Assembly (NCBI RefSeq): GCF_024700885.2 | Contig: NZ_CP117016.1 | Origin: Escherichia coli | GTDB taxonomy: Bacteria; Pseudomonadota; Gammaproteobacteria; Enterobacterales; Enterobacteriaceae | Strand: one strand, 5' to 3' | Length of the DNA: 64,000 nucleotides | Shown here: positions 1-64,000 of the stretch, one piece after another | Layout: each line of letters begins with the position of its first letter | How positions within the stretch are numbered: the first letter of the stretch is position 1 | The notes under the pieces: generated by a model | The model's input: the letters and a program-made list of their open reading frames with translations, nothing else | The model's database searches: none | What the model was told of the DNA's origin: nothing | Translations under genes and position numbers: made by a program

Positions 1-187
1 CCTCTGAATTTCATCTTTTGTAAGCAATCAACTTAGCTGAATTTACTTTTCTTTAACAGTTGATTCGTTAGTCACCGATTACGACGGCATTAATGCGCAA
101 ATAAGTCGCTATACTTCGGATTTTTGCCATGCTATTTCTTTACATCTCTAAAACAAAACATAACGAAACGCACTGCCGGACAGACAA

Positions 188-1375
188 ATGAACTTATCCC
201 TACGACGCTCTACCAGCGCCCTTCTTGCCTCGTCGTTGTTATTAACCATCGGACGCGGCGCTACGCTGCCGTTTATGACCATTTACTTGAGTCGCCAGTA
301 CAGCCTGAGTGTCGATCTAATCGGTTATGCGATGACAATTGCGCTCACTATTGGCGTCGTTTTTAGCCTCGGTTTTGGTATCCTGGCGGATAAGTTCGAC
401 AAGAAACGCTATATGTTACTGGCAATTACCGCCTTCGCCAGCGGTTTTATTGCCATTCCTTTAGTGAATAACGTGACGCTGGTGGTGCTCTTTTTTGCCC
501 TTATTAACTGCGCCTATTCCGTTTTTGCTACCGTGTTGAAAGCCTGGTTTGCCGACAATCTTTCCTCCACCAGCAAAACGAAAATCTTCTCAATCAACTA
601 CACCATGCTCAACATTGGCTGGACCATCGGTCCGCCGCTCGGCACGCTGTTGGTGATGCAGAGCATCAATCTGCCCTTTTGGCTGGCAGCTATCTGTTCC
701 GCGTTTCCCATGCTTTTCATTCAAATTTGGGTAAAGCGCAGCGAGAAAATCATCGCCACGGAAACAGGCAGTGTCTGGTCGCCGAAAGTTTTATTACAAG
801 ATAAAGCACTGTTGTGGTTTACCTGCTCTGGTTTTCTGGCTTCTTTTGTTAGCGGCGCATTTGCTTCATGCATTTCACAATATGTGATGGTGATTGCTGA
901 TGGGGATTTTGCCGAAAAGGTGGTCGCGGTTGTTCTTCCGGTGAATGCTGCCATGGTGGTTACGTTGCAATATTCAGTGGGCCGCCGCCTTAACCCGGCT
1001 AACATCCGCGCGCTGATGACAGCAGGCACCCTCTGTTTCGTCATTGGGCTGGTCGGTTTTATTTTTTCCGGCAACAGCCTGCTATTGTGGGGTATGTCAG
1101 CTGCGGTATTTACTGTCGGTGAAATCATTTATGCGCCGGGCGAGTATATGTTGATTGACCATATTGCACCGCCAGGAATGAAAGCCAGCTATTTTTCCGC
1201 CCAGTCTTTAGGCTGGCTTGGTGCCGCGATTAACCCATTAGTGAGTGGCATAGTGCTTACCAGTCTGCCGCCTTTCTCGCTGTTTATCATCTTAGCGTTG
1301 GTGATCATTGCTGCGTGGGTGCTGATGTTAAAAGGAATTCGTGCAAGACCGTGGGGGCAGCCCGCGCTTTGTTGA
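188..1375 (+). CDS. ydeE: MFS transporter YdeE
   Basis: 395-aa ORF with a multi-TM hydrophobic profile. The N-terminus MNLSLRRSTSALLASSLLLTIGRG matches my recollection of E. coli YdeE, and synteny fits. Confidence 0.9.
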   Translation: MNLSLRRSTSALLASSLLLTIGRGATLPFMTIYLSRQYSLSVDLIGYAMTIALTIGVVFSLGFGILADKFDKKRYMLLAITAFASGFIAIPLVNNVTLVVLFFALINCAYSVFATVLKAWFADNLSSTSKTKIFSINYTMLNIGWTIGPPLGTLLVMQSINLPFWLAAICSAFPMLFIQIWVKRSEKIIATETGSVWSPKVLLQDKALLWFTCSGFLASFVSGAFASCISQYVMVIADGDFAEKVVAVVLPVNAAMVVTLQYSVGRRLNPANIRALMTAGTLCFVIGLVGFIFSGNSLLLWGMSAAVFTVGEIIYAPGEYMLIDHIAPPGMKASYFSAQSLGWLGAAINPLVSGIVLTSLPPFSLFIILALVIIAAWVLMLKGIRARPWGQPALC

Positions 1376-1501
1376 TTTAAGTCGAACACAATAAAAATTT
1401 AATTCAGCCTTCGTTTAGGTTACCTCTGCTAATATCTTTCTCATTGAGATGAAAATTAAGGTAAGCGAGGAAACACACCACACCATAAACGGAGGCAAAT
1501 A

Positions 1502-1597
1502 ATGCTGGGTAATATGAATGTTTTTATGGCCGTACTGGGAATAATTTTATTTTCTGGTTTTCTGGCCGCGTATTTCAGCCACAAATGGGATGACTAA
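1502..1597 (+). CDS. mgtS: Small membrane protein MgtS (YneM), 31 aa
   Basis: Hand-translated ATG..TAA gives MLGNMNVFMAVLGIILFSGFLAAYFSHKWDD. An SD (ggagg) lies upstream. It is below the ORF-track cutoff. Confidence 0.85.
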   Translation: MLGNMNVFMAVLGIILFSGFLAAYFSHKWDD

Positions 1598-1624
1598 TGA
1601 ACGGAGATAATCCCTCACCTAACC

Positions 1625-1663
1625 GGCCCCTTGTTACAGTTGTGTACAAGGGGCCTGATTTTT
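1625..1663 (+). terminator. Rho-independent terminator after mgtS
   Basis: 10-bp stem ggccccttgt/acaaggggcc followed by tgattttt. Confidence 0.7.
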
Positions 1664-1672
1664 ATGACGGCG

Positions 1673-1770
1673 AAAAAAAACCGCCAGTAAACCGGCGGTG
1701 AATGCTTGCATGGATAGATTTGTGTTTTGCTTTTACGCTAACAGGCATTTTCCTGCACTGATAACGGATC
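1673..1770 (-). ncRNA. mgrR: PhoP-dependent sRNA MgrR (approximate ends)
   Basis: The minus strand carries a terminator (ccgccggtttactggcgg + 8 U) ending near 1673. A PhoP box lies about 35 bp upstream of a 5' end near 1770. Position between mgtS and dgcZ is as in K-12. The sequence is recognised from memory, not aligned. Confidence 0.6.
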
Positions 1771-1804
1771 GTTGACACAGTAGCATCAGTTTTCTCAATG
1801 AATG

Positions 1805-1821
1805 TTAAACGGAGCTTAAAC
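1805..1821 (-). promoter_or_regulatory. PhoP box (GTTTAA-N5-GTTTAA) of the mgrR promoter
   Basis: The minus strand reads gtttaagctccgtttaa, a direct hexamer repeat with 5-bp spacer. It overlaps the dgcZ stop codon. Confidence 0.55.
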
Positions 1822-2706
1822 TCGGTTAATCACGTTTTGTTCGTCAATAAACATACAGCGATTTCTTCCGGTTTGCTTACCCTCATACATTGCCCGGTCC
1901 GCTCTTCCAATGACCACATCCAGAGGCTCTTCAGGAAATGCGCGACTCACACCTGCAGTCACGGTAATGTTGATATGCCCTTCAGAATGTGTGATGGCAT
2001 GGTTATCGACTAACTGGCAAATTCTGATACCTGCACGACATGCTTCTTCATCATTAGCCGCTTTGACAATAATGATAAATTCTTCGCCACCGTAGCGATA
2101 AACCGTTTCGTAATCGCGCGTCCAACTGGCTAAGTAAGTTGCCAGGGTGCGTAATACTACATCGCCGATTAAATGCCCGTAGGTATCATTAACCAATTTA
2201 AATCGGTCAATATCCAACAACATTAAATAAAGATTCAGAGGCTCAGCGTTGCGTAACTGATGATCAAAGGATTCATCAAGAACCCGACGACCCGGCAATC
2301 CCGTCAAAACATCCATATTGCTACGGATCGTCAGCAAATAAATTTTGTAATCGGTTAATGCCGCAGTAAAAGAAAGCAACCCTTCCTGAAAGGCGTCGAA
2401 ATGCGCGTCCTGCCAGTGATTTTCAACAATAGCCAGCATTAATTCCCGACCACAGTTATGCATATGTTGATGGGCAGAATCCATTAGCCGAACGTAAGGT
2501 AATTCATCGTTATCGAGTGGTCCCAGATGATCAATCCACCGACCAAACTGGCACAGTCCATAAGAATGGTTATCCGTTATTTCTGGCTTACTGGCATCTC
2601 TCGCGACTACGCTGTGAAACATACTTACCAGCCACTGGTAGTGGGCATCGATAGCCTTATTGAGATTTAACAAGATGGCATCAATTTCCGTTGTCTTCTT
2701 GATCAT
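1816..2706 (-). CDS. dgcZ: Zinc-sensing diguanylate cyclase DgcZ (YdeH); CZB + GGDEF domains
   Basis: The ORF contains the GGEEF motif (RYGGEEF). The start was moved to MIKKTTEID (ATG at 2706), giving 296 aa. Confidence 0.9.
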   Translation of the reverse strand: MIKKTTEIDAILLNLNKAIDAHYQWLVSMFHSVVARDASKPEITDNHSYGLCQFGRWIDHLGPLDNDELPYVRLMDSAHQHMHNCGRELMLAIVENHWQDAHFDAFQEGLLSFTAALTDYKIYLLTIRSNMDVLTGLPGRRVLDESFDHQLRNAEPLNLYLMLLDIDRFKLVNDTYGHLIGDVVLRTLATYLASWTRDYETVYRYGGEEFIIIVKAANDEEACRAGIRICQLVDNHAITHSEGHINITVTAGVSRAFPEEPLDVVIGRADRAMYEGKQTGRNRCMFIDEQNVINRV

Positions 2707-2960
2707 TGCCACTCCTTTTTCACAGTTCCTTGTGCGCGCTATTCTAACGAGAGAAAAGCAAAATTACGTCAATATTTTCATAGAAATCCGAAGTTATGAG
2801 TCATCTCTGAGATAACATTGTGATTTGAAACAAAATCAGCAGATAAAAAAGTGTTTAATTCTGTAAATTAAGCCTGCATTATCGCAATTAAAAGGATGAC
2901 AAATAGCATAACCCAATACCCTAATGGCCCAGTAGTTCAGGCCATCAGGCTAATTTATTT

Positions 2961-3353
2961 TTATTTCTGCAAATGAGTGACCCGAACGACGGCCGGAGCG
3001 CTTTTCTTATCCAGACTTCCGCTAATGTTGATCAGCTGGTCCGGCTGAACTTCTCGTCCATCAAAGACTGCCGCAGGAATAACAACATTAATTTCACCGC
3101 TCTTATCGCGAAAAACGTAACGGTCCTCTCCTTTGTGAGAAATCAAATTACCGCGTAGTGAAACCGAAGCGCCATCGTGCATTTTTTTTGCGAAATCAAC
3201 GGTCATTTTTTTTGCATCATCGGTTCCGCGATAGCCATCTTCTATTGCATGAGGCGGCGGTGGCGCTGCATCCTGTTTTAATCCGCCCTGGTCATCTGCC
3301 AACGCATAAGGCATGACAAGAAAACTTGCTAATACAATGGCCTGAAATTTCAT
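2961..3353 (-). CDS. ydeI: Periplasmic OB-fold (BOF family) protein YdeI
   Basis: 130-aa ORF with signal peptide [19 protein letters not shown]. Synteny fits. Confidence 0.85.
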
Positions 3354-3595
3354 ACTGACTCCTTAATTGCGTTTGGTTTGACTTATTAAGTCTGGTTGCT
3401 ATTTTTATAATTGACAAATAAGAATACTGCCAATTGTTATAAGGCATTTAAAATCAGGCAACTAGCTGTCAAATATTCAGAGAATTTTACTCACTAAAGT
3501 AAGAAGAAGATTAAAGAGTCTTAAACATATTTCAGAACAATCAGATTTATAAATTTGAAAATTATTATAACGGAAGGGTATACAAAAAAAGTAAT

Positions 3596-3673
3596 TTTGC
3601 TGGCGACTGCGAAACGGCATTCGCATTAGCGGTGAAGTTTGCCCTCACCCAGCTGCTGCAATTACTGCTATAA
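3596..3673 (+). pseudogene. ydeJ: Possible 3' remnant of ydeJ (CinA-C/PncC-like)
   Basis: The frame reads FAGDCETAFALAVKFALTQLLQLLL* but an in-frame stop lies about 80 nt upstream and there is no start codon. K-12 has ydeJ between ydeI and dcp, whereas only 365 bp are present here. The assignment is from memory of CinA-family C-termini. Confidence 0.35.
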
Positions 3674-3717
3674 CGAGGCTGGTCTGGCGATAAATCCAGG
3701 CCAGCCATTGGTGGTGT

Positions 3718-5763
3718 TTATACGTTCAAGCCACGATGTTGCAGCATCGGCATAATCTGAGGTGCCTTACCGCGCCATTGTCGATACAGGCGTTCCAGAT
3801 CTTCGCTGTTACCTCTGGAAAGAATCGCCTCGCGAAAACGCCGCCCATTTTCACGCGTTAATCCGCCCTGCTCAACAAACCACTGGTAACCATCATCGGC
3901 CAACATTTGCGTCCACAGATAAGCGTAATAACCTGCGGCATATCCGCCACCAAAAATATGGGCGAAATAACTGCTGCGATAGCGTGGCGGTATAGCAGGA
4001 AGATCCATATTTTCCGCCACCAGCGCCCGCAATTCGAAATCATCGACATCCTGCATTGCTTCGTTTTCTTCCAGGCAATGCCAGCGCATATCGAGAAGTG
4101 CGGCGCTAAGCAGTTCGCTCATCTCATACCCTTTATTGAACAGGCTGGCATTACGCATTTTCTGTTGCAGTTCATCAGGCATTGCTGCCCCGCTCTGATA
4201 ATGCCGGGCGTAGCGAGCGAATACCTGCGGATGCGTTGCCCAGTGTTCGTTGATTTGCGACGGAAATTCGACAAAATCACGCGGCGTGTTGGTGCCGGAA
4301 AGCGTGGCATAACGCTGGCGGGCAAAGAGGCCGTGTAGCGTATGACCAAATTCATGGAATAAGGTTATGACATCATCCCAGAGTAACAACGCAGGCTCAC
4401 CGGCAGCGGGTTTCTGATAATTGCAGACGTTATAAATTACCGGATGCGTTTCATTCAGCGTTGATTGCTCAACAAAATTGCCCATCCATGCACCGCCGCT
4501 TTTTGAATCACGGGCGAAGAAATCACCGTAAAATAACGCCAGCCCCACGCCATTATGATCAAAAATTTCCCATACACGAACGTCAGGATGGTAGACAGGA
4601 ATATCAAAACGTTCGACAAACTTAATACCGAAGAGCTGATTCGCAGTCCAGAATACGCCTTCATTCAACACCGTGTTTAATTCGAAATAAGGCTTGAGCT
4701 GCGCTTCATCGAGATCGAATTTCTCACGTCTTACCTGCTCGGCATAAAATGCCCAGTCCCACGGCTGCGCGCTAAACCCGCCCTGCTGCTTATCGATAAC
4801 CGCCTGTATGGAGGCTAATTCATCGCTCGCACGTTGACGCGCCGCTGGAACAATTTCCCGCATAAAGTTGAGTGCTGCTTCTGGCGTTTTTGCCATCTGA
4901 TCGGCGATTTTCCATGCGGCATAATGAGGGAAACCAAGCAGTTTCGCCTGCTGCGCGCGGATCTCCACCAGACGTTGAATGATAGCGCGGGTATCATTGG
5001 CATCATTTTTTTCCGCTCGCGTCCAGCCCGCAGTGAACAGTTTTTCACGCGTCGCACGATCGCGCATTTCGGCAAGCGCCGGTTGTTGGGTGGTATTCAG
5101 CAGCGGAATCAGCCATTTGTTATCCAGACCTTTCTCGCGAGCCGCCTCTGCCGCCAGCGCAATCTCTTGCTCACTTATTCCTGCCAGCTGCGCGATATCG
5201 TTCACAACCAGACCGCCGGATTTATTTGCTGCCAGTAACCGCTGGTTAAACTGGCTGGTCAGGGTCGCAGCTTCTGTATTCAGTACTTTTAATTTTGCTT
5301 TATCAGCTTGCGCAAGTTTGGCTCCGGCAAGGACAAAACGTTGATGAATGACCTCCACCAGGCGGATGGATTCACTATCAAGCCCCAGGGATTCTCGGCG
5401 CTGCCAGACAGCATCTACCCGCGCGAATAATTCACCGTTCAGATAGATATCATTAGCCAGTTCCGCCAGTTCAGCGGAAAACTGTTCATCAAGACGCTGT
5501 AATTCATCATTGGTATGCGCCGCAGTCATCGCAAAAAAGACGCTGGTAACGCGGGTAAGTAATTCTCCGCTTTGTTCCAGTGCCAGAATAGTATTGTTGA
5601 AATCAGGCGTTTGCGGGTTAAGCGCGATGGCAGTAATTTCTGCCCGCTTTTGCAGCATTCCCTCATCGAATGCCGGGCGATAGTGATGATTGGAAATTTG
5701 ATCAAAATGGGGAGCCAGATACGGCAGTGTGCTTTGCACAAGGAAAGGATTCATTGTTGTCAT
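3718..5763 (-). CDS. dcp: Dipeptidyl carboxypeptidase II (M3 family)
   Basis: HEFGH zinc motif is present. The start was set at MTTMNPFLVQ (ATG 5763), giving 681 aa. Confidence 0.92.
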   Translation of the reverse strand: MTTMNPFLVQSTLPYLAPHFDQISNHHYRPAFDEGMLQKRAEITAIALNPQTPDFNNTILALEQSGELLTRVTSVFFAMTAAHTNDELQRLDEQFSAELAELANDIYLNGELFARVDAVWQRRESLGLDSESIRLVEVIHQRFVLAGAKLAQADKAKLKVLNTEAATLTSQFNQRLLAANKSGGLVVNDIAQLAGISEQEIALAAEAAREKGLDNKWLIPLLNTTQQPALAEMRDRATREKLFTAGWTRAEKNDANDTRAIIQRLVEIRAQQAKLLGFPHYAAWKIADQMAKTPEAALNFMREIVPAARQRASDELASIQAVIDKQQGGFSAQPWDWAFYAEQVRREKFDLDEAQLKPYFELNTVLNEGVFWTANQLFGIKFVERFDIPVYHPDVRVWEIFDHNGVGLALFYGDFFARDSKSGGAWMGNFVEQSTLNETHPVIYNVCNYQKPAAGEPALLLWDDVITLFHEFGHTLHGLFARQRYATLSGTNTPRDFVEFPSQINEHWATHPQVFARYARHYQSGAAMPDELQQKMRNASLFNKGYEMSELLSAALLDMRWHCLEENEAMQDVDDFELRALVAENMDLPAIPPRYRSSYFAHIFGGGYAAGYYAYLWTQMLADDGYQWFVEQGGLTRENGRRFREAILSRGNSEDLERLYRQWRGKAPQIMPMLQHRGLNV

Positions 5764-5899
5764 TTTCTTCTCCTGAACGCGAGGTGTTCCATAGCGTAGG
5801 CTTACTGATAACGGAGTGCAATCTTGCAAACCAGTATTACCCGCTCTTAAGCATCACGTGCTATGTTATTGACACACAAAAGCGTTGAGGAACAGTGAG

Positions 5900-6646
5900 A
5901 TGATCGTTTTAGTAACTGGAGCAACGGCAGGTTTTGGTGAATGCATTACTCGTCGTTTTATTCAACAAGGGCATAAAGTTATCGCCACTGGCCGTCGCCA
6001 GGAGCGGTTGCAGGAGTTAAAAGACGAACTGGGAGATAATCTGTATATCGCCCAACTGGACGTTCGCAACCGCGCCGCTATTGAAGAGATGCTGGCATCG
6101 CTTCCTGCCGAGTGGTGCAATATTGATATCCTGGTAAATAATGCCGGTCTGGCGTTGGGCATGGAGCCTGCGCATAAAGCCAGCGTTGAAGACTGGGAAA
6201 CGATGATTGATACCAACAACAAAGGCCTGGTATATATGACGCGCGCCGTCTTACCGGGTATGGTTGAACGTAATCATGGTCATATTATTAACATTGGCTC
6301 AACGGCAGGCAGCTGGCCGTATGCCGGTGGTAACGTTTACGGTGCGACGAAAGCGTTTGTTCGTCAGTTTAGCCTGAATCTGCGTACGGACCTGCATGGT
6401 ACGGCGGTGCGCGTCACCGACATCGAACCGGGTCTGGTGGGTGGCACCGAGTTTTCCAATGTCCGCTTTAAAGGCGATGACGGTAAAGCGGAAAAAACCT
6501 ATCAAAATACCGTTGCATTGACGCCAGAAGATGTCAGCGAAGCCGTCTGGTGGGTGTCAACGCTGCCTGCTCACGTCAATATCAATACCCTGGAAATGAT
6601 GCCGGTTACCCAAAGCTATGCCGGACTGAATGTCCACCGTCAGTAA
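5900..6646 (+). CDS. ydfG: NADP-dependent 3-hydroxy acid dehydrogenase YdfG (SDR)
   Basis: TGATAGFG Rossmann motif and YxxxK are present. ATG at 5900 gives 248 aa. Confidence 0.92.
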   Translation: MIVLVTGATAGFGECITRRFIQQGHKVIATGRRQERLQELKDELGDNLYIAQLDVRNRAAIEEMLASLPAEWCNIDILVNNAGLALGMEPAHKASVEDWETMIDTNNKGLVYMTRAVLPGMVERNHGHIINIGSTAGSWPYAGGNVYGATKAFVRQFSLNLRTDLHGTAVRVTDIEPGLVGGTEFSNVRFKGDDGKAEKTYQNTVALTPEDVSEAVWWVSTLPAHVNINTLEMMPVTQSYAGLNVHRQ

Positions 6647-6653
6647 TTTTTAT

Positions 6654-6680
6654 ACCCGGCGTAACTGCCGGGTTATTGCT
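6654..6680 (+). terminator. Hairpin terminator after ydfG
   Basis: Stem acccggc/gccgggt followed by a T-rich tail. Confidence 0.5.
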
Positions 6681-6734
6681 TGTCACAAAAAAGTGGTAGA
6701 CTCATGCAGTTAACTCACTCACAAGCAAGAACGA

Positions 6735-7421
6735 ATGACCGTCGAAACGCAACTTAATCCCACACAGCCTGTCAATCAGCAGATTTATCGTATTCTTCGT
6801 CGCGACATTGTCCATTGCCTGATTGCACCAGGCACACCGTTGTCGGAAAAAGAAGTTTCTGTTCGTTTCAATGTGTCACGCCAGCCGGTTCGTGAAGCCT
6901 TTATTAAACTGGCGGAAAACGGCCTGATTCAAATTCGTCCGCAGCGTGGCAGCTACGTCAACAAAATTTCCATGGCCCAGGTGCGCAACGGCAGTTTTAT
7001 CCGTCAGGCCATTGAGTGCGCGGTGGCGCGTCGGGCGGCGAGCATGATTACCGAAAGCCAGTGCTACCAACTGGAACAAAATCTTCACCAGCAGCGCATT
7101 GCCATTGAGCGCAAGCAACTGGATGATTTTTTTGAACTTGATGACAACTTCCATCAACTCCTGACCCAGATTGCCGACTGTCAACTGGCGTGGGATACCA
7201 TTGAGAACCTGAAAGCGACCGTTGATCGCGTGCGCTATATGAGTTTCGACCACGTTTCTCCACCAGAAATGCTGTTACGCCAGCATCTTGAGATTTTCTC
7301 TGCCCTGCAAAAACGTGATGGCGATGCGGTAGAACGTGCAATGACGCAACATTTGCAGGAAATCAGCGAATCCGTGCGCCAGATCCGTCAGGAAAACAGC
7401 GACTGGTTTAGCGAAGAGTAA
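6735..7421 (+). CDS. ydfH: GntR/FadR-family regulator YdfH (RspR)
   Basis: 228 aa with an N-terminal GntR wHTH ([20 protein letters not shown]). Synteny fits. Confidence 0.88.
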
Positions 7422-7597
7422 TTCATTTCCTCTCATCCCATCCGGGGTGAGAGTTTTTCCCTCCGTCATATGGCTCATGCATGCATCAAAAAAGATGTGA
7501 GCTTGATCAAAAACAAAAAATATTTCACTCGACAGGAGTATTTATATTGCGCCCGTTACGTGGGCTTCGACTGTAAATCAGAAAGGAGAAAACACCT

Positions 7598-7801
7598 ATG
7601 ACGACCTACGATCGTAACCGTAACGCAATCACCACTGGCAGCCGTGTTATGGTTAGCGGCACCGGTCACACTGGCAAGATCCTGTCGATTGATACTGAAG
7701 GTCTGACCGCAGAGCAAATCCGCCGCGGAAAAACCGTAGTTGTTGAAGGTTGTGAAGAGAAACTGGCACCTCTGGACCTGATTCGTCTCGGCATGAACTA
7801 A
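7598..7801 (+). CDS. ydfZ: Small protein YdfZ
   Basis: 67-aa [20 protein letters not shown] with a good SD (aggag). Synteny fits. Confidence 0.85.
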
Positions 7802-7808
7802 GCGTGTG

Positions 7809-7837
7809 AATGCCGCCGATGGCGGCATTGCTTTTTT
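7809..7837. terminator. Bidirectional terminator between ydfZ and ydfI
   Basis: Stem aatgccgcc/ggcggcatt followed by gctttttt. Confidence 0.75.
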
Positions 7838-9296
7838 ACTTCACGGAATATTTCGCCACGGTCGCTTTCGCACCATGCGCTAATAAAGACAAGTACGCTT
7901 CCGTCACTTTTGCAGTAAACAAGCTATTGTCTGGCAAATCATCACCAAAGATTGCCTTAATCGCCAGCAATGACTGGACGCGCGCTTTCCCTTCGGCACT
8001 ACTTTGTACAGCCTTCTGAATAACAGGTAACAGTGGGTCACTGATTTCTATCGGATTTCCCTGTTCATCAACACCACCCACATAACGCATCCAACCTGCG
8101 ACGCCCAGCGCCAGCAGATCGAACTTGCTGTCATGCGCCAGATGCCAGCGAACAGAATCCAACATCCGCTGTGGCAATTTCTGGCTGCCATCCATCGCAA
8201 TCTGCCAGGTTCGATGACGTAACGCCGGGTTGCTATAGCGTGCAATTAATCGGTTAGCGTAATCTTGCAAATCAACGCCCTGCACTTTCAGCGTCGGCGC
8301 TTGTTCCTGCAACATCAAGCCATACGCCGCATGACGATAATGTTCATCTTCCATACAGTCATTAATGTGCTGATATCCAGCAAGATAACCCAGATACGCC
8401 AGGAATGAATGACTGCCGTTGAGCATGCGCAACTTCATCTCTTCATAAGGCAGCACATCGCTAACCAGTTCGGCTCCCGCTTTTTCCCATTCCGGACGTC
8501 CGGCAACAAAGTTATCTTCGATTACCCACTGGCGGAAAGGTTCACAGGCAACGCCAGCAGGATCGCGCACACCGGTAAGTTGTTCGATTTTCGCCAGCGT
8601 ATCCTCTGTCACTGCGGGCACAATACGGTCCACCATTGTTGATGGGAAAGTCACGTTATCTTCGATCCATTGTGCCAGTTTTACATCAACGGCTTGCGCG
8701 TAGGAAGTGACAACGTCACGCATAACATGACCGTTTTCTGGCATGTTGTCACATGACATGACGGTAAATGCGGGAAGTCCTGCCGCTTTACGGCGAGCCA
8801 GCGCCTCGACAATCACCCCTGTTGCAGTTTTCGGCTGGTGGGGATTTTGTACGTCGGCAACGACCATCGGGTGATCGAGCATTAACTGTCCGGTCGCCGG
8901 AGAGTGGAAATACCCTTTTTCGGTGATTGTCAGAGAGACAATCGCGATTTGCGGTTCACACATCGCAGCCAACACGGTTTCTAAGCCATCAATCTGTACG
9001 TGCAAGGCTTTTTTAACGACGCCAACGACGCGAGCCGTCCACGCATCGGCCGACATTTCCGCAACGGTATAAAGATTATCTTGCTGTTGTAAATCGGCAA
9101 TTTGCTGTTCGCCGCCGATTAAGTTGACCTCATAATATCCCCATTCACTGAAATGTTCCGTAGCAAGAATATCGGCATACACGCCCTGATGCGCACGGTG
9201 AAATGCACCAAAGCCTAAATGAACAATTCTTGGGGCCAGGTTATTACGATCATAAACAGGGAGTGTCGCTTTTGCTGATAACAAATTATTTCCCAT
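7836..9296 (-). CDS. ydfI: Mannitol-dehydrogenase-family oxidoreductase YdfI
   Basis: 486-aa ORF with a long-chain mannitol/mannonate DH-like sequence. Synteny fits. Confidence 0.88.
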
Positions 9297-9384
9297 AACA
9301 ATTCCTTAAATATAAATATGGCAAGCTACATGTTTTGTTATATGAATAAAAATCCCCTCTCCGGTAAGAGAAGGGATTGAGGAT

Positions 9385-10752
9385 TTAAAGACTTCTGGAA
9401 GGTTGCGCAGCTCTGACAACACGCGGTTGATCTTCCGCAGCGTCTTCCAGCGCACTTAAATCACGGTCTTTCACTTCTGGCATTTTCAGCGCAGAGATTA
9501 AACCAATCACTGAATATGCCATGATCATAATGGCGATCGGATACCAGGATTCCGTCATGGTGCAGAAAATACCCGCCAGGATAGGACCAAAACCGGAAGC
9601 GATAAGACCACCAATTTCTTTAGAAATCGCCATCCGGGTAAAGCGGTTTTTACAGCCGAACATTTCTGCCATGGTAATGTTTTCCAGAGCAAATAATCCC
9701 AGCACCGCACAGTTATGAATCACAATCAGTGCAACCATAATGGTGCTCGGGGCATAGCTTTTATCTACGATGATAGAAAGCATTGGCCATGCCAGCACAA
9801 TCGCGGAGGTATTCATAATAATATACGGGATCCGGCGACCAATTTTATCGGATAACCAACCAAGGAACGGAATGGTCATAAAGCCGAGAATCGAACTGAT
9901 CATCAATGCATCTGTTGGAATTGCTTTGTTAAACAATAACGTCTGTACTAAATAGCCTGCAAGGAAAGTCTGAATTAAACCGGAGTTACCAGCCTGACCA
10001 AAACGCAGCCCTGTTGCCAGCCAGAAGGATTTGCTCTGGAACATGCTACCAGCAGGTGCAGGTTTTGCTGTCGGTTGGTTGCTGTCGTTAACCTTCTCAA
10101 AGACCGGGCTTTCTTTAAGATTCATACGCAACCAGATAGCAAAGACCATCACGACAACGCTCGCCAGAAACGGTATACGCCATCCCCACGCCAGCAGTTC
10201 TTCTTTACTGAGAATGAAGAACATAAAGGCCCAGATTGCCGTTGCGCTTAAGGTTCCGCAGTTAGTTCCCATAGCCACAAATGAGGAGATAATTCCGCGC
10301 TTACCTTTTGGTGCATATTCCGCCAGCATCGTGCCGGCACCGGAAATTTCCGCGCCTGCCCCCAGCCCCTGAATAATACGCAGCGTCACCAGCAAAATTG
10401 GCGCAAACACACCAATTTGTGCATAGGTCGGCAGCACACCAATTAAGGTGGTACAGATCCCCATCATAGTGATGGTAATAAAGAGCACTTTTTTACGCCC
10501 GATTCTGTCGCCCATTTTGCCGAAAATAAATGCTCCGACAATACGCGCCACATAACCTGCACCGTAGGTTCCCATTGCCAGAATTAACGCCATTGCCGTT
10601 GATGATTCAGGAAAAAATATTTCATGAAACACTAACGCTGCGCCGAGCGAATATAACTGGAAATCCATAAATTCAAGCGCAGTGCCCAGCCATCCCGATA
10701 CTGCTGCTTTCACCAAATCCTTAGTGCTTCTTTCGTGTTTTTCTATTGTCAT
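9385..10752 (-). CDS. ydfJ: MFS metabolite:H+ symporter YdfJ (intact form)
   Basis: 455-aa multi-TM ORF. In K-12 this gene is truncated by prophage Qin, but here it is uninterrupted. Confidence 0.85.
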   Translation of the reverse strand: MTIEKHERSTKDLVKAAVSGWLGTALEFMDFQLYSLGAALVFHEIFFPESSTAMALILAMGTYGAGYVARIVGAFIFGKMGDRIGRKKVLFITITMMGICTTLIGVLPTYAQIGVFAPILLVTLRIIQGLGAGAEISGAGTMLAEYAPKGKRGIISSFVAMGTNCGTLSATAIWAFMFFILSKEELLAWGWRIPFLASVVVMVFAIWLRMNLKESPVFEKVNDSNQPTAKPAPAGSMFQSKSFWLATGLRFGQAGNSGLIQTFLAGYLVQTLLFNKAIPTDALMISSILGFMTIPFLGWLSDKIGRRIPYIIMNTSAIVLAWPMLSIIVDKSYAPSTIMVALIVIHNCAVLGLFALENITMAEMFGCKNRFTRMAISKEIGGLIASGFGPILAGIFCTMTESWYPIAIMIMAYSVIGLISALKMPEVKDRDLSALEDAAEDQPRVVRAAQPSRSL

Positions 10753-10809
10753 AATGGTTATCTCTAAAAAAGAGGTAAGATGCGTACTACTTACTCGCCG
10801 TTATTGGTA

Positions 10810-11829
10810 TTATTCAGAAAAAGTGAGTAAGACTTTGCAGCAATGCTTTTGATCCTGTTCAAATAAACTAATGGCATCAGCAACATGCTGGAAATCAAAC
10901 GTATGGGTAATTAATTTTTCTGGTTTAATTAACCCTTTACTTAACCAGTCGATAACGACCGGGAATTTATTTGCATTTAAGCGTGAAGAGAAAATAGAGA
11001 GTTCTTTTCCGGTAATTCCTTGCTGAATCACTTCAGACGGTTCACTGGAGAAGCCCATCAATACAATACGTGCCGCTGGAGAAGCCAGCGTTACGGCCTC
11101 TTTCAGGATAGAAGGATGACAAGCCGCATCGATAATTAATGTCGGCTTTATGCCTTTTTCAGCGAAAATCTCGCCAAGCGGTGTCTGGCTGTTATTAATC
11201 GCCCAGTCAGCCCCGCTCTCTTTCGCTTTTTCCAGTCGTTCATCAATGCGATCGGCAACAATCACATTTTTAACGTTATAGACGCCTTTTAATACCTGAA
11301 CGATCGTCAGGCCGATTGGACCGGCACCGTAAACCAGAACGGTATCATTTTCAGTCGGTTGACCATGACCGGTTACGTTAGCCGCAATGGTAAAAGGTTC
11401 GATCATCACCGCATATTGATCGGCCACTGCTTCAGGAATTTTCCACGCATTTTTTGCCGGAACCACGGCATATTCACTGAAACCACCGTCAGCGTGCACA
11501 CCTAATACAGCCAGTGTCGTACAAACGTTCGGCTTACCTATAGAGCACGGATAGCAATGCCCACAGCTGACCACCGGATCGACAGCAACGCGTTCACCGA
11601 CTCTGGCGCTTTCCACGCCTTCACCCACTGCATCAATGACGCCAAAGAATTCATGTCCAATGACGCGCGGATATTTCGCAAAAGGATTATGCCCACGATA
11701 AATATGGCTATCTGAACCACAAATCCCGGCAAGTTTCACTTTTACTCGTACTTCACCCGCTGACGGGGTGGGTATTTCACGTTCGATAATTGCCAGTTGA
11801 TTCGGTTTTTCAATTAAAATGCTTTTCAT
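10810..11829 (-). CDS. rspB: Zn-dependent dehydrogenase RspB
   Basis: GHEFFG and the GxGxxG motif are present. The start was set at MKSILIEKP, giving 339 aa. Confidence 0.9.
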   Translation of the reverse strand: MKSILIEKPNQLAIIEREIPTPSAGEVRVKVKLAGICGSDSHIYRGHNPFAKYPRVIGHEFFGVIDAVGEGVESARVGERVAVDPVVSCGHCYPCSIGKPNVCTTLAVLGVHADGGFSEYAVVPAKNAWKIPEAVADQYAVMIEPFTIAANVTGHGQPTENDTVLVYGAGPIGLTIVQVLKGVYNVKNVIVADRIDERLEKAKESGADWAINNSQTPLGEIFAEKGIKPTLIIDAACHPSILKEAVTLASPAARIVLMGFSSEPSEVIQQGITGKELSIFSSRLNANKFPVVIDWLSKGLIKPEKLITHTFDFQHVADAISLFEQDQKHCCKVLLTFSE

Positions 11830-11840
11830 TATCTTACTCC

Positions 11841-13055
11841 TTACCAGTTCCACAGCGTGCCATCTTCCAGACGTGCGACTGGCAGATAAGCAGGTTCATA
11901 GGGATATTTCGCCGCCAGCTTTTCATCGAATTCGATGCCAAGACCCGGTTTGTCTCCCGGATGCATATAGCCGTTATCGAAAGTCCAGTTGTGCGGGAAG
12001 ACTTCGAGCATTTGTTCGGAATAACCCATGTATTCCTGGACACCGAAATTGGGGACCCACAGATCAAAGTGCAGCGCCGCAGCCATGCAGACTGGTGACA
12101 AATCGGAAGGACCGTGTGAGCCAGTACGTACCTGATACAGCGAAGCAAAATCGGCAATCCGGCGCATACCGGTAATGCCACCCGCGTGGGTCAGCGTAGT
12201 GCGGATATAATCGATAAGTTGCTCTTCAATCAGTTGCTTGCAGTCCCAGATGCTGTTGAAGACTTCACCCACCGCGATGGGTGTGACGGTATGTTGGCGA
12301 ATGAGACGGAAGCATTCCTGGTTTTCCGCAGGCGTCGGGTCTTCCATCCAGAACATGCGATAATCTTCAATGCTTTTACCAAAGCGCGCCGCTTCAATAG
12401 GCGTTAAGCGATGGTGCATGTCATGCAGCAAATGTTCATTAAAACCAAACTTGTTACGTACCGCGTCAAACAATTTCGGCATGAAATCGAGGTATTTCTC
12501 CGTCGACCACAGCTGCTCTTCCGGCCACTGTCCTTTGGTTGCGGGTTCATAAGCCAGACCTTTACCTTTCGACATGCCGTAGGTGGTTTTCATACCAGGG
12601 ATTCCGCACTGCACGCGGATGGCTTTGAATCCCAGCTCCTGATGACGGGCATAATCATCCAGAGCTTCATCAATACTGTGACCGGTGGTATGGCAATAAA
12701 CCATCACCCCTTCACGAGACGCGCCGCCGAGTAACTGGTAAAGCGGCATGTTGGCAGCTTTGGCTTTAATATCCCACAGCGCCATATCAACCGCTGAAAT
12801 GGCCGACATCGTCACCGGGCCGCGACGCCAGTAAGCTCCTTTATAGAAAAACTGCCAGATATCTTCGATACGGTGTGCATCGCGACCAATAAGCTGCGGA
12901 CAAAGGTGATCCTGCAAATAAGAGGCAACGGAAAGCTCACGTCCATTGAGGGTGGCATCCCCAAGGCCCGTAATACCGTCCTCAGTGGTGATTTTTAATG
13001 TGACGAAATTACGCCCCGGACAGGTAACAAAAACTTCAGCCTTTACGATATTCAT
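11841..13055 (-). CDS. rspA: Enolase-superfamily mannonate dehydratase-like RspA
   Basis: The start was set at [17 protein letters not shown], giving 404 aa. Synteny with rspB fits. Confidence 0.9.
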
Positions 13056-13260
13056 GTTCGATTCCTTGCATCGCTTGTCGTGATGCATGAAATCTACGCA
13101 ACTGAGCTACTACCATACAAGTATGAAGATCAAAAAAAGCCGGAGTGATCACAAAAAAAGGCGTATATTTGCGCTGTGAATGGTTGACAAAAGATGAAAT
13201 AGAATACCTTTTGTCAGCTGACACTTCCTCGTATCTTATTGATAAAATGGATTTATGTTC

Positions 13261-13587
13261 CTACGTGCGCCCCCATCCCGCAACAATGATCAACATGCCG
13301 CAAAGCGCAATCAACGCCCCCGTCCAGTCATAAAGAGTCAGTTTCACGCCATCCACAACGCGCAGCCACATCAACGCCGTGCAGACATAAACGCCACCAT
13401 AAGCCGCGTAAACACGCCCACTCGCCGCAGGATGCAACGTTAACAACCAGACAAACAGCGCCAGTGAAATCCCCGCCGGAAGCAACAGCCAGATACTGGC
13501 GTTTCGTTTTAACCACAACCAGGGCAGAAAGCATCCAATAATTTCACACAGCGCAGTAGCAAAAAATAGTAACGTTGTTTTAATCAT
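13261..13587 (-). CDS. ynfA: UPF0060 membrane protein YnfA
   Basis: 108 aa from [16 protein letters not shown], with 4 TM segments. Confidence 0.88.
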
Positions 13588-13721
13588 CTTTGTCACTTAT
13601 TGACATCATGTATAGTTATAGGGCGACATAATATCATCAATATAAACACCCTCCTGGTACGTTTTGCGTTCGCTGTGGATGGTGTAGAATCACCTTTAAT
13701 CATTCATACAGGGAATGAATT

Positions 13722-14063
13722 ATGAAAATTACTCTCAGCAAACGAATTGGCCTGCTCGCTTTTCTGCTGCCTTGCGCAATGGCATTGAGCACAACTGTTC
13801 ATGCCGAAACTAACAAACTGGTGATTGAGTCTGGCGACAGTGCGCAAAGCCGCCAGCACGCCGCTATGGAAAAAGAGCAATGGAATGACACGCGCAATCT
13901 GCGCCAGAAAGTGAATAAACGCACTGAAAAAGAGTGGGATAAAGCCGACGCCGCTTTTGATAACCGCGATAAATGTGAGCAAAGCGCCAACATCAATGCC
14001 TACTGGGAGCCAAATACTTTGCGCTGCCTGGACCGTCGAACTGGCCGCGTTATTACCCCCTAA
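13722..14063 (+). CDS. ynfB: UPF0482 secreted protein YnfB
   Basis: 113 aa with a signal peptide. Synteny fits. Confidence 0.85.
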
Positions 14064-14097
14064 CCTGTTATTGATTTAAGGAATGTAAGGACACGTT

Positions 14098-14658
14098 ATG
14101 CCAAGCGCCCACAGTGTTAAGCTACGCCCGCTGGAGCGTGAAGATTTACGCTATGTACATCAACTCGACAATAACGCCAGTGTGATGCGTTACTGGTTTG
14201 AGGAACCCTACGAAGCCTTTGTTGAACTCTCTGATCTGTACGATAAGCATATTCACGATCAGAGCGAACGGCGCTTTGTGGTGGAATGTGACGGCGAAAA
14301 AGCCGGTCTGGTGGAGCTGGTGGAAATTAACCATGTTCATCGCCGCGCAGAATTTCAGATAATTATCTCCCCGGAATATCAGGGGAAAGGTCTGGCAACG
14401 CGTGCCGCAAAATTAGCAATGGACTATGGCTTCACCGTTCTTAATCTCTATAAGCTGTATCTGATCGTCGATAAAGAGAATGAAAAAGCGATTCACATTT
14501 ACCGCAAGCTTGGCTTTACGGTTGAAGGTGAATTGATGCATGAGTTCTTTATTAATGGTCAATATCGGAATGCCATTCGCATGTGCATATTCCAGCATCA
14601 GTATCTGGCAGAGCACAAAACACCGGGTCAGACTCTCCTGAAGCCGACCGCACAATAG
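14098..14658 (+). CDS. speG: Spermidine N1-acetyltransferase
   Basis: 186-aa GNAT protein ([17 protein letters not shown]). Confidence 0.93.
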
Positions 14659-14660
14659 CA

Positions 14661-15371
14661 TTAATAATAATCGATAGTATTTTTGATGGTGTAAACCCGT
14701 TCGACGGCGGGTTTTACTCCTTCATCAACAATGATTAGCTGACAGTCCACCGGATTGGCGTGACTGTCATATTCACAGCTCTGTTTTACATTACCAACCC
14801 GTTGATTATTCAGTAAAGTAACCGCTGTGTAATCTAATTTTTTGATCGGATCCGTTGATGGCGTGGCGCTGACAGATAATGTTTTGTCGTTACTTTTCGT
14901 GGTTTTACCCAGCGGATACCCCTGGTCATCATAGCGATATTCCATCTGCATCTGTTTGCTGCTGGCTTTAATCACAAAGCCATTATCATCGGTTTCCCAA
15001 CTCACCCCAGCAGAAGGTAATTCTGCTAGCTGGCATTTTCCCTGCAAACGAACTCTTTTCTCCAGTGTCTGGGCATCACGGTAATAATTGGCGTCCAGTA
15101 CCAGGGCAACCACGGTATTATTTTCCAGATCCAGTAATTCGAGTGAATCAAAACAGCCTTCTTCCGACAAAGTCCCCGAAACACGTTTCGTCACTTCACC
15201 TTGCTCATCCATTAATGTCTGAGTGAAATCTTTTACCGGACCACGCAGCGGATCAAAATCGAATTCATTAGAGAAACTGGCCATCTCAGGGGTAAATGAA
15301 AGTGTTACCTCTGTGCGGTCACATCCTGTGAGGAATATCGCGAGTAAGCATGGCAGTAATTTGTATTTCAC
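14661..15371 (-). CDS. ynfC: Lipoprotein YnfC (UPF0257)
   Basis: GTG start at 15371 gives (M)KYKLLPCLLAIFLTGC with a lipobox, 236 aa. Confidence 0.85.
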   Translation of the reverse strand: MKYKLLPCLLAIFLTGCDRTEVTLSFTPEMASFSNEFDFDPLRGPVKDFTQTLMDEQGEVTKRVSGTLSEEGCFDSLELLDLENNTVVALVLDANYYRDAQTLEKRVRLQGKCQLAELPSAGVSWETDDNGFVIKASSKQMQMEYRYDDQGYPLGKTTKSNDKTLSVSATPSTDPIKKLDYTAVTLLNNQRVGNVKQSCEYDSHANPVDCQLIIVDEGVKPAVERVYTIKNTIDYY

Positions 15372-15478
15372 AACAGTCACCAGAGAGTAGAGATGATTCT
15401 CAATCATAGTAGCAAATACAGTACTTTACACGTTAAATGCTATGCTTAAAGAAGTTATCTTCGCGTAAGGAGCTTATG

Positions 15479-15784
15479 ATGAAACTCTCAACCTGCTGTG
15501 CCGCGCTTCTGCTCGCCCTCGCCTCACCCGCGGTACTCGCCGCGCCGGGATCCTGTGAGCGCATACAGAGCGATATATCACAGCGCATTATCAATAATGG
15601 CGTACCCGAAAGCAGCTTCACGTTAAGTATTGTACCCAATGACCAGGTTGATCAGCCTGATTCCCAGGTCGTCGGGCATTGCGCTAATGATACGCATAAA
15701 ATTCTCTACACCCGCACCACCAGCGGTAACGTCTCTGCTCCCGCGCAGTCTACCCAGGATGGCGCGCCTGCCGAACCGCAGTAA
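15479..15784 (+). CDS. ynfD: DUF1161 secreted protein YnfD
   Basis: 101 aa from MKLSTCCAALLLALASPAVLA. Confidence 0.85.
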   Translation: MKLSTCCAALLLALASPAVLAAPGSCERIQSDISQRIINNGVPESSFTLSIVPNDQVDQPDSQVVGHCANDTHKILYTRTTSGNVSAPAQSTQDGAPAEPQ

Positions 15785-15982
15785 CACATTATCGACTGCA
15801 CGCCGGATACGACACATCCGGCGATTTGAACATACAACATAATCCCACCTTATTACTCATACCCTTCTATTGATATGGATTAATAATTCTTAACCCAAAA
15901 TAGGTAGACTGCCTCTATTGTTAGCGCGCTAAATATTAAATATATAAACTTTTATATAACGATAAAGAACAGGGAGTGAGTT

Positions 15983-18409
15983 ATGTCCAAAAATGAACAA
16001 ATGGTGGGCATCAGCCGCAGAACACTCGTTAAATCTACCGCGATAGGTTCTCTGGCGCTGGCTGCAGGCGGTTTTTCTTTACCGTTCACCCTGCGCAGTG
16101 CAGCGGCAGCGGTACAACAGGCCAGCGAGAAAGTGGTCTGGGGTGCCTGTTCCGTCAACTGTGGTAGCCGCTGTGCACTTCGTCTGCATGTTAAAGATAA
16201 TGAAGTGACCTGGGTGGAAACTGACAACACCGGCAACGACGAGTATGGCAATCATCAAGTACGTGCCTGTTTGCGCGGTCGCTCCATCCGTCGGCGTATT
16301 AATCATCCCGATCGCTTGAATTACCCAATGAAACGCGTGGGCAAACGCGGCGAAGGCAAATTCGAACGGATTAGCTGGGATGAAGCCCTGGATACTATCG
16401 CCAGTAGCCTGAAAAAAACCGTCGAACAATATGGCAATGAGGCTGTATATATTCAGTACTCTTCGGGGATTGTTGGCGGCAATATGACCCGCTCTTCACC
16501 ATCAGCCTCGGCGGTCAAACGCCTGATGAACTGCTACGGCGGTTCACTCAATCAGTATGGCTCCTACAGTACCGCGCAAATTTCCTGTGCCATGCCCTAC
16601 ACCTACGGCAGTAATGATGGCAACAGCACCACGGATATTGAAAACAGCAAGCTGGTCGTGATGTTTGGTAACAACCCGGCAGAAACCCGCATGAGCGGTG
16701 GTGGCATCACTTATCTTCTTGAAAAAGCGCGCGAGAAATCGAACGCCAAAATGATTGTTATCGATCCGCGATATACCGATACGGCTGCCGGTCGTGAAGA
16801 CGAATGGCTTCCTATTCGCCCGGGCACCGATGCCGCGCTGGTTGCGGGGATTGCCTGGGTATTGATTAACGAAAATCTCGTTGATCAACCTTTTCTCGAT
16901 AAATACTGCGTCGGCTATGACGAAAAAACCTTACCCGCAGATGCACCAAAAAATGGTCACTATAAAGCCTATATTCTTGGTGAAGGTGATGATAAAACAG
17001 CGAAAACGCCGCAGTGGGCTTCGCAAATTACCGGTATCCCGGTGGACCGTATCATCAAACTGGCGCGTGAAATTGGCACAGCAAAACCCGCTTATATCTG
17101 CCAGGGCTGGGGACCGCAACGCCAGGCAAACGGCGAGCTGACTGCACGCGCTATTGCGATGTTGCCTATTCTGACGGGCAATGTCGGCATCAGCGGCGGG
17201 AATAGTGGCGCGCGTGAATCGACCTATACCATTACCATAGAACGCCTACCGGTGCTTGATAATCCGGTCAAAACGTCAATCTCCTGCTTCAGCTGGACGG
17301 ATGCTATCGATCATGGTCCGCAAATGACGGCAATCCGCGACGGTGTCCGGGGCAAAGATAAACTGGATGTACCCATTAAGTTCATCTGGAACTATGCGGG
17401 AAATACCCTGGTTAATCAGCATTCTGACATCAACAAAACGCATGAAATTCTGCAAGACGAATCGAAATGCGAAATGATTGTGGTCATCGAAAACTTTATG
17501 ACCTCATCGGCAAAATATGCCGACATTCTGCTGCCAGACCTGATGACCGTTGAGCAGGAAGATATTATTCCTAACGACTACGCAGGTAACATGGGATATC
17601 TCATTTTCCTTCAGCCAGTCACCAGCGAAAAATTCGAACGCAAACCGATTTACTGGATCCTGAGTGAAGTCGCGAAACGTCTTGGACCTGACGTCTATCA
17701 AAAGTTCACAGAAGGTCGCACGCAGGAACAATGGTTACAACATCTGTACGCCAAAATGCTTGCCAAAGATCCGGCGTTACCGTCTTACGACGAACTGAAA
17801 AAAATGGGTATCTATAAGCGTAAAGATCCCAATGGTCATTTTGTCGCCTACAAAGCATTTCGTGACGACCCCGAGGCAAATCCACTTAAAACGCCTTCCG
17901 GTAAGATTGAAATTTACTCCAGCAAGCTGGCGGAAATTGCCCGTACCTGGGAACTGGAAAAAGATGAAGTGATAAGCCCACTGCCGGTTTATGCCTCAAC
18001 CTTTGAAGGCTGGGACTCCCCTGAACGTAGTACCTTCCCACTGCAACTGTTTGGTTTCCATTACAAATCCCGTACTCACTCGACCTACGGCAACATTGAT
18101 GTCCTGAAGGCAGCCTGCCGTCAGGAAGTGTGGATCAACCCTATAGACGCACAGAAACGTGGGATTGCCAACGGCGATATGGTGCGGGTGTATAACCATC
18201 GTGGCGAAGTTCGGCTACCAGCCAAAGTGACACCACGCATTCTCCCTGGGGTTAGCGCTATGGGCCAGGGAGCCTGGCACGAGGCCAATATGTCTGGCGA
18301 TAAAATCGACCACGGCGGCTGTGTGAATACGCTAACCACTCTGCGCCCTTCACCACTGGCGAAGGGAAACCCACAGCACACTAATCTGGTCGAGATCGAA
18401 AAAATATAA
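15983..18409 (+). CDS. ynfE: Molybdopterin oxidoreductase YnfE (DmsA paralogue, putative selenate reductase)
   Basis: 808 aa with a Tat signal (SRRTLVK), the 4Fe-4S Cys cluster CSVNCGSRC and an MGD-binding domain. Confidence 0.92.
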   Translation: MSKNEQMVGISRRTLVKSTAIGSLALAAGGFSLPFTLRSAAAAVQQASEKVVWGACSVNCGSRCALRLHVKDNEVTWVETDNTGNDEYGNHQVRACLRGRSIRRRINHPDRLNYPMKRVGKRGEGKFERISWDEALDTIASSLKKTVEQYGNEAVYIQYSSGIVGGNMTRSSPSASAVKRLMNCYGGSLNQYGSYSTAQISCAMPYTYGSNDGNSTTDIENSKLVVMFGNNPAETRMSGGGITYLLEKAREKSNAKMIVIDPRYTDTAAGREDEWLPIRPGTDAALVAGIAWVLINENLVDQPFLDKYCVGYDEKTLPADAPKNGHYKAYILGEGDDKTAKTPQWASQITGIPVDRIIKLAREIGTAKPAYICQGWGPQRQANGELTARAIAMLPILTGNVGISGGNSGARESTYTITIERLPVLDNPVKTSISCFSWTDAIDHGPQMTAIRDGVRGKDKLDVPIKFIWNYAGNTLVNQHSDINKTHEILQDESKCEMIVVIENFMTSSAKYADILLPDLMTVEQEDIIPNDYAGNMGYLIFLQPVTSEKFERKPIYWILSEVAKRLGPDVYQKFTEGRTQEQWLQHLYAKMLAKDPALPSYDELKKMGIYKRKDPNGHFVAYKAFRDDPEANPLKTPSGKIEIYSSKLAEIARTWELEKDEVISPLPVYASTFEGWDSPERSTFPLQLFGFHYKSRTHSTYGNIDVLKAACRQEVWINPIDAQKRGIANGDMVRVYNHRGEVRLPAKVTPRILPGVSAMGQGAWHEANMSGDKIDHGGCVNTLTTLRPSPLAKGNPQHTNLVEIEKI

Positions 18410-18469
18410 CCCACTACGACCATAAATTTTGACATGACATTTTGTTTGAAAAGCAATAAGTGAGTAATG

Positions 18470-20893
18470 ATGAAAATCCATACCACAGAGGCGCTCATGA
18501 AGGCTGAAATCAGCCGTAGAAGTCTGATGAAAACCTCCGCACTTGGCAGTCTCGCGCTGGCAAGCAGTGCTTTCACTCTGCCATTTTCCCAAATGGTCCG
18601 AGCGGCAGAGGCACCGGTAGAAGAGAAAGCGGTCTGGAGTTCCTGCACCGTTAACTGCGGGAGCCGCTGTCTGTTACGTTTGCATGTGAAAGATGACACC
18701 GTGTACTGGGTGGAGTCTGATACGACAGGTGACGACGTTTACGGTAATCATCAGGTTCGGGCATGTTTACGCGGGCGCTCTATCCGCCGACGGATGAATC
18801 ATCCTGACAGGTTGAAATATCCCATGAAGCGCGTCGGCAAGCGCGGTGAAGGTAAATTTGAACGGATAAGTTGGGACGAAGCCCTGGATACCATCAGTGA
18901 TAATCTTCGGCGGATCCTAAAAGATTACGGCAATGAGGCTGTACATGTTCTCTATGGAACAGGCGTAGATGGCGGAAACATCACCAACTCAAACGTCCCG
19001 TACCGTCTGATGAACTCTTGCGGTGGTTTTCTCAGTCGCTATGGCAGCTACAGTACCGCACAGATCAGTGCCGCAATGAGTTATATGTTCGGTGCCAATG
19101 ATGGCAACAGCCCGGATGATATCGCCAATACGAAGCTGGTCGTTATGTTCGGAAATAACCCGGCAGAAACGCGGATGAGCGGCGGTGGTGTCACTTACTA
19201 CGTCGAGCAAGCCCGCGAACGTTCAAATGCACGCATGATCGTCATCGATCCACGTTATAACGACACAGCTGCCGGACGTGAAGATGAATGGCTGCCCATT
19301 CGCCCTGGCACTGATGGCGCACTGGCCTGTGCGATTGCTTGGGTACTGATTACTGAAAACATGGTCGATCAGCCATTTCTCGACAAATATTGTGTTGGTT
19401 ACGATGAAAAAACGCTGCCCGCCAACGCACCACGTAACGCGCATTATAAAGCCTATATTCTGGGCGAAGGGCCTGACGGCATAGCTAAAACGCCGGAATG
19501 GGCAGCAAAAATCACCAGCATCCCGGCAGAAAAAATTATCCAGTTGGCACGAGAGATCGGTTCAGCAAAACCTGCTTATATTTGTCAGGGTTGGGGGCCA
19601 CAACGACACTCCAACGGCGAGCAAACGTCCCGCGCTATTGCCATGCTTTCCGTTCTCACCGGTAACGTCGGCATAAACGGTGGCAACTCAGGTGTACGCG
19701 AAGGTAGCTGGGATCTGGGGGTAGAATGGTTCCCGATGCTCGAGAATCCTGTTAAAACGCAGATTTCCGTCTTTACATGGACAGATGCCATCGACCATGG
19801 TGCGGAAATGACCGCGACCCGTGATGGTGTTCGTGGAAAAGAAAAACTGGATGTCCCCATCAAGTTTTTATGGTGCTACGCCAGTAACACATTAATCAAT
19901 CAACATGGCGACATCAATCACACCCATGAGGTGCTTCAGGATGACAGCAAGTGCGAGATGATTGTTGGCATTGACCACTTCATGACGGCCTCGGCTAAGT
20001 ATTGCGATATCCTGTTGCCCGACCTGATGCCAACAGAGCAAGAAGACCTTATCTCTCATGAATCTGCAGGGAATATGGGCTATGTGATCCTCGCCCAACC
20101 CGCAACCTCAGCAAAATTTGAACGCAAACCCATCTACTGGATGCTGAGTGAAGTCGCCAAACGCTTAGGACCGGACGTTTATCAAACCTTTACTGAAGGT
20201 CGCAGTCAGCATGAATGGATCAAATATCTCCATGCGAAAACGAAGGAACGTAACCCTGAGATGCCCGACTACGAGGAGATGAAAACGACCGGGATCTTTA
20301 AGAAAAAATGCCCGGAAGAACACTACGTCGCTTTCCGCGCATTCCGTGAAGATCCACAGGCAAACCCGTTGAAAACACCTTCGGGGAAAATCGAAATTTA
20401 TTCTGAACGACTGGCGACGATTGCGGATACCTGGGAATTGAAAAAAGATGAAATTATTCATCCCCTTCCTGCGTATACCCCAGGTTTTGATGGCTGGGAC
20501 GATCCCCTGCGGAAAACCTATCCACTGCAGTTAACGGGCTTCCACTACAAAGCACGTACCCACTCCAGCTACGGCAATATTGATGTGTTACAGCAGGCCT
20601 GCCCACAAGAGGTGTGGATCAACCCCATTGATGCTCAGGCACGCGGTATCCGTCATGGCGATACCGTGCGGGTATTTAACAATAATGGAGAAATGCTGAT
20701 TGCCGCAAAAGTGACTCCGCGTATTCTACCTGGCGTTACCGCCATCGGGCAAGGTGCGTGGCTTAAAGCGGATATGTTTGGTGACCGGGTCGATCACGGC
20801 GGCAGTATCAATATTCTGACCTCTCACCGCCCTTCACCGCTGGCAAAGGGAAACCCGTCGCACAGCAATCTTGTCCAGATCGAAAAGGTTTAA
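18470..20893 (+). CDS. ynfF: Molybdopterin oxidoreductase YnfF (DmsA paralogue)
   Basis: Tandem paralogue of ynfE with Tat signal SRRSLMK. The start could be either of two adjacent ATGs (18467 or 18470). Confidence 0.9.
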   Translation: MKIHTTEALMKAEISRRSLMKTSALGSLALASSAFTLPFSQMVRAAEAPVEEKAVWSSCTVNCGSRCLLRLHVKDDTVYWVESDTTGDDVYGNHQVRACLRGRSIRRRMNHPDRLKYPMKRVGKRGEGKFERISWDEALDTISDNLRRILKDYGNEAVHVLYGTGVDGGNITNSNVPYRLMNSCGGFLSRYGSYSTAQISAAMSYMFGANDGNSPDDIANTKLVVMFGNNPAETRMSGGGVTYYVEQARERSNARMIVIDPRYNDTAAGREDEWLPIRPGTDGALACAIAWVLITENMVDQPFLDKYCVGYDEKTLPANAPRNAHYKAYILGEGPDGIAKTPEWAAKITSIPAEKIIQLAREIGSAKPAYICQGWGPQRHSNGEQTSRAIAMLSVLTGNVGINGGNSGVREGSWDLGVEWFPMLENPVKTQISVFTWTDAIDHGAEMTATRDGVRGKEKLDVPIKFLWCYASNTLINQHGDINHTHEVLQDDSKCEMIVGIDHFMTASAKYCDILLPDLMPTEQEDLISHESAGNMGYVILAQPATSAKFERKPIYWMLSEVAKRLGPDVYQTFTEGRSQHEWIKYLHAKTKERNPEMPDYEEMKTTGIFKKKCPEEHYVAFRAFREDPQANPLKTPSGKIEIYSERLATIADTWELKKDEIIHPLPAYTPGFDGWDDPLRKTYPLQLTGFHYKARTHSSYGNIDVLQQACPQEVWINPIDAQARGIRHGDTVRVFNNNGEMLIAAKVTPRILPGVTAIGQGAWLKADMFGDRVDHGGSINILTSHRPSPLAKGNPSHSNLVQIEKV

Positions 20894-20903
20894 GGAGTAG
20901 CCC

Positions 20904-21521
20904 ATGACCACACAATATGGATTTTTTATCGATTCCAGCCGCTGTACTGGCTGTAAAACCTGCGAACTGGCGTGCAAAGATTTTAAAGATCTTGGCCCGG
21001 AAGTCAGTTTCCGCCGTATTTATGAATATGCTGGCGGCGACTGGCAGGAAGATAATGGCGTCTGGCACCAGAACGTGTTCGCTTATTATCTCTCCATCTC
21101 CTGTAACCATTGCGATGACCCCGCATGTACAAAAGTCTGCCCCAGCGGCGCAATGCATAAGCGTGAAGATGGCTTTGTGGTGGTTGATGAAGATGTTTGT
21201 ATCGGCTGCCGCTACTGCCACATGGCTTGTCCGTACGGCGCGCCACAGTACAATGCTGAAAAAGGGCACATGACGAAGTGCGATGGTTGTTATTCGCGCG
21301 TCGCCGAGGGGAAACAACCCATATGTGTCGAATCCTGCCCGCTGCGTGCACTTGAGTTCGGTCCAATTGAAGAGCTGCGCCAGAAGCACGGCACTCTGGC
21401 TGCCGTCGCGCCACTGCCGCGCGCGCATTTCACAAAACCCAATATCGTTATCAAACCTAACGCTAACAGCCGCCCGACCGGCGATACCACTGGTTATCTG
21501 GCTAATCCGGAGGAAGTGTAA
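20904..21521 (+). CDS. ynfG: 4Fe-4S subunit YnfG (DmsB paralogue)
   Basis: 205 aa with four CxxCxxCxxxCP-type clusters. Confidence 0.92.
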   Translation: MTTQYGFFIDSSRCTGCKTCELACKDFKDLGPEVSFRRIYEYAGGDWQEDNGVWHQNVFAYYLSISCNHCDDPACTKVCPSGAMHKREDGFVVVDEDVCIGCRYCHMACPYGAPQYNAEKGHMTKCDGCYSRVAEGKQPICVESCPLRALEFGPIEELRQKHGTLAAVAPLPRAHFTKPNIVIKPNANSRPTGDTTGYLANPEEV

Positions 21522-21522
21522 A

Positions 21523-22377
21523 ATGGGAAATGGATGGCATGAATGGCCACTGGTTATCTTTACCGTATTGGGTCAATGCGTAGTAGGCGCGCTGATTGTT
21601 AGCGGAATTGGCTGGTTCGCCGCCAAAAATGACGCAGACCGTCAGCACATTGTTCGTGGCATGTTTTTCCTCTGGCTGTTGATGGGCATCGGGTTTATTG
21701 CCTCTGTCATGCACCTGGGATCCCCACTGCGGGCGTTTAACTCGCTGAATCGAATCGGAGCTTCTGGTCTGAGTAACGAGATTGCTGCCGGTTCCATATT
21801 TTTTGCCGTTGGCGGATTATGGTGGCTGGTGGCAGTCATCGGTAAAATGCCGCAAGCGTTGGGGAAACTCTGGTTACTTGTCAGCATGGCGCTCGGCGTC
21901 ATTTTCGTCTGGATGATGACCTGCGTGTATCAAATCGACACAGTGCCAACCTGGTATAACGGTTACACTACGCTGGCTTTCTTCCTGACAGTATTGTTGA
22001 GCGGTCCAATACTTGCTGCCACAATTCTGCGGGCAGCCCGCGTTACATTTAATACCACACCCTTTGCCATCATTAGCGTTCTGGCGCTGATCGCTTGTGC
22101 CGGGGTGATTGTGCTGCAAGGTTTGTCTCTGGCGTCTATTCACTCATCCGTACAACAAGCCAGCGAGCTGGTACCAGATTACGCCTCCTTACAGGTCTGG
22201 CGTGTGGTATTGTTATGCGCAGGTCTAGGATGCTGGCTTTGTCCGCTCATTCGTCGCCGTGAACCTCACGTTGCCGGACTTGTTCTGGGGCTAATCCTCA
22301 TACTTGGCGGTGAGATGATCGGGCGTGTGCTCTTTTATGGCCTGCACATGACGGTAGGAATGGCTATTGCAGGTTAA
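21523..22377 (+). CDS. ynfH: Membrane anchor subunit YnfH (DmsC paralogue)
   Basis: ATG at 21523, 1 nt after the ynfG stop. MGNGWHEWPLVIF, 284 aa, multi-TM. The longer track ORF is rejected. Confidence 0.88.
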   Translation: MGNGWHEWPLVIFTVLGQCVVGALIVSGIGWFAAKNDADRQHIVRGMFFLWLLMGIGFIASVMHLGSPLRAFNSLNRIGASGLSNEIAAGSIFFAVGGLWWLVAVIGKMPQALGKLWLLVSMALGVIFVWMMTCVYQIDTVPTWYNGYTTLAFFLTVLLSGPILAATILRAARVTFNTTPFAIISVLALIACAGVIVLQGLSLASIHSSVQQASELVPDYASLQVWRVVLLCAGLGCWLCPLIRRREPHVAGLVLGLILILGGEMIGRVLFYGLHMTVGMAIAG

Positions 22378-22419
22378 CAAATTGGTGCGGGGCAACCCGC
22401 ACATTTCAGGATGTTAGGA

Positions 22420-23034
22420 ATGACCCATTTTTCACAGCAAGATAATTTTTCTGTTGCGGCGCGCGTGTTGGGCGCGCTGTTTTATTACGCTCCGGAGAGT
22501 GCGGAAGCCGCACCTCTGGTTGCGGTACTCACCAGTGACGGCTGGGAAACTCAGTGGCCTCTACCAGAAGCGTCATTAGCGCCGCTGGTGACGGCTTTTC
22601 AGGCACAGAGTGAAGAGACTCGCGCCCAGGCCTGGCAGCGTTTGTTTGTCGGCCCGTGGGCTCTGCCGTCTCCGCCGTGGGGGTCGGTCTGGCTGGATCG
22701 CGAATCTGTGCTGTTTGGCGATTCAACATTGGCACTTCGTCAATGGATGCGCGAGAAAGGCATTCAGTTCGAAATGCAGCAAAACGAACCGGAAGATCAT
22801 TTTGGTTCACTGCTGTTGATGGCTGCGTGGTTGGCGGAGAATGGTCGCCAGACAGAATGCGAAGAATTGCTGGCATGGCACCTTTTTCCGTGGTCAACAC
22901 GTTTTCTTGACGTTTTTATCGAAAAAGCAGAACACCCTTTCTACCGTGCACTGGGTGAACTGGCTCGCTTAACGCTGGCGCAATGGCAATCACAACTGTT
23001 AATTCCTGTCGCGGTTAAACCACTCTTTCGATAG
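22420..23034 (+). CDS. dmsD: Tat proofreading chaperone DmsD
   Basis: 204 aa from MTHFSQQDNFSVAARVLG. Confidence 0.9.
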   Translation: MTHFSQQDNFSVAARVLGALFYYAPESAEAAPLVAVLTSDGWETQWPLPEASLAPLVTAFQAQSEETRAQAWQRLFVGPWALPSPPWGSVWLDRESVLFGDSTLALRQWMREKGIQFEMQQNEPEDHFGSLLLMAAWLAENGRQTECEELLAWHLFPWSTRFLDVFIEKAEHPFYRALGELARLTLAQWQSQLLIPVAVKPLFR

Positions 23035-23228
23035 GATCACCGTAATATTGCCGGATGGTGACGATTACGCGCAATTCGGCAATAATAGGTTACAGTGTCA
23101 CGTTTTTTTGTCTCTTAAAGCACGCACTGCTTTTGCGGCTGGCCTCTTTTGCCGCAAAATAGTCGCCCGTGTTTCATTGCCCATTTCTGCTCATGCATCA
23201 TCTACACATCTATCCGGATCTGCGCACT

Positions 23229-24485
23229 ATGTTCCGCCGTCTGCTTATCGCAACAGTCGTCGGTATTCTTGCGGCCTTTGCCGTTGCCGGGTTTCGTCAT
23301 GCGATGCTGCTACTGGAGTGGCTGTTCCTCAATAATGACTCGGGCAGTCTGGTCAATGCAGCTACAAATCTTTCCCCGTGGCGACGGCTGCTAACTCCGG
23401 CGCTCGGCGGACTGGCGGCGGGTTTGTTGCTGATGGGCTGGCAGAAATTTACCCAGCAACGCCCTCATGCGCCGACCGATTACATGGAAGCGTTGCAAAC
23501 CGATGGGCAGTTTGATTACGCAGCAAGCCTGGTTAAATCCCTTGCCTCTCTGCTGGTAGTAACCAGCGGCAGTGCAATTGGTCGCGAAGGTGCGATGATT
23601 CTTTTAGCTGCCCTTGCCGCCTCCTGTTTTGCCCAACGTTTTACGCCTCGCCAGGAGTGGAAATTATGGATCGCCTGTGGAGCTGCGGCGGGAATGGCTG
23701 CGGCCTATCGCGCCCCGCTTGCTGGCAGTTTATTTATAGCCGAAGTGCTGTTTGGCACTATGATGTTGGCCTCTCTCGGCCCGGTGATTATTTCCGCTGT
23801 CGTGGCGTTGCTGGTTAGCAATCTTATTAATCATAGCGACGCGTTACTCTACAGCGTACAACTCTCAGTGACGGTTCAGGCTCGTGACTATGCGCTGATT
23901 ATCAGTACAGGTGTGCTGGCAGGTCTGTGCGGACCACTGTTGTTAACGTTAATGAACGCCTGTCATCGTGGATTTGTAAGTCTCAAACTTGCGCCGCCCT
24001 GGCAACTGGCACTGGGCGGGTTGATCGTGGGTCTGCTTTCCCTGTTCACACCTGCAGTGTGGGGCAACGGCTATAGCACCGTACAATCCTTTTTAACCGC
24101 CCCGCCACTGTTAATGATCATTGCCGGGATCTTCCTCTGTAAACTGTTTGCCGTGCTGGCGAGTAGTGGTTCTGGCGCGCCCGGTGGTGTCTTTACACCG
24201 ACGCTATTTATCGGTCTTGCCATTGGCATGTTGTATGGTCGTAGCCTGGGATTATGGTTCCCTGATGGCGAAGAAATGACGCTTTTACTCGGATTGACCG
24301 GGATGGCGACACTGTTGGCGGCAACCACGCACGCGCCGATTATGTCGACGTTGATGATATGTGAAATGACCGGGGAGTATCAGCTACTCCCCGGTTTATT
24401 GATTGCCTGCGTAATTGCGTCGGTAATTTCGCGGACGTTACACCGTGACTCTATCTACCGCCAGCACACTGCGCAGCATAGCTAA
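23229..24485 (+). CDS. clcB: ClC-type voltage-gated chloride channel ClcB
   Basis: 418 aa from [12 protein letters not shown], with the GREG and GxFxP ClC motifs. Confidence 0.9.
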
Positions 24486-25133
24486 GCGGATGTATTGCCC
24501 CAGTTCACGCTGTTCGGCGCGCGGCAGATAAGGCAGTTCACCAATGAGCGGTGCCGGAAGTTTTTTACCCAGCACATCAATGATTTCCGCATAATGCGCC
24601 AGTCCTGGATTGATTCGGTTAGCCACCCAGCCAATGAGCGGCAGCCCGTCGTTGGCAATCGCCTGAGCTGTTAGTAGTGCATGGTTAATGCAACCTTCCT
24701 GAATACCGACAACCATCAATACCGGCAGTTGTTCCTGCACCACCCATTCAGAGAGCGGACGCAAATCATTCATCAGACTGCGCCAGCCGCCAGTCCCTTC
24801 TACCACCACATGATCGACTTTATCGGTCAGGTTTGCCAGGCCGTTTGAAATGAGGGTGTAATTGATTGGGCAACTGTGCGCCACGCTACTTTCTTCTTCG
24901 CTTAACGCGATAGGATTAACTGCTTCATAAGGCAGTTCGATGGTTGAAACACTCTGCAACACCAGGGCATCTTTATTACGCAGCCCTTCGGGTGTCTCTT
25001 TGCTCCCCTTCGCTACGGGTTTATATCCCGCAACCGTTTTTCCCTGGGAGGCTAACGCTTGTAGCAATGCGCGGGAAACCACCGTTTTCCCTACAGAAGT
25101 GTCTGTACCGGTAATAAAGAAACGCTTCAGCAT
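24438..25133 (-). CDS. bioD2: Dethiobiotin synthetase paralogue BioD2 (YnfK)
   Basis: 231 aa from [17 protein letters not shown] (P-loop). Its 3' end overlaps the clcB 3' end by 48 bp. Confidence 0.88.
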
Positions 25134-25257
25134 CACTAACTCCACCGTTATGCTTCACAAATATAAACCAGGAAAATAATTAACCTTGAAAGTCTAAGTT
25201 ATGCTTTCCTGGCCCAAATTGAGATAGCGCAAATTTTGGTAGAACAGTTAAAAAATG

Positions 25258-26478
25258 TTAACCCTGCAACAGACGAATCAACAAAGAACCGTTATACATC
25301 GCGTCTTTTACCAGCGCAGCCCCTGCCATCGTGCCCTGGTTAGAAAACTGAGTACTCTCAACGCTAATGTGCTGACTATACGCAGGAAGGGCCTGCTGAC
25401 GGATGCTATCTGAGATGACCGGGAAGAGGATATCTGCCGCTTTACTTAACGGTGAGCCAATCAGTATTTTTTGTGGGTTAAATAAATTCACCATGATGGC
25501 AAGAATGCGCCCTACATGCGCGCCCACCCCGGTAATGATGTCTTTTGCCAGCAGATCGCCGCGCAATGCCGCCTGACACAATGAGTCCACGGTTAACGGC
25601 TGTCCATGTAACATCGAGCTCATGGATTGATTGAGACGCAGCTGTGCCAGCTCAAGAATACTGTCCACACTGGCGATGGTTTCGAGGCAACCGTGATTCC
25701 CGCAATAACAGCGTTTCCCATACGGGTCGACCTGTGTGTGGCCTATTTCCACGAGGCTACTGCTGCCTGCGTGTAGCAGATGACCATCGGTAATGACGCC
25801 CGCCCCCACGTTGTGATCGATAACCACCTGAATCACATCGCGCGCCCCGCGTGAGGCACCAAACAAGGCCTCTGCCATCGTCCATGCGCTGATATCATGC
25901 TGAATATAAACCGGTACGCCGGTATGCTGCTCCAGCGCCTCGCCGAGCGGCATCTCTTTTACATCCTCGTAGAACGGCATGCGATGTACGATGCCATTTT
26001 CCGTATCAATAATTCCCGGCAAGGTTATGGCAATCGAAGTTAGACGCTCAAGTTTTTTCTGGTGGCGGATAAAAAACTGATCGATATGGGAAATGATACG
26101 ATCCAGCAATGGTGAGTCATCTTTTAACGCCAGTTCCTGCGCCTCCTCCACCACCAGTTTGCTGCTCAGATCGCGCAGAGCAAGGAAAATCTCCCCGCGA
26201 CTAATGCGCAGAGAAAGATAGTGCCAGGCTTCAGTTTCAACCACCAGCCCCACCGCCGGACGGCCACGGTTCCCCGCTTCTTTGATTTCCAGCTCTTGCA
26301 CCAGGTGTGCTTCGAGCATCTCACGGACAATTTTGGTGATACTGGCAGGAGCCAGTTGCGCCAGACGGGAAAGATCGATACGCGAGACTGGACCAAGCTG
26401 ATCAATCAGGCGATAAACCGCGCCCGCGTTGGTCTGCTTTATTTGATCAATGTGTCCAGGCTGGTTTTCAGCAACCAC
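25258..26478 (-). CDS. mlc: ROK-family global regulator Mlc (DgsA)
   Basis: 406 aa with a GTG start (MVAENQPGHIDQIK) and ROK Cys/His motifs. Confidence 0.92.
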   Translation of the reverse strand: MVAENQPGHIDQIKQTNAGAVYRLIDQLGPVSRIDLSRLAQLAPASITKIVREMLEAHLVQELEIKEAGNRGRPAVGLVVETEAWHYLSLRISRGEIFLALRDLSSKLVVEEAQELALKDDSPLLDRIISHIDQFFIRHQKKLERLTSIAITLPGIIDTENGIVHRMPFYEDVKEMPLGEALEQHTGVPVYIQHDISAWTMAEALFGASRGARDVIQVVIDHNVGAGVITDGHLLHAGSSSLVEIGHTQVDPYGKRCYCGNHGCLETIASVDSILELAQLRLNQSMSSMLHGQPLTVDSLCQAALRGDLLAKDIITGVGAHVGRILAIMVNLFNPQKILIGSPLSKAADILFPVISDSIRQQALPAYSQHISVESTQFSNQGTMAGAALVKDAMYNGSLLIRLLQG

Positions 26479-26612
26479 CGCATACTCCCTATATTTTCGC
26501 GCTCCGAAATAATCTGTAGGCTATGGTGAAGCACTTCAATACGTGTCGTCAAATTTTTACTTAGGCATGTGATTAACAGCACATTTTTCGGGCTTTTTCG
26601 CTGAAATTTCCC

Positions 26613-27506
26613 TCACCTGAGAGCATTCAGCAGATGAATACGAAAGTTACGCGCAGCCGGACTTTGTTCATGATGTTTCGGCCAGACCAACCACATTTCA
26701 GAAACCGCATCCTCTTCAGCAATCGGCACCCAGCGCATTTCGTTGAGCTGAACACGTTTAAATGACGCAGGCAAAATTGAAACACCCAGACCGGCGGAAA
26801 CCAGACCGATGATGGTCATTGCCTCACCCACCTCCTGAGTGATGACGGGCGTCAAATGGTAACGTCGCATCAGCCCGAGAATATCGTCATACAGCCCTGT
26901 CCCGACGTGCGGATCAAAAAAGACAAAGGGTTCTTTCGCCAGTTCAGCCAGCGTTACACTCGGGTTATTTGCCAGGGGATGATCGTGCGGGATCATCGCC
27001 ATAAGCGGTTCATGGACGATGACTGCGTGTTCAAGCGTCTCCGGTAACGCTGTGTTACGCAGCAATCCCATATCCAGCGTTCCTTCAATGAGCGGAGCGA
27101 TTTGCTCGCGAGTGTTCATTTCGCGGGTTTGTAAATGGACATCGGGATAATCACGGCGAAACAGCGATAACGTATCGGACACTGCCCGAATAAAAGGAGC
27201 GGACGAAGTAAAACCAATGCGCAACTCCCCCGCTTCGCCCTGATGCAGCCTTTCAGCGCGAGCGGCAGCATCATCCACCATAGACAAGATTTGCCGACTA
27301 TCTACAAGAAACTGTTTTCCTGCTGCCGTCAGCAATACACTGCGATTGGTCCGTGCCAGCAGTCGGGCACCAATTTGTTGCTCCAGCGCCTGAATCTGCT
27401 GACTTAGCGGCGGTTGCGAAATATTCAGGCGGGCAGCGGCGCGCCCGAAATGCAGCTCTTCTGCAACAGCAACAAAGTAACGCAGATGACGAAGTTCAAT
27501 ATTCAT
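26613..27506 (-). CDS. ynfL: LysR-family regulator YnfL
   Basis: 297 aa with an N-terminal LysR HTH (MNIELRHLRYFVAVAEELHFGRAA). It is divergent from ynfM. Confidence 0.88.
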   Translation of the reverse strand: MNIELRHLRYFVAVAEELHFGRAAARLNISQPPLSQQIQALEQQIGARLLARTNRSVLLTAAGKQFLVDSRQILSMVDDAAARAERLHQGEAGELRIGFTSSAPFIRAVSDTLSLFRRDYPDVHLQTREMNTREQIAPLIEGTLDMGLLRNTALPETLEHAVIVHEPLMAMIPHDHPLANNPSVTLAELAKEPFVFFDPHVGTGLYDDILGLMRRYHLTPVITQEVGEAMTIIGLVSAGLGVSILPASFKRVQLNEMRWVPIAEEDAVSEMWLVWPKHHEQSPAARNFRIHLLNALR

Positions 27507-27612
27507 ATTTAAAACATCTTATTTGAGATTATTAATATATTAGACAGAACAATTCGATTTTCCTAATCTATTCATAAGCCTGATCCACAGGCATATTTAG
27601 CAAGGATTTCAA

Positions 27613-28866
27613 GTGAGCCGTACTACAACTGTTGATGGCGCTCCGGCAAGCGACACTGACAAGCAAAGCATTTCTCAGCCAAATCAATTTATTAAACGCG
27701 GTACGCCGCAATTTATGCGCGTCACCCTGGCGCTGTTCTCTGCCGGACTGGCAACCTTCGCACTTCTCTATTGTGTGCAACCTATCCTTCCGGTGCTTTC
27801 GCAGGAGTTTGGCTTAACGCCCGCGAACAGTAGTATTTCACTGTCCATTTCCACGGCGATGTTGGCTATCGGTTTGCTGTTTACTGGCCCGTTATCCGAT
27901 GCCATTGGTCGCAAACCAGTGATGGTAACGGCGCTACTGTTGGCCTCCATTTGTACGTTACTTTCGACAATGATGACCAGCTGGCACGGCATTTTGATTA
28001 TGCGCGCCTTGATTGGGCTTTCGTTAAGTGGCGTAGCAGCTGTCGGCATGACTTATCTTAGCGAGGAAATCCACCCCAGTTTCGTGGCCTTTTCTATGGG
28101 GTTGTATATCAGCGGCAACTCTATTGGCGGCATGAGCGGACGCTTAATTAGCGGTGTCTTCACGGACTTTTTCAACTGGCGAATTGCGCTGGCGGCAATC
28201 GGTTGTTTCGCGCTGGCCTCGGCGTTAATGTTCTGGAAAATCCTCCCGGAATCACGCCATTTTCGTCCGACTTCGCTGCGACCTAAGACGTTGTTTATCA
28301 ACTTTCGTCTGCACTGGCGTGACCGGGGATTACCGTTATTGTTCGCAGAAGGCTTTTTGCTGATGGGGTCGTTCGTCACGCTGTTTAATTACATCGGCTA
28401 TCGGTTGATGCTTTCCCCCTGGCATGTCAGTCAGGCCGTGGTTGGCTTATTATCGCTGGCTTATTTGACCGGTACATGGAGCTCACCCAAAGCCGGAACC
28501 ATGACCACCCGCTATGGGCGCGGTCCGGTGATGTTGTTTTCGACGGGGGTTATGCTGTTTGGTTTACTGATGACCTTATTTAGCTCGCTGTGGCTGATCT
28601 TTGCCGGAATGTTACTCTTCTCAGCCGGATTCTTCGCAGCCCACTCAGTAGCCAGCAGCTGGATCGGCCCCCGCGCAAAACGCGCTAAAGGCCAGGCCTC
28701 CTCGCTGTATCTGTTCAGTTACTATCTGGGGTCGAGTATTGCCGGGACGCTGGGTGGTGTTTTCTGGCATAACTATGGCTGGAACGGCGTCGGCGCATTT
28801 ATTGCTCTGATGCTGGTCATTGCTCTGCTGGTCGGGACGAGTTTGCATCGTCGTCTGCACGCCTGA
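27613..28866 (+). CDS. ynfM: MFS transporter YnfM
   Basis: 417 aa with a GTG start and 12-TM-like profile. Confidence 0.88.
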   Translation: MSRTTTVDGAPASDTDKQSISQPNQFIKRGTPQFMRVTLALFSAGLATFALLYCVQPILPVLSQEFGLTPANSSISLSISTAMLAIGLLFTGPLSDAIGRKPVMVTALLLASICTLLSTMMTSWHGILIMRALIGLSLSGVAAVGMTYLSEEIHPSFVAFSMGLYISGNSIGGMSGRLISGVFTDFFNWRIALAAIGCFALASALMFWKILPESRHFRPTSLRPKTLFINFRLHWRDRGLPLLFAEGFLLMGSFVTLFNYIGYRLMLSPWHVSQAVVGLLSLAYLTGTWSSPKAGTMTTRYGRGPVMLFSTGVMLFGLLMTLFSSLWLIFAGMLLFSAGFFAAHSVASSWIGPRAKRAKGQASSLYLFSYYLGSSIAGTLGGVFWHNYGWNGVGAFIALMLVIALLVGTSLHRRLHA

Positions 28867-29289
28867 AAAATAAGTCCGGACTGCGGTAAATACCCATCCG
28901 GACTTATTGCCTGCTCAAACCAACGTTAATAGCCATCCTAAAATAGACGAAGCGCCAGCCAATTCCCGCAGCGCATCTAGCGTCATCAGGACTATAAGTA
29001 CCCAAATAAACGGATTCATTTTGCTGTGTGTCATTTATTACTGATGCGCAGTTATTCTACCGCTTTGTAAGTAGTAAAATAGTTAACCTGATCAAGACTA
29101 CTATTATTGGTAGCTAAATTTCCCTTAAGTCACAATACGTTATTATCAACGCTGTAATTTATTCAGCGTTTGTACATATCGTTACACGCTGAAACCAACC
29201 ACTCACGGAAGTCTGCCATTCCCAGGGATATAGTTATTTCAACGGCCCCGCAGTGGGGTTAAATGAAAAAACAAATTGAGGGTATGACA

Positions 29290-29598
29290 ATGAAAAAAGT
29301 ATTAGCTCTGGTTGTTGCCGCTGCTATGGGTCTGTCTTCTGCCGCCTTTGCTGCAGAGACTGCGACCACACCTGCTCCGACTGCGACGACCACCAAAGCA
29401 GCGCCGGCGAAAACCACACATCATAAAAAACAGCATAAAGCAGCACCTGCCCAGAAAGCGCAGGCGGCTAAAAAGCATCATAAGAATGCGAAAACTGAAC
29501 AGAAAGCCCCTGAACAAAAAGCGCAGGCAGCGAAGAAACACGCCAAGAAACACAGCCATCAGCAACCGGAAAAACCTGCTGCACAACCCGCAGCGTAA
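29290..29598 (+). CDS. asr: Acid shock protein Asr
   Basis: 102 aa from [21 protein letters not shown], followed by a Lys/Ala/His/Gln-rich repetitive region. Confidence 0.9.
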
Positions 29599-29690
29599 GT
29601 TTTCAACAGTAATACTGGCGCGCCCCCTCGCGCCTGAAAATTACGGTGCTAAGCGGGTAACGTTTAGCACCGCCTTTAGCGGAGGGTAGT

Positions 29691-29774
29691 ATGGTGGGCC
29701 GTTATCGCTTTGAGTTCATTCTTATCATCCTTATTTTATGCGCACTGATTGCCACCCGTTTTTATCTTTCCTGA
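29691..29774 (+). CDS. ydgU: Small membrane protein YdgU (27 aa)
   Basis: Hand-translated as MVGRYRFEFILIILILCALIATRFYLS*, with SD ggaggg upstream. Confidence 0.7.
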   Translation: MVGRYRFEFILIILILCALIATRFYLS

Positions 29775-29873
29775 TCGTAGTTATCTGATTTTACTCCCAC
29801 TTTCATCCCGTCCCGTCTATAGTATTTATGAGGGTTTGCTTTTAATAATCATAATTACCCACCAGAGTGTGAT

Positions 29874-30695
29874 ATGCGTACAACCATTGCTGTAGTGTTG
29901 GGTGCAATTAGTTTGACGTCTGCTTTTGTGTTTGCAGATAAACCAGACGTTGCCAAATCGGCAAACGATGAGGTCAGCACCCTGTTTTTTGGTCATGATG
30001 ATCGTGTGCCAGTGAATGACACGACCCAATCACCGTGGGATGCGGTTGGCCAACTGGAAACGGCCAGCGGCAATTTATGTACGGCGACGCTGATTGCACC
30101 CAATCTGGCATTAACGGCAGGACACTGTTTATTGACGCCGCCAAAGGGTAAAGCCGATAAAGCGGTAGCGCTGCGTTTCGTGTCAAATAAAGGTCTTTGG
30201 CGCTATGAGATCCACGACATAGAAGGCCGCGTTGATCCGACACTGGGAAAGCGGTTAAAAGCAGATGGGGATGGTTGGATTGTTCCTCCCGCAGCTGCAC
30301 CATGGGACTTCGGCTTGATTGTGCTGCGTAATCCCCCTTCTGGCATTACACCATTGCCGTTATTTGAGGGAGATAAAGCCGCGCTTACCGCCGCATTAAA
30401 AGCGGCAGGTCGTAAAGTGACTCAGGCGGGATACCCTGAAGATCATCTCGATACGTTGTACAGTCATCAAAACTGTGAAGTGACTGGCTGGGCGCAAACG
30501 TCGGTGATGTCGCATCAGTGCGATACCTTGCCGGGTGACAGCGGTTCGCCTCTGATGTTGCATACCGATGACGGCTGGCAATTAATTGGGGTGCAAAGTT
30601 CGGCTCCTGCCGCGAAAGATCGCTGGCGCGCCGATAACCGGGCCATTTCTGTTACCGGTTTTCGCGACAAGCTGGATCAACTGTCGCAAAAATAA
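29874..30695 (+). CDS. ydgD: Secreted trypsin-like serine peptidase YdgD
   Basis: 273 aa with a signal peptide, TAGHC (His) and GDSGSP (Ser) motifs. Confidence 0.9.
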
Positions 30696-30733
30696 TGTTC
30701 AAACGCTGCCCGACAGCGCGGGCAGCGTGTTCA

Positions 30734-31063
30734 TCAGGCAAGTTTCACCATGATCATTCCAGCCAACAGCAAGACCAGGCCAATCCAGCCTTTACGATTT
30801 AACCGTTGACCAAACAAGATCCAACCTGCGGCTAACGTGGCGGCAATACCAAACCCGCCCCACAATGCATAAGCGACAGACAAGTCGATCCCTTTAACGG
30901 CCTGAGAAAGCGCACTAAAGGCAGCCAGCACCGCCGCCAGGGAGAGCAAGCCAAATATTTTGCGACGAAAGCCGTCAGAAAATTTCAAAAAGACGTTAGC
31001 AACGATTTCCAGCACGATTGCCAATGCCAGCCAGGCGGCGTGAACCCATTCAAACTGCGCCAT
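30734..31063 (-). CDS. mdtI: SMR spermidine exporter subunit MdtI
   Basis: 109 aa with 4 TM segments. It overlaps mdtJ. Confidence 0.92.
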
Positions 31064-31415
31064 GGTTCACCTCCAGTTCAGGTTTACGCGCTTTACGGGT
31101 ACCTGATTTGATCAATACAATCCCGGCCACCAGGGTGGTTAACCCGGCAATTTTCATCAGCGATAAACTTTCGTCGAATAACAAAACGCTAAACAAGGTA
31201 ATAAATAAAATACCGATACCTTCCCACAGCGCATAAGCTACGCCTAAGGCGATCTTTTTAACGGCGAAAGAGAGAAATATATACGACAGAGAAATCATCA
31301 CCAGCATTAAAATAAAGCCGCCATTTCCCTCACTGACGCTCGCCCATTTCATAGACAGCGTACCGGTAATTTCTGTAGCAATAGCCAGACCTAATAAAAT
31401 CCAATAAATATACAT
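31050..31415 (-). CDS. mdtJ: SMR spermidine exporter subunit MdtJ
   Basis: 121-aa SMR family protein. Confidence 0.92.
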
Positions 31416-31826
31416 TGTCCTTCTCCTGCAAGAGAATTATTTTAATTTTCGCTTAATTCAGCGAAACCAAAGTAAAGTGGTCAAGCCCCGCGCATAGCGC
31501 AAGCTTAAGCAGAAGAAAGGACTAAAGCGCGTTGCGCCAGTGCTGCTCACCTACGAGCAAGATAGTGGATGAGGTACGAAGATGGGTAAATGTAGAAAAT
31601 AACGTCCTGAACAAATTGTCCATAATATTACAATTATCCGCAGTGTTGCTTCTCGTCATCGCGGATGATAATTGTCCTCGGTAGTTGAACACGCCTGATT
31701 TGTATCATAGCTTAAGAATTAACTCAAAATATTTTCACTTCTTTACCTGAGCGGTTTGATTTTCGTTATGATGACGGAGCGAAAAAGACATTATTATTAG
31801 CCAAGGAAGAAAAAACGGGGACAAGC

Positions 31827-31991
31827 ATGGCAAAGCCGATCATCACGCTCAATGGCCTAAAAATCGTCATTATGTTGGGAATGCTGGTCATTATTCTCTG
31901 CGGTATCCGTTTTGCCGCCGAGATCATCGTGCCGTTTATTCTCGCATTATTTATTGCTGTTATATATAACTTATTTCGCATAACACATTGA
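31827..31991 (+). pseudogene. tqsA: tqsA (AI-2 exporter) 5' fragment, truncated by island insertion
   Basis: [45 protein letters not shown] runs into island DNA (IYNLFRITH*). The continuation [11 protein letters not shown] resumes at 47227. Confidence 0.9.
31955..31963. repeat. att core copy (integrase-distal junction; I call it attL by window position)
   Basis: TGCTGTTAT, identical to 47218..47226. Confidence 0.85.
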
Positions 31992-32037
31992 TTTAATTAA
32001 ATAATTAACACCGCAAAAAGTGCCAAAAATCGCAAAA

Positions 32038-32060
32038 TGACTACACCAGTGACTACACCG
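32038..32060 (+). repeat. 23-bp arm repeat TGACTACACCAGTGACTACACCG (left arm)
   Basis: A perfect copy lies at 47068..47090 in the same orientation. It is internally a tandem GACTACACC x2. Similarity continues for about 10 more bp (TCG[G/T]TGCAC). Confidence 0.85.
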
Positions 32061-32077
32061 TTCGGTGCACTGTATGA

Positions 32078-32102
32078 AACAACGTGGAACAAATAGACAC
32101 AA
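32078..32102 (+). repeat. 10-bp-phased (A/C)ACAA array, left arm (3 units)
   Basis: AACAA at 32078 and 32088, CACAA at 32098. Confidence 0.7.
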
Positions 32103-32415
32103 GAAATATACAGGCGGATCATCTTTCCAGGGGGAAGCACACCAATTCATGAGGGGCGTTAATGTCGATATGGGGATCCCCACCTACCGGAATTTTTTTC
32201 CGGTTAAACGTTAATCAGGCTGGTGGGCTTTACCTGTTCGGTAGGTGTTATGATTATCGTAATACCTTTCCCCCAATGGGGTAAAAGCATCAACCGTAAC
32301 GAAAGTCGTTATGGTTGCCACTGATACCCCAAATTTGGGTATCACGAGTAAGCCCCAAAATCTGGGTGTTACTCTTACTACCCAAACTACGGGTAGTTTC
32401 CGTAGTTTCATGGTC

Positions 32416-32435
32416 GAGTTGCAGATCTGCAACTC
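32416..32435. repeat. Perfect 20-bp palindrome GAGTTGCAGATCTGCAACTC
   Basis: Read directly from the sequence. It lies in a non-coding 0.7-kb island end, next to three CCCAAA..GGGT dyads (about 32324-32396) and a tandem GTAGTTTC x2. Confidence 0.8.
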
Positions 32436-32689
32436 CCCCATTAACCACAGGCGAATTTCCGCCTTCGGTCATTCCTTAATCATCTGCGTAATCATAATGA
32501 TTATTCAGCAAGCGCAATTTTGCGCTTTGCTTAAAGTTCAGCGAGTTACCGCGCCGACTTCCTCAAATTGAGGTTTCCGAAAATATCAGCGGGTTAGCGA
32601 TTAAGCTGACCATTAATTAAACTGCGAAAATGTCGTAGTTGTGAGGGGTGTAGCCAACCCATTTTTGGGCCGTCGGGAATATCAACCAG

Positions 32690-32971
32690 TTACCGCCGCA
32701 ACCGCTCCGGCTTCTTCCAGTGGTACGTTATTTTCTCCTTCTCCCGATACATCTCCACGCGGCGACGGTAGGCCAGCAACTCAAGAACTCTGGTTCGTAT
32801 GTTGCGCATATCCACGCCATTAAGTTCTATACCATCACGGCGCATCACCTCAGCAACAACACGCGCATAGTTTTCGGCTGTCACGCTGTCCGGCTGCGTG
32901 GCCTGTTCGTCAGCCTGCTGGCTGATTCCGGCAACGCGGCGGATTAATCCCGTTATTTCGGCTTCTGTCAT
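32690..32971 (-). CDS. Hypothetical protein (93 aa) downstream of terL
   Basis: ATG with SD gaggt. It lies 13 nt after the TerL stop. No family was recognised. Confidence 0.6.
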   Translation of the reverse strand: MTEAEITGLIRRVAGISQQADEQATQPDSVTAENYARVVAEVMRRDGIELNGVDMRNIRTRVLELLAYRRRVEMYREKEKITYHWKKPERLRR

Positions 32972-32984
32972 GCTGCTGACCTCA

Positions 32985-34646
32985 TTACACCCCGCTAAAT
33001 TCTTCCAGTTTCTGGCGGTGGCTGTCGCTTATATCAAAAGCAAAATCCTCATGCTCTGCCTGGAATGTACCAAACGCCATCAGCGCCGCCACGCTCGGGT
33101 CTATCTTGTTCGGTGATTTTTTCTTGTTCGGCTTGATATTGGCGTTCGCGTCACTCTGCATCACGACGTTACTCATCGACCAGGACAACACCGGATCGCC
33201 ACGATGCACAATCACCCTGCGGTTAACAAAAACTTCGAACGATTTCGCCGCCGGACTGAATCTGAGGTAGGTTTGCGGGAACGGCTCCACCTCAAAACCT
33301 GCCCCCTGTAATTGCGTTCTGAGATGCGTGGCGTTCCACGTATCAAAGCCCACCAGCCTGATATTAAATTTCTCCGCGTCCTGCATGATGTCATCTCTGA
33401 TCCGGTCGTAATCAATGCAGTCGCCAGGCGTTGTGCGTATCCAGCCTGCTTTAGCCCACTGACGATAGATGGCGCGGTTTTTATTGGCGGGGTTCTGTAG
33501 CTGAAATTCCGGCAGATAGTGACGGGAAACCAGCATAATGGTTTTACCGACCGGAAAGGCATAGCACACGCTGGAAATATCGCTGGTTGATGATAAGTCC
33601 AGCCCCGCGTAACACTCCTGGCCGTGTAAATCTTCCTCCGTGAACGTTCCGGCACACTCAGCCCATGCGCCGTTACCCATCCACGGGGTAGCCCCCTGGC
33701 ACCAGATATTAAATCGCTTTGTCATCATCTCCACCCACTGCGACGGAATACCCCGCGCTTTCTGGATGGTTGAGGCCAGTTTTTCACGATCGACGGAAAC
33801 ATCAATATTAGGGTTCGCCTTTATCCACATCGCCGGATCATCAACCTCGTTTTCGTCGTCCAGTTCGTAAATCAGTACAAAAATTGAATCGTTAACCTCT
33901 TCGCCGTCCAGGATCTGGCAGCAATAATCATAGTGCTGCTTACAGGCTGAAACGACGTTGCTGCCTGATGTGGTAATGGCAAATAACAGCCCTTCGGGAC
34001 GTGCGCCCATCCCCAGCTCAAGCGCGGAATAAACGCCGTTATCGGGGTGCAAGTGGTATTCGTCCACGATGGAAAGGCTGGGGTTTGTTCCCTCGATGGT
34101 TGCCGCTTTTGCTGCCAGCGGCTTTAACAGGCTGTTGCTTTTCGGGTGTATCACCTTATGCGCCTGAATATTCACCCGCCTGCGTAACGGTCGGGATAAA
34201 AGGCACATCTGACGCGCATCATCAAAGACGATCCGCGCCTGGTCACGGCTCACCGCTGCGGTGTAGATATCCTGCTGACCGTTCTCCATAATCAGAAACC
34301 AGTTAGCCAGAATCGCGGCGGTCGTGGATTTCGCATTTTTGCGCGGCACTTCGATAAAGGCGCTCGTGTATTTGCGCCGTCCGGTGGCCTTAACCTTAAA
34401 GCCGAGGATGCACGCAAAGGCGAACTGCTGCCACGGCTCCAGCTCAATGGGTCTGCCACGCATCGGTCCTTTTACGTGCGGGCACACCCTGGAAAAGGCA
34501 ATAAACCGCTCCACAACCTCACGATCGAACGTGTAAAGGGGGCTTTTAAGGTCCGAAAAGTACCGTTTAACGGCCTGTTTCAGCCGTTTACAGGCCGGAA
34601 TTTTGCCCGTTTTTACGTCTTCTGCGTACTTATTCCAGGCGGTCAA
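32985..34646 (-). CDS. terL: Terminase large subunit (Terminase_1-type)
   Basis: 553 aa with an ATPase region (VPRKNAKST Walker A-like, IVDEYH Walker B) and a C-terminal nuclease. The TTG start overlaps the terS 3' end and has SD gagga. Confidence 0.85.
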   Translation of the reverse strand: MTAWNKYAEDVKTGKIPACKRLKQAVKRYFSDLKSPLYTFDREVVERFIAFSRVCPHVKGPMRGRPIELEPWQQFAFACILGFKVKATGRRKYTSAFIEVPRKNAKSTTAAILANWFLIMENGQQDIYTAAVSRDQARIVFDDARQMCLLSRPLRRRVNIQAHKVIHPKSNSLLKPLAAKAATIEGTNPSLSIVDEYHLHPDNGVYSALELGMGARPEGLLFAITTSGSNVVSACKQHYDYCCQILDGEEVNDSIFVLIYELDDENEVDDPAMWIKANPNIDVSVDREKLASTIQKARGIPSQWVEMMTKRFNIWCQGATPWMGNGAWAECAGTFTEEDLHGQECYAGLDLSSTSDISSVCYAFPVGKTIMLVSRHYLPEFQLQNPANKNRAIYRQWAKAGWIRTTPGDCIDYDRIRDDIMQDAEKFNIRLVGFDTWNATHLRTQLQGAGFEVEPFPQTYLRFSPAAKSFEVFVNRRVIVHRGDPVLSWSMSNVVMQSDANANIKPNKKKSPNKIDPSVAALMAFGTFQAEHEDFAFDISDSHRQKLEEFSGV

Positions 34647-34986
34647 GCTCGTCCTCTTCTTCTGTTTCCGGTGGGTTTTTACGGCGGCTTATCGGGTCAA
34701 AACCGAGCAAGGAGGCCATTTTTATCATCACCCTTTCAGCGTCTGATTTCGCGCTTAATGCGGGGTTTCTGCTCTCGCCGCCCTGACTGTTAACAATGCT
34801 GAACCCGCGCGCCGCAAGGTCTGCGACGGCTTTCCGGTAAATGGAGTAGTTGACACAATACAGTTCCAGATTGCTCCAGTCGGCGGGGGTCAGGTCTCCC
34901 CGTTCCGCAAGCTGCCGCGATTTTTCCCGCCACTGCTTCACGGCGATGTCATCCAGGTAGGCGGGGGCTTTCGGTGGTCTTGCCAT
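34630..34986 (-). CDS. terS: Terminase small subunit, P27 family
   Basis: 118 aa; MARPPKAPAYLDDIAVKQWRE...LELYCVNYSIYRKA is typical of P27-family TerS. Confidence 0.8.
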   Translation of the reverse strand: MARPPKAPAYLDDIAVKQWREKSRQLAERGDLTPADWSNLELYCVNYSIYRKAVADLAARGFSIVNSQGGESRNPALSAKSDAERVMIKMASLLGFDPISRRKNPPETEEEDELDRLE

Positions 34987-35108
34987 GCTTATTTTTCGTC
35001 AGATTATTTTTCAAAAAATTCCCGTGCATAAAAATTTGAGGAGGCGTTCGGTGCCCGGCGGGGTCGGGTTTGTCCTGAAAACGCCCCCCACCCCGTCATA
35101 CAGCCTCA

Positions 35109-35282
35109 TCAGCGATTGCGGAAACATTCCATAACCTCGCGGTCACGGTCGGTTAATCGCTTCGCTGTGATGCGTTCTGCGCGTCCTGACGCTTTATCTT
35201 TATGCCCTGTTTCCTGTGTCTTCCATGCGTCACGCTGCCTTATAAGTCCACGGATAAGGCGGTTTTGTTCCCGCTCATTCAT
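35109..35282 (-). CDS. Small hypothetical protein (57-60 aa) between HNH and terS
   Basis: This is the C-terminal part of track ORF 35109..35513. The ATG at 35282 (or 35291) overlaps the HNH stop. The rest of that ORF is out of frame inside the HNH gene. Confidence 0.4.
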   Translation of the reverse strand: MNEREQNRLIRGLIRQRDAWKTQETGHKDKASGRAERITAKRLTDRDREVMECFRNR

Positions 35283-35715
35283 CAGCGTCATACATCCAGT
35301 TATTGCGGTTAGCGGCCCGTTCTTCCTCTTCACGAAATCCACCTGCGGCACGCTTGCTTTTTGTTGCCGGATCAAGCCATTTCGTTTTCTGGTTATGACA
35401 CGCCTGGCACAATGGTTGATGGTTCCATTCGGGCCAGAAGAGAACATCATCACCGCCATTAATCGGGATAATGTGATCCACCACCACGGCGGGCGTATAT
35501 ATCCCCTTCTCAAGGCATCGCACGCATAACGGGTTTTTACTCAGATACATGGCGCGGTATTTGTCCCACTGTCTGGAATATCCACGCGCGCGGCGGTGTC
35601 CTCGTCTGGCATCCTCTGCACGCCATGCCGCCCGCCTGTGCTCCTCACACTTGCCGGATTTAACGCGCCTGTTACAGCCTGGTTCTGTGCATCGTCTTAA
35701 TGGTTGCCACGGCAT
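35275..35715 (-). CDS. HNH endonuclease (packaging-associated)
   Basis: 146 aa with Cys pairs and DHIIP...N..LCQACHNQKT, an HNH motif. It sits beside terS as in HK97-like cos phages. Confidence 0.85.
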   Translation of the reverse strand: MPWQPLRRCTEPGCNRRVKSGKCEEHRRAAWRAEDARRGHRRARGYSRQWDKYRAMYLSKNPLCVRCLEKGIYTPAVVVDHIIPINGGDDVLFWPEWNHQPLCQACHNQKTKWLDPATKSKRAAGGFREEEERAANRNNWMYDADE

Positions 35716-36011
35716 CAGTACACCCCCACATCACGGTAAGCCGTCCAGAGTGCGCCTATCGTCATGGGTACGCGTGTTTTTGCGTTATCCGCGACAATCT
35801 GGCGATTTTCATACAGGTGAGCGATAAACATCATGCAGCCAATCTTTATGGCTGGCGTGAACTCCAGCCCGTCATCAAAGCGCCTGCCTATGTGTATCTG
35901 GCACGCCTCAAGCGATGCGGCAATGTATCCGCTGATTAACTGGTCTTCATCGTCGCCATCGATGCGGCAATGGAGTTTCACTTCTTCCAGGGTGATAAGT
36001 TCTTCTGTCAT
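35715..36011 (-). CDS. gp6-like head-tail connector protein
   Basis: 98 aa. MTEELITLEEVKLHCRIDGDDEDQLISGYIAAS is the typical Phage_connect_1 N-terminus. ATGA overlap with the upstream gene. Confidence 0.75.
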   Translation of the reverse strand: MTEELITLEEVKLHCRIDGDDEDQLISGYIAASLEACQIHIGRRFDDGLEFTPAIKIGCMMFIAHLYENRQIVADNAKTRVPMTIGALWTAYRDVGVY

Positions 36012-36346
36012 TTTTCCGCGCCCTCACGACAAAGAATTTCAAGGCGTGTCCTGGCGGCATCCGGCAGCGGCTGCCCGATGATATTCAGTACACGCCCCGC
36101 CAGCGGCCCCGTACTGACCTTTATCCGGCTGGTGGCGTTGATGTCCTTCCGGTACCGTATCCAGATCCTTACGGTACCAATCGCCAGCTCTGCGCCCGAT
36201 GAAATGGCCTCCTTGCTGCTGACCATGTTCACGCTTGCCCAGAGTGTGTGACCGTCCTCCCACGTTTCGAGTATTTCGCCGGTTATATCCCTGGTCTGTT
36301 TCAGGGTCTGAATCGTTATCCTGTCACGCAGTCGCCCTATGTTCAT
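36008..36346 (-). CDS. Head-closure / head-tail adaptor protein (SPP1 gp16-like)
   Basis: The start was set at MNIGRLRDRITIQ (ATG 36346, ATGA overlap with the portal stop), giving 112 aa. Confidence 0.7.
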   Translation of the reverse strand: MNIGRLRDRITIQTLKQTRDITGEILETWEDGHTLWASVNMVSSKEAISSGAELAIGTVRIWIRYRKDINATSRIKVSTGPLAGRVLNIIGQPLPDAARTRLEILCREGAEK

Positions 36347-37554
36347 TCCGGTTTTTCTCCCTCGCTGATTTTTACTTCCTGTTTCCATGCCTGGCTGAAC
36401 TCATCACCACCATCACGCGGTGACAGACCTTCACGTTCGCGGGCTTCGTTCGGACACATAACGCCGGATTTGATGCCGCGCTCATAGGTGGCAAAGCGTT
36501 CGCCAGGTGTGGCCCGTAACAGGTCCGCGCTGTCAAACTCCACCTGATACCGGATACCAGGTACAGGCGAGGCCACCAGCAGGGCGTTTTTTATCTGCTG
36601 CTCAAAGTTCGCCAGCCACGGGCGCATCGTCATGGTGAGAAATGCGCGGCTTGCCTCGCTGAAATTGCTGTAGGTGCTGTTGCTGTATTCCTGCAAAAAA
36701 ATCGGCGAGACGTTGAACATTCGGGCGATGTCTTCAATGGTGAAGCGACGGGAGGCCAGCCATTCAGCATCCTGATTACTCATGCCCAGCTGCTGATAGC
36801 TCATACCCCCTTCAAGGATGGGCGTTTTTCCGGCGTTTCTGGCCCCTTTGTAGCGTTCCAGTGCGGCTAATGCCTGTTTGCCCTTCACGCCGTCCAGCCA
36901 TTCGCCTGACGTGATAACCCCTGCCGCCATCATGCCATCACGCATCACGCTCGCGCCGTGGCGTTGTTGGGCCAGCCCAAGCCCCAGCGATTCGCGGCAG
37001 ATGGTTACAGGTGAGCACCCCATAAAGCCGTCATCCGTGGAGTAACGAAGGTGAAGTACTTCCCACGGTAAATAGTTGCGGGTGTTTCCGGTGTAGGCGT
37101 CAGTGATGCAGTAGCGCCAGTTGTGTTCGCCTGTCTGCTCCACGTTCACCGACTGCGGCGGGTAAGGATGTAAAGCCGCCGGAAAACCATCACGCCCCCA
37201 CTGAATCACCGCATAAGCATTACCGTTTAACAGGCAGTGGCGGATCATCATTCGCTTAAACTGGTAGGGGGTTTGCCATGCGTTCGGGCGCTCGTTGAGG
37301 ATGTGATCGACCGGATGAGAATCAAGCCACTCGCGGGCCTCCTTCCCCTTCTCATTGCGTACCAGGTACAGGTAACACGGCATGGTAGCCACCGCCTCAG
37401 AGATGACCGTCACGGCGTTCATGACGGCGGGCAGTGATTCCGCTGTCCCCGATGATACGTACTCACCCGCCCCCGTGTTCGATGTGCCAGCCAGCGCCAT
37501 AAATTCATCCAGCGTCATGCTGCGCTGCTCTTTTTTTCTTCTGAAAGGCCACAT
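36343..37554 (-). CDS. Portal protein, HK97 family
   Basis: 403 aa, recognised by family-typical sequence and position. SD gggggtg. Confidence 0.85.
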   Translation of the reverse strand: MWPFRRKKEQRSMTLDEFMALAGTSNTGAGEYVSSGTAESLPAVMNAVTVISEAVATMPCYLYLVRNEKGKEAREWLDSHPVDHILNERPNAWQTPYQFKRMMIRHCLLNGNAYAVIQWGRDGFPAALHPYPPQSVNVEQTGEHNWRYCITDAYTGNTRNYLPWEVLHLRYSTDDGFMGCSPVTICRESLGLGLAQQRHGASVMRDGMMAAGVITSGEWLDGVKGKQALAALERYKGARNAGKTPILEGGMSYQQLGMSNQDAEWLASRRFTIEDIARMFNVSPIFLQEYSNSTYSNFSEASRAFLTMTMRPWLANFEQQIKNALLVASPVPGIRYQVEFDSADLLRATPGERFATYERGIKSGVMCPNEAREREGLSPRDGGDEFSQAWKQEVKISEGEKPE

Positions 37555-37555
37555 A

Positions 37556-38128
37556 TCACACCCCCGCTAAATCCACCCACCAGCGGCGATTATCCGCACG
37601 CGGCATTTTTTCGGGGTGCTGCTCATACAGGGAACGGCGGGCCAGCTCCACGCCGGAATCGGGGTAAGCCGGTACCGATGTAACGGTAATTTCGTACAGT
37701 TCCGCCACCAGCACGGTGCGCACGCATGGATCTGTTGTGGTATCCCATACATCCTTACGGGAGCGAAAGCCAAAGCTCATCCCCGAGATGTCCCCACGCT
37801 TAACCAGTTCGATAACGTCGCGCCCTGTACTGGTATCCGGTGGGGTCAGTTCAAAGCGTAACCCTGTTTCGTCCTCTTCCAGTTTCAGCGTGCCGGAACG
37901 GGTGCGCCCCAGTAACATGCTGTGGTCATGCTCATACAGGCCGCGAACGTCATTACCCGCCGCAAGCCACTCAGTAAACGCCCCCCGCTGGAATTTTTCG
38001 TAAAACTCCCCCCATAGCAGTTCTGAAAGCTTATCCCAGCGAACAACGTAGCCCGTCAGCGTACCGGCTCCGCTGGTAGTGATTTCCGATGACCGGATTT
38101 CCATACTCTTCATAATTTTTTCACCCAT
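37556..38128 (-). CDS. Prohead serine protease, HK97 (S78) family
   Basis: 190 aa (start may be 38113). EHD...LLGR and GMSFGF motifs are present. Confidence 0.85.
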   Translation of the reverse strand: MGEKIMKSMEIRSSEITTSGAGTLTGYVVRWDKLSELLWGEFYEKFQRGAFTEWLAAGNDVRGLYEHDHSMLLGRTRSGTLKLEEDETGLRFELTPPDTSTGRDVIELVKRGDISGMSFGFRSRKDVWDTTTDPCVRTVLVAELYEITVTSVPAYPDSGVELARRSLYEQHPEKMPRADNRRWWVDLAGV

Positions 38129-38137
38129 AAAACACTA

Positions 38138-38157
38138 AAGGGGCTTTTAAGCCCCTT
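38138..38157 (-). terminator. Hairpin between capsid and protease genes (possible attenuator)
   Basis: Stem aaggggctt/aagcccctt, followed on the minus strand by ttagtgtttt. Confidence 0.4.
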
Positions 38158-38167
38158 CTGTATGCTG

Positions 38168-39325
38168 TTAATCGTCGTCCTGTGGCAGTTCCAGAATCTT
38201 GATCGCGTTCGAATCCACCACGCCACCGCCTAAATATTTCTGCGTGAAAATTTTGATGAAGCCCGGCTCTGTGAGGTTGTCCGGTCTGGTGCGAACACCT
38301 GTTTCGTGATCAACAATGTAGTAACCGCGTTTGAAGTCACCCAGGGCAATAACGTTATCCGGCATAAACTCCAGATATTCGACCGGAAGGCCCAGTAACG
38401 TATCAGGATCACCCGCCTGTAAACGGTCGCGCCAGATGTAATCACCGTTCGCGTTCTTCACCTTCTGAAGTTTTGCCGCCGTCGTGGAGTTAACCACCCA
38501 GACCGCGTTTTTGCGGTATTTTTTACGTAATGCAAATTTCAGGTCGATCAGCGGGTCCGCAGATGTCCACGCCAGAGATTCGGAAGGTTTAATTACCTGC
38601 AACGTACCAAAATCACGCTCTTTGTCGTTCTTCTCTGCACGGGGTACGGATAAAAAGCCTTTTGCTTTTTTGTCACCGTCGCCCACAACCAGATCGCTTT
38701 CTTCGGTTTCCGTGAAGTTGTCGCCAATCTCGCCCGTCAGCCATGAAAGGATGTCCACATCGGAAAAATCCACGATTTCCTGCGTGGTGCGCGGGTACGC
38801 ATAGACCGGATACAGCTTAATGCTCACCTCGTTAATCTGCGGGGTGCTGGTCTGTTCGCGTGCCTTACCCTCTTCACCGTGGTTAACGGTCGCACCGCCA
38901 GCGGAAACAAGCTGCTTAAACTCGTTGCTGCTGATTTTCTTCACGGTACAGATGCGGCGCATGGTGGATTCATCCGTCAGCATTCGCATGATTTCGGTGT
39001 TCAGTTCGGGGATAACGGTATAACCACCATCAGCGGGAACGCCTGTACTTAATGCGCGGGTTTCACCTGTCAGAATGTAGTGACGTAGTTCGGCTGGGTC
39101 AGTGGTCTGACTGCTTTTACCTGGCTTGCTGCGCTCTTCGTCTGCAATGGCTTCAAGGCGGGAAATGTCTTTATCGAGGGATTCAGCTTTAGCGCGTAAT
39201 TCGTCAAATTTTGCGCCCTCAGCATCGTTAAGACTGCGGTTTTCTTTTTCCGCGTTCTCCAGCATGTCGCGCATCTGATTTTTAATGGCGGTTTTCTGCT
39301 GGCGTAATTCGATTATTCTCGGCAT
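38168..39325 (-). CDS. Major capsid protein, HK97 fold, with N-terminal delta/scaffold-like coiled coil
   Basis: 385 aa with a charged helical N-terminus (about 100 aa) followed by an HK97-family capsid body. Confidence 0.88.
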   Translation of the reverse strand: MPRIIELRQQKTAIKNQMRDMLENAEKENRSLNDAEGAKFDELRAKAESLDKDISRLEAIADEERSKPGKSSQTTDPAELRHYILTGETRALSTGVPADGGYTVIPELNTEIMRMLTDESTMRRICTVKKISSNEFKQLVSAGGATVNHGEEGKAREQTSTPQINEVSIKLYPVYAYPRTTQEIVDFSDVDILSWLTGEIGDNFTETEESDLVVGDGDKKAKGFLSVPRAEKNDKERDFGTLQVIKPSESLAWTSADPLIDLKFALRKKYRKNAVWVVNSTTAAKLQKVKNANGDYIWRDRLQAGDPDTLLGLPVEYLEFMPDNVIALGDFKRGYYIVDHETGVRTRPDNLTEPGFIKIFTQKYLGGGVVDSNAIKILELPQDDD

Positions 39326-39539
39326 AAAAAAAGTCCTGGGGTTAAGTAAGGAACTCCAGGACGCGGCAAAAACTCAACCGTTTTTCATAAGGAAATCAGC
39401 AATCGCACCGATCGTTTTCCCGCCTGGTAATGAATATTGGCGAGAACATTAACAGGCGGAAAAGTGGCCCCAGCGTCCTGGCACCACGGGCGAGAATAAT
39501 CATGATTCAGTTCGGGTAAAATATGCCGATCCGCTCAGT

Positions 39540-39565
39540 GAACAACGTGGAACAACCACGAACAA
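39540..39565 (+). repeat. Three GAACAA units at exact 10-bp spacing upstream of the capsid operon
   Basis: GAACAA at 39540, 39550 and 39560. Confidence 0.8.
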
Positions 39566-39583
39566 ATAATTTACAAAACATGA

Positions 39584-39606
39584 CAAAAAGCCGGATTGCT
39601 CCGGCT
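39584..39606 (-). terminator. Rho-independent terminator ending the early/replication operon
   Basis: The minus strand reads agccggagcaatccggct + ttttgt, immediately after the stop at 39613. Confidence 0.7.
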
Positions 39607-39612
39607 GTGTGA

Positions 39613-39894
39613 TTATCTGTCCTGGTAATTTCGCCATATTTCATTACCAGCACCATCCATACCCATTTCGGCATAAGTGCGATCGACCGCCTTTTTCAGG
39701 TCTCCGTAGTTATCCGGCGGCTCCGGTGGCCTCTGTGCCTTCCTGGAACATTCCAGCCGTCGCATCGTGATGTGATGCCGTTCCTTGTCTGTCTCCACCA
39801 GTTGCATGACTTCACCCCATCGCGCCGACGCTCTCCGGTAAAAGCCTTTCGCCTCCAGTTCTTCCGCTATGCGGTCATGTACCATCGTCCCCAC
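39613..39894 (-). CDS. PerC-like transcriptional activator (candidate)
   Basis: 93 aa. IAEELEAKGFYRRASARWGEVM matches the (L/F)(W/Y)RRAxxRWxEV motif I recall for the PerC/Pch family. Not verified by search. Confidence 0.5.
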   Translation of the reverse strand: MGTMVHDRIAEELEAKGFYRRASARWGEVMQLVETDKERHHITMRRLECSRKAQRPPEPPDNYGDLKKAVDRTYAEMGMDGAGNEIWRNYQDR

Positions 39895-39897
39895 CCC

Positions 39898-40308
39898 TCA
39901 GAACGGAATATCATCACCGTAAGGGTCATCGCCTCCCGCTGGTGGCTGATTACCCTGTGTGCCTGTGGTCTTGCGTCGGCTCCCACCAGGACGTGCCGCA
40001 CGGGCACTGATTACGCTGTCTGCAATAACCTGATAACCCTGCCGCGTTTCCCCGTTCTGTCCGGTCCACTGGCTGACCTGCATCGTGCCGGATACGCTGG
40101 CAACGTCGCCTTTTTGATGTTTAGCCAGGAAGTCGGCCTGCTTACCAAATGCGATGACCGATAGCCATAACGTCGCCTGTCCATCCTGTGCCTGGCTGCA
40201 TGGCAGCGATACCGCCATACGCGCCAGCGTCATCGGTGTACCCTTGCTGGTCTGTTTTACCTGCGGGTCGTCCACCAGCCGCCCGTAAGCTGCTATCTGT
40301 GCTGTCAT
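39898..40308 (-). CDS. ssb: Single-stranded DNA-binding protein
   Basis: 136 aa with an OB-fold N-terminus, a Gly/Pro-rich linker and the acidic tip DDIPF. Confidence 0.88.
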   Translation of the reverse strand: MTAQIAAYGRLVDDPQVKQTSKGTPMTLARMAVSLPCSQAQDGQATLWLSVIAFGKQADFLAKHQKGDVASVSGTMQVSQWTGQNGETRQGYQVIADSVISARAARPGGSRRKTTGTQGNQPPAGGDDPYGDDIPF

Positions 40309-40583
40309 GATTCCACCTCTCCGGTTTTAACGTTGATGGTTGTTACCTGTTCCGCTTCGGCAATCTCCCGCTCTGTCAGCGTGGCAAAATTTGCCGCCGT
40401 CGTGGTCATGAATGCGCTTATCAGTTTGGGATGTGCTTTCGCGTATCCTTCCCCCGCGTGGCGGTCTATCGTTCTGATTGCCACCTTTAAAGCGTGCTCT
40501 GTCATGTCTAACGCGCGATATTTCGGTTCTGTTCTGTCTCTGCGTTTTTTGAGTGATTTATTAAATTTCCCTGAAGTGTGCAT
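40305..40583 (-). CDS. Hypothetical protein (92 aa)
   Basis: ATG at 40583. Its stop overlaps the ssb start (ATGA). Confidence 0.5.
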   Translation of the reverse strand: MHTSGKFNKSLKKRRDRTEPKYRALDMTEHALKVAIRTIDRHAGEGYAKAHPKLISAFMTTTAANFATLTEREIAEAEQVTTINVKTGEVES

Positions 40584-40632
40584 ATTTATTTTTACCCCCT
40601 CGTTTAAAAAGTTTTGAGTTGTGCCTCCCCTT

Positions 40633-40855
40633 GTCTACCTTATCTACCTTAGTGGCCCTCATACCAGTAATGGCGCGGCTTTCAGCGGGGTAGAGTGCTT
40701 TTATCCACTATCTACCCCGTGTCTACCTCCCTGTCTGATTCAGGTAAAATCAGGTAGAGAGGGTAGATAGTGGGTAGACAGTAAAAAAAGGTTATCTACC
40801 TAACTTAATGCACTGAATTAAATGTATTTTTCTTTACTCAGGTAGACAGGGTAGA
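40633..40855. repeat. Iteron cluster / candidate island replication origin
   Basis: 11 copies of the hexamer GGTAGA/TCTACC. TCTACC starts at 40634, 40644, 40711, 40722 and 40795. GGTAGA starts at 40689, 40753, 40762, 40773, 40841 and 40850. They flank an AT-rich stretch (40801-40840) directly downstream of the primase stop. Confidence 0.75.
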
Positions 40856-40871
40856 CAGCAATTACAAAAAA

Positions 40872-42626
40872 TTATAAAAACGCGTCGCACTCGTCTGTTG
40901 TTATTGCGTTAGTCTGCGTTACTCCCTTAACTTTCCGCGTAATATATTCATGTCCGTAAACTTTCGCGGCTGGCTTCATAGCCTTGCCAAAGTCATTTAC
41001 GTTTAGCGGTTTGCTCCTGCCTGCGTACGCCATAAACGCCAGATAGACGCGGTAAAGGCTGTTTCTGGTCGTGTACTTCACTGAATCGCCACCGCCGCCC
41101 ATCATCAGGCCGCGTGCTTCCTCCAGAAAATTCAGGAACTGGCAAAACTCAATAACCGGATCCGTCTGTTGCTTTATTGCCAGAGCTTCATCACCGTCAC
41201 GCTGTTCCAGTAGTAAAGCCCGTGCCTTCTCAGGGTCGGTAAAGTTCGCCAGCAATCGGCGGATAATGACAGGGATTTCAGCCGCGATCTTTTCCGGTAG
41301 CTCCCTGTCTTTTTCGGCCTCACTGACGATATTGTCGAAACGGAAAATCACGCGACGACGTGCCACACCTCCGGCCCGTTCGGTGAATATCATCGGGTTA
41401 TTGTTGGTCGCCAGCACCACCGCCCTGATTACCGCCGTGAAACGCTTTTCGTATTTCGGGTTAATTTCCACGGGGTCACCGCCCGTGATTTTCTTGATGC
41501 CCGTTCCTTCGCCTGTATATTTCGGCTGGTCAGCCAGGACGATAAGACGACTCCCGACAACCTGCGCACGTCCACCAGCATCATCAAGCGATGTCATTTC
41601 AGCGCTTACCGTGTTCTGTTTCCCTGCCAGAAGGCTGGCTATGTGTGTGAATGTACTTTTACCGCTCCCGCCGTCTCCGGTGGCCTCAATAAACATCTGC
41701 CAGTCGTACCGGTTCGCCATAATCATGTACAGCGCGGCACATATACGCATCATCTTGCGCGGGTCTTTTCCGGCTGCGTGCTCAAGCCATTTATGAAAGT
41801 TTGGCGCGTTATCGCGGATGTTCTCCCCTGGTGCTGGTGGCGTGTACTCAATGCCGTTGTGCGTGGTGATCCAGTTCTCCGGCGTGTGCGGGGAAAATTC
41901 CCCCGTTTTCAGGTCAAGCGCACCATTGGCGAACGGCAACAAATCGCCGGACGGCTCGCCCATTGGTTCGGCAATAACTTTTAACGCTTCCACGGCGTTA
42001 TTGATTACGCGCTTGCTGAAAGTGGCCCTGTGCTCTGAATAGATCGCCACCATTTCGCGGCTAAGTTCCATTGTGCTGACCGGACACCATACCCCGCCGC
42101 GCCATACGTGAACGATTTCACTTTCAGGATGTACGCAAACGCCATCAAAGCGATCGGCAAGCAGTTGCGCGCGCTCACTGTCCGCCATCTGCGAAAGTTG
42201 CGCCTTTTGCTTTACCGGAAGCTCAATGACCAGACCATCAGAAAGATTCTGGCGCTCACGGGCCAGATATTCGCGCCAGTTCTCCACCTTCTGACCGTGC
42301 ATACCATCAGGGTAAAAATTTGCATCCTGTACGCCTGCCGCCGCCAGCTTCTGACCAATCGCCTTTATCATTACTGGCGCAAGATATCCGGCCCTGAATA
42401 TGCGCACGGATTTTCTGCCTTCCGGCACAATTTGCAGCTTATCCAGTTCGGATAACTGCTGCTCCCCAAGCCACACAGGAGGCTCATTATCTCCGGCCAT
42501 ACGCGCGTCATGTTCCTGCCATTGTTTTGCGTGTGACCAGGCATCACTACCCGCAAAAATAATGACTTCTGTTTCTTTGTGTTTTATGCCGCGTGACTGC
42601 TGTTTTACGTTCGGTGCCAGTTTCAT
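40872..42626 (-). CDS. P4-family primase/helicase (pri-rep)
   Basis: 584 aa with Walker A GDGGSGKST and Walker B LIVLADQP. The C-terminal architecture is D5/P4-alpha-like. Confidence 0.82.
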   Translation of the reverse strand: MKLAPNVKQQSRGIKHKETEVIIFAGSDAWSHAKQWQEHDARMAGDNEPPVWLGEQQLSELDKLQIVPEGRKSVRIFRAGYLAPVMIKAIGQKLAAAGVQDANFYPDGMHGQKVENWREYLARERQNLSDGLVIELPVKQKAQLSQMADSERAQLLADRFDGVCVHPESEIVHVWRGGVWCPVSTMELSREMVAIYSEHRATFSKRVINNAVEALKVIAEPMGEPSGDLLPFANGALDLKTGEFSPHTPENWITTHNGIEYTPPAPGENIRDNAPNFHKWLEHAAGKDPRKMMRICAALYMIMANRYDWQMFIEATGDGGSGKSTFTHIASLLAGKQNTVSAEMTSLDDAGGRAQVVGSRLIVLADQPKYTGEGTGIKKITGGDPVEINPKYEKRFTAVIRAVVLATNNNPMIFTERAGGVARRRVIFRFDNIVSEAEKDRELPEKIAAEIPVIIRRLLANFTDPEKARALLLEQRDGDEALAIKQQTDPVIEFCQFLNFLEEARGLMMGGGGDSVKYTTRNSLYRVYLAFMAYAGRSKPLNVNDFGKAMKPAAKVYGHEYITRKVKGVTQTNAITTDECDAFL

Positions 42627-42922
42627 TTTTTACCCCTGAATCCGTTAATCATGGTTTTCAGCTTCTGGATGTTTGCCCGTGCCCTGGCGTTGCTGGTGGA
42701 CACGTTATGCGGCGCGGTCTGTACCAGAGAAAAATCACGCCGGAACTGATAAACAGGCATCACGCAATCATATTCGTAACCTTCACGGCGGTAGGTTACG
42801 CGCCGTTCTTCCACGCCCTTAATCATTACCGTGCCGCCGTACTGGTCGCGGTAAATATCGCCGCGCGTAAATTTAGGGTGAGTGTTGCCACTGGCAGTTA
42901 AGCCAGAATATTTAAGTTTCAT
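42623..42922 (-). CDS. Hypothetical protein (99 aa)
   Basis: SD ggaga. ATGA overlap with the primase start. Confidence 0.55.
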   Translation of the reverse strand: MKLKYSGLTASGNTHPKFTRGDIYRDQYGGTVMIKGVEERRVTYRREGYEYDCVMPVYQFRRDFSLVQTAPHNVSTSNARARANIQKLKTMINGFRGKK

Positions 42923-42927
42923 TATTT

Positions 42928-43161
42928 TTATTCTCCGGTGTGCTGTTCTTTATATCTGTCGTGCAATAGATCTATTTCTTGCAGTTCCATTATTACAGGC
43001 TCAAGAAGCGTTATTAATGCCGTGGCAATTCTTGATTTTTGTTTGTCGCGTTCATTGTCGCCAAGTGTTTCAAGCCATATGCGCAATATTTCCAGCATGT
43101 TTTCACTGTGAGAAAGTGCAAGAAATGCGCGGTCTATTGTTTCGTGGTAAATATCACGCAT
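42928..43161 (-). CDS. Hypothetical protein (77 aa)
   Basis: ATG with SD gagga. Part of the packed operon. Confidence 0.5.
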   Translation of the reverse strand: MRDIYHETIDRAFLALSHSENMLEILRIWLETLGDNERDKQKSRIATALITLLEPVIMELQEIDLLHDRYKEQHTGE

Positions 43162-43387
43162 GGCTTACATCCTCAGGAAATTTTCTTCTATAACGCGCCT
43201 CTGCCACATATTCCGCATAATCGGCGGCGATATTCAGTACATCAAGCCCCGTTGATTTATATTCTCTCGTGGAAAGTAAGAAAAAAGCCGCTCTAATAAG
43301 TTCTGGCATTGACGAAAGCGCATCAGCCGCATCATCAGGAACGCCGGAAAATTCCTGTTTCAGGGAATTAAAACGATCATCACGCAT
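43154..43387 (-). CDS. Hypothetical protein (77 aa)
   Basis: ATG with SD gggggg. It has 8-nt overlaps with both neighbouring genes. Confidence 0.5.
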   Translation of the reverse strand: MRDDRFNSLKQEFSGVPDDAADALSSMPELIRAAFFLLSTREYKSTGLDVLNIAADYAEYVAEARYRRKFPEDVSHA

Positions 43388-43745
43388 GTTTACCCCCCTG
43401 AATGACCTGATAACCGCAACTGGTCAGCAACTCGATAAATTCCGGCAGTGTGCCGAAACAGCAATCATCACGCAGCCGTTCACAGGATACCTCGACGCCG
43501 TTTTCGTAGTGACTCACCATACATCCGGTAAAATGCAGATCATCATCGTGATGGCTCGTTGACGGCTTAATCAGTCGCGCACGTTCCGCCAGTTCCAGCA
43601 ATGCTTCAACGCTTCCGGCAATTGCACCATCCGGCAGGTGATAATTACGCACTATGCGCCCGTTCTCCACATTGACCAGCAACTGCCCGGTAAATTTCTC
43701 ATCAAACTGAATGCTGTTAAGGTCAGAAATTGACAGATTATGCAT
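43380..43745 (-). CDS. Hypothetical protein (121 aa)
   Basis: The start was moved to MHNLSISDL (ATG 43745), preceded by a strong SD aggagg. Confidence 0.55.
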   Translation of the reverse strand: MHNLSISDLNSIQFDEKFTGQLLVNVENGRIVRNYHLPDGAIAGSVEALLELAERARLIKPSTSHHDDDLHFTGCMVSHYENGVEVSCERLRDDCCFGTLPEFIELLTSCGYQVIQGGKHA

Positions 43746-43962
43746 GGTGCACCTCCTGCACATCAGCCATGATAATTTTTCCGGCCTTATCCAGTGCCTG
43801 ATCGGCTTTTAGCTGCACAAATGCTAAATAATGGAAGATGCATTCTGATTCTCTGGCTGCGTGTTTATGCGCCCTGTCAGCAATAACAGAAATATCAATA
43901 AGCGCGTGCATCAGCGTAGTGAGCGCGGCGGCGGCTGCGTCCGGTGTGGTTTTATTGCACAT
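43738..43962 (-). CDS. Hypothetical protein (74 aa)
   Basis: The start was moved to MCNKTTPD (ATG 43962), preceded by SD ggagggg. Confidence 0.5.
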   Translation of the reverse strand: MCNKTTPDAAAAALTTLMHALIDISVIADRAHKHAARESECIFHYLAFVQLKADQALDKAGKIIMADVQEVHHA

Positions 43963-44182
43963 GTACCCCTCCGCATTTTTTTTCGTTAGAAATAAGCGTT
44001 CTTCTTTCCTGTTCATCGCTCAGGAATACGCAGACCTCACCGCTAAGGCGTTTAAGTAAGCCGATGATTGCCCCTGATTCGCTGTCGGTCATCATGCCAG
44101 GGTAATCCTCTGCCAGTGCGCAAATAACTTCGATTTGGTGGGCGCGTTCTGCTGCCTGTTGTAGTGTGATTTCCTGGCTCAT
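43952..44182 (-). CDS. Hypothetical protein (76 aa)
   Basis: ATGA overlap with the icd-like stop. Confidence 0.5.
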   Translation of the reverse strand: MSQEITLQQAAERAHQIEVICALAEDYPGMMTDSESGAIIGLLKRLSGEVCVFLSDEQERRTLISNEKKCGGVHVQ

Positions 44183-44379
44183 AAGCCTACCCCCTGACGA
44201 ATACGGGCAGCAAATACCATCACGCAGCCAGCCGGAGATTGCTGGCGTGCTTCCTGTTCGCTGGTGGCCTCAATGGTAATCACGCGCGGTTGTGCCGTGC
44301 TCAGGGCGATAAAACGCCAGATGTATTTATTCAGGTTGTGCGAGTCCCGCCCTTGCGGGTGTGTGGTATGATTTCTCAT
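44179..44379 (-). CDS. Icd-like host cell-division inhibitor (66 aa)
   Basis: This is the C-terminal 66 codons of the 340-aa track ORF. ATG at 44379 with SD gaggt. YIWRFIAL...ATSEQEARQ...VFAARIR resembles Icd-like proteins of P4-type elements, from memory. Confidence 0.55.
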   Translation of the reverse strand: MRNHTTHPQGRDSHNLNKYIWRFIALSTAQPRVITIEATSEQEARQQSPAGCVMVFAARIRQGVGL

Positions 44380-44475
44380 AGCTACCTCGATACTTTCGCT
44401 ATCGTTGGTGGTTAGAAGCCCGGTTAGTGTTAGCGCACTGCCGGGTTTCGTCGTTTCTGCACCTTGCGCCAACAA

Positions 44476-44529
44476 GGTGTTGAACACCAATTTAAACCCA
44501 GGTGTTAAACACGTCAAGTGTTGAACACT
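44476..44529. promoter_or_regulatory. Three operator-like 13-bp dyads (GTGTT-N-AACAC) in a divergent promoter region
   Basis: GGTGTTGAACACC 44476-88, GGTGTTAAACACG 44501-13, AGTGTTGAACACT 44517-29. A putative rightward promoter, TTGAAC(44521)-17 nt-CATACT(44544), overlaps the third dyad. Confidence 0.65.
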
Positions 44530-44578
44530 TATTTTTTTTCCTGCATACTGCATTTGTTTTTTATGAGGGGTACACCAC

Positions 44579-44758
44579 ATGGCGACAAAAGCGGTAAACG
44601 CAAAATCACAAACCGTTGCGGCAAGGGTTCCGCATGAAGTTATGAACAATGTTGAGGCGGTAAAAATGCCTGGCGAAAGTACGGGGCAATTTGTTACTGC
44701 GGCATTAAAACGAGAAGTTGAATATCGCCAGCGGCGCAAGGCCAAAGAACCAGAGTAA
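44579..44758 (+). CDS. Ribbon-helix-helix (Arc/CopG-like) DNA-binding protein, 59 aa, candidate island repressor
   Basis: Hand-translated as MATKAVNAKSQTVAARVPHEVMNNVEAVKMPGESTGQFVTAALKREVEYRQRRKAKEPE*. SD gagggg. It has a beta-strand-helix-helix pattern. It is below the ORF-track cutoff and is one of only two plus-strand genes in the island. Confidence 0.5.
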   Translation: MATKAVNAKSQTVAARVPHEVMNNVEAVKMPGESTGQFVTAALKREVEYRQRRKAKEPE

Positions 44759-44800
44759 TCACCATCAGCGCCGTGGTGTAAGGTATTACGGCGCATTGCT

Positions 44801-44989
44801 ATGCAGGACAACACAATGACCGATAAAGAATTGACCAAAACATTATCACCGGCACGGAAAAGACGGCGCAGAAAGATAGAGCATGAATCAGAAAGATTCG
44901 CGCCATGTGCTTTTGCCCTTGAGCAATTCCTTAAAGAGTACAGGGAAAAGCGCTCATTGCAGGTATGGCAACGAACTGAACCAGACTGA
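44801..44989 (+). CDS. Hypothetical basic protein (57-62 aa)
   Basis: Downstream of the RHH gene and before the plus-strand terminator. Contains an ARKRRRRK stretch. The start may be 44816. Confidence 0.4.
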   Translation: MQDNTMTDKELTKTLSPARKRRRRKIEHESERFAPCAFALEQFLKEYREKRSLQVWQRTEPD

Positions 44990-45084
44990 TTGCATTGCCC
45001 ACCAGCCTGATAACGGCTATCATCCCCGTGCTTATGTTTGGGATCACACACACAAACGGCGCAGCGGGTTATCTGTTCAGAAAG

Positions 45085-45112
45085 GCGGCTCCATTTCGGG
45101 GCCGCTTTTTTT
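45085..45112 (+). terminator. Rho-independent terminator of the rightward RHH unit
   Basis: Stem gcggctcc/ggggccgc (8 bp, one G-U pair) followed by 7 T. Confidence 0.7.
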
Positions 45113-45258
45113 ATACCTGAAAAACCCCAATTTTGTTGTTTTTCAGTTTCACCAGGGCGAACGAATCCCCGCCCACGTTCTGGCGTATATTCAATCTTCA
45201 TGGTTATAGCTCTGTGTTCAGATGATTGATGTGTGGCGGCTGCGTGCCGCCAGCGTGA

Positions 45259-45447
45259 TTAATGAACTGCCTTGCAGCTATCCTTCCAGGCCAGAACCTC
45301 GGATAAAGACCAGCCAACGGAACGACCGCCAAGTTTACGACGTGATGGGAATTGTCCGGCCTTTTCCAGGCGGTAGCGACACGTACGGCTAAGGCCGGTT
45401 AGTTTTTCGCATTCTTTTTCACGTATAAACCGATCAGTGCTTAACAC
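45259..45447 (-). CDS. alpA: AlpA-family regulator / excisionase-type HTH
   Basis: FIREKECEKLTGLSRTCRYRLEKAGQFPSRRKLGGRSVGWSLSEVLAW is the typical AlpA/Phage_AlpA motif. The favoured start is the GTG at 45447, 5 nt after SD aagggggg. The track ORF extends to a TTG at 45528. Confidence 0.8.
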   Translation of the reverse strand: MLSTDRFIREKECEKLTGLSRTCRYRLEKAGQFPSRRKLGGRSVGWSLSEVLAWKDSCKAVH

Positions 45448-45720
45448 TATTGCCCCCCTTTCGTTTCTTAAAGAGTCATCAGGTGTCTTATTGTGTCGTA
45501 TTGTTCCCGCTAGAGTGATGAATGGCAAATACTGAGGATGTATGATTTACAGAAAATGAAACAGTAAGAATAAAATTTTTTAAATTCATGTTAATACAAA
45601 GGCATAAAATATTGTTCCATGCCTTTTTTCTCGCTCTTTAAAGAGTGATTCGCTAGTGTACAAAAAACCAGTAACGCATTAAAAATCAGCTACTTATAAA
45701 TCCGTACGCTTTTTCGCCTC

Positions 45721-45765
45721 TTGTTCGTAGTTGTTCCACATTGTTGCTCATTGTTGCACGTTGTA
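45721..45765 (-). repeat. Five TTGTT/TTGTA units at exact 10-bp spacing (inverse orientation of the GAACAA arrays), int-alpA intergenic
   Basis: Units start at 45721, 45731, 45741, 45751 and 45761. Confidence 0.8.
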
Positions 45766-45812
45766 TCTGTTCGCATATCCAGTATGCGCATACTGAAAAA
45801 ACACGAAAAAAA

Positions 45813-47042
45813 TTATTTTCTTCTGGCTACGGGTAGCGTGGTTACGTTTTCATGTGTTCCCGCCAGTATCCCTAACCGCTCCGTCCACATATCCAGCGCA
45901 TTGCGTTTCGCATCCAGATAACGGGAATGATTATAAACTCGCTGCATTCCTGGCATCTGGTGGCCTGTAAGCTGCTCCACGACATGCGGATCAACGCCTA
46001 AATCGTTCAGCATGGTTGTAAAGGTGCGCCGGATGTCATGCAGTGACCAGTGAGGGTGATTAAGCCTCCTGTACGCTAATCTTCCATACTGCGATACGCT
46101 GGCCTCCTGTTTCACTTCCCCCAGCAATAAGCCCGTGTGCCTGTTCTGCTCCACCAGCTGCGTGACGAACGGCAGGATCGCTTCCGGTATGGGCCGGAAT
46201 ATTGCGACCTTCGTTTTGCTGTGCTCCTTCGGAACGGTCCATAGCATTTCCGTAAAATCCCACTCCCCGATCTCCGATAACCTCAGTTCTACCGTTCTGG
46301 CTCCGAAGACAATCAGGAGGCGGATTAACGCGACGTAGTAAGGGGAGAATATTTTTTTGTCCAGTGCCTGCAATAATTCGCCAAGTTCTTTGTTACTTAA
46401 GACACGTTCGCTTATATCCGGTTTTTTCCCAACGTCCGCAACGTTCAGATCGTCCAGAACGTTGCTGATTGCATAGCGCCGCCTACGGCAGAACTTAAGC
46501 GCCTGTTTGCACGCCTGTAGCACGAATCCGGCAGTAACAGGCGTTCGCTTTGCCACCTGGTCAAAACAGGCCAGCCAGTGCCGTAGCTCGCATTTATCCA
46601 GCGGCATAGCACCAATCTGCTGTATTACGTGATTATTAAGTCGCCTTTTCAGGGCGATATAATCCACGCGGTTTTCCTTTACGTAATACTCAAGCCAGTA
46701 GGTGAGCGCATCGCCAACCGTTACGGGCTTTAACGCTTCCTGTACGGTGTAATTCATCTCATGACGTGGATTTTTCCCCTCAGCCAGCCATGTGCGACAC
46801 TGTGCGGCTTTTTCCCTGGCTGCTTTCAGGCTCAGATCAGGATAACTTCCCAGCTTAATGCGTTCGGGTCGTGTCTCCCTTCCCGTTCCGGCCCTGTATG
46901 TGAAATACCAGGTCAATTTCCCTGATGTTAAATATTTCACGCTCAGGTTTCCGCCATCACTATAAAACGTGTTTTTCTCCGCTGGCTTACCATGAAGTTT
47001 CCTTAGCAAGGTATCGCTCAGTTTGTTCATTGCTCTGCTCAC
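45813..47042 (-). CDS. int: P4-type tyrosine integrase (DUF4102 arm-binding N-terminus + catalytic core)
   Basis: 409 aa, with either a GTG at 47042 or an ATG at 47030 (MNKLSDTLLRKL). The N-terminus is GKLTWYFTYR...LGSYPDLSLKAAR. Catalytic motifs HDIRRT and Y in VYNHSRY are present. Confidence 0.9.
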   Translation of the reverse strand: MSRAMNKLSDTLLRKLHGKPAEKNTFYSDGGNLSVKYLTSGKLTWYFTYRAGTGRETRPERIKLGSYPDLSLKAAREKAAQCRTWLAEGKNPRHEMNYTVQEALKPVTVGDALTYWLEYYVKENRVDYIALKRRLNNHVIQQIGAMPLDKCELRHWLACFDQVAKRTPVTAGFVLQACKQALKFCRRRRYAISNVLDDLNVADVGKKPDISERVLSNKELGELLQALDKKIFSPYYVALIRLLIVFGARTVELRLSEIGEWDFTEMLWTVPKEHSKTKVAIFRPIPEAILPFVTQLVEQNRHTGLLLGEVKQEASVSQYGRLAYRRLNHPHWSLHDIRRTFTTMLNDLGVDPHVVEQLTGHQMPGMQRVYNHSRYLDAKRNALDMWTERLGILAGTHENVTTLPVARRK

Positions 47043-47067
47043 GTTTTACCCCCTCTTTACGAAAAAG

Positions 47068-47090
47068 TGACTACACCAGTGACTACACCG
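47068..47090 (+). repeat. 23-bp arm repeat TGACTACACCAGTGACTACACCG (right arm)
   Basis: Perfect copy of 32038..32060, in the same orientation. Confidence 0.85.
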
Positions 47091-47108
47091 ATCGTTGCAC
47101 AAAGGGCT

Positions 47109-47132
47109 ACAACGTGAAACAAGCTGGAACAA
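47109..47132 (+). repeat. 10-bp-phased ACAA array, right arm (3 units, a 4th at +12)
   Basis: ACAA at 47109, 47119 and 47129, and another at 47141. Confidence 0.7.
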
Positions 47133-47217
47133 GGAAAATCACAAATCTATTGATAATCAAAAACATAATGCACAGCCTGAAACATTATGAAACAGCAAAA
47201 AACACTAAATGATAAAA

Positions 47218-47226
47218 TGCTGTTAT
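47218..47226. repeat. att core copy (integrase-proximal junction; I call it attR by window position)
   Basis: TGCTGTTAT, identical to 31955..31963. Confidence 0.85.
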
Positions 47227-48124
47227 TCTTAACCCGCTGGTGCAACACATGGTCCGCTGGCGTGTGCCGCGTGTACTGGCAGTGTCGATTTTGATGACCA
47301 TCATCGTGATGGCGATGGTGTTGCTGTTAGCTTATCTGGGTTCCGCACTCAACGAGTTGACGCGGACGTTACCGCAATATCGCAACTCTATTATGACGCC
47401 GCTGCAAGCTCTTGAACCGTTGTTGCAACGCGTAGGGATTGACGTCTCAGTTGACCAACTGGCGCATTACATTGATCCGAACGCGGCGATGACGTTGCTC
47501 ACCAACTTATTGACGCAGTTATCTAATGCCATGTCATCAATCTTTTTATTGCTGCTGACGGTGCTGTTTATGCTGCTCGAAGTGCCACAATTGCCCGGAA
47601 AATTTCAGCAAATGATGGCGCGTCCGGTTGAAGGGATGGCGGCGATTCAGCGTGCGATTGACAGTGTGTCTCATTATCTGGTGCTGAAAACAGCCATCAG
47701 CATCATCACCGGCCTGGTCGCCTGGGCGATGCTCGCCGCACTCGATGTTCGCTTCGCTTTTGTCTGGGGATTGCTGGCCTTTGCGCTTAATTACATCCCG
47801 AATATTGGTTCAGTTCTCGCGGCAATCCCCCCTATTGCTCAGGTACTGGTGTTTAATGGCTTCTACGAAGCGTTGCTGGTGCTGGCGGGATATCTGCTGA
47901 TTAATCTGGTCTTCGGCAATATTCTGGAGCCACGCATCATGGGGCGTGGGCTGGGGCTTTCCACATTGGTGGTATTTTTGTCGTTGATTTTTTGGGGATG
48001 GTTGTTAGGACCGGTGGGTATGCTGCTTTCCGTGCCGTTGACAATTATTGTCAAAATTGCGCTTGAACAAACAGCGGGAGGTCAAAGCATCGCCGTTCTG
48101 TTAAGCGATCTCAATAAAGAGTGA
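47218..48124 (+). pseudogene. tqsA: tqsA 3' fragment (codons ~44-344)
   Basis: The frame continues (A)[21 protein letters not shown]...LSDLNKE*. An in-frame TAA lies at 47213-15 just upstream, so there is no island-provided N-terminus. Confidence 0.9.
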
Positions 48125-48144
48125 CGGCCTCCGCAGAGGCCGTC
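48123..48144. terminator. Shared hairpin between convergent tqsA and pntB
   Basis: Stem gacggcctc/gaggccgtc with a 4-nt loop. Confidence 0.6.
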
Positions 48145-48148
48145 AGGG

Positions 48149-49540
<1,392 letters not shown>

Positions 49541-49547
49541 TTACCCC

Positions 49548-51143
<1,596 letters not shown>

Positions 51144-51603
51144 TCATGTACGAGCTAAATGTTACTCCGTTAAAATAAATTAGTAACAAACGCCCTATAA
51201 CGTACTGAAAATTATGCCTGTGATCTAGCGCCAAAAATCAGTATTTCGGCGTGAACTCGCAAAATATTAACGATTCAGCCGTGATAGTGGGATAAACACC
51301 TTAGAACGGCGGATAAAGACTGATAATTGTCTTCGGCGGTCGGGTAAAACGAGACATCGCCCCGGCACGAATCACTACTTAACATTAAATTAACTTATAC
51401 AATTCAGTTGCTTCAGTAGTAATGATGCTGATACGGCTGTTTTTTAAGCATAGACGGTCATTTGAGCAGGATTAAAATTGGCTTAAGGAATGTGATATGA
51501 AAAATGACGCAGACAGTTACACCGTTTAAATGCAATAATCAGCCACGTTTCTCGTTAATAACAATACCAGTACCTGGTTTGCGCAAGGCGAAGGATTATT
51601 TTT

Positions 51604-52548
51604 ATGAAGCTTAAGAACACCCTCCTGGCGTCGGCACTGCTTTCTGCTACGGCATTCTCCGTTAACGCAGCAACAGAACTGACACCGGAGCAAGCGGCAG
51701 CGGTTAAACCTTTTGACCGTGTAGTGGTTACCGGTCGTTTTAATGCTATTGGCGAAGCGGTGAAAGCCGTTTCTCGTCGCGCAGATAAAGAAGGTGCCGC
51801 CTCTTTTTATGTTGTCGACACTTCTGATTTTGGTAACAGCGGTAACTGGCGTGTGGTCGCTGACCTCTATAAAGCCGATGCTGAAAAAGCAGAAGAAACA
51901 AGTAATCGCGTAATTAACGGTGTTGTCGAACTGCCGAAAGATCAGGCCGTTCTGATTGAACCGTTTGACACGGTCACCGTCCAGGGCTTCTATCGTAGCC
52001 AGCCAGAAGTCAATGATGCCATCACCAAAGCGGCAAAAGCGAAAGGTGCCTACTCTTTCTACATCGTTCGTCAAATCGATGCCAACCAGGGCGGCAACCA
52101 GCGTATTACTGCATTCATCTATAAAAAAGATGCTAAGAAACGTATCGTCCAGAGCCCGGATGTGATCCCGGCAGATTCCGAAGCAGGACGTGCAGCTCTG
52201 GCTGCCGGTGGCGAAGCTGCGAAGAAAGTTGAGATCCCGGGTGTTGCGACTACCGCATCACCAAGTTCTGAAGTCGGTCGCTTCTTTGAAACCCAGTCAT
52301 CAAAAGGCGGGCGTTACACCGTCACGCTCCCGGATGGCACTAAAGTCGAAGAACTGAACAAAGCGACCGCAGCGATGATGGTCCCGTTCGACAGCATCAA
52401 ATTCTCTGGCAACTACGGCAACATGACTGAAGTCTCCTATCAGGTTGCGAAACGTGCCGCGAAGAAAGGTGCTAAGTATTACCACATCACCCGCCAGTGG
52501 CAGGAACGTGGTAATAACCTGACCGTCAGCGCAGATCTGTATAAATAA
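51604..52548 (+). CDS. ydgH: Periplasmic DUF1471-repeat protein YdgH
   Basis: 314 aa with a signal peptide and three YdgH/BhsA-like repeats. Confidence 0.88.
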   Translation: MKLKNTLLASALLSATAFSVNAATELTPEQAAAVKPFDRVVVTGRFNAIGEAVKAVSRRADKEGAASFYVVDTSDFGNSGNWRVVADLYKADAEKAEETSNRVINGVVELPKDQAVLIEPFDTVTVQGFYRSQPEVNDAITKAAKAKGAYSFYIVRQIDANQGGNQRITAFIYKKDAKKRIVQSPDVIPADSEAGRAALAAGGEAAKKVEIPGVATTASPSSEVGRFFETQSSKGGRYTVTLPDGTKVEELNKATAAMMVPFDSIKFSGNYGNMTEVSYQVAKRAAKKGAKYYHITRQWQERGNNLTVSADLYK

Positions 52549-52566
52549 CTATTCAGTTACTCCTAT

Positions 52567-52597
52567 AAGGCGGCTTGATGCCGCCTTTCGCATTTTT
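52567..52597 (+). terminator. Rho-independent terminator after ydgH
   Basis: Stem aaggcggc/gccgcctt followed by tcgcattttt. Confidence 0.75.
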
Positions 52598-52733
52598 AGT
52601 CACAAATTTCCCCGCGACCATTGCATGCAGACACATCTCTTCGTAAAATCCCGCGCTTCAGTGGCAAACTCCATTTTTATGCGTTTTGCCCTAATATTTA
52701 TTCTTCTTATCACGTTTTAATCACTGGATATCG

Positions 52734-54116
52734 ATGGAAAAGAAACTGGGACTGAGCGCACTCACCGCGCTGGTATTAAGCTCAATGCTGGGCGCGGGTG
52801 TTTTCAGTCTGCCGCAAAATATGGCGGCAGTTGCCAGCCCGGCAGCACTGCTCATCGGCTGGGGCATTACTGGCGCTGGCATTTTATTGCTGGCCTTTGC
52901 CATGCTGATCCTCACGCGCATTCGTCCCGAACTTGACGGCGGTATCTTTACCTATGCCCGCGAAGGGTTTGGCGAGCTAATCGGCTTTTGTTCCGCATGG
53001 GGATACTGGCTGTGCGCAGTCATCGCCAACGTCTCCTATCTGGTGATCGTTTTTTCCGCGTTAAGCTTTTTTACGGACACGCCGGAATTGCGCCTGTTTG
53101 GCGATGGTAATACCTGGCAATCGATCCTCGGTGCATCGGCTTTATTGTGGATTGTTCACTTTTTGATCCTGCGCGGAGTGCAAACCGCTGCCAGCATTAA
53201 CCTGGTGGCGACACTGGCAAAATTGTTGCCGCTGGGTCTGTTTGTTGTGCTGGCGATGATGATGTTCAAACTGGATACCTTCAAGCTCGACTTCACCGGA
53301 CTTGCACTTGGCGTACCCGTTTGGGAACAGGTGAAAAACACCATGCTGATCACCCTGTGGGTTTTCATTGGTGTGGAAGGTGCCGTGGTTGTTTCTGCGC
53401 GTGCGCGTAATAAACGTGATGTTGGCAAAGCGACACTGCTGGCGGTTCTCTCCGCTCTGGGCGTTTACTTGCTGGTAACGCTGCTTTCGCTGGGCGTGGT
53501 GGCACGTCCTGAACTGGCTGAAATTCGTAACCCGTCAATGGCCGGTCTGATGGTGGAAATGATGGGACCGTGGGGCGAAATCATCATCGCTGCCGGTTTG
53601 ATCGTTTCCGTTTGCGGCGCGTACTTAAGCTGGACCATCATGGCGGCAGAAGTTCCGTTCCTGGCTGCCACTCATAAAGCATTCCCGCGCATTTTTGCGC
53701 GCCAGAACGCACAAGCTGCGCCATCCGCCTCACTGTGGTTGACCAACATCTGCGTGCAAATTTGTCTGGTACTCATCTGGCTGACCGGTTCCGATTACAA
53801 CACGTTGCTGACCATCGCCTCAGAAATGATTCTGGTGCCCTATTTCCTGGTCGGCGCGTTCTTGCTGAAAATCGCAACCCGTCCACTGCATAAAGCGGTA
53901 GGTGTCGGTGCCTGCATTTATGGCTTATGGTTATTGTACGCCTCTGGTCCAATGCACTTGCTGTTATCCGTTGTTCTGTATGCGCCGGGGCTGCTGGTTT
54001 TCCTGTATGCGCGTAAAACGCATACACATGATAACGTACTGAACCGCCAGGAAATGGTGCTAATTGGCATGCTGTTAATTGCCTCAGTTCCGGCGACCTG
54101 GATGCTGGTGGGATAA
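52734..54116 (+). CDS. ydgI: APC-family putative arginine:ornithine antiporter YdgI (ArcD)
   Basis: 460 aa, multi-TM (MEKKLGLSALTALVLSSMLGAGVF). Confidence 0.9.
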   Translation: MEKKLGLSALTALVLSSMLGAGVFSLPQNMAAVASPAALLIGWGITGAGILLLAFAMLILTRIRPELDGGIFTYAREGFGELIGFCSAWGYWLCAVIANVSYLVIVFSALSFFTDTPELRLFGDGNTWQSILGASALLWIVHFLILRGVQTAASINLVATLAKLLPLGLFVVLAMMMFKLDTFKLDFTGLALGVPVWEQVKNTMLITLWVFIGVEGAVVVSARARNKRDVGKATLLAVLSALGVYLLVTLLSLGVVARPELAEIRNPSMAGLMVEMMGPWGEIIIAAGLIVSVCGAYLSWTIMAAEVPFLAATHKAFPRIFARQNAQAAPSASLWLTNICVQICLVLIWLTGSDYNTLLTIASEMILVPYFLVGAFLLKIATRPLHKAVGVGACIYGLWLLYASGPMHLLLSVVLYAPGLLVFLYARKTHTHDNVLNRQEMVLIGMLLIASVPATWMLVG

Positions 54117-54152
54117 CGTTCATCCCATCGTTGGATAGCAAAGGAGATAACG

Positions 54153-54875
54153 ATGGGTAAAGCCCAGCCCTTGCCAATATTAATTACTGGCGGAGGTCGT
54201 CGCATCGGCCTCGCACTCGCCTGGCATTTCATTAATCAAAAGCAACCGGTGATTGTCAGCTATCGGACGCACTATCCAGCCATTGATGGACTGATTAAGG
54301 CAGGTGCGCAGTGTATTCAGGCTGATTTTTCGACCAACGACGGTGTGATGGCGTTTGCCGATGAAGTACTAAAAAGCACCCATGGTCTGCGTGCTATTTT
54401 GCATAACGCCAGCGCGTGGATGGCGGAAAAACCGGGAGCGCCACTGACCGACGTACTGGCTTGCATGATGCAGATCCACGTTAATACCCCATACCTGCTC
54501 AACCATGCGCTGGAAAGATTACTGCGTGGGCACGGACACGCCGCCAGTGATATCATTCACTTTACCGATTATGTGGTGGAGCGCGGTAGCGACAAACATA
54601 TTGCCTATGCTGCAAGCAAGGCGGCACTGGATAATATGACCCGCTCGTTTGCCCGCAAGCTGGCACCGGAAGTGAAAGTGAATTCTATTGCGCCATCGCT
54701 GATCCTGTTTAATGAGCATGATGATGCCGAATATCGACAACAGGCGCTGAATAAATCACTGATGAAAACCGCGCCTGGCGAGAAAGAAGTGATCGACCTG
54801 GTCGATTACTTACTTACCAGCTGCTTTGTCACCGGACGCAGTTTCCCTCTTGATGGCGGTCGTCATCTGCGTTAA
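54153..54875 (+). CDS. folM: Dihydromonapterin reductase FolM (SDR)
   Basis: 240 aa (MGKAQPLPILITGGGRRIG). Confidence 0.92.
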   Translation: MGKAQPLPILITGGGRRIGLALAWHFINQKQPVIVSYRTHYPAIDGLIKAGAQCIQADFSTNDGVMAFADEVLKSTHGLRAILHNASAWMAEKPGAPLTDVLACMMQIHVNTPYLLNHALERLLRGHGHAASDIIHFTDYVVERGSDKHIAYAASKAALDNMTRSFARKLAPEVKVNSIAPSLILFNEHDDAEYRQQALNKSLMKTAPGEKEVIDLVDYLLTSCFVTGRSFPLDGGRHLR

Positions 54876-55207
54876 TGCAGCTTAATCCAGCATATAATCA
54901 ACACCCATGCGCTTATCCCCCAGCATGCAACAGAACCAACAAAAGCGGCGGGCAAGCGCATCATTCCGGTGAAATACCACAGCGACGCCAGGTAAACAAA
55001 ATAGGGAATAATCGACCACATGCTAAAAATGATGGTTGCGCGTAAGGCTTCAATGCCGCGTTCGCTGGCAACAATATAATGCGCGATGAGCGCAAAGGTC
55101 GGGAAAAGTGGAATCAGCCCGGCGATATAATAATTTTTCGTTTTTGCTAAAACACCAATCAACAGCACTACCAGCGCACCGAGCGCGGCTTTGATTACCA
55201 GCCCCAT
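54872..55207 (-). CDS. ydgC: GlpM-family inner membrane protein YdgC
   Basis: 111 aa with 3-4 TM segments. It has a 4-bp convergent overlap with folM. Confidence 0.88.
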   Translation of the reverse strand: MGLVIKAALGALVVLLIGVLAKTKNYYIAGLIPLFPTFALIAHYIVASERGIEALRATIIFSMWSIIPYFVYLASLWYFTGMMRLPAAFVGSVACWGISAWVLIICWIKLH

Positions 55208-55262
55208 CTTTTTACCTTAACACCTCCATAACAAGTCATCAGTAGAATACCTGATGAAAGCT

Positions 55263-55279
55263 TGTTTAGAAACGATTGA
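55263..55279 (+). promoter_or_regulatory. Possible PhoP box upstream of rstA
   Basis: TGTTTAgaaacGATTGA, one good and one degenerate half-site. rstA is PhoP-activated in K-12 (recollection). Confidence 0.4.
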
Positions 55280-55335
55280 TAGTAAGTAAAAACAGCGCGG
55301 TGTATTGTGACGTTTTTATATCTACCGTGAATGTT

Positions 55336-56055
55336 ATGAACACTATCGTATTTGTGGAAGATGATGCGGAAGTCGGTTCACTGATTGCCGCGTACCTGGC
55401 AAAACATGATATGCAGGTTACCGTAGAGCCGCGCGGCGACCAGGCCGAAGAAACCATTTTGCGAGAAAATCCGGATTTGGTGTTACTCGATATCATGCTA
55501 CCAGGCAAGGACGGCATGACCATTTGTCGTGATTTACGCGCAAAGTGGTCCGGACCGATTGTTCTTCTAACCTCTCTCGATAGCGATATGAACCACATCC
55601 TGGCACTGGAAATGGGTGCCTGCGACTATATTCTCAAAACGACGCCCCCTGCTGTTTTGTTAGCGCGTTTACGTTTGCATTTGCGTCAGAATGAGCAAGC
55701 CACACTGAGCAAAGGTCTTCAGGAAACGTCTCTGACTCCCTACAAAGCCCTGCATTTCGGCACGTTGACCATCGATCCTATCAACCGCGTAGTCACCCTG
55801 GCTAACACTGAAATCTCGCTCTCGACAGCTGATTTCGAATTATTGTGGGAATTAGCTACCCATGCTGGGCAAATCATGGACCGCGATGCATTGCTGAAAA
55901 ATTTACGTGGCGTCAGTTATGACGGACTGGATCGTAGCGTGGACGTGGCTATTTCGCGGTTAAGAAAAAAACTGCTCGATAACGCCGCAGAACCTTATCG
56001 CATTAAAACTGTGCGTAACAAAGGCTATCTTTTTGCGCCTCATGCATGGGAATAA
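55336..56055 (+). CDS. rstA: OmpR-family response regulator RstA
   Basis: The start was set at MNTIVFVEDD, giving 239 aa with receiver and winged-helix domains. Confidence 0.93.
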   Translation: MNTIVFVEDDAEVGSLIAAYLAKHDMQVTVEPRGDQAEETILRENPDLVLLDIMLPGKDGMTICRDLRAKWSGPIVLLTSLDSDMNHILALEMGACDYILKTTPPAVLLARLRLHLRQNEQATLSKGLQETSLTPYKALHFGTLTIDPINRVVTLANTEISLSTADFELLWELATHAGQIMDRDALLKNLRGVSYDGLDRSVDVAISRLRKKLLDNAAEPYRIKTVRNKGYLFAPHAWE

Positions 56056-56058
56056 GCG

Positions 56059-57360
56059 ATGAAAAAACTGTTTATCCAGTTTTACCTGTTATTGTTTGTC
56101 TGCTTCCTTGTGATGTCTCTGCTGGTCGGGCTGGTGTACAAATTTACCGCCGAACGCGCGGGCAAACAGTCGCTGGATGATTTGATGAACAGTTCGCTGT
56201 ATCTGATGCGTAGCGAATTGCGTGAGATCCCCCCACACGACTGGGGTAAGACGCTGAAAGAGATGGATTTAAATCTCTCTTTCGATCTGCGTGTCGAGCC
56301 ACTGAGTAAATACCATCTGGATGATATTTCCATGCACCGGCTGCGTGGCGGCGAAATTGTCGCTCTGGACGATCAGTACACCTTTTTGCAACGTATCCCG
56401 CGCAGCCACTACGTGCTGGCAGTTGGTCCTGTTCCTTATCTTTATTACCTCCATCAGATGCGATTACTGGATATCGCCCTGATCGCTTTTATTGCCATTT
56501 CCCTCGCCTTTCCGGTGTTTATCTGGATGCGTCCGCACTGGCAGGATATGTTAAAACTGGAAGCAGCGGCGCAACGATTTGGCGATGGGCATCTCAGTGA
56601 GCGTATCCACTTTGATGAGGGTTCGAGCTTTGAACGACTTGGCGTCGCATTTAACCAGATGGCGGACAATATCAACGCCTTGATTGCCAGCAAAAAACAG
56701 CTTATCGACGGAATCGCTCACGAACTGCGAACGCCGTTAGTGCGCTTGCGTTATCGACTGGAGATGAGTGATAACCTGAGCGCCGCCGAATCCCAGGCAT
56801 TGAATCGCGATATCAGTCAACTTGAAGCTTTAATTGAAGAGCTACTGACTTATGCCCGACTCGATCGCCCACAAAACGAGCTTCATCTTAGCGAACCAGA
56901 CCTGCCGTTGTGGCTGTCAACGCATCTGGCAGACATTCAGGCAGTAACACCCGATAAAACGGTACGGATTAAAACGCTCGCGCAAGGCCATTATGCGGCG
57001 TTGGATATGCGCTTAATGGAGCGTGTGCTGGATAATTTGCTCAATAACGCCCTGCGCTACTGCCATTCAACGGTTGAAACCAGCCTGCTACTGTCGGGGA
57101 ATAGAGCGACATTAATTGTTGAGGATGATGGCCCAGGGATTGCCCCAGAAAACCGCGAACATATCTTTGAACCTTTTGTTCGCCTCGATCCCAGCCGGGA
57201 TCGCTCAACCGGCGGCTGCGGGCTGGGGTTGGCGATTGTCCACTCTATAGCACTGGCAATGGGCGGTACGGTTAATTGTGACACCAGCGAACTGGGTGGT
57301 GCCCGCTTCTCGTTTAGTTGGCAGTTATGGCATAACATCCCGCAATTTACCTCTGCCTGA
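56059..57360 (+). CDS. rstB: Sensor histidine kinase RstB
   Basis: 433 aa with 2 TM segments, a HAMP domain, an H-box (IAHELRTPL) and N/G boxes. Confidence 0.93.
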   Translation: MKKLFIQFYLLLFVCFLVMSLLVGLVYKFTAERAGKQSLDDLMNSSLYLMRSELREIPPHDWGKTLKEMDLNLSFDLRVEPLSKYHLDDISMHRLRGGEIVALDDQYTFLQRIPRSHYVLAVGPVPYLYYLHQMRLLDIALIAFIAISLAFPVFIWMRPHWQDMLKLEAAAQRFGDGHLSERIHFDEGSSFERLGVAFNQMADNINALIASKKQLIDGIAHELRTPLVRLRYRLEMSDNLSAAESQALNRDISQLEALIEELLTYARLDRPQNELHLSEPDLPLWLSTHLADIQAVTPDKTVRIKTLAQGHYAALDMRLMERVLDNLLNNALRYCHSTVETSLLLSGNRATLIVEDDGPGIAPENREHIFEPFVRLDPSRDRSTGGCGLGLAIVHSIALAMGGTVNCDTSELGGARFSFSWQLWHNIPQFTSA

Positions 57361-57402
57361 CACTACGCGCACGGTGGTCAAGTCACCACCATTGTGCTAT
57401 AA

Positions 57403-59765
<2,363 letters not shown>

Positions 59766-59877
59766 GGCCTGCTCCTCACCTGATTAATTTTTTCTTTCTG
59801 TTTTGCTTTCGTTAAGCAACTTTTAGCTCACTCATTATTTACTATTTGATAACAAATGTTTGGTCTTTCGTGCCATG

Positions 59878-59902
59878 TAAAAAAACCGCCCCGAAGGGCG
59901 GC
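59878..59902 (-). terminator. Rho-independent terminator after fumA
   Basis: The minus strand reads gccgcccttcggggcggt followed by 7-8 T. Confidence 0.8.
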
Positions 59903-59907
59903 TCTGT

Positions 59908-61554
59908 TTATTTCACACAGCGGGTGCACTGTGTGAGTTGTATCTGCTGGAAGAAGTCATTTCCTTTATCATCCACAAGGATAAACGCCGGGAAATCTTC
60001 CACTTCAATTTTCCAGATGGCTTCCATTCCCAGTTCCGGATATTCAACACATTCCAGGCTCTTAATGCTTCCCTGCGCCAATACAGCTGCCGGACCACCG
60101 ATACTACCGAGGTAGAAACCGCCGTGTTTTTTACAAGCATCCGTCACCTGCTGGCTGCGGTTGCCTTTCGCCAGCATGATCATACTTCCGCCCTGCGCTT
60201 GCAGTTGATCGACATAAGAATCCATCCGTCCGGCGGTCGTTGGGCCAAGAGAACCGGAGGCATAACCTTCCGGCGTTTTGGCCGGACCCGCATAGTAAAT
60301 CGGATGATCTTTGATGTACTGCGGCAGCCCTTCACCGTTATCCATCCGCTCTTTCAGTTTGGCGTGAGCAATATCACGACCGACGATAATCGTGCCGTTA
60401 AGCGATAAGCGTGTAGAAACGGGGTACTGCGACAACTGTGCGAGGATCTCTTTCATCGGACGGTTAAGGTCAACGCGCACCGCTTCGCCTTCTCCCGTTT
60501 TGCGCAGCTCTTCCGGAATATATTTGCCTGGATTATGTTCCAGTTTTTCGATCCAGATCCCCTGACGGTTGATCTTCGCTTTGATATTACGGTCAGCGGA
60601 ACAGGAGACGCCCATTCCGACCGGGCAGGATGCGCCGTGACGTGGCAGGCGAATCACGCGGATGTCGTGAGCGAAGTATTTACCACCAAACTGCGCACCC
60701 AGACCAAGATTTTGCGCTTCGATCAGCAATTCTTTTTCCAGTTCCACATCGCGGAACGCCTGACCGTGCTCATTCCCTTCCGTTGGCAATTCATCATAGT
60801 ATTTAGCGGAAGCCAGTTTCACCGTTTTAAGGTTCGTTTCCGCAGAAGTTCCACCAATCACAAATGCAATATGATAGGGAGGACAGGCCGCCGTACCCAG
60901 CGTGCGCATCTTCTCAACCAGGTAATTTTTCAGTTTCCCCGGCGTTAGTAACGCTTTGGTTTCCTGATAGAGATACGTCTTGTTTGCCGAACCGCCACCT
61001 TTGGCGATACAGAGGAATTTGTACTCGTCGCCATCAACGGCATAAAGATCGATCTGCGCTGGTAGATTGGTGCCGGTATTCACCTCTTTATACATATCCA
61101 GCGGCGCGTTTTGCGAGTAGCGCAGATTATCTTCGATATAAGTGTTATAGACACCGCGTGCCAGCGCCGCTTCATCACCGCCACCGGTCCATACACGCTG
61201 CCCTTTTTTACCAACAATAATCGCGGTGCCGGTATCCTGACAGGTTGGCAGAACGCCTTTCGCCGCGATGTCGGAGTTGCGCAGGAATTGCAGCGCCACA
61301 TATTTATCATTTTCGCTGGCTTCCGGGTCACGCAGAATGTCGGCCACCTGTTGTTGGTGAGCCGGACGCAGCATAAATGACGCATCATGAAACGCCTGAC
61401 GCGCCAACAAAGTTAACGCTTCGGGTGCGACTTTCAAAATCTCCTGCCCTTCAAATTCAGATACGCTAACGTGTTCGCTGGTTAGCAGGTAATACTCAGT
61501 ATCATCTTTTTTGAGTGGAAAAGGAGCCTGATAATGAAAGGGTTTGTTTGACAT
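59908..61554 (-). CDS. fumA: Class I (Fe-S) fumarate hydratase
   Basis: 548 aa ([24 protein letters not shown]). Confidence 0.95.
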
Positions 61555-61752
61555 TGTTCTCTCACTTACTGCCTGGTTTGGTTATGCTCTGGGCGGGTGT
61601 TCCGTTGCCCTGTTAAAAGCGAGTAACAATATCCTACACACTTTTTTAACAAAAACTGAGACTAGTACGACTTTTTGCGGCTCCAGGTTACTTCCCGTAG
61701 GATTCTTGCTTTAATAGCGGGATTAATTTCCACATTAAAACAGGGATTGATC

Positions 61753-62928
61753 ATGCAAAAACTCATTAACTCAGTGCAAAACTATGCCTGGGGCAGCAAA
61801 ACGGCGTTGACTGAACTTTATGGTATGGAAAATCCGTCCAGCCAGCCGATGGCCGAGCTGTGGATGGGCGCACATCCGAAAAGCAGTTCACGGGTGCAGA
61901 ATGCCGCCGGAGATATCGTTTCACTGCGTGATGTGATTGAGAGTGATAAATCGACTCTGCTCGGAGAGGCCGTTGCCAAACGCTTTGGCGAACTGCCTTT
62001 CCTGTTCAAAGTATTATGCGCAGCACAGCCGCTCTCCATTCAGGTTCATCCAAACAAACGCAATTCTGAAATCGGTTTTGCCAAAGAAAATGCCGCAGGT
62101 ATTCCGATGGATGCCGCCGAGCGTAACTATAAAGATCCTAACCACAAGCCGGAGCTGGTTTTTGCGCTGACGCCTTTCCTTGCGATGAACGCGTTTCGTG
62201 AATTTTCCGAGATTGTCTCCCTACTCCAGCCAGTCGCAGGTGCACATCCGGCGATTGCTCACTTTTTACAACAGCCTGATGCCGAACGTTTAAGCGAACT
62301 GTTCGCCAGCCTGCTGAATATGCAGGGGGAAGAAAAATCCCGCGCGCTGGCGATTTTAAAATCGGCGCTCGACAGTCAGCAGGGTGAACCGTGGCAAACG
62401 ATTCGTTTAATTTCTGAATTTTACCCGGATGACAGCGGTCTGTTCTCCCCGCTGTTGCTGAATGTGGTGAAATTGAATCCTGGCGAAGCGATGTTCCTGT
62501 TCGCTGAAACGCCGCACGCTTACCTGCAAGGCGTAGCGCTGGAAGTGATGGCGAACTCCGATAATGTGCTGCGTGCGGGTCTGACGCCTAAATATATTGA
62601 TATTCCGGAACTGGTTGCCAATGTGAAGTTCGAAGCCAAACCGGCTAACCAGTTGTTGACCCAGCCGGTGAAACAAGGTGCAGAACTGGACTTCCCGATT
62701 CCTGTTGATGATTTTGCCTTCTCGCTGCATGACCTTAGTGATAAAGAAACCACCATCAGCCAGCAGAGTGCCGCCATTTTGTTCTGCGTCGAAGGCGATG
62801 CAACGCTGTGGAAAGGTTCTCAGCAGTTACAGCTTAAACCGGGTGAATCAGCGTTTATTGCCGCCAACGAATCACCGGTGACTGTCAAAGGCCACGGCCG
62901 TTTAGCGCGTGTTTACAACAAGCTGTAA
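61753..62928 (+). CDS. manA: Mannose-6-phosphate isomerase
   Basis: The start was set at MQKLINSVQNYAWGSK, giving 391 aa. Confidence 0.95.
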   Translation: MQKLINSVQNYAWGSKTALTELYGMENPSSQPMAELWMGAHPKSSSRVQNAAGDIVSLRDVIESDKSTLLGEAVAKRFGELPFLFKVLCAAQPLSIQVHPNKRNSEIGFAKENAAGIPMDAAERNYKDPNHKPELVFALTPFLAMNAFREFSEIVSLLQPVAGAHPAIAHFLQQPDAERLSELFASLLNMQGEEKSRALAILKSALDSQQGEPWQTIRLISEFYPDDSGLFSPLLLNVVKLNPGEAMFLFAETPHAYLQGVALEVMANSDNVLRAGLTPKYIDIPELVANVKFEAKPANQLLTQPVKQGAELDFPIPVDDFAFSLHDLSDKETTISQQSAAILFCVEGDATLWKGSQQLQLKPGESAFIAANESPVTVKGHGRLARVYNKL

Positions 62929-63028
62929 GAGCTTACTGAAAAAATTAACATCTCTTGCTAAGCTTATTAAAGGCTTATAACACCTTCAGGCGGCCAGTCC
63001 GCCTGATTTCATTTTATGGATAATCATT

Positions 63029-64000
63029 ATGAATAAATCGCTGGTAGCGGTAGGCGTCATTGTTGCGCTAGGCGTAGTCTGGACAGGCGGCGCATGGTAT
63101 ACAGGCAAGAAGATTGAAACCCATCTCGAAGACATGGTCGCGCAGGCGAACGCGCAACTCAAACTGACCGCTCCTGAATCCAACCTGGAAGTCAGTTATC
63201 AAAACTATCATCGCGGCGTATTCAGCAGCCAGTTGCAACTGTTGGTGAAACCCATTGCCGGGAAAGAAAATCCGTGGATTAAAAGCGGTCAGAGCGTCAT
63301 CTTCAACGAATCGGTTGATCATGGTCCCTTCCCCCTTGCCCAGCTAAAAAAACTGAACCTGATCCCGTCGATGGCATCAATTCAAACCACGCTGGTTAAT
63401 AACGAAGTTAGCAAGCCACTGTTTGATATGGCAAAAGGTGAAACGCCTTTTGAGATTAACTCCCGCATTGGTTACAGCGGAGATTCCAGTTCCGATATTT
63501 CGCTCAAGCCGCTGAATTACGAGCAAAAGGATGAAAAAGTCGCCTTTAGCGGCGGCGAGTTCCAGTTAAATGCGGACAGAGACGGCAAAGCTATCTCCCT
63601 TTCCGGGGAGGCGCAAAGTGGTCGGATAGACGCAGTTAACGAATACAACCAGAAAGTGCAGTTGACCTTTAATAATCTGAAAACCGACGGTTCCAGCACG
63701 CTGGCAAGTTTTGGTGAGCGCGTAGGAAACCAAAAACTGTCACTGGAAAAAATGACCATTTCAGTGGAAGGCAAAGAACTGGCACTGCTGGAAGGCATGG
63801 AGATCAGCGGTAAATCGGATCTGGTCAATGACGGTAAAACGATCAATAGCCAACTGGATTACTCGCTAAACAGCCTGAAGGTACAGAATCAGGATCTGGG
63901 CAGTGGCAAGCTGACTCTAAAAGTCGGCCAAATTGATGGCGAAGCCTGGCATCAGTTTAGCCAGCAATATAACGCGCAAACTCAGGCGCTGCTGGCACAG
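63029..64000 (+). CDS. ydgA: DUF945 protein YdgA (5' partial, runs off the window)
   Basis: ATG at 63029 (MNKSLVAVGVIVALGVVWTGGAWYTGKK). The frame is open to the window end. It is absent from the ORF track because there is no stop. Confidence 0.85.
   Translation, partial: MNKSLVAVGVIVALGVVWTGGAWYTGKKIETHLEDMVAQANAQLKLTAPESNLEVSYQNYHRGVFSSQLQLLVKPIAGKENPWIKSGQSVIFNESVDHGPFPLAQLKKLNLIPSMASIQTTLVNNEVSKPLFDMAKGETPFEINSRIGYSGDSSSDISLKPLNYEQKDEKVAFSGGEFQLNADRDGKAISLSGEAQSGRIDAVNEYNQKVQLTFNNLKTDGSSTLASFGERVGNQKLSLEKMTISVEGKELALLEGMEISGKSDLVNDGKTINSQLDYSLNSLKVQNQDLGSGKLTLKVGQIDGEAWHQFSQQYNAQTQALLAQ

Follow-up and report, generated by a model that had tools for sequence, protein, structure and literature searches.

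A predicted promoter, phased repeats and a folded leader RNA form a conserved control region upstream of the capsid operon in an Escherichia coli phage satellite

What turns on the capsid operon of a phage satellite, and is the regulatory gene that stands next to it the switch? The question is raised by a 287-bp gap (39326-39612) between a PerC-like ORF and a major capsid gene, within a 64,000-nucleotide stretch of an Escherichia coli contig (hereafter the window). An earlier note on this DNA had read the gap as a boundary between an early and a capsid module, and had seen in the PerC-like protein a natural candidate for late activator.

Inserted in tqsA, the window has a phage-inducible chromosomal island of the capsid-forming kind (cf-PICI), a member of the EcCIEDL933 family. 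Its genes run int, alpA, RgdR/DUF4222, a D5-type primase, SSB and PerC, followed by a packaging part made of capsid, protease, portal, connectors, HNH, TerS and TerL; profile searches and annotation found no tail or lysis genes in the island. This gene content, and a size of ~15.25 kb between the cores at 47224-16 and 31965-57, agree with what defines a cf-PICI (int, alpA and pri-rep, a packaging module, no tail or lysis genes, 10-15 kb). EcCIEDL933 itself (O-island 51/CP-933C/Sp7) has the same gene order and a PerC-to-capsid junction that is 95% identical, and its AlpA accession (WP_000953272.1) is also that of FORC_069, a sequence identical to the window over 39200-39950 in which the ORF is annotated as a PerC family regulator. 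The O157 element differs in its integration site, roxA-phoQ rather than tqsA, and in carrying an extra 80-aa gene between pchE and the repeat array that the window lacks. Helper-dependent induction via alpA and the production of own small capsids are described for this 95%-identical element (10.1101/2022.09.08.507074). The genes that matter here are:

38168..39325, minus strand: HK97-family major capsid gene, first of the packaging operon (PF05065, E=1.5e-61)
39613..39894, minus strand: PerC-family (PchE-like) gene, here the last of the early/replication operon (PF06069, E=4.6e-43; RefSeq start 39885)
45259..45447, minus strand: alpA, encoding a 62-aa excisionase-like winged-helix regulator (PF05930, E=5.4e-17)

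Comparison with ~150 related islands, some on uncultivated viral contigs and the others in enterobacteria of several genera, identifies the gap as the conserved 5' control edge of the packaging operon, composed of a terminator, a phased array, a promoter and a folded leader; an anchor motif, the phased repeats, the promoter and the leader are kept irrespective of the gene upstream. The terminator, repeat array and SD hairpin that the earlier note had placed in the gap were all found there, to which the comparison adds the anchor, the conserved promoter hexamers and the three-hairpin leader. The module boundary stands: the early operon closes at the terminator, and the capsid operon has its own sigma-70 hexamer pair, conserved in 95 distinct upstream sequences. 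A reading of the gap as a cos site was dropped on the gene order HNH-[gap]-terS, and what is known of HNH-cos phages also speaks against it. The DNA elements, with the related arrays found elsewhere in the island, are:

39583..39606, minus strand: intrinsic terminator at the end of the early operon, with a stem of 7 bp, a GCAA loop and a U5GU tail
39569..39577, minus strand: anchor TTTGTAAAT with invariant core GTAAAT, ~-82 to -90 from the predicted transcript start
39540..39565, minus strand: three TTGTTC repeats (GAACAA on the plus strand) with 10-bp phasing, centred at ~-55.5, -65.5 and -75.5
39493..39520, minus strand: predicted sigma-70 promoter of the packaging operon, with -35 TTTACC (39520-15), a 16-bp spacer and -10 TATTCT (39498-93)
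45711..45756, plus strand: inverted array between int and alpA, with 4-5 phased copies of TTGTTC/TTGTTG
47107..47132, minus strand: attL-arm array (TTGTTC/TTGTTT/TTGTAG, phased), located upstream of int, with two copies of GGTGTAGTCAC behind it (47089-67)
32077..32102, minus strand: attR-arm array (TTGTGT/TTGTTC/TTGTTT, phased), with two copies of GGTGTAGTCA behind it (32059-37)

The terminator (AGCCGGA-GCAA-TCCGGCT at 39606-39589, then TTTTTGT to 39583) is predicted as a GC-rich stem-loop followed by a U-run, with a fold energy of -13.2 kcal/mol (z=-4.85) that none of 200 shuffles equals. A consensus scan lists three terminator-like sites in the 2.1-kb region where 2.6 are expected, so the argument rests on position and conservation: in related loci the -35 is always preceded, at no more than ~100 bp, by a terminator, and relatives lacking PerC, such as L002, have a different hairpin and T-run in the same place. 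The early/replication operon, which would depend on AlpA, would end at this terminator, just past the accessory perC/pchE-like gene.

Downstream of it comes the anchor, which nearly every cf-PICI locus examined has ahead of its capsid gene. The exact 18-mer TTTGTAAATTATTTGTTC is nearly confined to sites upstream of capsid genes; of 112 new IMG/VR matches, 96 stand immediately before a cf-PICI capsid gene. The anchor is unlikely to be a promoter element itself, given that no -10 follows it at 16-18 bp in any lineage if it is taken as a sigma-70 -35 (TTGTAA), and that position 6 varies between T, A and G if it is taken as a -10 (TAAATT), which needs T. The TTGTTC copies (39565-60, 39555-50 and 39545-40) are spaced exactly 10 bp apart. 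Allowing up to three mismatches, the triple pattern occurs six times in the 64-kb window against 0.05 expected, each time inside the island. Repeat sequence differs by lineage, in keeping with the host or island pool rather than with the descent of leader or capsid; helical phasing and a distance of 17-19 bp to the -35 are kept where the repeats differ. The capsid-array motif was also sought elsewhere in non-E. coli islands, with mostly negative results.

As to the promoter, a sigma-70 element is expected to show two hexamers, a 16-18 bp spacer and conservation peaks at -11A and -7T. TTTACC-16-TATTCT has this layout, and among the 95 distinct sequences T-33, T-32 and T-31 are kept in 91-93, T-11 in 91, A-10 in 93 and T-6 in 92, the A-10/T-6 pair being the signature expected of sigma-70. 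From the hexamers we infer a transcript start near G39487. The match to consensus is 8/12, below the cut-off of 9/12 used in the consensus scan, and dependence of the capsid promoter on an activator is plausible. We are confident that the capsid operon has its own promoter followed by a structured leader, whose parts are:

39464..39487, minus strand: 5' hairpin GUGGU-G-CCAG-GACG-CUGG-G-GCCAC (-13.4 kcal/mol), which holds region 1, CCAGGACGC (39481-73)
39415..39463, minus strand: long middle hairpin (-19.5 kcal/mol, z=-5.0)
39374..39413, minus strand: small third hairpin (39413-39394), then AUGAAAAACGGUUGA (39388-39374), the relic of a type-B capsid start, with a 4-codon ORF (MKNG*)
39326..39364, minus strand: region 2, GCGUCCUGG (39364-56), the SD-occluding hairpin (39362-39333) and U7 (39332-26), directly before the capsid AUG (39325)

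Transcription from this start would give a leader of 160 nt that folds into three hairpins, two of which covary; the fold of the whole leader has z=-4.4. Type-B leaders have a homologous 5' hairpin with compensatory changes and an invariant GACG loop, and their middle hairpin shows compensatory changes at 11 of 12 pairs (51 distinct leaders). In alignment A3, fitted to the model structure, these 51 leaders are 95.3% paired with a covariation of 0.236, against 0.107 in shuffles (reached in 0/500) and at most 0.068 in slid controls. With MAFFT and RNAalifold run on entire leaders, misalignment limited recovery to helix 1 and the base of helix 2. From 24 type-B leaders we built a covariance model (R1). 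With filters off it scores the window leader at 26 bits (E ~1e-6), aligns its 5' hairpin and places the type-B AUGAAaAAA on the relic AUGAAAAACGGUUGA; with default filters it misses the leader and returns a spurious match at 33477-33615 (E=0.22).

The last hairpin is the one that could gate translation. It pairs GUCCUGG with CCAGGAC (39362-39333), extended by GUU/AAC to an 8-nt loop (-14.1 kcal/mol, z=-4.0), with AGGA 8 nt ahead of the AUG, within its 3' arm, and U7 abutting the stem. Sequestration of the SD, as claimed in the earlier note, is borne out to the extent that the hairpin containing it belongs to the minimum-free-energy state. By our estimate a 7-bp stem alone is expected ~0.26 times in 287 bp, near chance, so that support comes from related islands: a hairpin of the same geometry precedes the AUG in type A, type B, E. 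coli type B and L047, with four different stem solutions. Within type B this helix shows 0/10 compensatory pairs, as it is nearly invariant; in E. coli type-B leaders the SD is largely unpaired, and one lineage has a short unstructured leader. In the window lineage the SD hairpin is followed by U7 and therefore also looks like an attenuator, 39362-39326 having the form of an intrinsic terminator (7+3 bp, 8-nt loop, U7) that the consensus scan does not list. With the SD AGGA paired and U7 behind it, transcripts would by default be attenuated and/or poorly translated.

An alternative pairing would free the SD. Complementarity is conserved between the GACG-loop region CCAGGACGC of the 5' hairpin and the 5' arm GCGUCCUGG of the last one, with a single compensatory event (U-A to G-C, in L080/L094) and a different sequence solution in type A. 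The energy of this duplex has z between -1.6 and -4.2 against shuffles, the type-A value of -1.6 being unexceptional. The switch, like the direction of regulation, is inferred. The arrangement recalls lambda PR'-6S-tR' and pyrBI-type attenuation, where a promoter, a ~160-nt leader and a hairpin with a U-run likewise precede the first late gene, and it shares with SD-sequestering and attenuator leaders an SD in the 3' arm and an upstream segment complementary to the 5' arm. It is unlike known attenuators in that a search of the leader against Rfam 15 gave no family (best E>=0.08, scores far below gathering), in that U7 is specific to type-A leaders, and in that the alternative pairing is 6-9 kcal/mol less stable than the minimum-free-energy fold. 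On balance we lean slightly towards a regulatory, gating role for the leader.

What binds the repeats? The GTAAAT anchor and the three TTGTTC repeats (~-53 to -90) would serve the non-consensus promoter, and we propose that AlpA, the island's excisionase-like regulator, would bind them in the manner of the dual-function recombination directionality factors (RDFs) 186 Apl, P2 Cox and P4 Vis. RDFs discriminate little between sequences, recognise direct repeats that recur once per helical turn, and may double as transcription regulators; the operators of these three have at least three short direct repeats one turn apart, at att and at a promoter (PMC7498355), as seen here, where such repeats also lie at the att arms. 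PMC7498355 credits the activation of the P4 prophage by Cox to Saha et al. 1989. Two differences are that Apl and Cox operators mostly overlap promoters and repress, whereas the window array is placed as for an activator, upstream of the -35, and that AlpA belongs to a different RDF sequence family (PF05930). AlpA does activate PICI promoters and is needed for induction (PMC6092414; 10.1101/2022.09.08.507074). What singles out AlpA, or else Int, as candidate binder is the occurrence of near-identical arrays at both att arms and between int and alpA, the latter sharing 23 of 26 bases with the capsid array. The AlpA sequence group associates, with exceptions, with GTTC-rich arrays, and group II islands have alpA-upstream arrays (GTTCAT) unlike their capsid arrays. 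The AlpA and intA of K-12 CP4-57, checked as a link to GTTC repeats, showed no phased arrays and a divergent AlpA. The AlpA of EcCICFT073 did not activate Pint (PMC6092414); int-proximal arrays do exist in the window island. The control region as described, with AlpA or Int as binder, seems to us marginally the better bet; AlpA taken singly is a tentative choice, a little short of an even chance, and the arm-binding domain of Int, the second candidate, an unlikely one. PerC would not be the binder.

No fewer than four AlpA alleles, group II ones (L028, L030-32) among them, accompany identical TTGTTC arrays, and L032 keeps the capsid array while its att arms are free of TTGTTC arrays. The repeats could therefore be bound by a host factor, or by some protein whose specificity is broad. 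A nucleoid protein (Fis, IHF, H-NS or Lrp) might occupy the array, or the array might be bent UP-like DNA, tuning the promoter to host physiology instead of serving as a satellite switch. The GTAAAT core is invariant across genera and across AlpA and Int alleles, the type of repeat goes with host or island pool, and in most lineages GTAAATTATTTGTTC has, on our reading, a Fis-like geometry (G-N13-C, A/T-rich centre). Its conservation is asymmetric, with an invariant left half and a free right half, unlike a Fis dimer site, and the near-identity of the 26-bp arrays at the att arms and alpA, spacers included, points to a protein of the recombination module. We consider a host binder improbable, though the strongest of the alternatives.

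The same motif flanking both att arms could also mean that the repeats are integrase arm-type sites, or relics of recombination at a junction where modules are exchanged, with no transcriptional role. In many islands this Int family comes with GTTC-type arrays upstream of int, the recombinant L173 has its break within the control region, and type-A and type-B leaders share an identical array and diverge right downstream of it. Conservation of phasing and of the distance to the -35 despite differing repeats argues against this, as does L032 with its capsid array and no TTGTTC arm arrays; a better candidate for Int arm sites is the second repeat class, GGTGTAGTCAC in two copies, which is restricted to the att arms as such sites would be. 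This explanation is improbable, and less likely than a host binder.

Two terminator-like structures in series, the second abutting the AUG, raise the further thought that capsid-operon transcripts come chiefly from read-through of the early operon, or from a start farther upstream, with a Q/N-like processive antiterminator of satellite or helper origin overriding both the 39606 terminator and the 39362-39326 hairpin-U7. The layout resembles lambda PR'-tR', and the same hairpin-U7-AUG design stands in front of alpA in L063 and L073. Yet a conserved sigma-70 promoter lies between the two structures, U7 is confined to type A, and alpA overexpression alone, with no helper, is reported to drive EcCIEDL933 reproduction and was used for its purification (10.1101/2025.02.11.637232). 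Pseudomonas AlpA, a Q-like antiterminator with an N-terminal ring and a C-terminal HTH (PMC9371919), is no template either, the island AlpA being a 62-aa PF05930 protein; Q-like antitermination takes a protein with an RNA-exit-channel ring and a binding element between -35 and -10, and the repeats here lie upstream of the -35. We regard read-through as very improbable.

There remains the PerC-like protein, proposed as the late activator that acts at the phased array to turn on the capsid operon. That it belongs to the PerC family was confirmed by profile search (PF06069, 145.8 bits against a cut-off of 22.6), residues 4-92 aligning to positions 1-89 of the 90-position profile, that is, over its full length. 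As a true member of the family it is the orthologue of PchE from O-island 51/CP-933C, and its gene has the place of pchE there, in line with the PerC/Pch proteins of EPEC and EHEC (PMC3378721). The gene is adjacent and co-oriented, PerC/Pch proteins activate promoters such as LEE1 (PMC3378721, PMC11773190), and a PerC homologue lies within ~1 kb upstream in all 14 loci with a type-A leader; this last association is due to physical linkage inside one lineage of 95-100% identity. As to LEE1 fusions, a passage in PMC11773190 citing Porter 2005 gives the PerC-like genes of EcCIEDL933 and EcCICFT073 as without effect.

The regulator is not inherited together with its supposed target. Of the 56 anchor-bearing loci whose upstream flank reaches 5 kb or more, only 15 have any PerC homologue, and the gene directly upstream of the array encodes an 80-aa unknown protein in 26 loci and PerC in 8, the rest having membrane or accessory ORFs or nothing. 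Three full-length islands (L002, L028, L029) have the identical TTGTTC array and no PerC, in Shigella L003 PerC is reduced to a 27-bit remnant, and in the O157 prototype the 80-aa gene intervenes between pchE and the array. Such variability fits the cf-PICI comparison in which the flanks of the packaging module are variable and expected to encode immune systems (10.1101/2025.02.11.637232). The alpA-alone result is compatible with a PerC step yet does not require one. An activator role for PerC is thus the least probable of the explanations considered; judging from its distribution, the gene is probably an accessory passenger and not a dedicated switch of the capsid operon, and its place in a variable accessory slot makes host cross-talk a more likely role than control of satellite late genes. 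Other neighbours do no better as regulators: the 80-aa 'cluster 0' protein, to which a Pfam search assigned no family, occurs in 43 of 71 loci and is absent from the window, and a ProQ/FinO neighbour is found in only 3 loci.

The island and its genes are already known; the promoter and leader architecture appears undescribed, although it is made of known kinds of element, and a literature search found no description of a packaging-module promoter or leader, nor of AlpA binding sites. That search also found no account of how cf-PICI capsid synthesis is timed or limited. The comparison removes an attractive but misleading candidate, PerC/PchE, and provides a concrete map of a conserved control region: an insulating terminator, an anchor with phased repeats, a sigma-70 promoter and a covarying leader. 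The cf-PICIs make their own capsids and take only tails from their helper phages. It is conceivable, if rather unlikely, that the capsid leader, with its 5' GACG-loop hairpin, covarying middle hairpin and SD/terminator hairpin, is an uncatalogued two-state RNA flipped by a satellite or helper factor, and that the excisionase AlpA doubles as late activator through the repeats; if so, a single small protein together with one RNA switch would tie excision to late transcription and to capsid translation.

The minus strand of the window at about 31.96-47.22 kb is a capsid-forming phage-inducible chromosomal island (cf-PICI) inserted in tqsA, with the 9-bp core ATAACAGCA on both flanks. Its genes run int, alpA, Icd-like and small ORFs, a 99-aa DUF4222/RgdR-type ORF, a D5-type primase, a 92-aa ORF, SSB and a PerC-family gene, then the packaging genes (capsid, prohead protease, portal, head closure, connector, HNH, TerS and TerL). 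The gap between the PerC-family and capsid genes (39326-39612) was earlier noted to hold a terminator, a TTGTTC array and a hairpin over the capsid SD, and all three are found there:

47042..45813, minus strand: int
45447..45259, minus strand: alpA (PF05930)
39606-39583, minus strand: terminator; 7-bp stem, GCAA loop, U5GU tail (-13.2 kcal/mol, z=-4.85)
39565, 39555 and 39545 (starts), minus strand: TTGTTC repeats
39520-15 and 39498-93, minus strand: predicted promoter; -35 TTTACC and -10 TATTCT, 8/12 consensus positions
39487-64, minus strand: 5' hairpin, predicted fold
39463-15, minus strand: long middle hairpin, predicted fold
39413-394, minus strand: small hairpin, predicted fold
39362-33, minus strand: SD hairpin, predicted fold; stem GUCCUGG/CCAGGAC, 39362-39333 (-14.1 kcal/mol, z=-4.0)

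Window 39200-39950 is 100% identical in E. coli FORC_069 and is matched in 836 of 5426 complete E. coli genomes, at least 80% of the stretch being covered in 352. The prototype EcCIEDL933 (CP-933C/OI-51, O157:H7) has 95% identity with the window at this junction and shares its AlpA accession with FORC_069; its PerC-like gene is named pchE and its DUF4222 protein RgdR (PMC3378721). The window's DUF4222 ORF (42623-42922, minus), directly upstream of the primase gene, has an RGD motif and matches RgdR, which OI-51 encodes and which is reported to regulate LEE and motility. A 288-bp non-coding gap (40584-40871) follows the primase gene; PICI replication origins usually sit beside pri-rep.

The comparative set comprised loci from one representative genome each of Shigella flexneri, Rosenbergiella, Citrobacter amalonaticus, Erwinia psidii and Gilliamella (capsid-linked), to which IMG/VR added 80 contigs by capsid homology and 112 more by the exact 18-mer TTTGTAAATTATTTGTTC. 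In 96 of the 112 matches this 18-mer immediately precedes a cf-PICI capsid gene; most others are unrelated AT-rich sequence, have a downstream part too short to judge, or are recombinant. In the recombinant locus (L173, ~10797-11190), the array, promoter and first ~20 nt of the window's leader type (type A) are joined to a perC-like 3' part, followed by the gene for an 80-aa protein.

Across the set the region 5' of the capsid gene keeps one architecture regardless of what lies further upstream, as expected of the module boundary proposed in the earlier note: an anchor with the invariant core GTAAAT, three repeats, a 17-19-bp variable spacer and the promoter. The 10-bp phasing is kept while repeat sequence differs by lineage, E. 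coli-type islands having TTGTTC and the others GTAC/TTTACC/ATTACC or GTCC/TTTCCGC/TTTAG. Allowing up to 3 mismatches, the triple pattern has 6 matches in the window (0.05 expected), all of them within the island. Outside E. coli the spacer between repeats and -35 is a predicted intrinsic terminator, made up of a GC hairpin and a T-run, whose stem bases change in a compensatory way from lineage to lineage; the phased repeats would there be transcribed as 3' UTR. Examples read CCCCUGUCUCUGACGGGGG plus U-run (L004 3930-4010, L005, L006 and many IMG/VR loci), and the T-run provides the T's of the -35.

A capsid promoter separate from the early operon, also proposed earlier, is supported by conservation: with 95 distinct sequences lined up at the start of the leader, 91-93 retain T-33, T-32 and T-31, 91 retain T-11, 93 retain A-10 and 92 retain T-6. 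A sigma-70 promoter with -35 TTTAC(A), -10 TATnnT and a 16-bp spacer would be expected to show this pattern. A consensus scan at a threshold of 9/12 lists no promoter-like site in the gap, the predicted promoter falling below it at 8/12. Transcription would start at about G39487, placing the repeats near -55.5, -65.5 and -75.5, with the anchor near -86, all on a single face of the helix.

The RNA from G39487 to the capsid AUG has a predicted fold with z=-4.4. Its SD-hairpin stem gains three inner pairs, leaving an 8-nt loop, and holds AGGA 8 nt 5' of the AUG; directly 3' lies a U7 on which the earlier note was silent. The leader of most other islands (type B) differs in sequence and shares the plan. 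A covariance model (R1) built on 24 type-B leaders retrieves 56 type-B leaders at 97-161 bits and, with filters off, also picks up the leader of the window (39487-39380; 26 bits, E about 1e-6 by rough calibration). A weak R1 match in the terL region (33477-33615, minus; 11.4 bits, E=0.22) is probably spurious. Over 51 distinct type-B rows, in an alignment fitted to the model and thereby favouring structure, 95.3% of cells are paired and covariation scores 0.236 versus 0.107 shuffled (0/500), slid partners reaching at most 0.068. Compensatory change affects 11/12 pairs of helix 2, 3/9 of helix 1 and 0/10 of helix 3, the SD hairpin, because the latter is almost invariant in type B; its support is therefore the comparison between types. 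Last-hairpin stems are GUCCUGG/CCAGGAC in type A, GGUUUC-A-CGU/ACGGAAACC in standard type B, CGUGUUGGUU/AACCAAUACG in E. coli type B and CUGCAUG/CAUGCAG in a fourth type (L047), all with a 7-10-bp stem and a 16-19-nt loop a few nt 5' of the AUG. This shared geometry supports the proposed SD hairpin, the SD being part of the 3' arm in types A and B and outside it in E. coli type B. One lineage has a short, unstructured leader, and an Rfam search of both leader types gave zero family matches.

The 5'-hairpin apex (invariant GACG loop) and the 5' arm of the final hairpin have complementary sequences, CCAGGACGC/GCGUCCUGG in the window's leader and AGACGUGA/UCACGUCU in type-B leaders, with a U-A to G-C change in two loci (L080/L094). 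This hypothetical long-range pairing would free the SD and, in type A, block the terminator-like hairpin; it costs 6-9 kcal/mol and has moderate statistical support (z from -1.6 to -4.2).

Also in the leader, AUGAAAAACGGUUGA (39374-39388, minus) is a remnant of the capsid start found in type B (MKK...), persisting as a 4-codon ORF, MKNG*, that ends 11 nt before the SD hairpin; type-A capsid starts MPRII, and the L025 variant retains the 4-codon frame MKKR*. In two other islands (L063 ~2010-2050, L073 ~3320-3358), GCUCUCG-N12-CGAGAGC, U7 and the AUG of alpA follow one another as in the window's capsid leader, which hints that terminator read-through could gate alpA there.

What binds the repeats? 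Near-copies of the 26-bp capsid array lie at three other island places: inverted between int and alpA (23/26 bases, spacers included), on the attL arm upstream of int (20/26) and on the attR arm (20/26). A second repeat, GGTGTAGTCAC x2, is confined to the two att arms. Two adjacent copies per arm of GGTGTAGTCA(C) (47067-47089 and 32037-32059, minus), absent from the rest of the window, are putative Int arm-type sites; each pair lies ~20 bp to the inside of its TTGTTY array, and 24 bp separate the end of the attL pair from the start of int. This two-class arm architecture is shared by L073 and L085, with GTGCAGTCA x2 at the equivalent position. Islands with group II AlpA (L070 2180-2420, L060 792-917, L064 2770-2910) carry, between int and alpA, long 10-bp tandem runs (GCTGTTGAAT x7-8; ACACGTAATG x3-5) and five phased GTTCAT repeats.

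Recombination directionality factors (RDFs) bind cooperatively, with low sequence discrimination, to direct repeats one helical turn apart, and 186 Apl, P2 Cox and P4 Vis also regulate promoters (PMC7498355); the window array has the same spacing and stands at both att arms and promoter. AlpA is an excisionase-like winged-helix protein (PMC10803314) that activates PICI promoters (PMC6092414) and is required for cf-PICI induction (10.1101/2022.09.08.507074), and its overexpression alone was used to make EcCIEDL933 for purification (10.1101/2025.02.11.637232). On these grounds AlpA ranks first as binder, a tentative choice at somewhat below even chances. Against it, identical arrays accompany at least four AlpA alleles, exceptions and confounding by host phylogeny weaken the association of group I with GTTC-rich arrays, one island with the capsid array (L032) lacks matching arm arrays, and Pint of EcCICFT073 was not activated by AlpA (PMC6092414). 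Host factors or bent DNA at the repeats come second and are unlikely; Int, its regulatory and purely recombinational roles both counted, is third and doubtful. PerC comes last and is very improbable.

The ORF is indeed a PerC-family protein; absence of this similarity would have counted against the earlier note. Its proposed role as late activator acting through the gap is probably wrong, given a variable upstream slot: the gene directly 5' of the array belongs to at least 17 unrelated clusters (the 80-aa protein in 26 loci, PerC in 8), 5 loci have no ORF there, and a PerC homologue of any kind occurs in 15 of the 56 loci that have the anchor and 5 kb or more of sequence upstream. Of 17 loci carrying the full TTGTTC x3 array, three (L002, L028, L029) are without PerC. 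PerC does accompany 14/14 type-A leaders; these loci are one 95-100% identical lineage with PerC adjacent, which makes this linkage and not functional evidence. A published cf-PICI comparison describes the flanks of the packaging module as variable and expects immune systems to be encoded there (10.1101/2025.02.11.637232). The 80-aa protein (L002 5736-5978, L018 7556-7858, L208 7961-8185) has no Pfam family and the motif ...HHxF..L[ST]GE..A.N.EQ...; it is found in 43 of the 71 loci flanked by 5 kb or more and not in the window, and in O157 (L208) its gene lies between pchE and the array. A ProQ/FinO-family (RNA chaperone) gene stands two genes 5' of the capsid leader in 3 loci of one E. coli cf-PICI lineage (L002 5209-5739, L033, L034).

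We propose that the early transcript would end at 39606-39583 and that, after induction, an island protein also active at att, AlpA being the most probable, would occupy the phased repeats, bending DNA or recruiting RNA polymerase to the moderate promoter at 39520-39493. By default the nascent leader would hide the SD in its last hairpin, which with U7 could also stop a fraction of transcripts, until some input favours 39481-73/39364-56 pairing, or opens the hairpin otherwise, so that capsid can be made in the large amounts required. The sequence features, conservation and covariation are observed; the functional steps are all proposed. The gap belongs to a known satellite family and its parts are of known kinds; the conserved architecture of its promoter and leader appears to be undescribed in the searchable literature, and is open to direct testing.

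Follow-up and report, generated by a model that had tools for sequence, protein, structure and literature searches.

Helically phased (G)AACAA arrays, putative AlpA operators, at the att arms, alpA and the capsid operon of an Escherichia coli capsid-forming PICI

Excision regulators on phased repeats

Recombination directionality factors (RDFs) bind head-to-tail on direct repeats that follow one another at intervals of one helical turn, and many also act as transcription regulators (PMC7498355, PMC2951348). Such a dual function on phased repeats has already been established for the RDFs of 186, P2, P4 and KplE1. Apl of phage 186, a small protein that binds DNA cooperatively in a head-to-tail fashion and bends it, uses five sites at att and seven in the pR-pL promoter region, all 10-11 bp apart (PMC7498355). 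TorI of KplE1 has five sites (GTTCG, GATCG and GTCCG) arranged in two blocks, three of them about 10 bp apart; they overlap the integrase promoter PintS near its -35 element and regulate intS negatively (PMC2951348). Apl and Cox repress the promoters of the lysis-lysogeny switch, whereas AlpA of PICIs has been reported as an activator. Vis of the satellite phage P4 also modulates the P4 late promoters. Vis is an AlpA-family protein that is needed for excision, forms higher-order complexes and bends att DNA (PMC7498355, PMC11963761), and it has been termed an AlpA homologue (PMC6092414).

The AlpA protein of E. coli PICIs activates its own promoter, PalpA, and is both necessary and sufficient for excision (PMC6092414), and induction of a cf-PICI was abolished in an alpA mutant (10.1101/2022.09.08.507074). 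AlpA of EcCICFT073, EcCIEDL933 and EcCIMP1, which belongs to the same family as the protein considered here, is the master activator, is required for excision and transfer, and is itself induced by the helper phage; AlpA has been named the master regulator of Gram-negative PICIs. The AlpA of PICMI induced excision with transcription unchanged (PMC10803314). No published operator or DNA target of a PICI AlpA was found in the literature searched, which comprised papers available without subscription, and the timing of capsid gene expression by cf-PICIs is not stated there. The AlpA of Pseudomonas aeruginosa is a Q-like processive antiterminator that uses a promoter element and then a terminator to be bypassed (PMC7969949, PMC9371919). 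For the integrase side, the attP of helper-embedded PICIs (HE-PICIs) contains a motif, tgTGTATTGCantgTGTATTGCa, doubled at a 12-bp period, of which two co-oriented copies lie at distances of about 81 and 132 bp from the centre of attP and whose four half-sites have been proposed to fit an Int tetramer; the motif was reported to be absent from other PICIs, and 10-bp AACAA arrays were not described in that work (PMC10111431).

The island and its phased arrays

The DNA analysed here is a 64-kb window of an E. coli chromosome, of which positions 31500-47500 match identical DNA in strain MLI114 (megablast). Gene calls were taken from the RefSeq annotation of this identical locus, where all island genes lie on the minus strand (Table 1). 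Judged by gene content and size, the island is an EcCIEDL933-like capsid-forming PICI (cf-PICI) inside tqsA. It measures about 15 kb (15.26 kb from core to core, compared with the empty K-12 tqsA site) and combines an int-alpA-pri early module with packaging genes for capsid, protease, portal, connectors, HNH, TerS and TerL, and it has its own att site; tail genes are absent. Both gene set and size are as described for the EcCIEDL933 type (10.1101/2022.09.08.507074). The 9-bp core TGCTGTTAT was duplicated by the insertion, and its presence at both island ends, set against the empty K-12 site, bears out the att sites assigned in the first-pass annotation. An Rfam scan of the island gave one sub-threshold SymR-like match, unrelated to the arrays described below.

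Table 1. Features of the island by position in the 64-kb window
Feature	Position	Strand	Basis or remark
Left att core TGCTGTTAT, junction of tqsA 5' fragment and island	31955..31963	.	empty K-12 site
M1-left, ATGACTACACC / GTGACTACACC, 12-bp period	32037..32059 (units 32037/32049)	+	motif search
M2-left, three 10-bp units AAACAACGTG GAACAAATAG ACACAAGAAA	32077..32106	+	kept in L006-L012, L071
93-aa ORF	after TerL	-	RefSeq, identical locus
Prohead protease, portal, head closure, connector, HNH, TerS, TerL	capsid to 32985	-	RefSeq
Major capsid gene, first gene of packaging operon	38168..39325	-	RefSeq, identical locus
Structured capsid-operon leader, about 190 nt	39326..39539	-	fold z = -3.7
M2-capsid, three units GAACAACGTG GAACAACCAC GAACAAATAA	39540..39569	+	transcribed - strand: TTGTTC x3
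Landmark TTTTGTAAATTAT, directly upstream of variable array segment	39566..39578	-	all cf-PICI lineages examined
Intrinsic terminator ending early (perC) operon	39589..39606	-	first-pass annotation: 39584-39606
PerC-family gene	39885->39613	-	RefSeq, identical locus; Pfam PerC
ssb	between primase and PerC-family gene	-	RefSeq, identical locus
Primase	42626->40872	-	RefSeq, identical locus
icd-like and small ORFs	between alpA and primase	-	RefSeq, identical locus
alpA, 62-aa Phage_AlpA winged-helix protein, proposed M2 binder	45259..45447	-	Pfam PF05930, E = 5e-17
M2-proximal, two units GAACAATACG ACACAATAAG, 10 bp	45487..45506	-	overlaps predicted PalpA -10
Hairpin flanked by an A-tract and, opposite, a T-tract; resembles a bidirectional terminator	45598..45626	.	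-12.5 kcal/mol, z = -3.7
M2-distal, five units ATACAACGTG CAACAATGAG CAACAATGTG GAACAACTAC GAACAAGAGG (- strand), int-alpA intergenic	45717..45766	-	
int, tyrosine recombinase, N-terminal Arm-DNA-bind_3 and Phage_integrase	45813..47042	-	Pfam
M1-right, GTGACTACACC x2, 12-bp period	47067..47089 (units 47067/47079)	+	motif search
M2-right, four units GCACAAAGGG CTACAACGTG AAACAAGCTG GAACAAGGAA	47097..47136	+	kept in all related islands
Right att core TGCTGTTAT	47218..47226	.	empty K-12 site comparison

A 10-bp-phased (G)AACAA array, here called M2, occurs on both att arms, at two places upstream of alpA and at one ahead of the capsid leader. Scanning the 64-kb window for chains of at least three ACAA or TTGT at a fixed period returned four chains at exactly 10 bp, starting at 32079 (three units), 39542 (three), 47099 (four) and 45721 (five, inverted). 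All four coincide with sites already reported in the first-pass annotation, the coordinates of which were right to within one base. Its capsid triplet is exact, with GAACAA at 39540, 39550 and 39560, and small corrections apply to the others. On the left arm AACAA is present at 32078 and 32088 and the unit at 32098 reads CACAA (ACAA at 32099); between int and alpA, TTGTT is present at 45721, 45731, 45741 and 45751 and the unit at 45761 reads TTGTA; and the right arm, which had been given three units, has four (ACAA at 47099, 47109, 47119 and 47129), with AACAA at 47118 and 47128. A position-weight scan added a fifth site that the annotation lacked, at 45487 and 45497 on the minus strand, adjoining the alpA start.

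Among 1000 dinucleotide-preserving shuffles of the window the mean was 0.009 period-10 chains and the maximum one, compared with the four observed. No chains were present in the window at periods of 4-9, 11-13 or 15-19; period 14 gave one unrelated chain, and the one found at period 20 arises from the int-alpA array when every other unit is counted. In about 139 kb of E. coli DNA from outside the island no chains were present, in agreement with the earlier remark that no comparable arrays were noticed in the flanking chromosome. The phased (G)AACAA arrays are real and far from chance, and the proviso attached to their first description, that such runs might be common by chance in this genome, does not hold in these scans. 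In a separate scan of viral contigs for four AACAA at 10 bp, giant-virus repeats predominate among the matches listed.

The four arrays have a longer word in common, ACAACGTGnAACAA. Read on the transcribed strand, M2 is TTGTTC(G), and the orientation of the arrays relative to transcription at alpA is opposite to that at the capsid and int sites. The M2 units of the arms stand 85-140 bp from the cores. Both arm arrays lie within a diverged direct repeat of 76 nt (32034-32109 and 47064-47139, 76% identity) and do not count as independent events. Upstream of alpA, a promoter scan gave a single consensus match, the candidate PalpA TTGCCA-N17-AACAAT, and M2-proximal lies some 40-60 bp upstream of the alpA start. 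The terminator-like hairpin of this region is located between the distal array and alpA, about 100 nt after the array, and shows a compensatory change in L071, a related island. The order upstream of alpA, namely array, spacer and terminator-like hairpin, resembles that upstream of the capsid gene.

This layout agrees with published RDF binding (PMC7498355, PMC2951348), as had been anticipated when the arrays were ascribed to a protein polymerising on one face of the helix. Compared with Apl, the island has three to four M2 units per arm, five plus two upstream of alpA and three upstream of the capsid operon; it differs from the Apl and Cox systems in that M2 is on both att arms and that one array precedes a satellite capsid operon rather than a switch region. 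The likeness to TorI lies in the motif itself, TTGTTC(G) on the transcribed strand, and in the position of the right-arm array 55-95 bp upstream of the int start codon. TorI sites have been described on attL alone, whereas M2 is on both arms of the island, and TorI was not among the sequence or fold matches of the island AlpA.

Arm modules and the candidate binding protein

Each att arm carries two modules, a doublet with a 12-bp period, M1, followed by the M2 array after a gap of 17-18 bp in the left arm and of 7-8 bp in the right one. Within the window, M1 matches allowing no more than one mismatch are clustered at the two arms alone; one further isolated match with one mismatch (50196) lies outside the island. 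M1 shares with tgTGTATTGCantgTGTATTGCa of the HE-PICIs its period, its doubling and similar distances, a likeness that concerns M1 and not M2.

Related islands were gathered by an AlpA search of genome contigs, which gave three loci with one usable (L003), and then from an E. coli genome collection and viral contigs; querying with the alpA region identified islands with 74-99% identical intergenic DNA, inserted at tqsA, phoQ/roxA, smrA/abgR and yifB. Comparison of the islands separates the two modules. M1 varies with the Int allele, GTGACTACACC being replaced by TTAACTACACC or CTGACCACACA; it is GGTGTAGTTAA x2 in L047, the Int of which is 75% identical, TGTGTGGTCAG x2 in L025 and L052, where the N-terminal domain of Int is 65-66% identical, and TGTATAAACAT x2 in the neighbouring island of L042, with an Int of 45% identity. 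The adjacent M2 units are still TTGTTCG-like in L047, L025 and L052, and M2 is unchanged at 60-66% identity of the Int N-terminal domain while M1 co-varies with Int. Since L047 and L052 differ in M1 even though their AlpA proteins share 85% identity, M1 follows Int and not AlpA. This co-variation, together with the like geometry of the HE-PICI doublet, leads us to read M1 as Int arm-type sites, and it is likely, on these sequence comparisons, that M2 contains the sites of a partner protein.

Every island retrieved with the alpA region has M2 at both arms and three to six phased TTGT units just past the int stop, and M2-distal keeps three to six units even at 74% intergenic identity. Alignment of nine int-alpA intergenic regions showed ACAA cores that are invariant or nearly so at 10 bp, with four-base spacers that vary, and the ACAA pair of M2-proximal is kept in L008-L012 and L071. 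L025 has its array downstream of alpA instead, and no array was found between int and alpA in L059, where AlpA is 66% identical over the tblastn-aligned segment. Judged from this pattern of conservation, M2 is maintained by selection, and the arrays are very probably functional protein-binding sites.

The first-pass annotation had offered either AlpA or the PerC-like protein as the binder of the arrays. Presence and absence across islands speak against PerC, as set out below for the capsid array, and AlpA is the best candidate on the grounds of its PF05930 domain, its excisionase-like model and the literature. The closest PDB sequence to the island AlpA is the excisionase 8C3T (39% identity), and the AlphaFold model of AlpA (pLDDT 86) also superposes best on 8C3T, the GIsul2 excisionase (TM 0.79-0.85), with further matches to the RdfS excisionase, Pukovnik Xis and MerR-type winged helices. 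A search for 8C3T in the subscription-free literature found nothing. The relation of the island AlpA to Vis is only remote in sequence. Exactly the AlpA sequence of the window is encoded by two PICIs inserted at phoQ/roxA, L006 and L007. The arrangement is that of an RDF array, with 10-bp tandem repeats at five sites, sites within the arms beside candidate Int sites, and a small winged-helix RDF-type gene encoded next to int. Moreover, an autoactivated region must hold AlpA sites, and the region upstream of alpA contains M2 (five plus two units) and no M1, which favours M2 as the AlpA site. The same motif is found at att, upstream of alpA and upstream of the capsid leader, and no promoter has been mapped at either upstream array. 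From sequence, structural model and analogy we infer that AlpA is probably the protein that binds M2, with reasonable but not high confidence; the fuller proposal, in which M2 represents putative operators of AlpA acting at the arms, alpA and the capsid operon as a dual-purpose RDF of the Apl/Cox/Vis/TorI kind, is one we consider somewhat better than evenly balanced. Weighing against it are the missing int-alpA array of L059 and the displaced one of L025, the opposite orientation of the arrays at alpA, the unchanged transcription with PICMI AlpA, the array-free capsid genes of classical PICIs, the TTACCC-type islands and L058 described below, and, at the capsid array, the lack of a consensus promoter and the terminator-like hairpin before the ATG.

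Two other proteins were considered as readers of M2. If M2 were the arm-type site of Int, recognised through Arm-DNA-bind_3, and the internal arrays were autoregulatory or decoy sites of Int, the presence of M2 on both arms, which is unusual for RDF sites and more typical of Int, would be explained; lambda-type integrases bind tandem arm sites at a spacing of about 10-11 bp, and the Int of the island has an arm-binding domain according to Pfam. However, it is M1, the second arm motif, that co-varies with the N-terminal domain of Int while M2 stays constant, and M1 supplies the four half-sites expected for an Int tetramer (PMC10111431). There is also no known reason for Int to sit upstream of a capsid operon, and the documented activator of PalpA is AlpA, not Int, so that we regard Int as an unlikely reader of M2. 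The constancy of M2 could also reflect a conserved host winged-helix regulator, of the OmpR/PhoB or ArcA type, which the island would put to architectural or regulatory use. Response regulators of the OmpR/PhoB/ArcA class bind direct repeats of 10-11 bp with G(A/T)AACA-like cores, and two GAAACA at 10 bp (47179/47189) adjoin the right core. M2 is unchanged across islands whose AlpA proteins, like their integrases, are down to 50-67% identity, and its constancy while AlpA diverges to 50-56% identity is what a conserved host factor would give likewise. The retention of the DNA-reading residues of AlpA accounts for this constancy equally well, however, because alleles of 50-56% identity with unchanged M2 keep R-T-x-R-Y..EK and GGRSVGW, which belong to the helix-turn-helix and the wing. 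With no such arrays in the 139 kb of chromosomal background, and with M2 lying next to Int arm sites on both arms and also ahead of the RDF gene, which is the signature of an RDF, a host regulator appears a quite improbable binder, and AlpA is retained as the preferred one in what follows.

The capsid-proximal array and a proposed circuit

On the transcribed strand, the stop codon of perC is followed by a terminator, the landmark TTTTGTAAATTAT, the three units TTGTTCGTGG TTGTTCCACG TTGTTCACTG, a leader of about 190 nt and the capsid ATG. The early-operon terminator, previously placed at 39584-39606, was found on the minus strand from 39606 to 39589, and the array does lie between it and the capsid gene as had been stated. 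The last hairpin of the leader (39333-39362; -14.1 kcal/mol, z = -4.9) is followed by U7 and abuts the capsid ATG. This terminator-like hairpin includes, and thereby buries, the AGGA Shine-Dalgarno sequence, so that control may exceed simple activation, and a similar hairpin with U8 is visible in the sequence of L059. A consensus scan detected no sigma-70 promoter by the capsid array, where the third unit, 16 nt and TATTTT would make at best a weak promoter; hand-picked weak -10 and -35 candidates at the arrays were dropped for insufficient conservation. Read-through or translational control may operate at the two hairpins, that of the capsid leader and that upstream of alpA.

The terminator-like hairpin after a binding element, or here after the capsid array, and the name are what the island shares with the AlpA system of Pseudomonas. 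The Pseudomonas protein is much larger, with at least eight helices, DNA-contacting residues up to 142 and an N-terminal segment that makes a ring in the RNA exit channel, and it recognises a single GGGACG element between -35 and -10, whereas the island arrays have three to five units and lie within no recognisable promoter. An antiterminator of the Pseudomonas AlpA or Q type was accordingly rejected for the island AlpA, a protein of 62 aa that comprises a winged helix only and differs in architecture.

The capsid array is present in all 38 window-type cf-PICI loci of the viral contigs for which upstream sequence is available, with every TTGTTC core intact in 30 and one core substitution each in the remaining 8, and in 359 E. 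coli genomes its region shows 95-100% identity. It is also found in L003, L008, L009, L059 and L071. The last of these is a yifB-inserted cf-PICI with a capsid of 74% identity, diverged packaging genes, another leader type and no PerC, yet it combines the window-type AlpA with a capsid array of TTGTTC x3. Conversely, the classical PICIs L006, L007, L010 and L011 have a PerC gene and a near-identical or identical AlpA but no capsid array, and their capsid and decoration genes, which are lambda-like, are preceded instead by a palindrome, TTGCATTTTATGCAA, from which it follows that control of packaging genes by AlpA is not general among PICIs. By these comparisons, the capsid array goes with the AlpA type and not with the packaging lineage, and PerC is neither necessary nor sufficient for the array, given L071 on the one hand and L006, L007, L010 and L011 on the other.

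Across cf-PICI lineages, the stretch of about 30 bp after TTTTGTAAATTAT takes three forms. Type A is TTGTTC x3, type B consists of two to three (T)TAC(C/T)C, likewise at a 10-bp period, and type C is a degenerate TTGTGC/TCTTTC/CTGTTC; PerC is absent from islands of types B and C. Type B pairs with an L060-type HTH_17 protein at the alpA position in most loci with a recognisable segment, an association confounded by shared descent, and L058 is a counter-example that joins a type C segment to a type-B-like, possibly disrupted HTH gene. In TTACCC-type cf-PICIs no phased TTACCC arrays were found either on the arms or ahead of the RDF gene. We hypothesise from these sequences that the lineages may have swapped an operator cassette of about 30 bp, perhaps matched to the regulator of each; the matching to an RDF is put forward as a hypothesis only, because of the confounding descent, the L058 counter-example and the lack of TTACCC arrays at the arms.

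Other origins can be imagined for the capsid array in particular. It could be a non-functional relic of an att-arm array, left by the fusion of an early PICI module with an HK97-type packaging module. Such an origin would fit the exact 15-mer, AACAACGTGGAACAA, that the left arm and the capsid array have in common within 77% identity over 35 nt, the existence of tandem satellites (L042) as a possible source of a fusion, and the position of the array exactly at the module junction beside the conserved TTTTGTAAATTAT. A relic would not be expected to keep its three units in the proportion of loci given above or such identity across the 359 genomes, nor to persist in L071 and L059 despite a diverged leader or capsid; other lineages, moreover, have a different and equally 10-bp-phased triplet (TTACCC) in its place, and no remnant of M1 or of a core adjoins the array, which together make this origin improbable. 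The capsid array might alternatively be recognised by TerS, as a cosB-like site, or by the PerC-like protein, given that TerS proteins bind phased direct repeats and that PerC is annotated as a transcriptional activator and encoded immediately upstream of the array. L054 and L055, however, have TerS and portal proteins that are 100% identical and HNH proteins that are 99% identical, and their array segments are different. This lack of co-variation excludes TerS as the reader of the segment, and the same motif at the att arms and alpA would make no sense for a packaging site. PerC was discarded as the M2 binder on the distribution just described, L071 having the array without PerC, the four classical PICIs PerC without the array, and types B and C no PerC at all, and we consider either protein a highly unlikely explanation.

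Under the preferred reading, with AlpA as the binder, a helper phage would raise expression of alpA, and AlpA monomers would bind the arrays head-to-tail along one face of the DNA. At the att arms, AlpA would bend the DNA beside M1 and help Int to build the excision complex, while upstream of alpA the known positive autoregulation would be exerted through the distal array of five units and the proximal pair. The capsid array, with the early-operon terminator on one side and the packaging operon on the other, would make the capsid and packaging genes respond to this same signal of induction. That the array at 39540 exerts positive control over the capsid operon is a possibility to which we give slightly less than even weight. 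More tentatively still, it is speculated that AlpA of cf-PICIs is also a late-gene switch that polymerises on the three-unit array after TTTTGTAAATTAT and turns on the capsid and packaging operon, either by activating a weak promoter or by aiding RNA polymerase past the terminator-like hairpin of the leader.

If this is true, a single protein acting through a single motif would govern excision, autoinduction and the production of capsids. The M2 arrays would be the missing cis elements of the AlpA of E. coli PICIs. What is new here is a set of concrete cis elements, at five places, for a regulator without a DNA target in the literature searched, together with a proposed connection of excision to capsid production in cf-PICIs that is explicit enough to be tested. 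The division of each arm into an Int-type doublet and an RDF-type array makes the AlpA regulon, the excision complex and the control of the capsid operon testable, which matters for satellites that disseminate genes for virulence and resistance, and for delivery tools built on PICIs.

Att arms and the int-alpA region

The doubled motif M1, GTGACTACACC, co-varies with the allele of the integrase (Int), which argues for M1 as the likely arm-type site of Int. A 'doubled motif' has been reported only for helper-embedded PICIs (PMC10111431), and its geometry is the same as that of M1. The GAAACA pair in the right arm resembles either half of M2, the 10-bp-phased (G)AACAA array, or an OmpR box.

On the + strand, the hairpin upstream of alpA would terminate an antisense transcript of the alpA promoter region; its stem carries a compensatory change in the cf-PICI locus L071 (GGCAT/ATGCC to GGCGT/ACGCC). 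AlpA, the proposed M2 binder, is diverged in the islands L025 and L047 (66% identity over the tblastn-aligned segment, 54-56% over the full length), and a different 10-bp-phased repeat, three to four copies of AATATCG, is located in their int-alpA intergenic regions (L025 1955-1993; L047 1278-1326). L025 also possesses an M2 array at 2545-2582, just downstream of alpA.

Features of the window and of three classical PICIs
Feature	Sequence	Coordinates	Strand	Location
M1, 12-bp period	window	32037-32059; 47067-47089		both att arms
GAAACA x2, 10-bp spacing	window	47179-47194		25-40 bp from right att core
Hairpin, A6 tract one side, T-rich tract other, bidirectional terminator-like	window	45598-45626		between distal M2 array and alpA
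Iterons, TCTACCC / GGGTAGA, two inverted sets, 11-bp period	window	40699-40731; 40752-40790		just 3' of primase stop codon
13-nt landmark	window	39566-39578	-	upstream of capsid leader
Capsid leader, highly structured (z = -3.7)	window	39326-39520	-	
Terminator-like hairpin + U7	window	39333-39362	-	leader 3' end, directly before capsid ATG
Palindrome TTGCATTTTATGCAA ... TTGCAAATTATG	L006	9230-9275		upstream of capsid and decoration genes
Same palindrome	L011	8815-8860		as above
Same palindrome	L010	10005-10050		as above

Early operon and primase iterons

The inverted iteron sets are probably the replication origin of the island. The primase gene is likewise trailed by iterons in L054, L056 and L061, where their sequences (GTATTCACC) differ from those of the window. 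At 44380-44452 (+ strand), in the early operon's icd-like / YlcI-YnfO region, the Rfam model of the SymR antitoxin RNA matches below threshold, with 33 bits vs a gathering score of 61.

Possible control elements upstream of the capsid genes

The landmark TTTTGTAAATTAT is kept in all cf-PICI lineages examined (loci L053-L060 and L071-L089), and the segment of ~30 bp directly after it is lineage-dependent, being TTGTTC x3, TTACCC x2-3 or degenerate, an arrangement that resembles either a recombination junction or a common control element. In L060, the exact 14-mer TATCCGTACCCATG occurs at 3310-3323 and 9786-9799; one copy is the first unit of the capsid-upstream array and the other lies within the integrase coding sequence.

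In the predicted fold, the hairpin of the capsid leader sequesters the AGGA Shine-Dalgarno sequence, and a comparable hairpin followed by U8 is visible in L059, suggesting that the packaging operon is under read-through or translational control. In the three classical PICIs, whose AlpA is identical or nearly so, the palindrome takes the place of an M2 array ahead of the capsid and decoration genes, which suggests that their late operon is under a different, dimeric regulator.

Follow-up and report, generated by a model that had tools for sequence, protein, structure and literature searches.

A GGTAGA iteron array as the probable replication origin of a capsid-forming PICI in tqsA of Escherichia coli

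A 584-aa replicase gene in the Escherichia coli contig NZ_CP117016.1 is followed directly by a dense run of short repeats in both orientations, and the question raised by this locus is what these repeats are for. Within the 64,000-nt stretch of DNA analysed here (the window), the first-pass annotation had read them as an iteron-type origin of the SaPI/PICI kind. We assign a probability of about 0.9 to the array being the site from which a capsid-forming PICI of 15.3 kb, integrated in tqsA, starts its vegetative replication. The array is no new feature: the EcCICFT073-type PICI origin to which it belongs was published and tested in 2018. As both the architecture and the function of this origin were published then, no new biology follows from the array itself. 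The value of the assignment is mainly one of annotation, as it marks the cis site that lets a capsid-forming island amplify after induction.

Architecture of the iteron array

The first-pass count of eleven GGTAGA/TCTACC hexamers in 223 bp, five in one orientation and six in the other, is confirmed by exact counting on both strands. The cores lie in 40634..40855, six of them reading GGTAGA on the plus strand (40689, 40753, 40762, 40773, 40841 and 40850) and five reading TCTACC (40634, 40643, 40711, 40722 and 40795); the extent of the array is defined by this count and by its conservation in relatives. The array occupies the 288-bp gap that separates the stop of the 584-aa ORF from the ORF that follows on the minus strand (40305-40583). 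The end of the last iteron (40855) and the end of the 584-aa ORF with its stop codon (40872) are 17 bp apart, which is the distance reported before.

Over the 64 kb and both strands, GGTAGA is present in 34 copies, compared with 13.3 ± 3.9 in dinucleotide-preserving shuffles. The 63.8 kb outside the cluster hold 23 copies, which gives an expectation of 0.08 per 223 bp and a Poisson P of ~2e-20 for eleven copies in that length. No other hexamer in a scan of the whole window exceeds 6 copies per 223-bp span. The enrichment against shuffles and against all other hexamers rules out a chance or low-complexity repeat. The consensus of the iteron is R-GGTAGA-Y-A; only one of the 11 copies departs from A at position 8. 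The base 5' of the core is A in six copies and G in five, and is never T, so the G/T-GGTAGA-C/G flanks proposed at first are replaced by this consensus.

The order of the sites is highly regular. A distal doublet of TGTCTACC and TATCTACC with 9-bp spacing (40632..40648, minus strand) is kept in 7/7 aligned origins, and is followed by a single iteron (40689..40694, plus strand) that is invariant in the 7 sequences and is the mirror partner of the 40795 copy. The core map and the alignment then place a doublet with 11-bp spacing (40709..40727, minus), a triplet with spacings of 9 and 11 bp (40753..40780, plus), a single iteron adjoining an AT-rich spacer (40793..40800, minus) and, proximal to the replicase, a doublet made of two copies of GGTAGACA with 9-bp spacing (40841..40857, plus). 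The core spacings read, in order, 9, 46, 22, 11, 31, 9, 11, 22, 46 and 9. About an axis at 40744.5 (40744/40745), ten cores are arranged as five exact mirror pairs; only the core at 40753 is without an exact mirror partner.

The AT-rich spacer at 40801..40840 is a candidate DNA-unwinding element. Its 78% A+T agrees with the earlier description of a 40-bp AT-rich segment; its described position at the centre of the array does not hold, as nine iterons lie on one side and two on the other, with the spacer on the replicase side. The mirror counterpart of this spacer (40649-40688) has 42% A+T in the window. The same asymmetry is seen in all 7 relatives, where the A+T content is 69-85% for the AT-rich spacer and 40-53% for the mirror spacer. 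The least stable 30-mers of the segment 40500-40950 are found at 40780-40881, away from the dyad centre, and of the three lowest in stability two overlap with the AT-rich spacer. As this spacer does not coincide with the dyad, its assignment as the melting site is tentative.

Searches of the origin region for host-factor sites returned neither a complete DnaA box nor any IHF, Fis or GATC motif. An 8/9 match to the DnaA box, TTATCCAC, is located between iterons at 40701-40708; it is shared only by the three closest origins and is probably fortuitous. A structured RNA was considered and rejected: Rfam gave only sub-threshold microRNA matches, which score 22-24 bits where the gathering scores are 59-90, and as these fall on the palindromic centre they are explained as an artefact of the dyad symmetry.

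The replicase and the published EcCICFT073 origin

The replicase (40872..42626, minus strand) is assigned as a Pri-Rep of EcCICFT073 type by Pfam, by identity and by structure-database matches. It comprises a TOPRIM-like N-terminus, a D5_N domain, an SF3 helicase and a C-terminal origin-binding domain; the Pfam matches are D5_N, DUF5906 and Pox_D5. Residues 324-762 of the P4 alpha protein are 40% identical to it (E = 7e-113), and its helicase core matches PriRep5 of SaPI5 (7OLA, E = 3.8e-15). The last 92 residues match PDB entry 1KA8 (E = 7e-7), the C-terminal domain of P4 alpha, which we take to be a winged-helix origin-binding domain. On this homology, the C-terminal domain of the window protein (aa 488-579, encoded at 40890..41165, minus strand) is the likely reader of the iterons. 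The 99 C-terminal residues of the replicase are 82-99% identical in seven relatives that keep GGTAGA.

Of the label primase/helicase given to this protein, the helicase part is borne out by homology to the SF3 class. The primase part is putative: neither the domain searches nor the comparison with alpha disclosed a recognisable active primase domain. The similarity of the window replicase to alpha does not extend to the ~320 residues at the start of that protein, which presumably form its primase domain. Pfam and NCBIfam gave no significant match for the replicase N-terminus or for the 92-aa protein encoded downstream of the array. In our reading of its sequence, the N-terminal domain does not have the usual acidic TOPRIM residues, and its role may be that of an adaptor, to the host primase or to a regulator for instance, and not that of a primase. 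The gene upstream of the replicase encodes a DUF4222 protein (42623-42922, minus strand) and shares 4 nt with the start of the replicase gene. A DUF4222 gene precedes the replicase in all the classes compared, and its product may have an accessory role in replication.

The closest characterized system is that of EcCICFT073 (AE014075/NC_004431, 1377749-1389210). The window replicase is identical to its 584-aa 'DNA primase family protein' at 581 of 584 positions (99%), and the 288-bp intergenic region is identical to that of EcCICFT073 (L008, 6248-6535) at 272 of 288 (94%). All 11 cores have the same positions and orientations in the two alleles, and all 16 differences are outside the cores. In both islands the origin lies 3' of the replicase gene and ahead of the hyp-ssb-perC genes. 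The islands themselves differ: that of the window is a capsid-forming PICI in tqsA, and EcCICFT073 belongs to the classical cos-type PICIs and sits at ycfD-phoQ.

According to the text, legend and primer sequences of the 2018 paper, pri-ori, pri-Δori and Δpri-ori segments of EcCICFT073 were put into the temperature-sensitive vector pKO3-blue (Fillol-Salom et al. 2018, ISME J, PMC6092414). Deletion of pri abolished colony formation at 44 °C, while deletion of the ori region left a colony number at 44 °C that is described there as 'significantly reduced' and is not reported as abolished (PMC6092414). The intergenic region is thus important, and it may perhaps not be the sole entry point for replication. 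Mapping of the printed primers shows that the pri-Δori insert stops 4 nt past the stop codon and that the pri-ori insert reaches ~20 nt into the next gene; therefore, by these primer ends, the published 'ori' is exactly this intergenic region (40584..40871 in the window, minus strand), which we delimit as the origin by the functional definition in the EcCICFT073 allele, the 272/288 identity and the primer mapping. The reverse primer as printed has one C fewer than the genome, probably a transcription slip.

The autonomous, Rep-dependent replication predicted at first sight is thus what this paper reports for a near-identical pri plus its adjoining region. The cloning of the region for a replication test, as proposed in the first-pass annotation, has in effect already been done by that study on a near-identical allele. 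The literature support concerns the EcCICFT073 allele, from which the window differs at 16 of 288 bases. In the cf-PICI preprints the origin is not mentioned.

Iteron conservation and co-variation with the replicase

The window origin was aligned with those of six E. coli relatives that have the same replicase type, giving seven origins. The cores of the two close relatives are 100% identical to those of the window. In the two intermediate relatives the identity is 98.5% for the cores versus 65% for non-core positions, and in the two most distant ones it is 81% versus 58%. Taking the four diverged relatives together, core conservation is 0.90 and that of the rest is 0.68, a value for the cores that was equalled by none of 5000 random sets of 11 hexamers. 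As judged from this alignment, the GGTAGA cores are under purifying selection.

Two stretches outside the iterons are also conserved. The block CAGTAATGGCGCGGCTTTCA (40665..40684), inside the GC-rich spacer, has 18 of its 20 columns invariant in the 7 origins, and the 14-bp block GTTTAAAAAGTTTT (40602..40615), which immediately precedes the ribosome-binding site of the following gene, is fully invariant in the same 7. Elsewhere outside the cores, the four diverged relatives agree with the window at only 58-65% of positions. Neither block is present in the origins of other replicase types. The 20-bp block may be a site for an extra factor, and GTTTAAAAAGTTTT could act either in gene expression or as a component of the origin.

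Many E. coli islands have the downstream 92-aa ORF and ssb in common, and their DNA homology is lost exactly at the origin. Two of these (L007, which is EcCIEDL933, with its array at 4258-4627, and L009) pair a DUF927/Cch-like replicase with 11 copies of the repeat TGCGGGTTA. A third (L011, 3749-4104) has a DUF927 replicase and 12 copies of TGGGACRAC, and a fourth (L010, 3753-3954) has a RepA-type helicase and 8 copies of GTGGGGA, all in one orientation. The fifth (L012, 3752-4038, from E. coli IMT16316) has an alpha-type replicase of 619 aa (43% identical) and 10 copies of GGTGAACA at no more than one mismatch. Across these iteron swaps the flanking genes (hyp92 and ssb) and the replicase N-terminus remain homologous; the latter (aa 1-125 to 1-163) is 66-82% identical across all classes compared.

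From this constant N-terminus it follows that the exchanged unit consists of the helicase core, the C-terminal domain and the iterons, at ~40560-42137. The N-terminal domain (aa 1-163, 42137..42626, minus strand) marks the left boundary of the unit, and this TOPRIM-like domain is common to replicases of three unrelated helicase classes. The swap cassette of E. coli PICIs thus appears to be a helicase core with its origin-binding domain and iterons, placed behind a constant TOPRIM-like domain of ~130-160 aa. Co-variation of the helicase/origin-binding module with the iterons, as judged by sequence comparison, is the pattern expected of a cognate initiator-origin pair. The specificity of the initiator for its iterons would agree with the co-variation in five replicase-iteron pairs. 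The Rep-specific recognition that had been proposed for this array is supported, by comparison, in three ways: the conservation of the cores, the co-variation, and the homology of the C-terminus with the origin-binding domain of P4 alpha.

This tracking bears on the possibility that the repeats are mainly operators, which would control transcription of the genes downstream (ssb, perC and the packaging genes) or read-through into them. The array does lie within a co-directional string of genes, with pri before it and another gene after it, a -35-like TAGACA is part of GGTAGACA, and the invariant GTTTAAAAAGTTTT block precedes a ribosome-binding site. Scans of the gap for promoters and terminators gave one weak promoter-like match and no terminator, however, which is no better than shuffles, and the iteron changes with the helicase/origin-binding module and not with hyp92, ssb or the shared replicase N-terminus. 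Moreover, deletion of the region has a replication phenotype in the published assay (PMC6092414). We hold a mainly regulatory function to be very improbable; a secondary regulatory role beside replication is possible.

In the record of phage P4, crr starts 46 bp after the alpha stop and has ten type-1 repeats in both orientations, and the true ori lies ~4.5 kb from crr, with the alpha gene between the two. The window array is in the same position as crr, just past the stop of the replicase gene, and its short repeats likewise point both ways. P4 type-1 repeats read TGTTCACC; GGTAGACA and the type-1 repeat GGTGAACA differ at 2 of 8 positions. A search with GGTGAACA at no more than one mismatch gave no match in the window origin, and the L012 origin is likewise without the window repeat. 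This sister PICI carries the P4 type-1 repeat itself in a layout like that of the window. The ten sites of L012 are at 53-, 97+, 118-, 129-, 139-, 173+, 192+, 213-, 256+ and 266+, and the eleven cores of the window at 51-, 60-, 106+, 128-, 139-, 170+, 179+, 190+, 212-, 258+ and 267+, so that the two layouts nearly superimpose. GGTAGACA and GGTGAACA may be a natural specificity-switch pair, to be read by the homologous C-terminal domains.

Could the array then be a cis enhancer like crr of P4, bound by the replicase while initiation takes place elsewhere? The likeness in position, the ten two-orientation repeats of crr with the ori ~4.5 kb off, and the 40% identity of the window protein with alpha would all fit, as would the deletion result in EcCICFT073, for which a reduction in colonies, and not abolition, is reported (PMC6092414). 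The whole-window count, however, shows no second GGTAGA cluster, either in the island or within the pri gene, and the published clone of pri and this region alone is enough for maintenance (PMC6092414). The region also has its own AT-rich spacer, which is AT-rich in all relatives. Because there is a single cluster and the minimal clone contains only pri and this region, a role confined to that of crr is unlikely, and we consider it quite improbable. The hallmarks of P4 alpha-dependent replication are also missing from the window: where P4 has a combined primase, helicase and origin-binding protein, type-1 repeats TGTTCACC and two separated cis elements, ori and crr, the window has one iteron cluster and is without the 120-bp direct repeats.

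Known origins, a model and the host island

The SaPI/PICI-type arrangement of a rep gene followed by its origin, as first proposed for this locus, is upheld by the near-identity with the EcCICFT073 origin and by the composition of the island described below. Origins of SaPIs have 6-12 short iterons (5-6 nt) that flank an AT-rich region and point in opposite directions (PMC9371898). Their Reps are self-loading SF3 helicases that read the 5-6-nt iterons through a C-terminal winged helix and need no ATP to bind and melt the origin (PMC9371898). The window resembles SaPIbov1, SaPI1 and SaPI5 in that the origin is directly downstream (3') of the initiator gene and, by homology, in that the initiator is probably an SF3 helicase with a C-terminal domain for its own iterons. 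Short opposed iterons, at least two on each side, flank the AT-rich region in an unequal split. It differs from SaPIs in iteron sequence, in host, in the off-centre AT-rich spacer (9 versus 2 iterons) and in a unidirectional gene order, which is that of Gram-negative PICIs. Relative to SaPI5, its N-terminus is a short TOPRIM-like module in place of the PriRep5 primase.

Theta plasmids provide a further comparison. The iterons of P1, F, R6K, pSC101 and RK2 are 17-22 bp long, tandem and in one orientation; they are bound by non-helicase Rep proteins, and DnaA boxes are used as well. The window shares with them the repeated initiator sites beside an AT-rich stretch and the adjacent initiator gene. 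Unlike theirs, its sites are 6-8 bp long and mirror-symmetric, with repeats in both orientations and no full DnaA box, and its initiator is itself a helicase.

If the array is the vegetative origin of the island, as we conclude, replication would proceed as follows. After induction, the 584-aa replicase would bind the R-GGTAGA-Y-A iterons through its C-terminal domain, the homologue of the P4 alpha origin-binding domain. The mirror-symmetric sites would assemble SF3-type helicase rings on both sides, and the duplex would open most likely at the 78% A+T spacer at 40801-40840. The helicase would then drive replication of the excised circle. By analogy with the origins of papillomavirus E1 and SV40 T-antigen, the mirror layout together with the conserved 20-bp block suggests a head-to-head double hexamer. 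We infer the iteron-reading domain, the stoichiometry, the melting site and the maker of the primers.

The island spans 31955-47226 (15.3 kb) in tqsA of E. coli. Its ends are direct repeats of ATAACAGCA (att), one within tqsA (31955..31963), which is split in L001, and the other adjoining int (47218..47226). The same att core is also listed for the tqsA-inserted PICIs EcCI042 and EcCIK1516. All its genes are on the minus strand. They begin with int, an HTH regulator (AlpA-type), an icd-like gene and small ORFs, and continue with DUF4222, the 584-aa replicase, the iteron array, the 92-aa ORF, ssb and perC. The last part encodes the major capsid protein, prohead protease, portal, head closure protein, head-tail connector, HNH, TerS and TerL; these packaging genes (32985-39325) were assigned by Pfam and RefSeq annotation. 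The integrase, the AlpA-type regulator, the att sites, a size in the ~10-15 kb class and the absence of tail and lysis genes are those of a PICI. The possession of its own capsid-to-terminase genes without tail genes makes it a capsid-forming PICI of the EcCIEDL933 type. EcCIEDL933 is the prototype of this class (bioRxiv 10.1101/2025.02.11.637232), and its capsid protein is identical to that of the island at 382 of 385 positions (99%). The island is a mosaic of an EcCICFT073-type replicon (99%/94%) with an EcCIEDL933-type capsid; the replicase of EcCIEDL933 itself is of the DUF927 type.

The island has its own TerS-TerL-HNH machinery, and packaging sites (cos or pac) can be repeat-rich. The array is nevertheless a poor candidate for such a site. 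EcCICFT073 has the same array map with lambda-type cos packaging and no terminase genes, and the same array is present in islands with ClpP-capsid fusions and in islands with terS-type modules. EcCIEDL933, with a 99% identical capsid, carries a wholly unlike set of repeats here. As islands with four different packaging modules share the array, it is not a packaging signal, and we give almost no credence to that reading.

The array raises leads for the diversification of satellite replicons and the avoidance of cross-talk between them: the N-terminal domain, the cassette boundaries, the two-base relation to P4, the mirror layout and the extra conserved block. It is possible, if doubtful, that the graft cassette with its TOPRIM-like adaptor, the P4-repeat specificity switch and the mirror double-hexamer layout are, jointly, undescribed.

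The window is chromosomal DNA of E. coli, and at least 80% of the 451-bp segment 40500-40950, centred on the array, is carried by 489 of 5426 complete genomes. The origin had no match in the phage collection and three matches in the plasmid collection, none of which shows use by a plasmid; the only one at 100% is a chromosomal segment. This is L014 (CP088587.1), the 32,560-bp circular 'plasmid' pD17EC0246-3, which consists of the same island with ~9.4 kb and 8 kb of chromosome on its two sides (clcB, mlc, mdtIJ ... pntAB, ydgH). The plasmid record is probably an assembly artefact; a contig of this kind could also be produced by in-situ over-replication from the island origin.

Follow-up and report, generated by a model that had tools for sequence, protein, structure and literature searches.

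Seven small genes lead the early operon in a capsid-forming satellite phage element of Escherichia coli

Results and Discussion

The seven small ORFs that precede the primase gene in the 64,000-nucleotide stretch of E. coli DNA analysed here (the window) are real genes and make up the leading part of a phage satellite's early operon. The host element is a ~15-kb capsid-forming PICI (cf-PICI) in tqsA, and the cf-PICI gene set, including its own capsid and terminase genes, lies in the same island. Our reading of the whole, to which we give a probability of roughly 55%, is that of a P4-related cf-PICI early ("left") operon, doubly gated at its first gene and coupled down to the primase. One gate on gene 1 would consist of three YlcI/YnfO operators over a sigma-70 promoter, and the other of a SymR-related cis-antisense RNA over the Shine-Dalgarno sequence and start codon. 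Upon induction, expression could be licensed by a transcript from alpA that is translated through an eta-like frame ending in gene 1, and this translation would sweep the antisense block away, as proposed for P4 eta in the eta/kil model summarised in PMC10111431. The Kil/Icd-like protein, the accessory proteins and the primase would then appear together, leading to host arrest and island replication; genes 2–6 would provide small acidic accessory proteins that are swapped among islands as fixed-order cassettes, and gene 7 a small basic Tudor/KOW-like protein ATGA-joined to the replicase.

Anatomy of the gene block

All seven ORFs lie on the minus strand. The first cistron of the operon, the Icd/Kil family member ORF1 (44379–44179; 66 aa, basic, pI 10.7), is followed by ORF2 (44182–43952; 76 aa, acidic, pI 4.8), ORF3 (43962–43738; 74 aa, pI 6.3), the acidic ORF4 (43745–43380; 121 aa), ORF5 (43387–43154; 77 aa, acidic and predicted to be helical), the acidic ORF6 (43161–42928; 77 aa) and ORF7 (42922–42623; 99 aa, basic, pI 10.2), and the probably translationally coupled chain ends with a 584-residue DNA primase homologous to P4 alpha (42626–40872, minus strand). 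The ORF1/ORF2 and ORF7/primase junctions are 4-nt overlaps (ATGA), ORF2 and ORF3 overlap by 11 nt, and 8-nt overlaps join ORF3 to ORF4 (ATGCATAA) as well as ORF4 to ORF5 and ORF5 to ORF6 (both ATGCGTGA); ORF6 and ORF7 are separated by a 5-nt gap (42923–42927). By reading of the sequence, a Shine-Dalgarno-like motif precedes all seven starts by 5–10 nt (from ORF1 to ORF7: GAGG, GGGGG, GGAGG, AGGAGG, GGGGGG, GAGGA and GGAG), the GAGG of ORF1 lying 5 nt upstream of its start. These re-read coordinates, junctions and motifs agree with the original prediction of seven coupled ORFs between 44379 and 42623, each with its own Shine-Dalgarno sequence and with a single 5-nt gap. The junction types are stereotyped across 58 non-identical related loci, in which we counted ATGA 72 times, ATGCGTGA 61 times, the 11-nt overlap 53 times and the 5-nt gap 54 times. 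With each start codon overlapping or adjoining the stop codon before it, translation of the chain probably proceeds as a single unit, a coupling deduced from junction geometry alone, and control of gene 1 would then govern everything through the primase; as each ORF has its own Shine-Dalgarno motif, independent initiation is also possible.

Besides the recurrent junction types, three lines of evidence bear on whether these ORFs are genes. RefSeq CDSs are present at all seven positions in E. coli C7, which has an identical genome; all seven products match PHROG families (E-values from 1e-28 to 1e-49); and pN/pS ranges from 0.05 to 0.42 across the seven when pooled against distinct alleles, values that are not independent as each is pooled against one reference allele. 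All seven ORFs show purifying selection. The original prediction held that only the first was recognisable, which is contradicted by these PHROG matches and by a match of ORF7 to the Pfam family DUF4222 (85.7 bits).

The first gene and its predicted controls

ORF1 had been described as Icd-like and placed in a P4-type setting, and both descriptions were borne out. It scored 69.9 bits against the NF033153 model (cut-off 25), as compared to 76.1 bits for P4 Kil and 52.6 bits for P1 Icd, and an hhalign comparison with P1 Icd gave a probability of 96% (E-value 2e-9), showing homology to both P4 Kil and P1 Icd; in addition, the primase matched P4 alpha with a phmmer E-value of 3e-110. ORF1 has a pN/pS of 0.24. 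Its characterized relatives P1 Icd and P4 Kil cause division arrest or host killing, and by analogy ORF1 may be toxic. While the RefSeq start in E. coli C7 is further upstream (44580, giving 133 aa), the 66-residue form is favoured by the conservation of M1 and the N-terminus among homologues, by the commonest database forms (66–68 aa), and by the location of the sigma-70 promoter within the longer RefSeq CDS.

A consensus scan placed this sigma-70-like promoter at 44489–44517 on the minus strand (TTGACG, 17 nt, TAAATT), with a predicted operon transcription start near 44482, and related loci have the same layout. A repeat search identified three 13-bp operator-like repeats, A(G/A)GTGTT(G/A)AACAC, positioned over +1 (44475–44487), between the –35 and –10 (44500–44512) and 5' of the –35 (44516–44528). 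As judged by eye, the repeat sequence varies by locus together with the divergent regulator, a 59-residue YlcI/YnfO-family protein encoded at 44579–44758 on the plus strand (NF041551, 59.7 bits). Its gene has a pN/pS of 0.02 against one related locus (L017) and is kept 5' of kil in six of the 12 loci from other genera, and we infer that the protein is a candidate repressor of the operon. The region also contains an eta-like open frame of 274 codons (44380–45201, minus strand) that is 5' of and in frame with ORF1, so that the 66-residue ORF1 forms the 3'-terminal part of an uninterrupted run of 340 codons (45201–44179). The eta-like frame overlaps the YlcI gene and a 62-residue ORF of the opposite strand, and is free of stops, which number 14 and 20 in the two alternative frames (P about 9e-7; none of 20,000 shuffles was as open). 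Of 44 distinct loci, 20 keep this frame uninterrupted as far as alpA, and in 24 it is broken. In the window it begins 57 nt past alpA (45259–45456, minus strand; PF05930, 61.6 bits), a gene of the PICI activator/excisionase family whose product is identical to that of the prototype cf-PICI EcCIEDL933 (WP_000953272.1 in both records); EcCIEDL933 induction requires alpA.

The second predicted control is a cis-antisense RNA, which we term as-kil (44377–44469, plus strand), complementary to the start codon, Shine-Dalgarno sequence and leader of ORF1, and with one hairpin at its 5' end and a second, GC-rich one towards its 3' end, behind which comes a U-rich tail. It folds with a z-score of –4.1. 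In an alignment of 13 loci from 12 genera, its 21 pairs were 98.5% paired, with 10 pairs compensatory (0 of 500 shuffles), and in 44 distinct sequences helix 2 was 96% paired with compensatory changes at nine of 13 pairs. The strand is assigned by ~70 G-U cells in these 44 sequences, which would become A-C on the sense strand, and by the matches of the as-kil model, which include all kil loci and fall exclusively on the antisense strand. The match to SymR is reciprocal: as-kil scored 33.3 bits (E-value 0.002) against Rfam SymR, which is below the gathering score of 61 bits, and the as-kil model matched the genuine K-12 SymR with 35.2 bits (E-value 8e-8). We predict a conserved, previously undescribed SymR-like RNA covering the ORF1 ribosome-binding site. 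SymR itself overlaps symE at its ribosome-binding site and start codon, blocking translation (PMC4147584). For as-kil, a putative extended –10 (TGGTATGAT; 44364–44372, plus strand) was read from the sequence, and transcription from it would start at ~44379. This motif is retained in loci that share the N-terminal class (L002, L008, L009 and L070), the one class of loci in which the –10 is convincing; the 3' hairpin was not flagged by a terminator scan.

Accessory cassettes and the DUF4222 gene

ORF2 to ORF6 keep a fixed order but vary in presence from locus to locus, a mosaic seen in these islands only. Among 60 related regions, ORF2 (phrog_1478, E-value 3e-28) and ORF4 (phrog_340) are optional cassettes found in 18 and 15 regions, respectively, while ORF3 (phrog_5146, E-value 1e-44; alleles 30–100% identical), ORF5 (phrog_2512/24341, E-value 2e-49) and ORF6 (phrog_2196, E-value 8e-42) are near-core, being found in 53, 55 and 55; some islands carry ORF1 and ORF7 alone of the seven. 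The pN/pS values were 0.30–0.38 for ORF3, 0.05–0.08 for ORF4, 0.09 for ORF5 and 0.42 for ORF6. Homology searches, including those of Pfam and NF models, identified no informative homologues to ORF2 to ORF6. ORF4, which also occurs in loci of Cedecea and Pectobacterium, is an internal tandem duplication of a ~45-residue unit (beta-hairpin plus helix; E-value 6e-5 between its N- and C-terminal halves). It occurs naturally fused to ORF5 (proteins of 196 aa), AntA, DUF4222 and Icd-like proteins, such fusions being rare, single-member clusters that may be products of frameshift or assembly; a structure model of ORF4–ORF5 was poor (pLDDT 50). The ORF6 family is very narrow, with only nine clusters among 1.84 billion representatives.

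ORF7 is a Tudor/KOW/SH3-like barrel with a basic C-terminal helix. The primase that follows it is named "DNA primase family protein" in RefSeq. Near-identical DUF4222 alleles elsewhere precede unrelated replicases (the 584-residue primase, a ~466-residue RepA helicase and DUF927), and in Enterobacter DUF4222 sits 5' of kil.

Comparison with known systems

The closest parallel to the overall layout is the P4 left operon (eta/kil, epsilon, orf151, orf106, alpha), which likewise has a Kil-family first cistron of 65–66 aa with a strong Shine-Dalgarno sequence, a long in-frame eta-type frame beginning past an alpA/vis homologue and containing a constitutive-looking promoter, a chain of small ORFs with (A/G)TGCGT(A/G)A-type 8-nt overlaps (at both the cI ORF/epsilon and epsilon/orf151 junctions in P4), and an alpha-type primase at its end. 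However, ORF2 to ORF7 have no P4 homologues and the island has its own capsid and terminase genes. P4 immunity relies on CI RNA (C4, isrK), whereas the island has a cis-antisense RNA and a protein-operator system instead; the Rfam C4 and isrK models matched in P4 but not in the window or 12 related loci. The P1 immI region (c4 RNA, icd, ant1/ant2) also has a first gene homologous to ORF1, a small RNA masking the icd ribosome-binding site, and downstream expression that depends on icd translation, with an icd/ant1 ATGA junction; in the P1 record, icd carries the annotation of being needed for ant expression, and the C4 RNA sites are mapped onto its ribosome-binding site. In P1, however, C4 comes from the same strand and acts at short target sites, while the island RNA is antisense and fully complementary, and one antirepressor follows icd where six small ORFs and a primase follow ORF1. 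With SymE/SymR the island shares an antisense RNA of ~77–90 nt reaching from the target start codon across the Shine-Dalgarno sequence and 5' UTR, and folded into two hairpins with common blocks (UUAG and an apical GUGUU(A/G)GCGCAC), as well as the reciprocal covariance-model matches; the island RNA targets the Icd/Kil-family gene at the front of a long operon rather than the 113-residue SymE, and YlcI-type operators take the place of LexA. The region further resembles the Bro zone (PMC10111431), a dynamic region between the integration (int, alpA) and replication modules with immunity RNAs and domain-swapping proteins, cf. the ORF4 fusions, but the island RNA is not of the C4/isrK type, and Pfam identified no Bro-N, AntA or KilA-N domains in the block.

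Based on gene sizes, order and annotation, an operon of the EcCIEDL933 type appears to be the Icd-like/primase locus of ECOR61, in which transposon insertions in the Icd-like gene, and likewise in two adjacent genes of 186 and 192 nt, suppress cell death triggered by phage orf24 (bioRxiv 10.1101/2023.04.06.535777). The phenotype called for the complete set of six linked genes, primase among them, and on reconstitution the effect was described as muted (bioRxiv 10.1101/2023.04.06.535777). As in the window, the ECOR61 Icd-like gene is followed by tightly overlapping small ORFs and then a DNA primase. Its 186- and 192-nt genes match those of the EcCIEDL933 operon, which carries genes of these sizes at the matching position, the 192-nt one belonging to the ORF2 family, together with ORF6-family and ORF7-family genes, its DUF4222 protein sharing the Pfam family of ORF7. 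A sister locus (L070), whose block has 94% DNA identity to EcCIEDL933, encodes a DUF4222 protein with 96% and a primase with 90% identity, as well as 63- and 80-residue homologues to ORF2 (52% identity, E-value 2e-21) and ORF6 (31%, 6e-9), respectively. Unlike ECOR61, the window lacks the 61-residue gene and has ORF3, ORF4 and ORF5 in addition, and the description by Silas et al. mentions no antisense RNA and does not present the locus as the early operon of a PICI. Were a phage product to switch on the operon with no productive transfer ensuing, the outcome might resemble abortive infection. EcCIEDL933 leaves helper reproduction, titre and plaquing unreduced (bioRxiv 10.1101/2022.09.08.507074), and since it is harmless to the helpers HK106 and HK446, toxicity or an abortive effect does not apply generally. 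The original prediction had included neither this published phenotype of an apparently same-type operon nor the antisense RNA, the operators and the eta-like frame.

Alternative roles for ORF2 to ORF7

Our best guess is that ORF2 to ORF6 are protein-binding modulators of host or phage targets. They could be anti-repressors in the manner of P4 epsilon, binding prophage or island repressors and thereby activating either the island itself or the lysis and tail genes of the helper. Epsilon, annotated as "helper derepression protein", occupies the same slot as second cistron behind kil, which agrees with the original expectation of a helper-directed function at this position; sister islands hold AntA/AntB or BRO-N antirepressor genes between alpA and kil, the C-terminal ORF4 repeat is found fused to an AntA domain (P0053), and the alpA–kil zone has been called a domain-swapping Bro network in the HE-PICI paper (PMC10111431). 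However, epsilon, orf151 and orf106 all lack sequence similarity to these proteins, PICIs are described as helper-induced and not the reverse, and the fusions are those rare ones that may be artefactual, leaving this role unlikely. A role of ORF2 to ORF6 in counter-defence, as early inhibitors of restriction or immunity that aid establishment in new strains or species, we consider somewhat less likely still. The genes are small, acidic and promoter-proximal, with presence/absence mosaicism and allele shuffling as in phage accessory regions, a pattern that also resembles plasmid leading regions; their families are found in islands only, and cf-PICIs cross species (bioRxiv 10.1101/2025.02.11.637232). 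Nevertheless, none of the known inhibitors, Ocr, ArdA and Ral among them, showed homology in libraries that are poor in anti-defence families, and the fixed order with near-core ORF3, ORF5 and ORF6 (53–55 of 60) suggests an island-intrinsic function rather than host-specific accessories.

It is doubtful that the chain, and ORF7 above all, acts in replication as origin-binding, helicase-loading or primase-assisting factors. While the tight coupling to the replicase, the constant adjacency of DUF4222, the basic charge of ORF7, the occurrence of Tudor/KOW-like folds in polymerase- or nucleic-acid-binding domains and the need for all six genes in the ECOR61 phenotype are consistent with this, the pairing of near-identical DUF4222 alleles with unrelated replicases, the dispensability of ORF2 and ORF4 in most islands, the islands with ORF1 and ORF7 alone and the Enterobacter arrangement argue against it. 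The original suggestion was that at least one of ORF2 to ORF7 blocks helper capsid assembly or packaging, leaving tails for island capsids. Known interference genes (P4 sid/psu and PICI rpp/cpm-type) lie in late or packaging modules and are not known to precede the primase. Interference is common among satellites, the proteins are small and acidic like many inhibitors, and for one cf-PICI, KpCIDSM30104, blockage of the inducing phage has been reported (bioRxiv 10.1101/2025.02.11.637232). Against this, EcCIEDL933 spares its helper despite having homologues of ORF2, ORF6 and ORF7, no homology to known interference proteins was identified by Pfam, NF models, PHROG or P4 comparison, and a cf-PICI, equipped to make capsids and terminase itself, has no obvious reason to set tails free; excess free HK022 tails were seen by EM of a tail lysate, and overproduction of tails has been reported for induced wild-type HK022 (bioRxiv 10.1101/2025.02.11.637232). 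We regard a capsid block as very improbable. The anatomy, the Icd assignment and the P4 setting of the original interpretation stand; its claim of a single recognisable ORF is inaccurate, and its capsid-block idea is unsupported.

Anatomy of the gene block and its island

When we re-read coordinates and junctions from the sequence, all seven small ORFs that the original prediction had placed ahead of the primase gene (start at 42626, minus strand) were present exactly as described: ORF1 (44379–44179, 66 aa), ORF2 (44182–43952, 76 aa), ORF3 (43962–43738, 74 aa), ORF4 (43745–43380, 121 aa), ORF5 (43387–43154, 77 aa), ORF6 (43161–42928, 77 aa) and ORF7 (42922–42623, 99 aa), each on the minus strand. 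Their junctions are, in order, ATGA, an 11-nt overlap, ATGCATAA, ATGCGTGA, ATGCGTGA, a 5-nt gap and again ATGA, and a Shine-Dalgarno-like motif lies 5–10 nt 5′ of every start. In E. coli C7, whose genome is 100% identical, RefSeq annotates a CDS at each of these positions, that of ORF1 starting at 44580 (a longer, 133-aa form); each ORF matches a PHROG family (E-values of 1e-28 to 1e-49), and pN/pS against distinct alleles, from pooled and non-independent comparisons, is 0.05–0.42 per ORF. Based on this selection and conservation a spurious reading is excluded, and the seven ORFs are genes.

Three of the junctions (43738–43745, 43380–43387 and 43154–43161) share a motif, (A/G)TGC(G/A)T(G/A)A, that is also found at the kil/epsilon junction of P4 (locus L014, 8168–8175) and has 75 occurrences across 58 loci. 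Proteins meeting at such boundaries end in '-HA' ('-RA' in P4 Kil) and the next begins with 'MR(D/N)' or 'MHN'; a conserved linker of this kind may act in translational coupling as well as in the recombinational exchange of cassettes.

According to the RefSeq annotation of the identical region of E. coli C7, the block sits in a ~15.3 kb element that splits tqsA, beside pntAB, and that carries, in order, int, alpA, a divergent YlcI/YnfO gene, the seven ORFs, primase, a small ORF, SSB and PerC, followed by major capsid, prohead protease, portal, head closure, head-tail connector, HNH, TerS and TerL genes; no tail genes are annotated in it. Capsid-forming PICIs (cf-PICIs) are defined by int, alpA and a replicase, by capsid, protease, portal, head-tail connector, HNH, TerS and TerL genes, and by a size of ~15 kb without tail genes (bioRxiv 10.1101/2022.09.08.507074). 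The whole of this set being present, we classify the element, by its gene content, as a cf-PICI; it shares an identical AlpA protein with the prototype, EcCIEDL933. Of 5426 complete E. coli genomes, 1820 (about a third) contain some part of the block and only 121 contain at least 80% of it, from which we conclude that the block is mosaic. The block DNA had no match among 50,697 phage records, and a tblastn search of phage records with ORF1 gave a single match, to a 16.5-kb 'induced prophage' record; as neither search found a bona fide phage carrying it, the block is satellite-specific rather than phage-borne.

ORF1 is an Icd/Kil homolog at the end of a long open frame

The first ORF had been called Icd-like, and this was borne out: ORF1 scored 69.9 bits (E 1.4e-19) against the NCBIfam model NF033153 (phage_ICD_like; cut-off 25 bits), compared with 76.1 bits for P4 Kil (a 65-aa ORF read from the P4 sequence) and 52.6 bits for P1 Icd as controls, and an alignment of ORF1 homologs matched P1 Icd in hhalign with 96% probability (E 2e-9, 37% identity over 43 columns). 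Based on these scores and the profile alignment, ORF1 is a true Icd/Kil homolog. Division inhibition or host killing is known for P1 Icd (note in the P1 record) and P4 Kil (PMC10111431), and by analogy ORF1 would be expected to be toxic or to arrest division. Two existing annotations of ORF1 appear doubtful. The RefSeq start at 44580 is disfavored, since the promoter and operators of the operon would fall within the 133-aa CDS, and the PHROG label 'transcriptional repressor' most likely stems from the P4 record, where a 137-aa 'cI' ORF bears that same label; P4 cI is an RNA (PMC10111431).

ORF1 forms the 3′ end of a 340-codon open frame (45201–44179, minus strand) that opens 57 nt past alpA. 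The 274 codons 5′ of the ORF1 ATG contain no stop, versus 14 and 20 in the other two frames (P ~9e-7), and among 44 distinct related loci the frame stays open as far as alpA in 20, despite YlcI, which is under strong purifying selection, on the opposite strand. This matches the eta/kil arrangement of P4, where a Kil-type first cistron is likewise nested in a long frame after an alpA/vis homolog; the P4 frame is translated from an upstream promoter, which prevents premature termination (as summarized in PMC10111431). The window frame overlaps two conserved plus-strand genes, the YlcI/YnfO gene (44579–44758) and a 62-aa ORF (44801–44989) matching phrog_21027, and RefSeq annotates the region inconsistently, with the 133-aa Icd-like CDS and an 'incomplete' Icd-like pseudogene.

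A predicted SymR-related antisense RNA covers the ORF1 start

The ~90 nt directly 5′ of the ORF1 ATG are kept in 12 loci from other Enterobacterales genera as an element of two hairpins with compensatory changes. Read on the sense strand it forms 16 pairs (consensus −14.8 kcal/mol) with recurrent A–C mismatches, and on the antisense strand 21 pairs (−25.6 kcal/mol) in which the A–C positions become G–U pairs; a leader working on the sense strand is thus disfavored by its fewer pairs, weaker energy and mismatches. In the antisense fold 98.5% of cells are paired and 10 of 21 pairs are compensatory, a result reached by 0 of 500 shuffles. In a set of 44 distinct sequences, pairing in the 3′ hairpin (helix 2) stands at 96%, compensatory changes occur in 9 of its 13 pairs and ~70 cells are G–U; these G–U pairs are confined to the antisense strand. 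A covariance model built from 14 sequences found one match in the 64-kb window (44377–44469, plus strand, 83 bits) and at least one in every searched related locus with a kil gene, always antisense to kil; P4 gave none. The match (44377/44380–44452/44469, plus strand) abuts or overlaps the ORF1 ATG (44379–44377) and covers its GAGG (44388–44385). A predicted, structured cis-antisense RNA, one criterion for a type I toxin–antitoxin module, is conserved over the ORF1 translation-initiation region. Several islands (L032, L056, L060, L062, L067, L069, L077, L091 and L094) have two tandem kil-like genes, each with the antisense-RNA motif, i.e., two model matches per locus.

No Rfam family matched the element at threshold, and we found no description of it in the literature searched. 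The Rfam SymR model (RF01809) nevertheless aligned to it over its full length (1–77) with 33.3 bits (E 0.0021), below the gathering score of 61 bits, and in the reverse test our own model scored 35.2 bits (E 8e-8) against K-12 SymR, the runner-up reaching 12.7 bits. By these reciprocal matches the antisense RNA and SymR are related, and by the Rfam threshold the element is not a member of RF01809. SymR prevents translation of symE, whose ribosome-binding site and start codon it overlaps (PMC4147584); the window RNA likewise runs antisense to the Shine-Dalgarno and start codon of ORF1, but this predicted target belongs to the Icd/Kil family and not to the SymE family (AbrB-fold). A putative extended −10 (TGGTATGAT, 44364–44372, plus strand) would start the RNA at ~44379, and a U-rich tail lies 3′ of its 3′ hairpin; we predict that the RNA is expressed and represses ORF1 synthesis. 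The symE 5′ UTR of E. coli K-12 (symR/symE at L101, 3836–3929) and the kil leader (window 44377–44469) also share two sequence blocks (gtgcgccaacac vs gtgcgctaacac, and ctaatcac vs ctaaccac), which suggests that SymE/SymR acquired its regulatory cassette from the early operon of a satellite, or that the transfer went the other way.

The P4 immunity RNAs C4 (RF01695) and isrK (RF01394) had no match at E≤1 in window positions 40500–47300 and none at gathering score in 12 related loci, and P4 itself, as positive control, scored 74.9 and 60.8 bits, respectively; we reject an immunity RNA of this type for the window operon.

Promoter, operators and the YlcI regulator

A sigma-70-like promoter (TTGACG, 17 nt, TAAATT; 44517–44489, minus strand) lies inside the eta-like frame, and three 13-bp repeats are placed 5′ of its −35, between −35 and −10, and over +1. 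Read by eye, the operator-like repeat sequence changes with the divergent regulator in other genera, and YlcI would be the repressor of the early operon. The YlcI of Edwardsiella hoshinae (L002, 5631–5801) is 100% identical (57 aa) to that of E. coli and the Kil-like protein beside it only 55%, a contrast that indicates a probable recent cross-genus recombination breakpoint inside the regulatory region. PADLOC-DB 2.0 returned no family at E≤1 for ORF1–7, YlcI, the 62-aa ORF or a 92-aa ORF.

ORF2–ORF7 and the choice between functional readings

The cassette proteins ORF2–ORF6 are acidic or near-neutral (pI 4.8–6.3), and ORF1 and ORF7 are basic (pI >10). In 60 non-identical IMG/VR regions spanning Kil to DUF4222, the genes invariably follow the order 1-(2)-3-(4)-5-6-7, with ORF5 and ORF6 each in 55, ORF3 in 53, ORF2 in 18 and ORF4 in 15; ORF3, ORF5, ORF6 and ORF7 are thus near-core and ORF2 and ORF4 optional, some islands having ORF1 and ORF7 only. 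Alleles recombine freely between neighbors, and junction types are kept irrespective of content, a pattern that points to selection for contiguity. ORF4 consists of an internally duplicated unit (E 6e-5); natural 196-aa proteins join it to ORF5, and ORF4 domains are also fused to AntA, DUF4222 and Icd-like sequences. Such fusions fit the domain-swapping 'Bro zone' described for Gram-negative PICIs (PMC10111431). Beyond Escherichia and its close relatives only ORF4 and ORF7 recur, and an exhaustive search with ORF6 gave only 9 clusters among 1.84 billion representatives and no informative fusions. Pfam and NCBIfam searches with ORF2–ORF6 gave sub-threshold noise only, and sequence searches of PDB chains with ORF2, ORF4, ORF6 and ORF7 nothing meaningful.

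ORF7 matched Pfam DUF4222 (PF13973, gathering cut-off 27 bits) over the full model with 85.7 bits (E 1.6e-24), and the primase is a homolog of P4 alpha (phmmer E 3e-110). Structure prediction, proposed for all the small ORFs, was informative for ORF7, whose AF2 core (residues 20–70, pLDDT ~90) is predicted to be a barrel of five strands, of the SH3/Tudor/KOW type, with a basic helix after it, and failed for the natural ORF4–ORF5 fusion (shallow alignment, pLDDT 50), whose model was unusable for a fold search, so that we kept the secondary-structure pattern alone, suggestive of two beta-hairpin-plus-helix units and then three helices.

The original prediction offered, as one example of new biology, that the small ORFs block helper capsid assembly or packaging and so leave tails free. 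EcCIEDL933 causes no reduction in helper reproduction (bioRxiv 10.1101/2022.09.08.507074), so the idea is contradicted for the prototype, and neither homology nor position supports it; another cf-PICI, KpCIDSM30104, does block its inducing phage (bioRxiv 10.1101/2025.02.11.637232), and we regard helper interference by ORF2–ORF7 as highly improbable. That ORF2–ORF7 are accessory factors of replication would agree with their coupling to the replicase, but near-identical DUF4222 alleles with the same ATGA junction precede unrelated replicases, making a replicase-specific partnership of DUF4222 unlikely, and the reading fits neither this swapping nor the optional presence of some ORFs; we consider it very unlikely.

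Position, and the AntA/BRO genes and fusions of sister islands, would suit epsilon-like antirepressors among ORF2–ORF6, but homology is lacking: in a phmmer search of an 11-protein P4 database the best E-value was 0.015, and homologs of epsilon, orf151 and orf106 among ORF2–ORF7 were rejected, so that we consider antirepressors unlikely. We think a little less of counter-defense cassettes, with which size, charge, mosaicism and early position are consistent but the near-core status of ORF3, ORF5 and ORF6 is not. Most likely, ORF2–ORF6 are protein-binding modulators.

Kinship with known loci and a model of operon control

With an alpha-type primase at its distal end, the window operon resembles the early (left) operon of P4. 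A relative probably has a published phenotype: Silas et al. (bioRxiv 10.1101/2023.04.06.535777) reported that the phage accessory protein orf24 causes cell death in ECOR61, that suppressor insertions hit an Icd-like gene together with two neighbors, 186 and 192 nt long, and that reconstitution required all six linked genes including primase, the Icd-like protein being the likely effector according to the authors. In the same study death triggered by P22 Abc1 ran through a P4 prophage, where insertions hit alpA, primase and the Icd-like gene. The ECOR61 gene sizes and order (Icd-like, 186 nt, 192 nt, further small ORFs, primase) match EcCIEDL933, which reads alpA, Icd-like (65 aa), 186 nt, 192 nt, 243 nt, DUF4222, primase. 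A sister locus (L070), whose block shares 94% DNA identity with that of EDL933, encodes the same 61-, 63- and 80-aa proteins. Of these, the 63-aa protein has 52% identity to ORF2 and the 80-aa protein 31% to ORF6; the L070 DUF4222 is 96% identical to ORF7 and the L070 primase 90% to the window primase. Going by gene sizes, order and annotation, we take the ECOR61 locus for a probable member of this family of PICI early operons.

We propose that, while the island is resident, the chain would be silenced by YlcI at the operators and by the antisense RNA at the ribosome-binding site of ORF1; since successive cistrons overlap, failure to translate ORF1 would uncouple the message further down and expose it to polarity. 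Upon induction, ribosomes would read transcripts from alpA through the eta-like frame and across the antisense target, and the Kil/Icd-like protein, the accessory proteins and primase would be co-produced, arresting the host and starting island replication. A phage product that triggered the operon inappropriately would then give an abortive-infection-like phenotype. Expression of the antisense RNA, coupling and gating are all predictions from sequence, and we put the scheme as a whole (YlcI, antisense RNA, eta-like read-through and coupled chain) at slightly better than even, about 55%.

As the operon type is already known from P4 and P1, and one relative's phenotype has probably been published, the finding is not categorically new; what is new is the cassette set, the division into near-core and optional members, the antisense RNA and its SymR kinship. 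The cf-PICIs are recently recognized, widespread satellites that move between species on borrowed tails, and their alpA-to-replicase genes are unstudied, the 2025 cf-PICI preprint noting no more than that a variable gene 'of unknown function' follows alpA. The small ORFs are here connected to the classical P4/P1 Kil/Icd paradigm and linked to the published, unexplained phage-triggered cell-death locus of ECOR61, with a predicted control element (SymR-related antisense RNA, operator set and eta-type read-through frame) that is concrete and testable. If confirmed, the switch would account for islands that are silent yet fire on phage cues, and SymR, until now an orphan, would gain a large family as well as an evolutionary origin. 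More tentatively, and as less likely than not, we speculate on a joint reading in which an undescribed, SymR-homologous class of cis-antisense RNAs switches early operons in a very common group of enterobacterial phage satellites: the whole Kil-to-primase chain might be an oversized type I toxin–antitoxin-like switch for induction or abortive infection, the chromosomal SymE/SymR pair a domesticated remnant of such a satellite switch, and ORF2–ORF6 a reservoir of new host- or phage-targeting effectors, counter-defense or helper-manipulating.

Other sequence features of the island

The Rfam int-alpA RNA (RF02996) lies just 3′ of the integrase gene in several islands of other genera (L003 3153–3218, L004 2863–2928, L008 2433–2498 and L011 7869–7935) and was not detected in the window. 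A near-perfect inverted repeat of ~27 bp per arm (40702–40776), between primase and the next ORF and first seen as a spurious mir-4716 match, could be a terminator or part of a replication origin. Remnants of tqsA flank the island (5′ fragment ~31815–31958, 3′ part 47219–48124), at whose ends lie 76-nt imperfect direct repeats (32034–32109 and 47064–47139, 76% identical), each with a tandem GTGACTACACC motif, that are probably att-flanking arm-type integrase sites. Repeats of the AACAACGTGGAACAA type are found near both island ends (32078–32112 and 47108–47142) and in the perC–capsid intergenic region (39541–39585), upstream of the packaging operon, where they could be sites for a regulator or a recombination-directionality factor.
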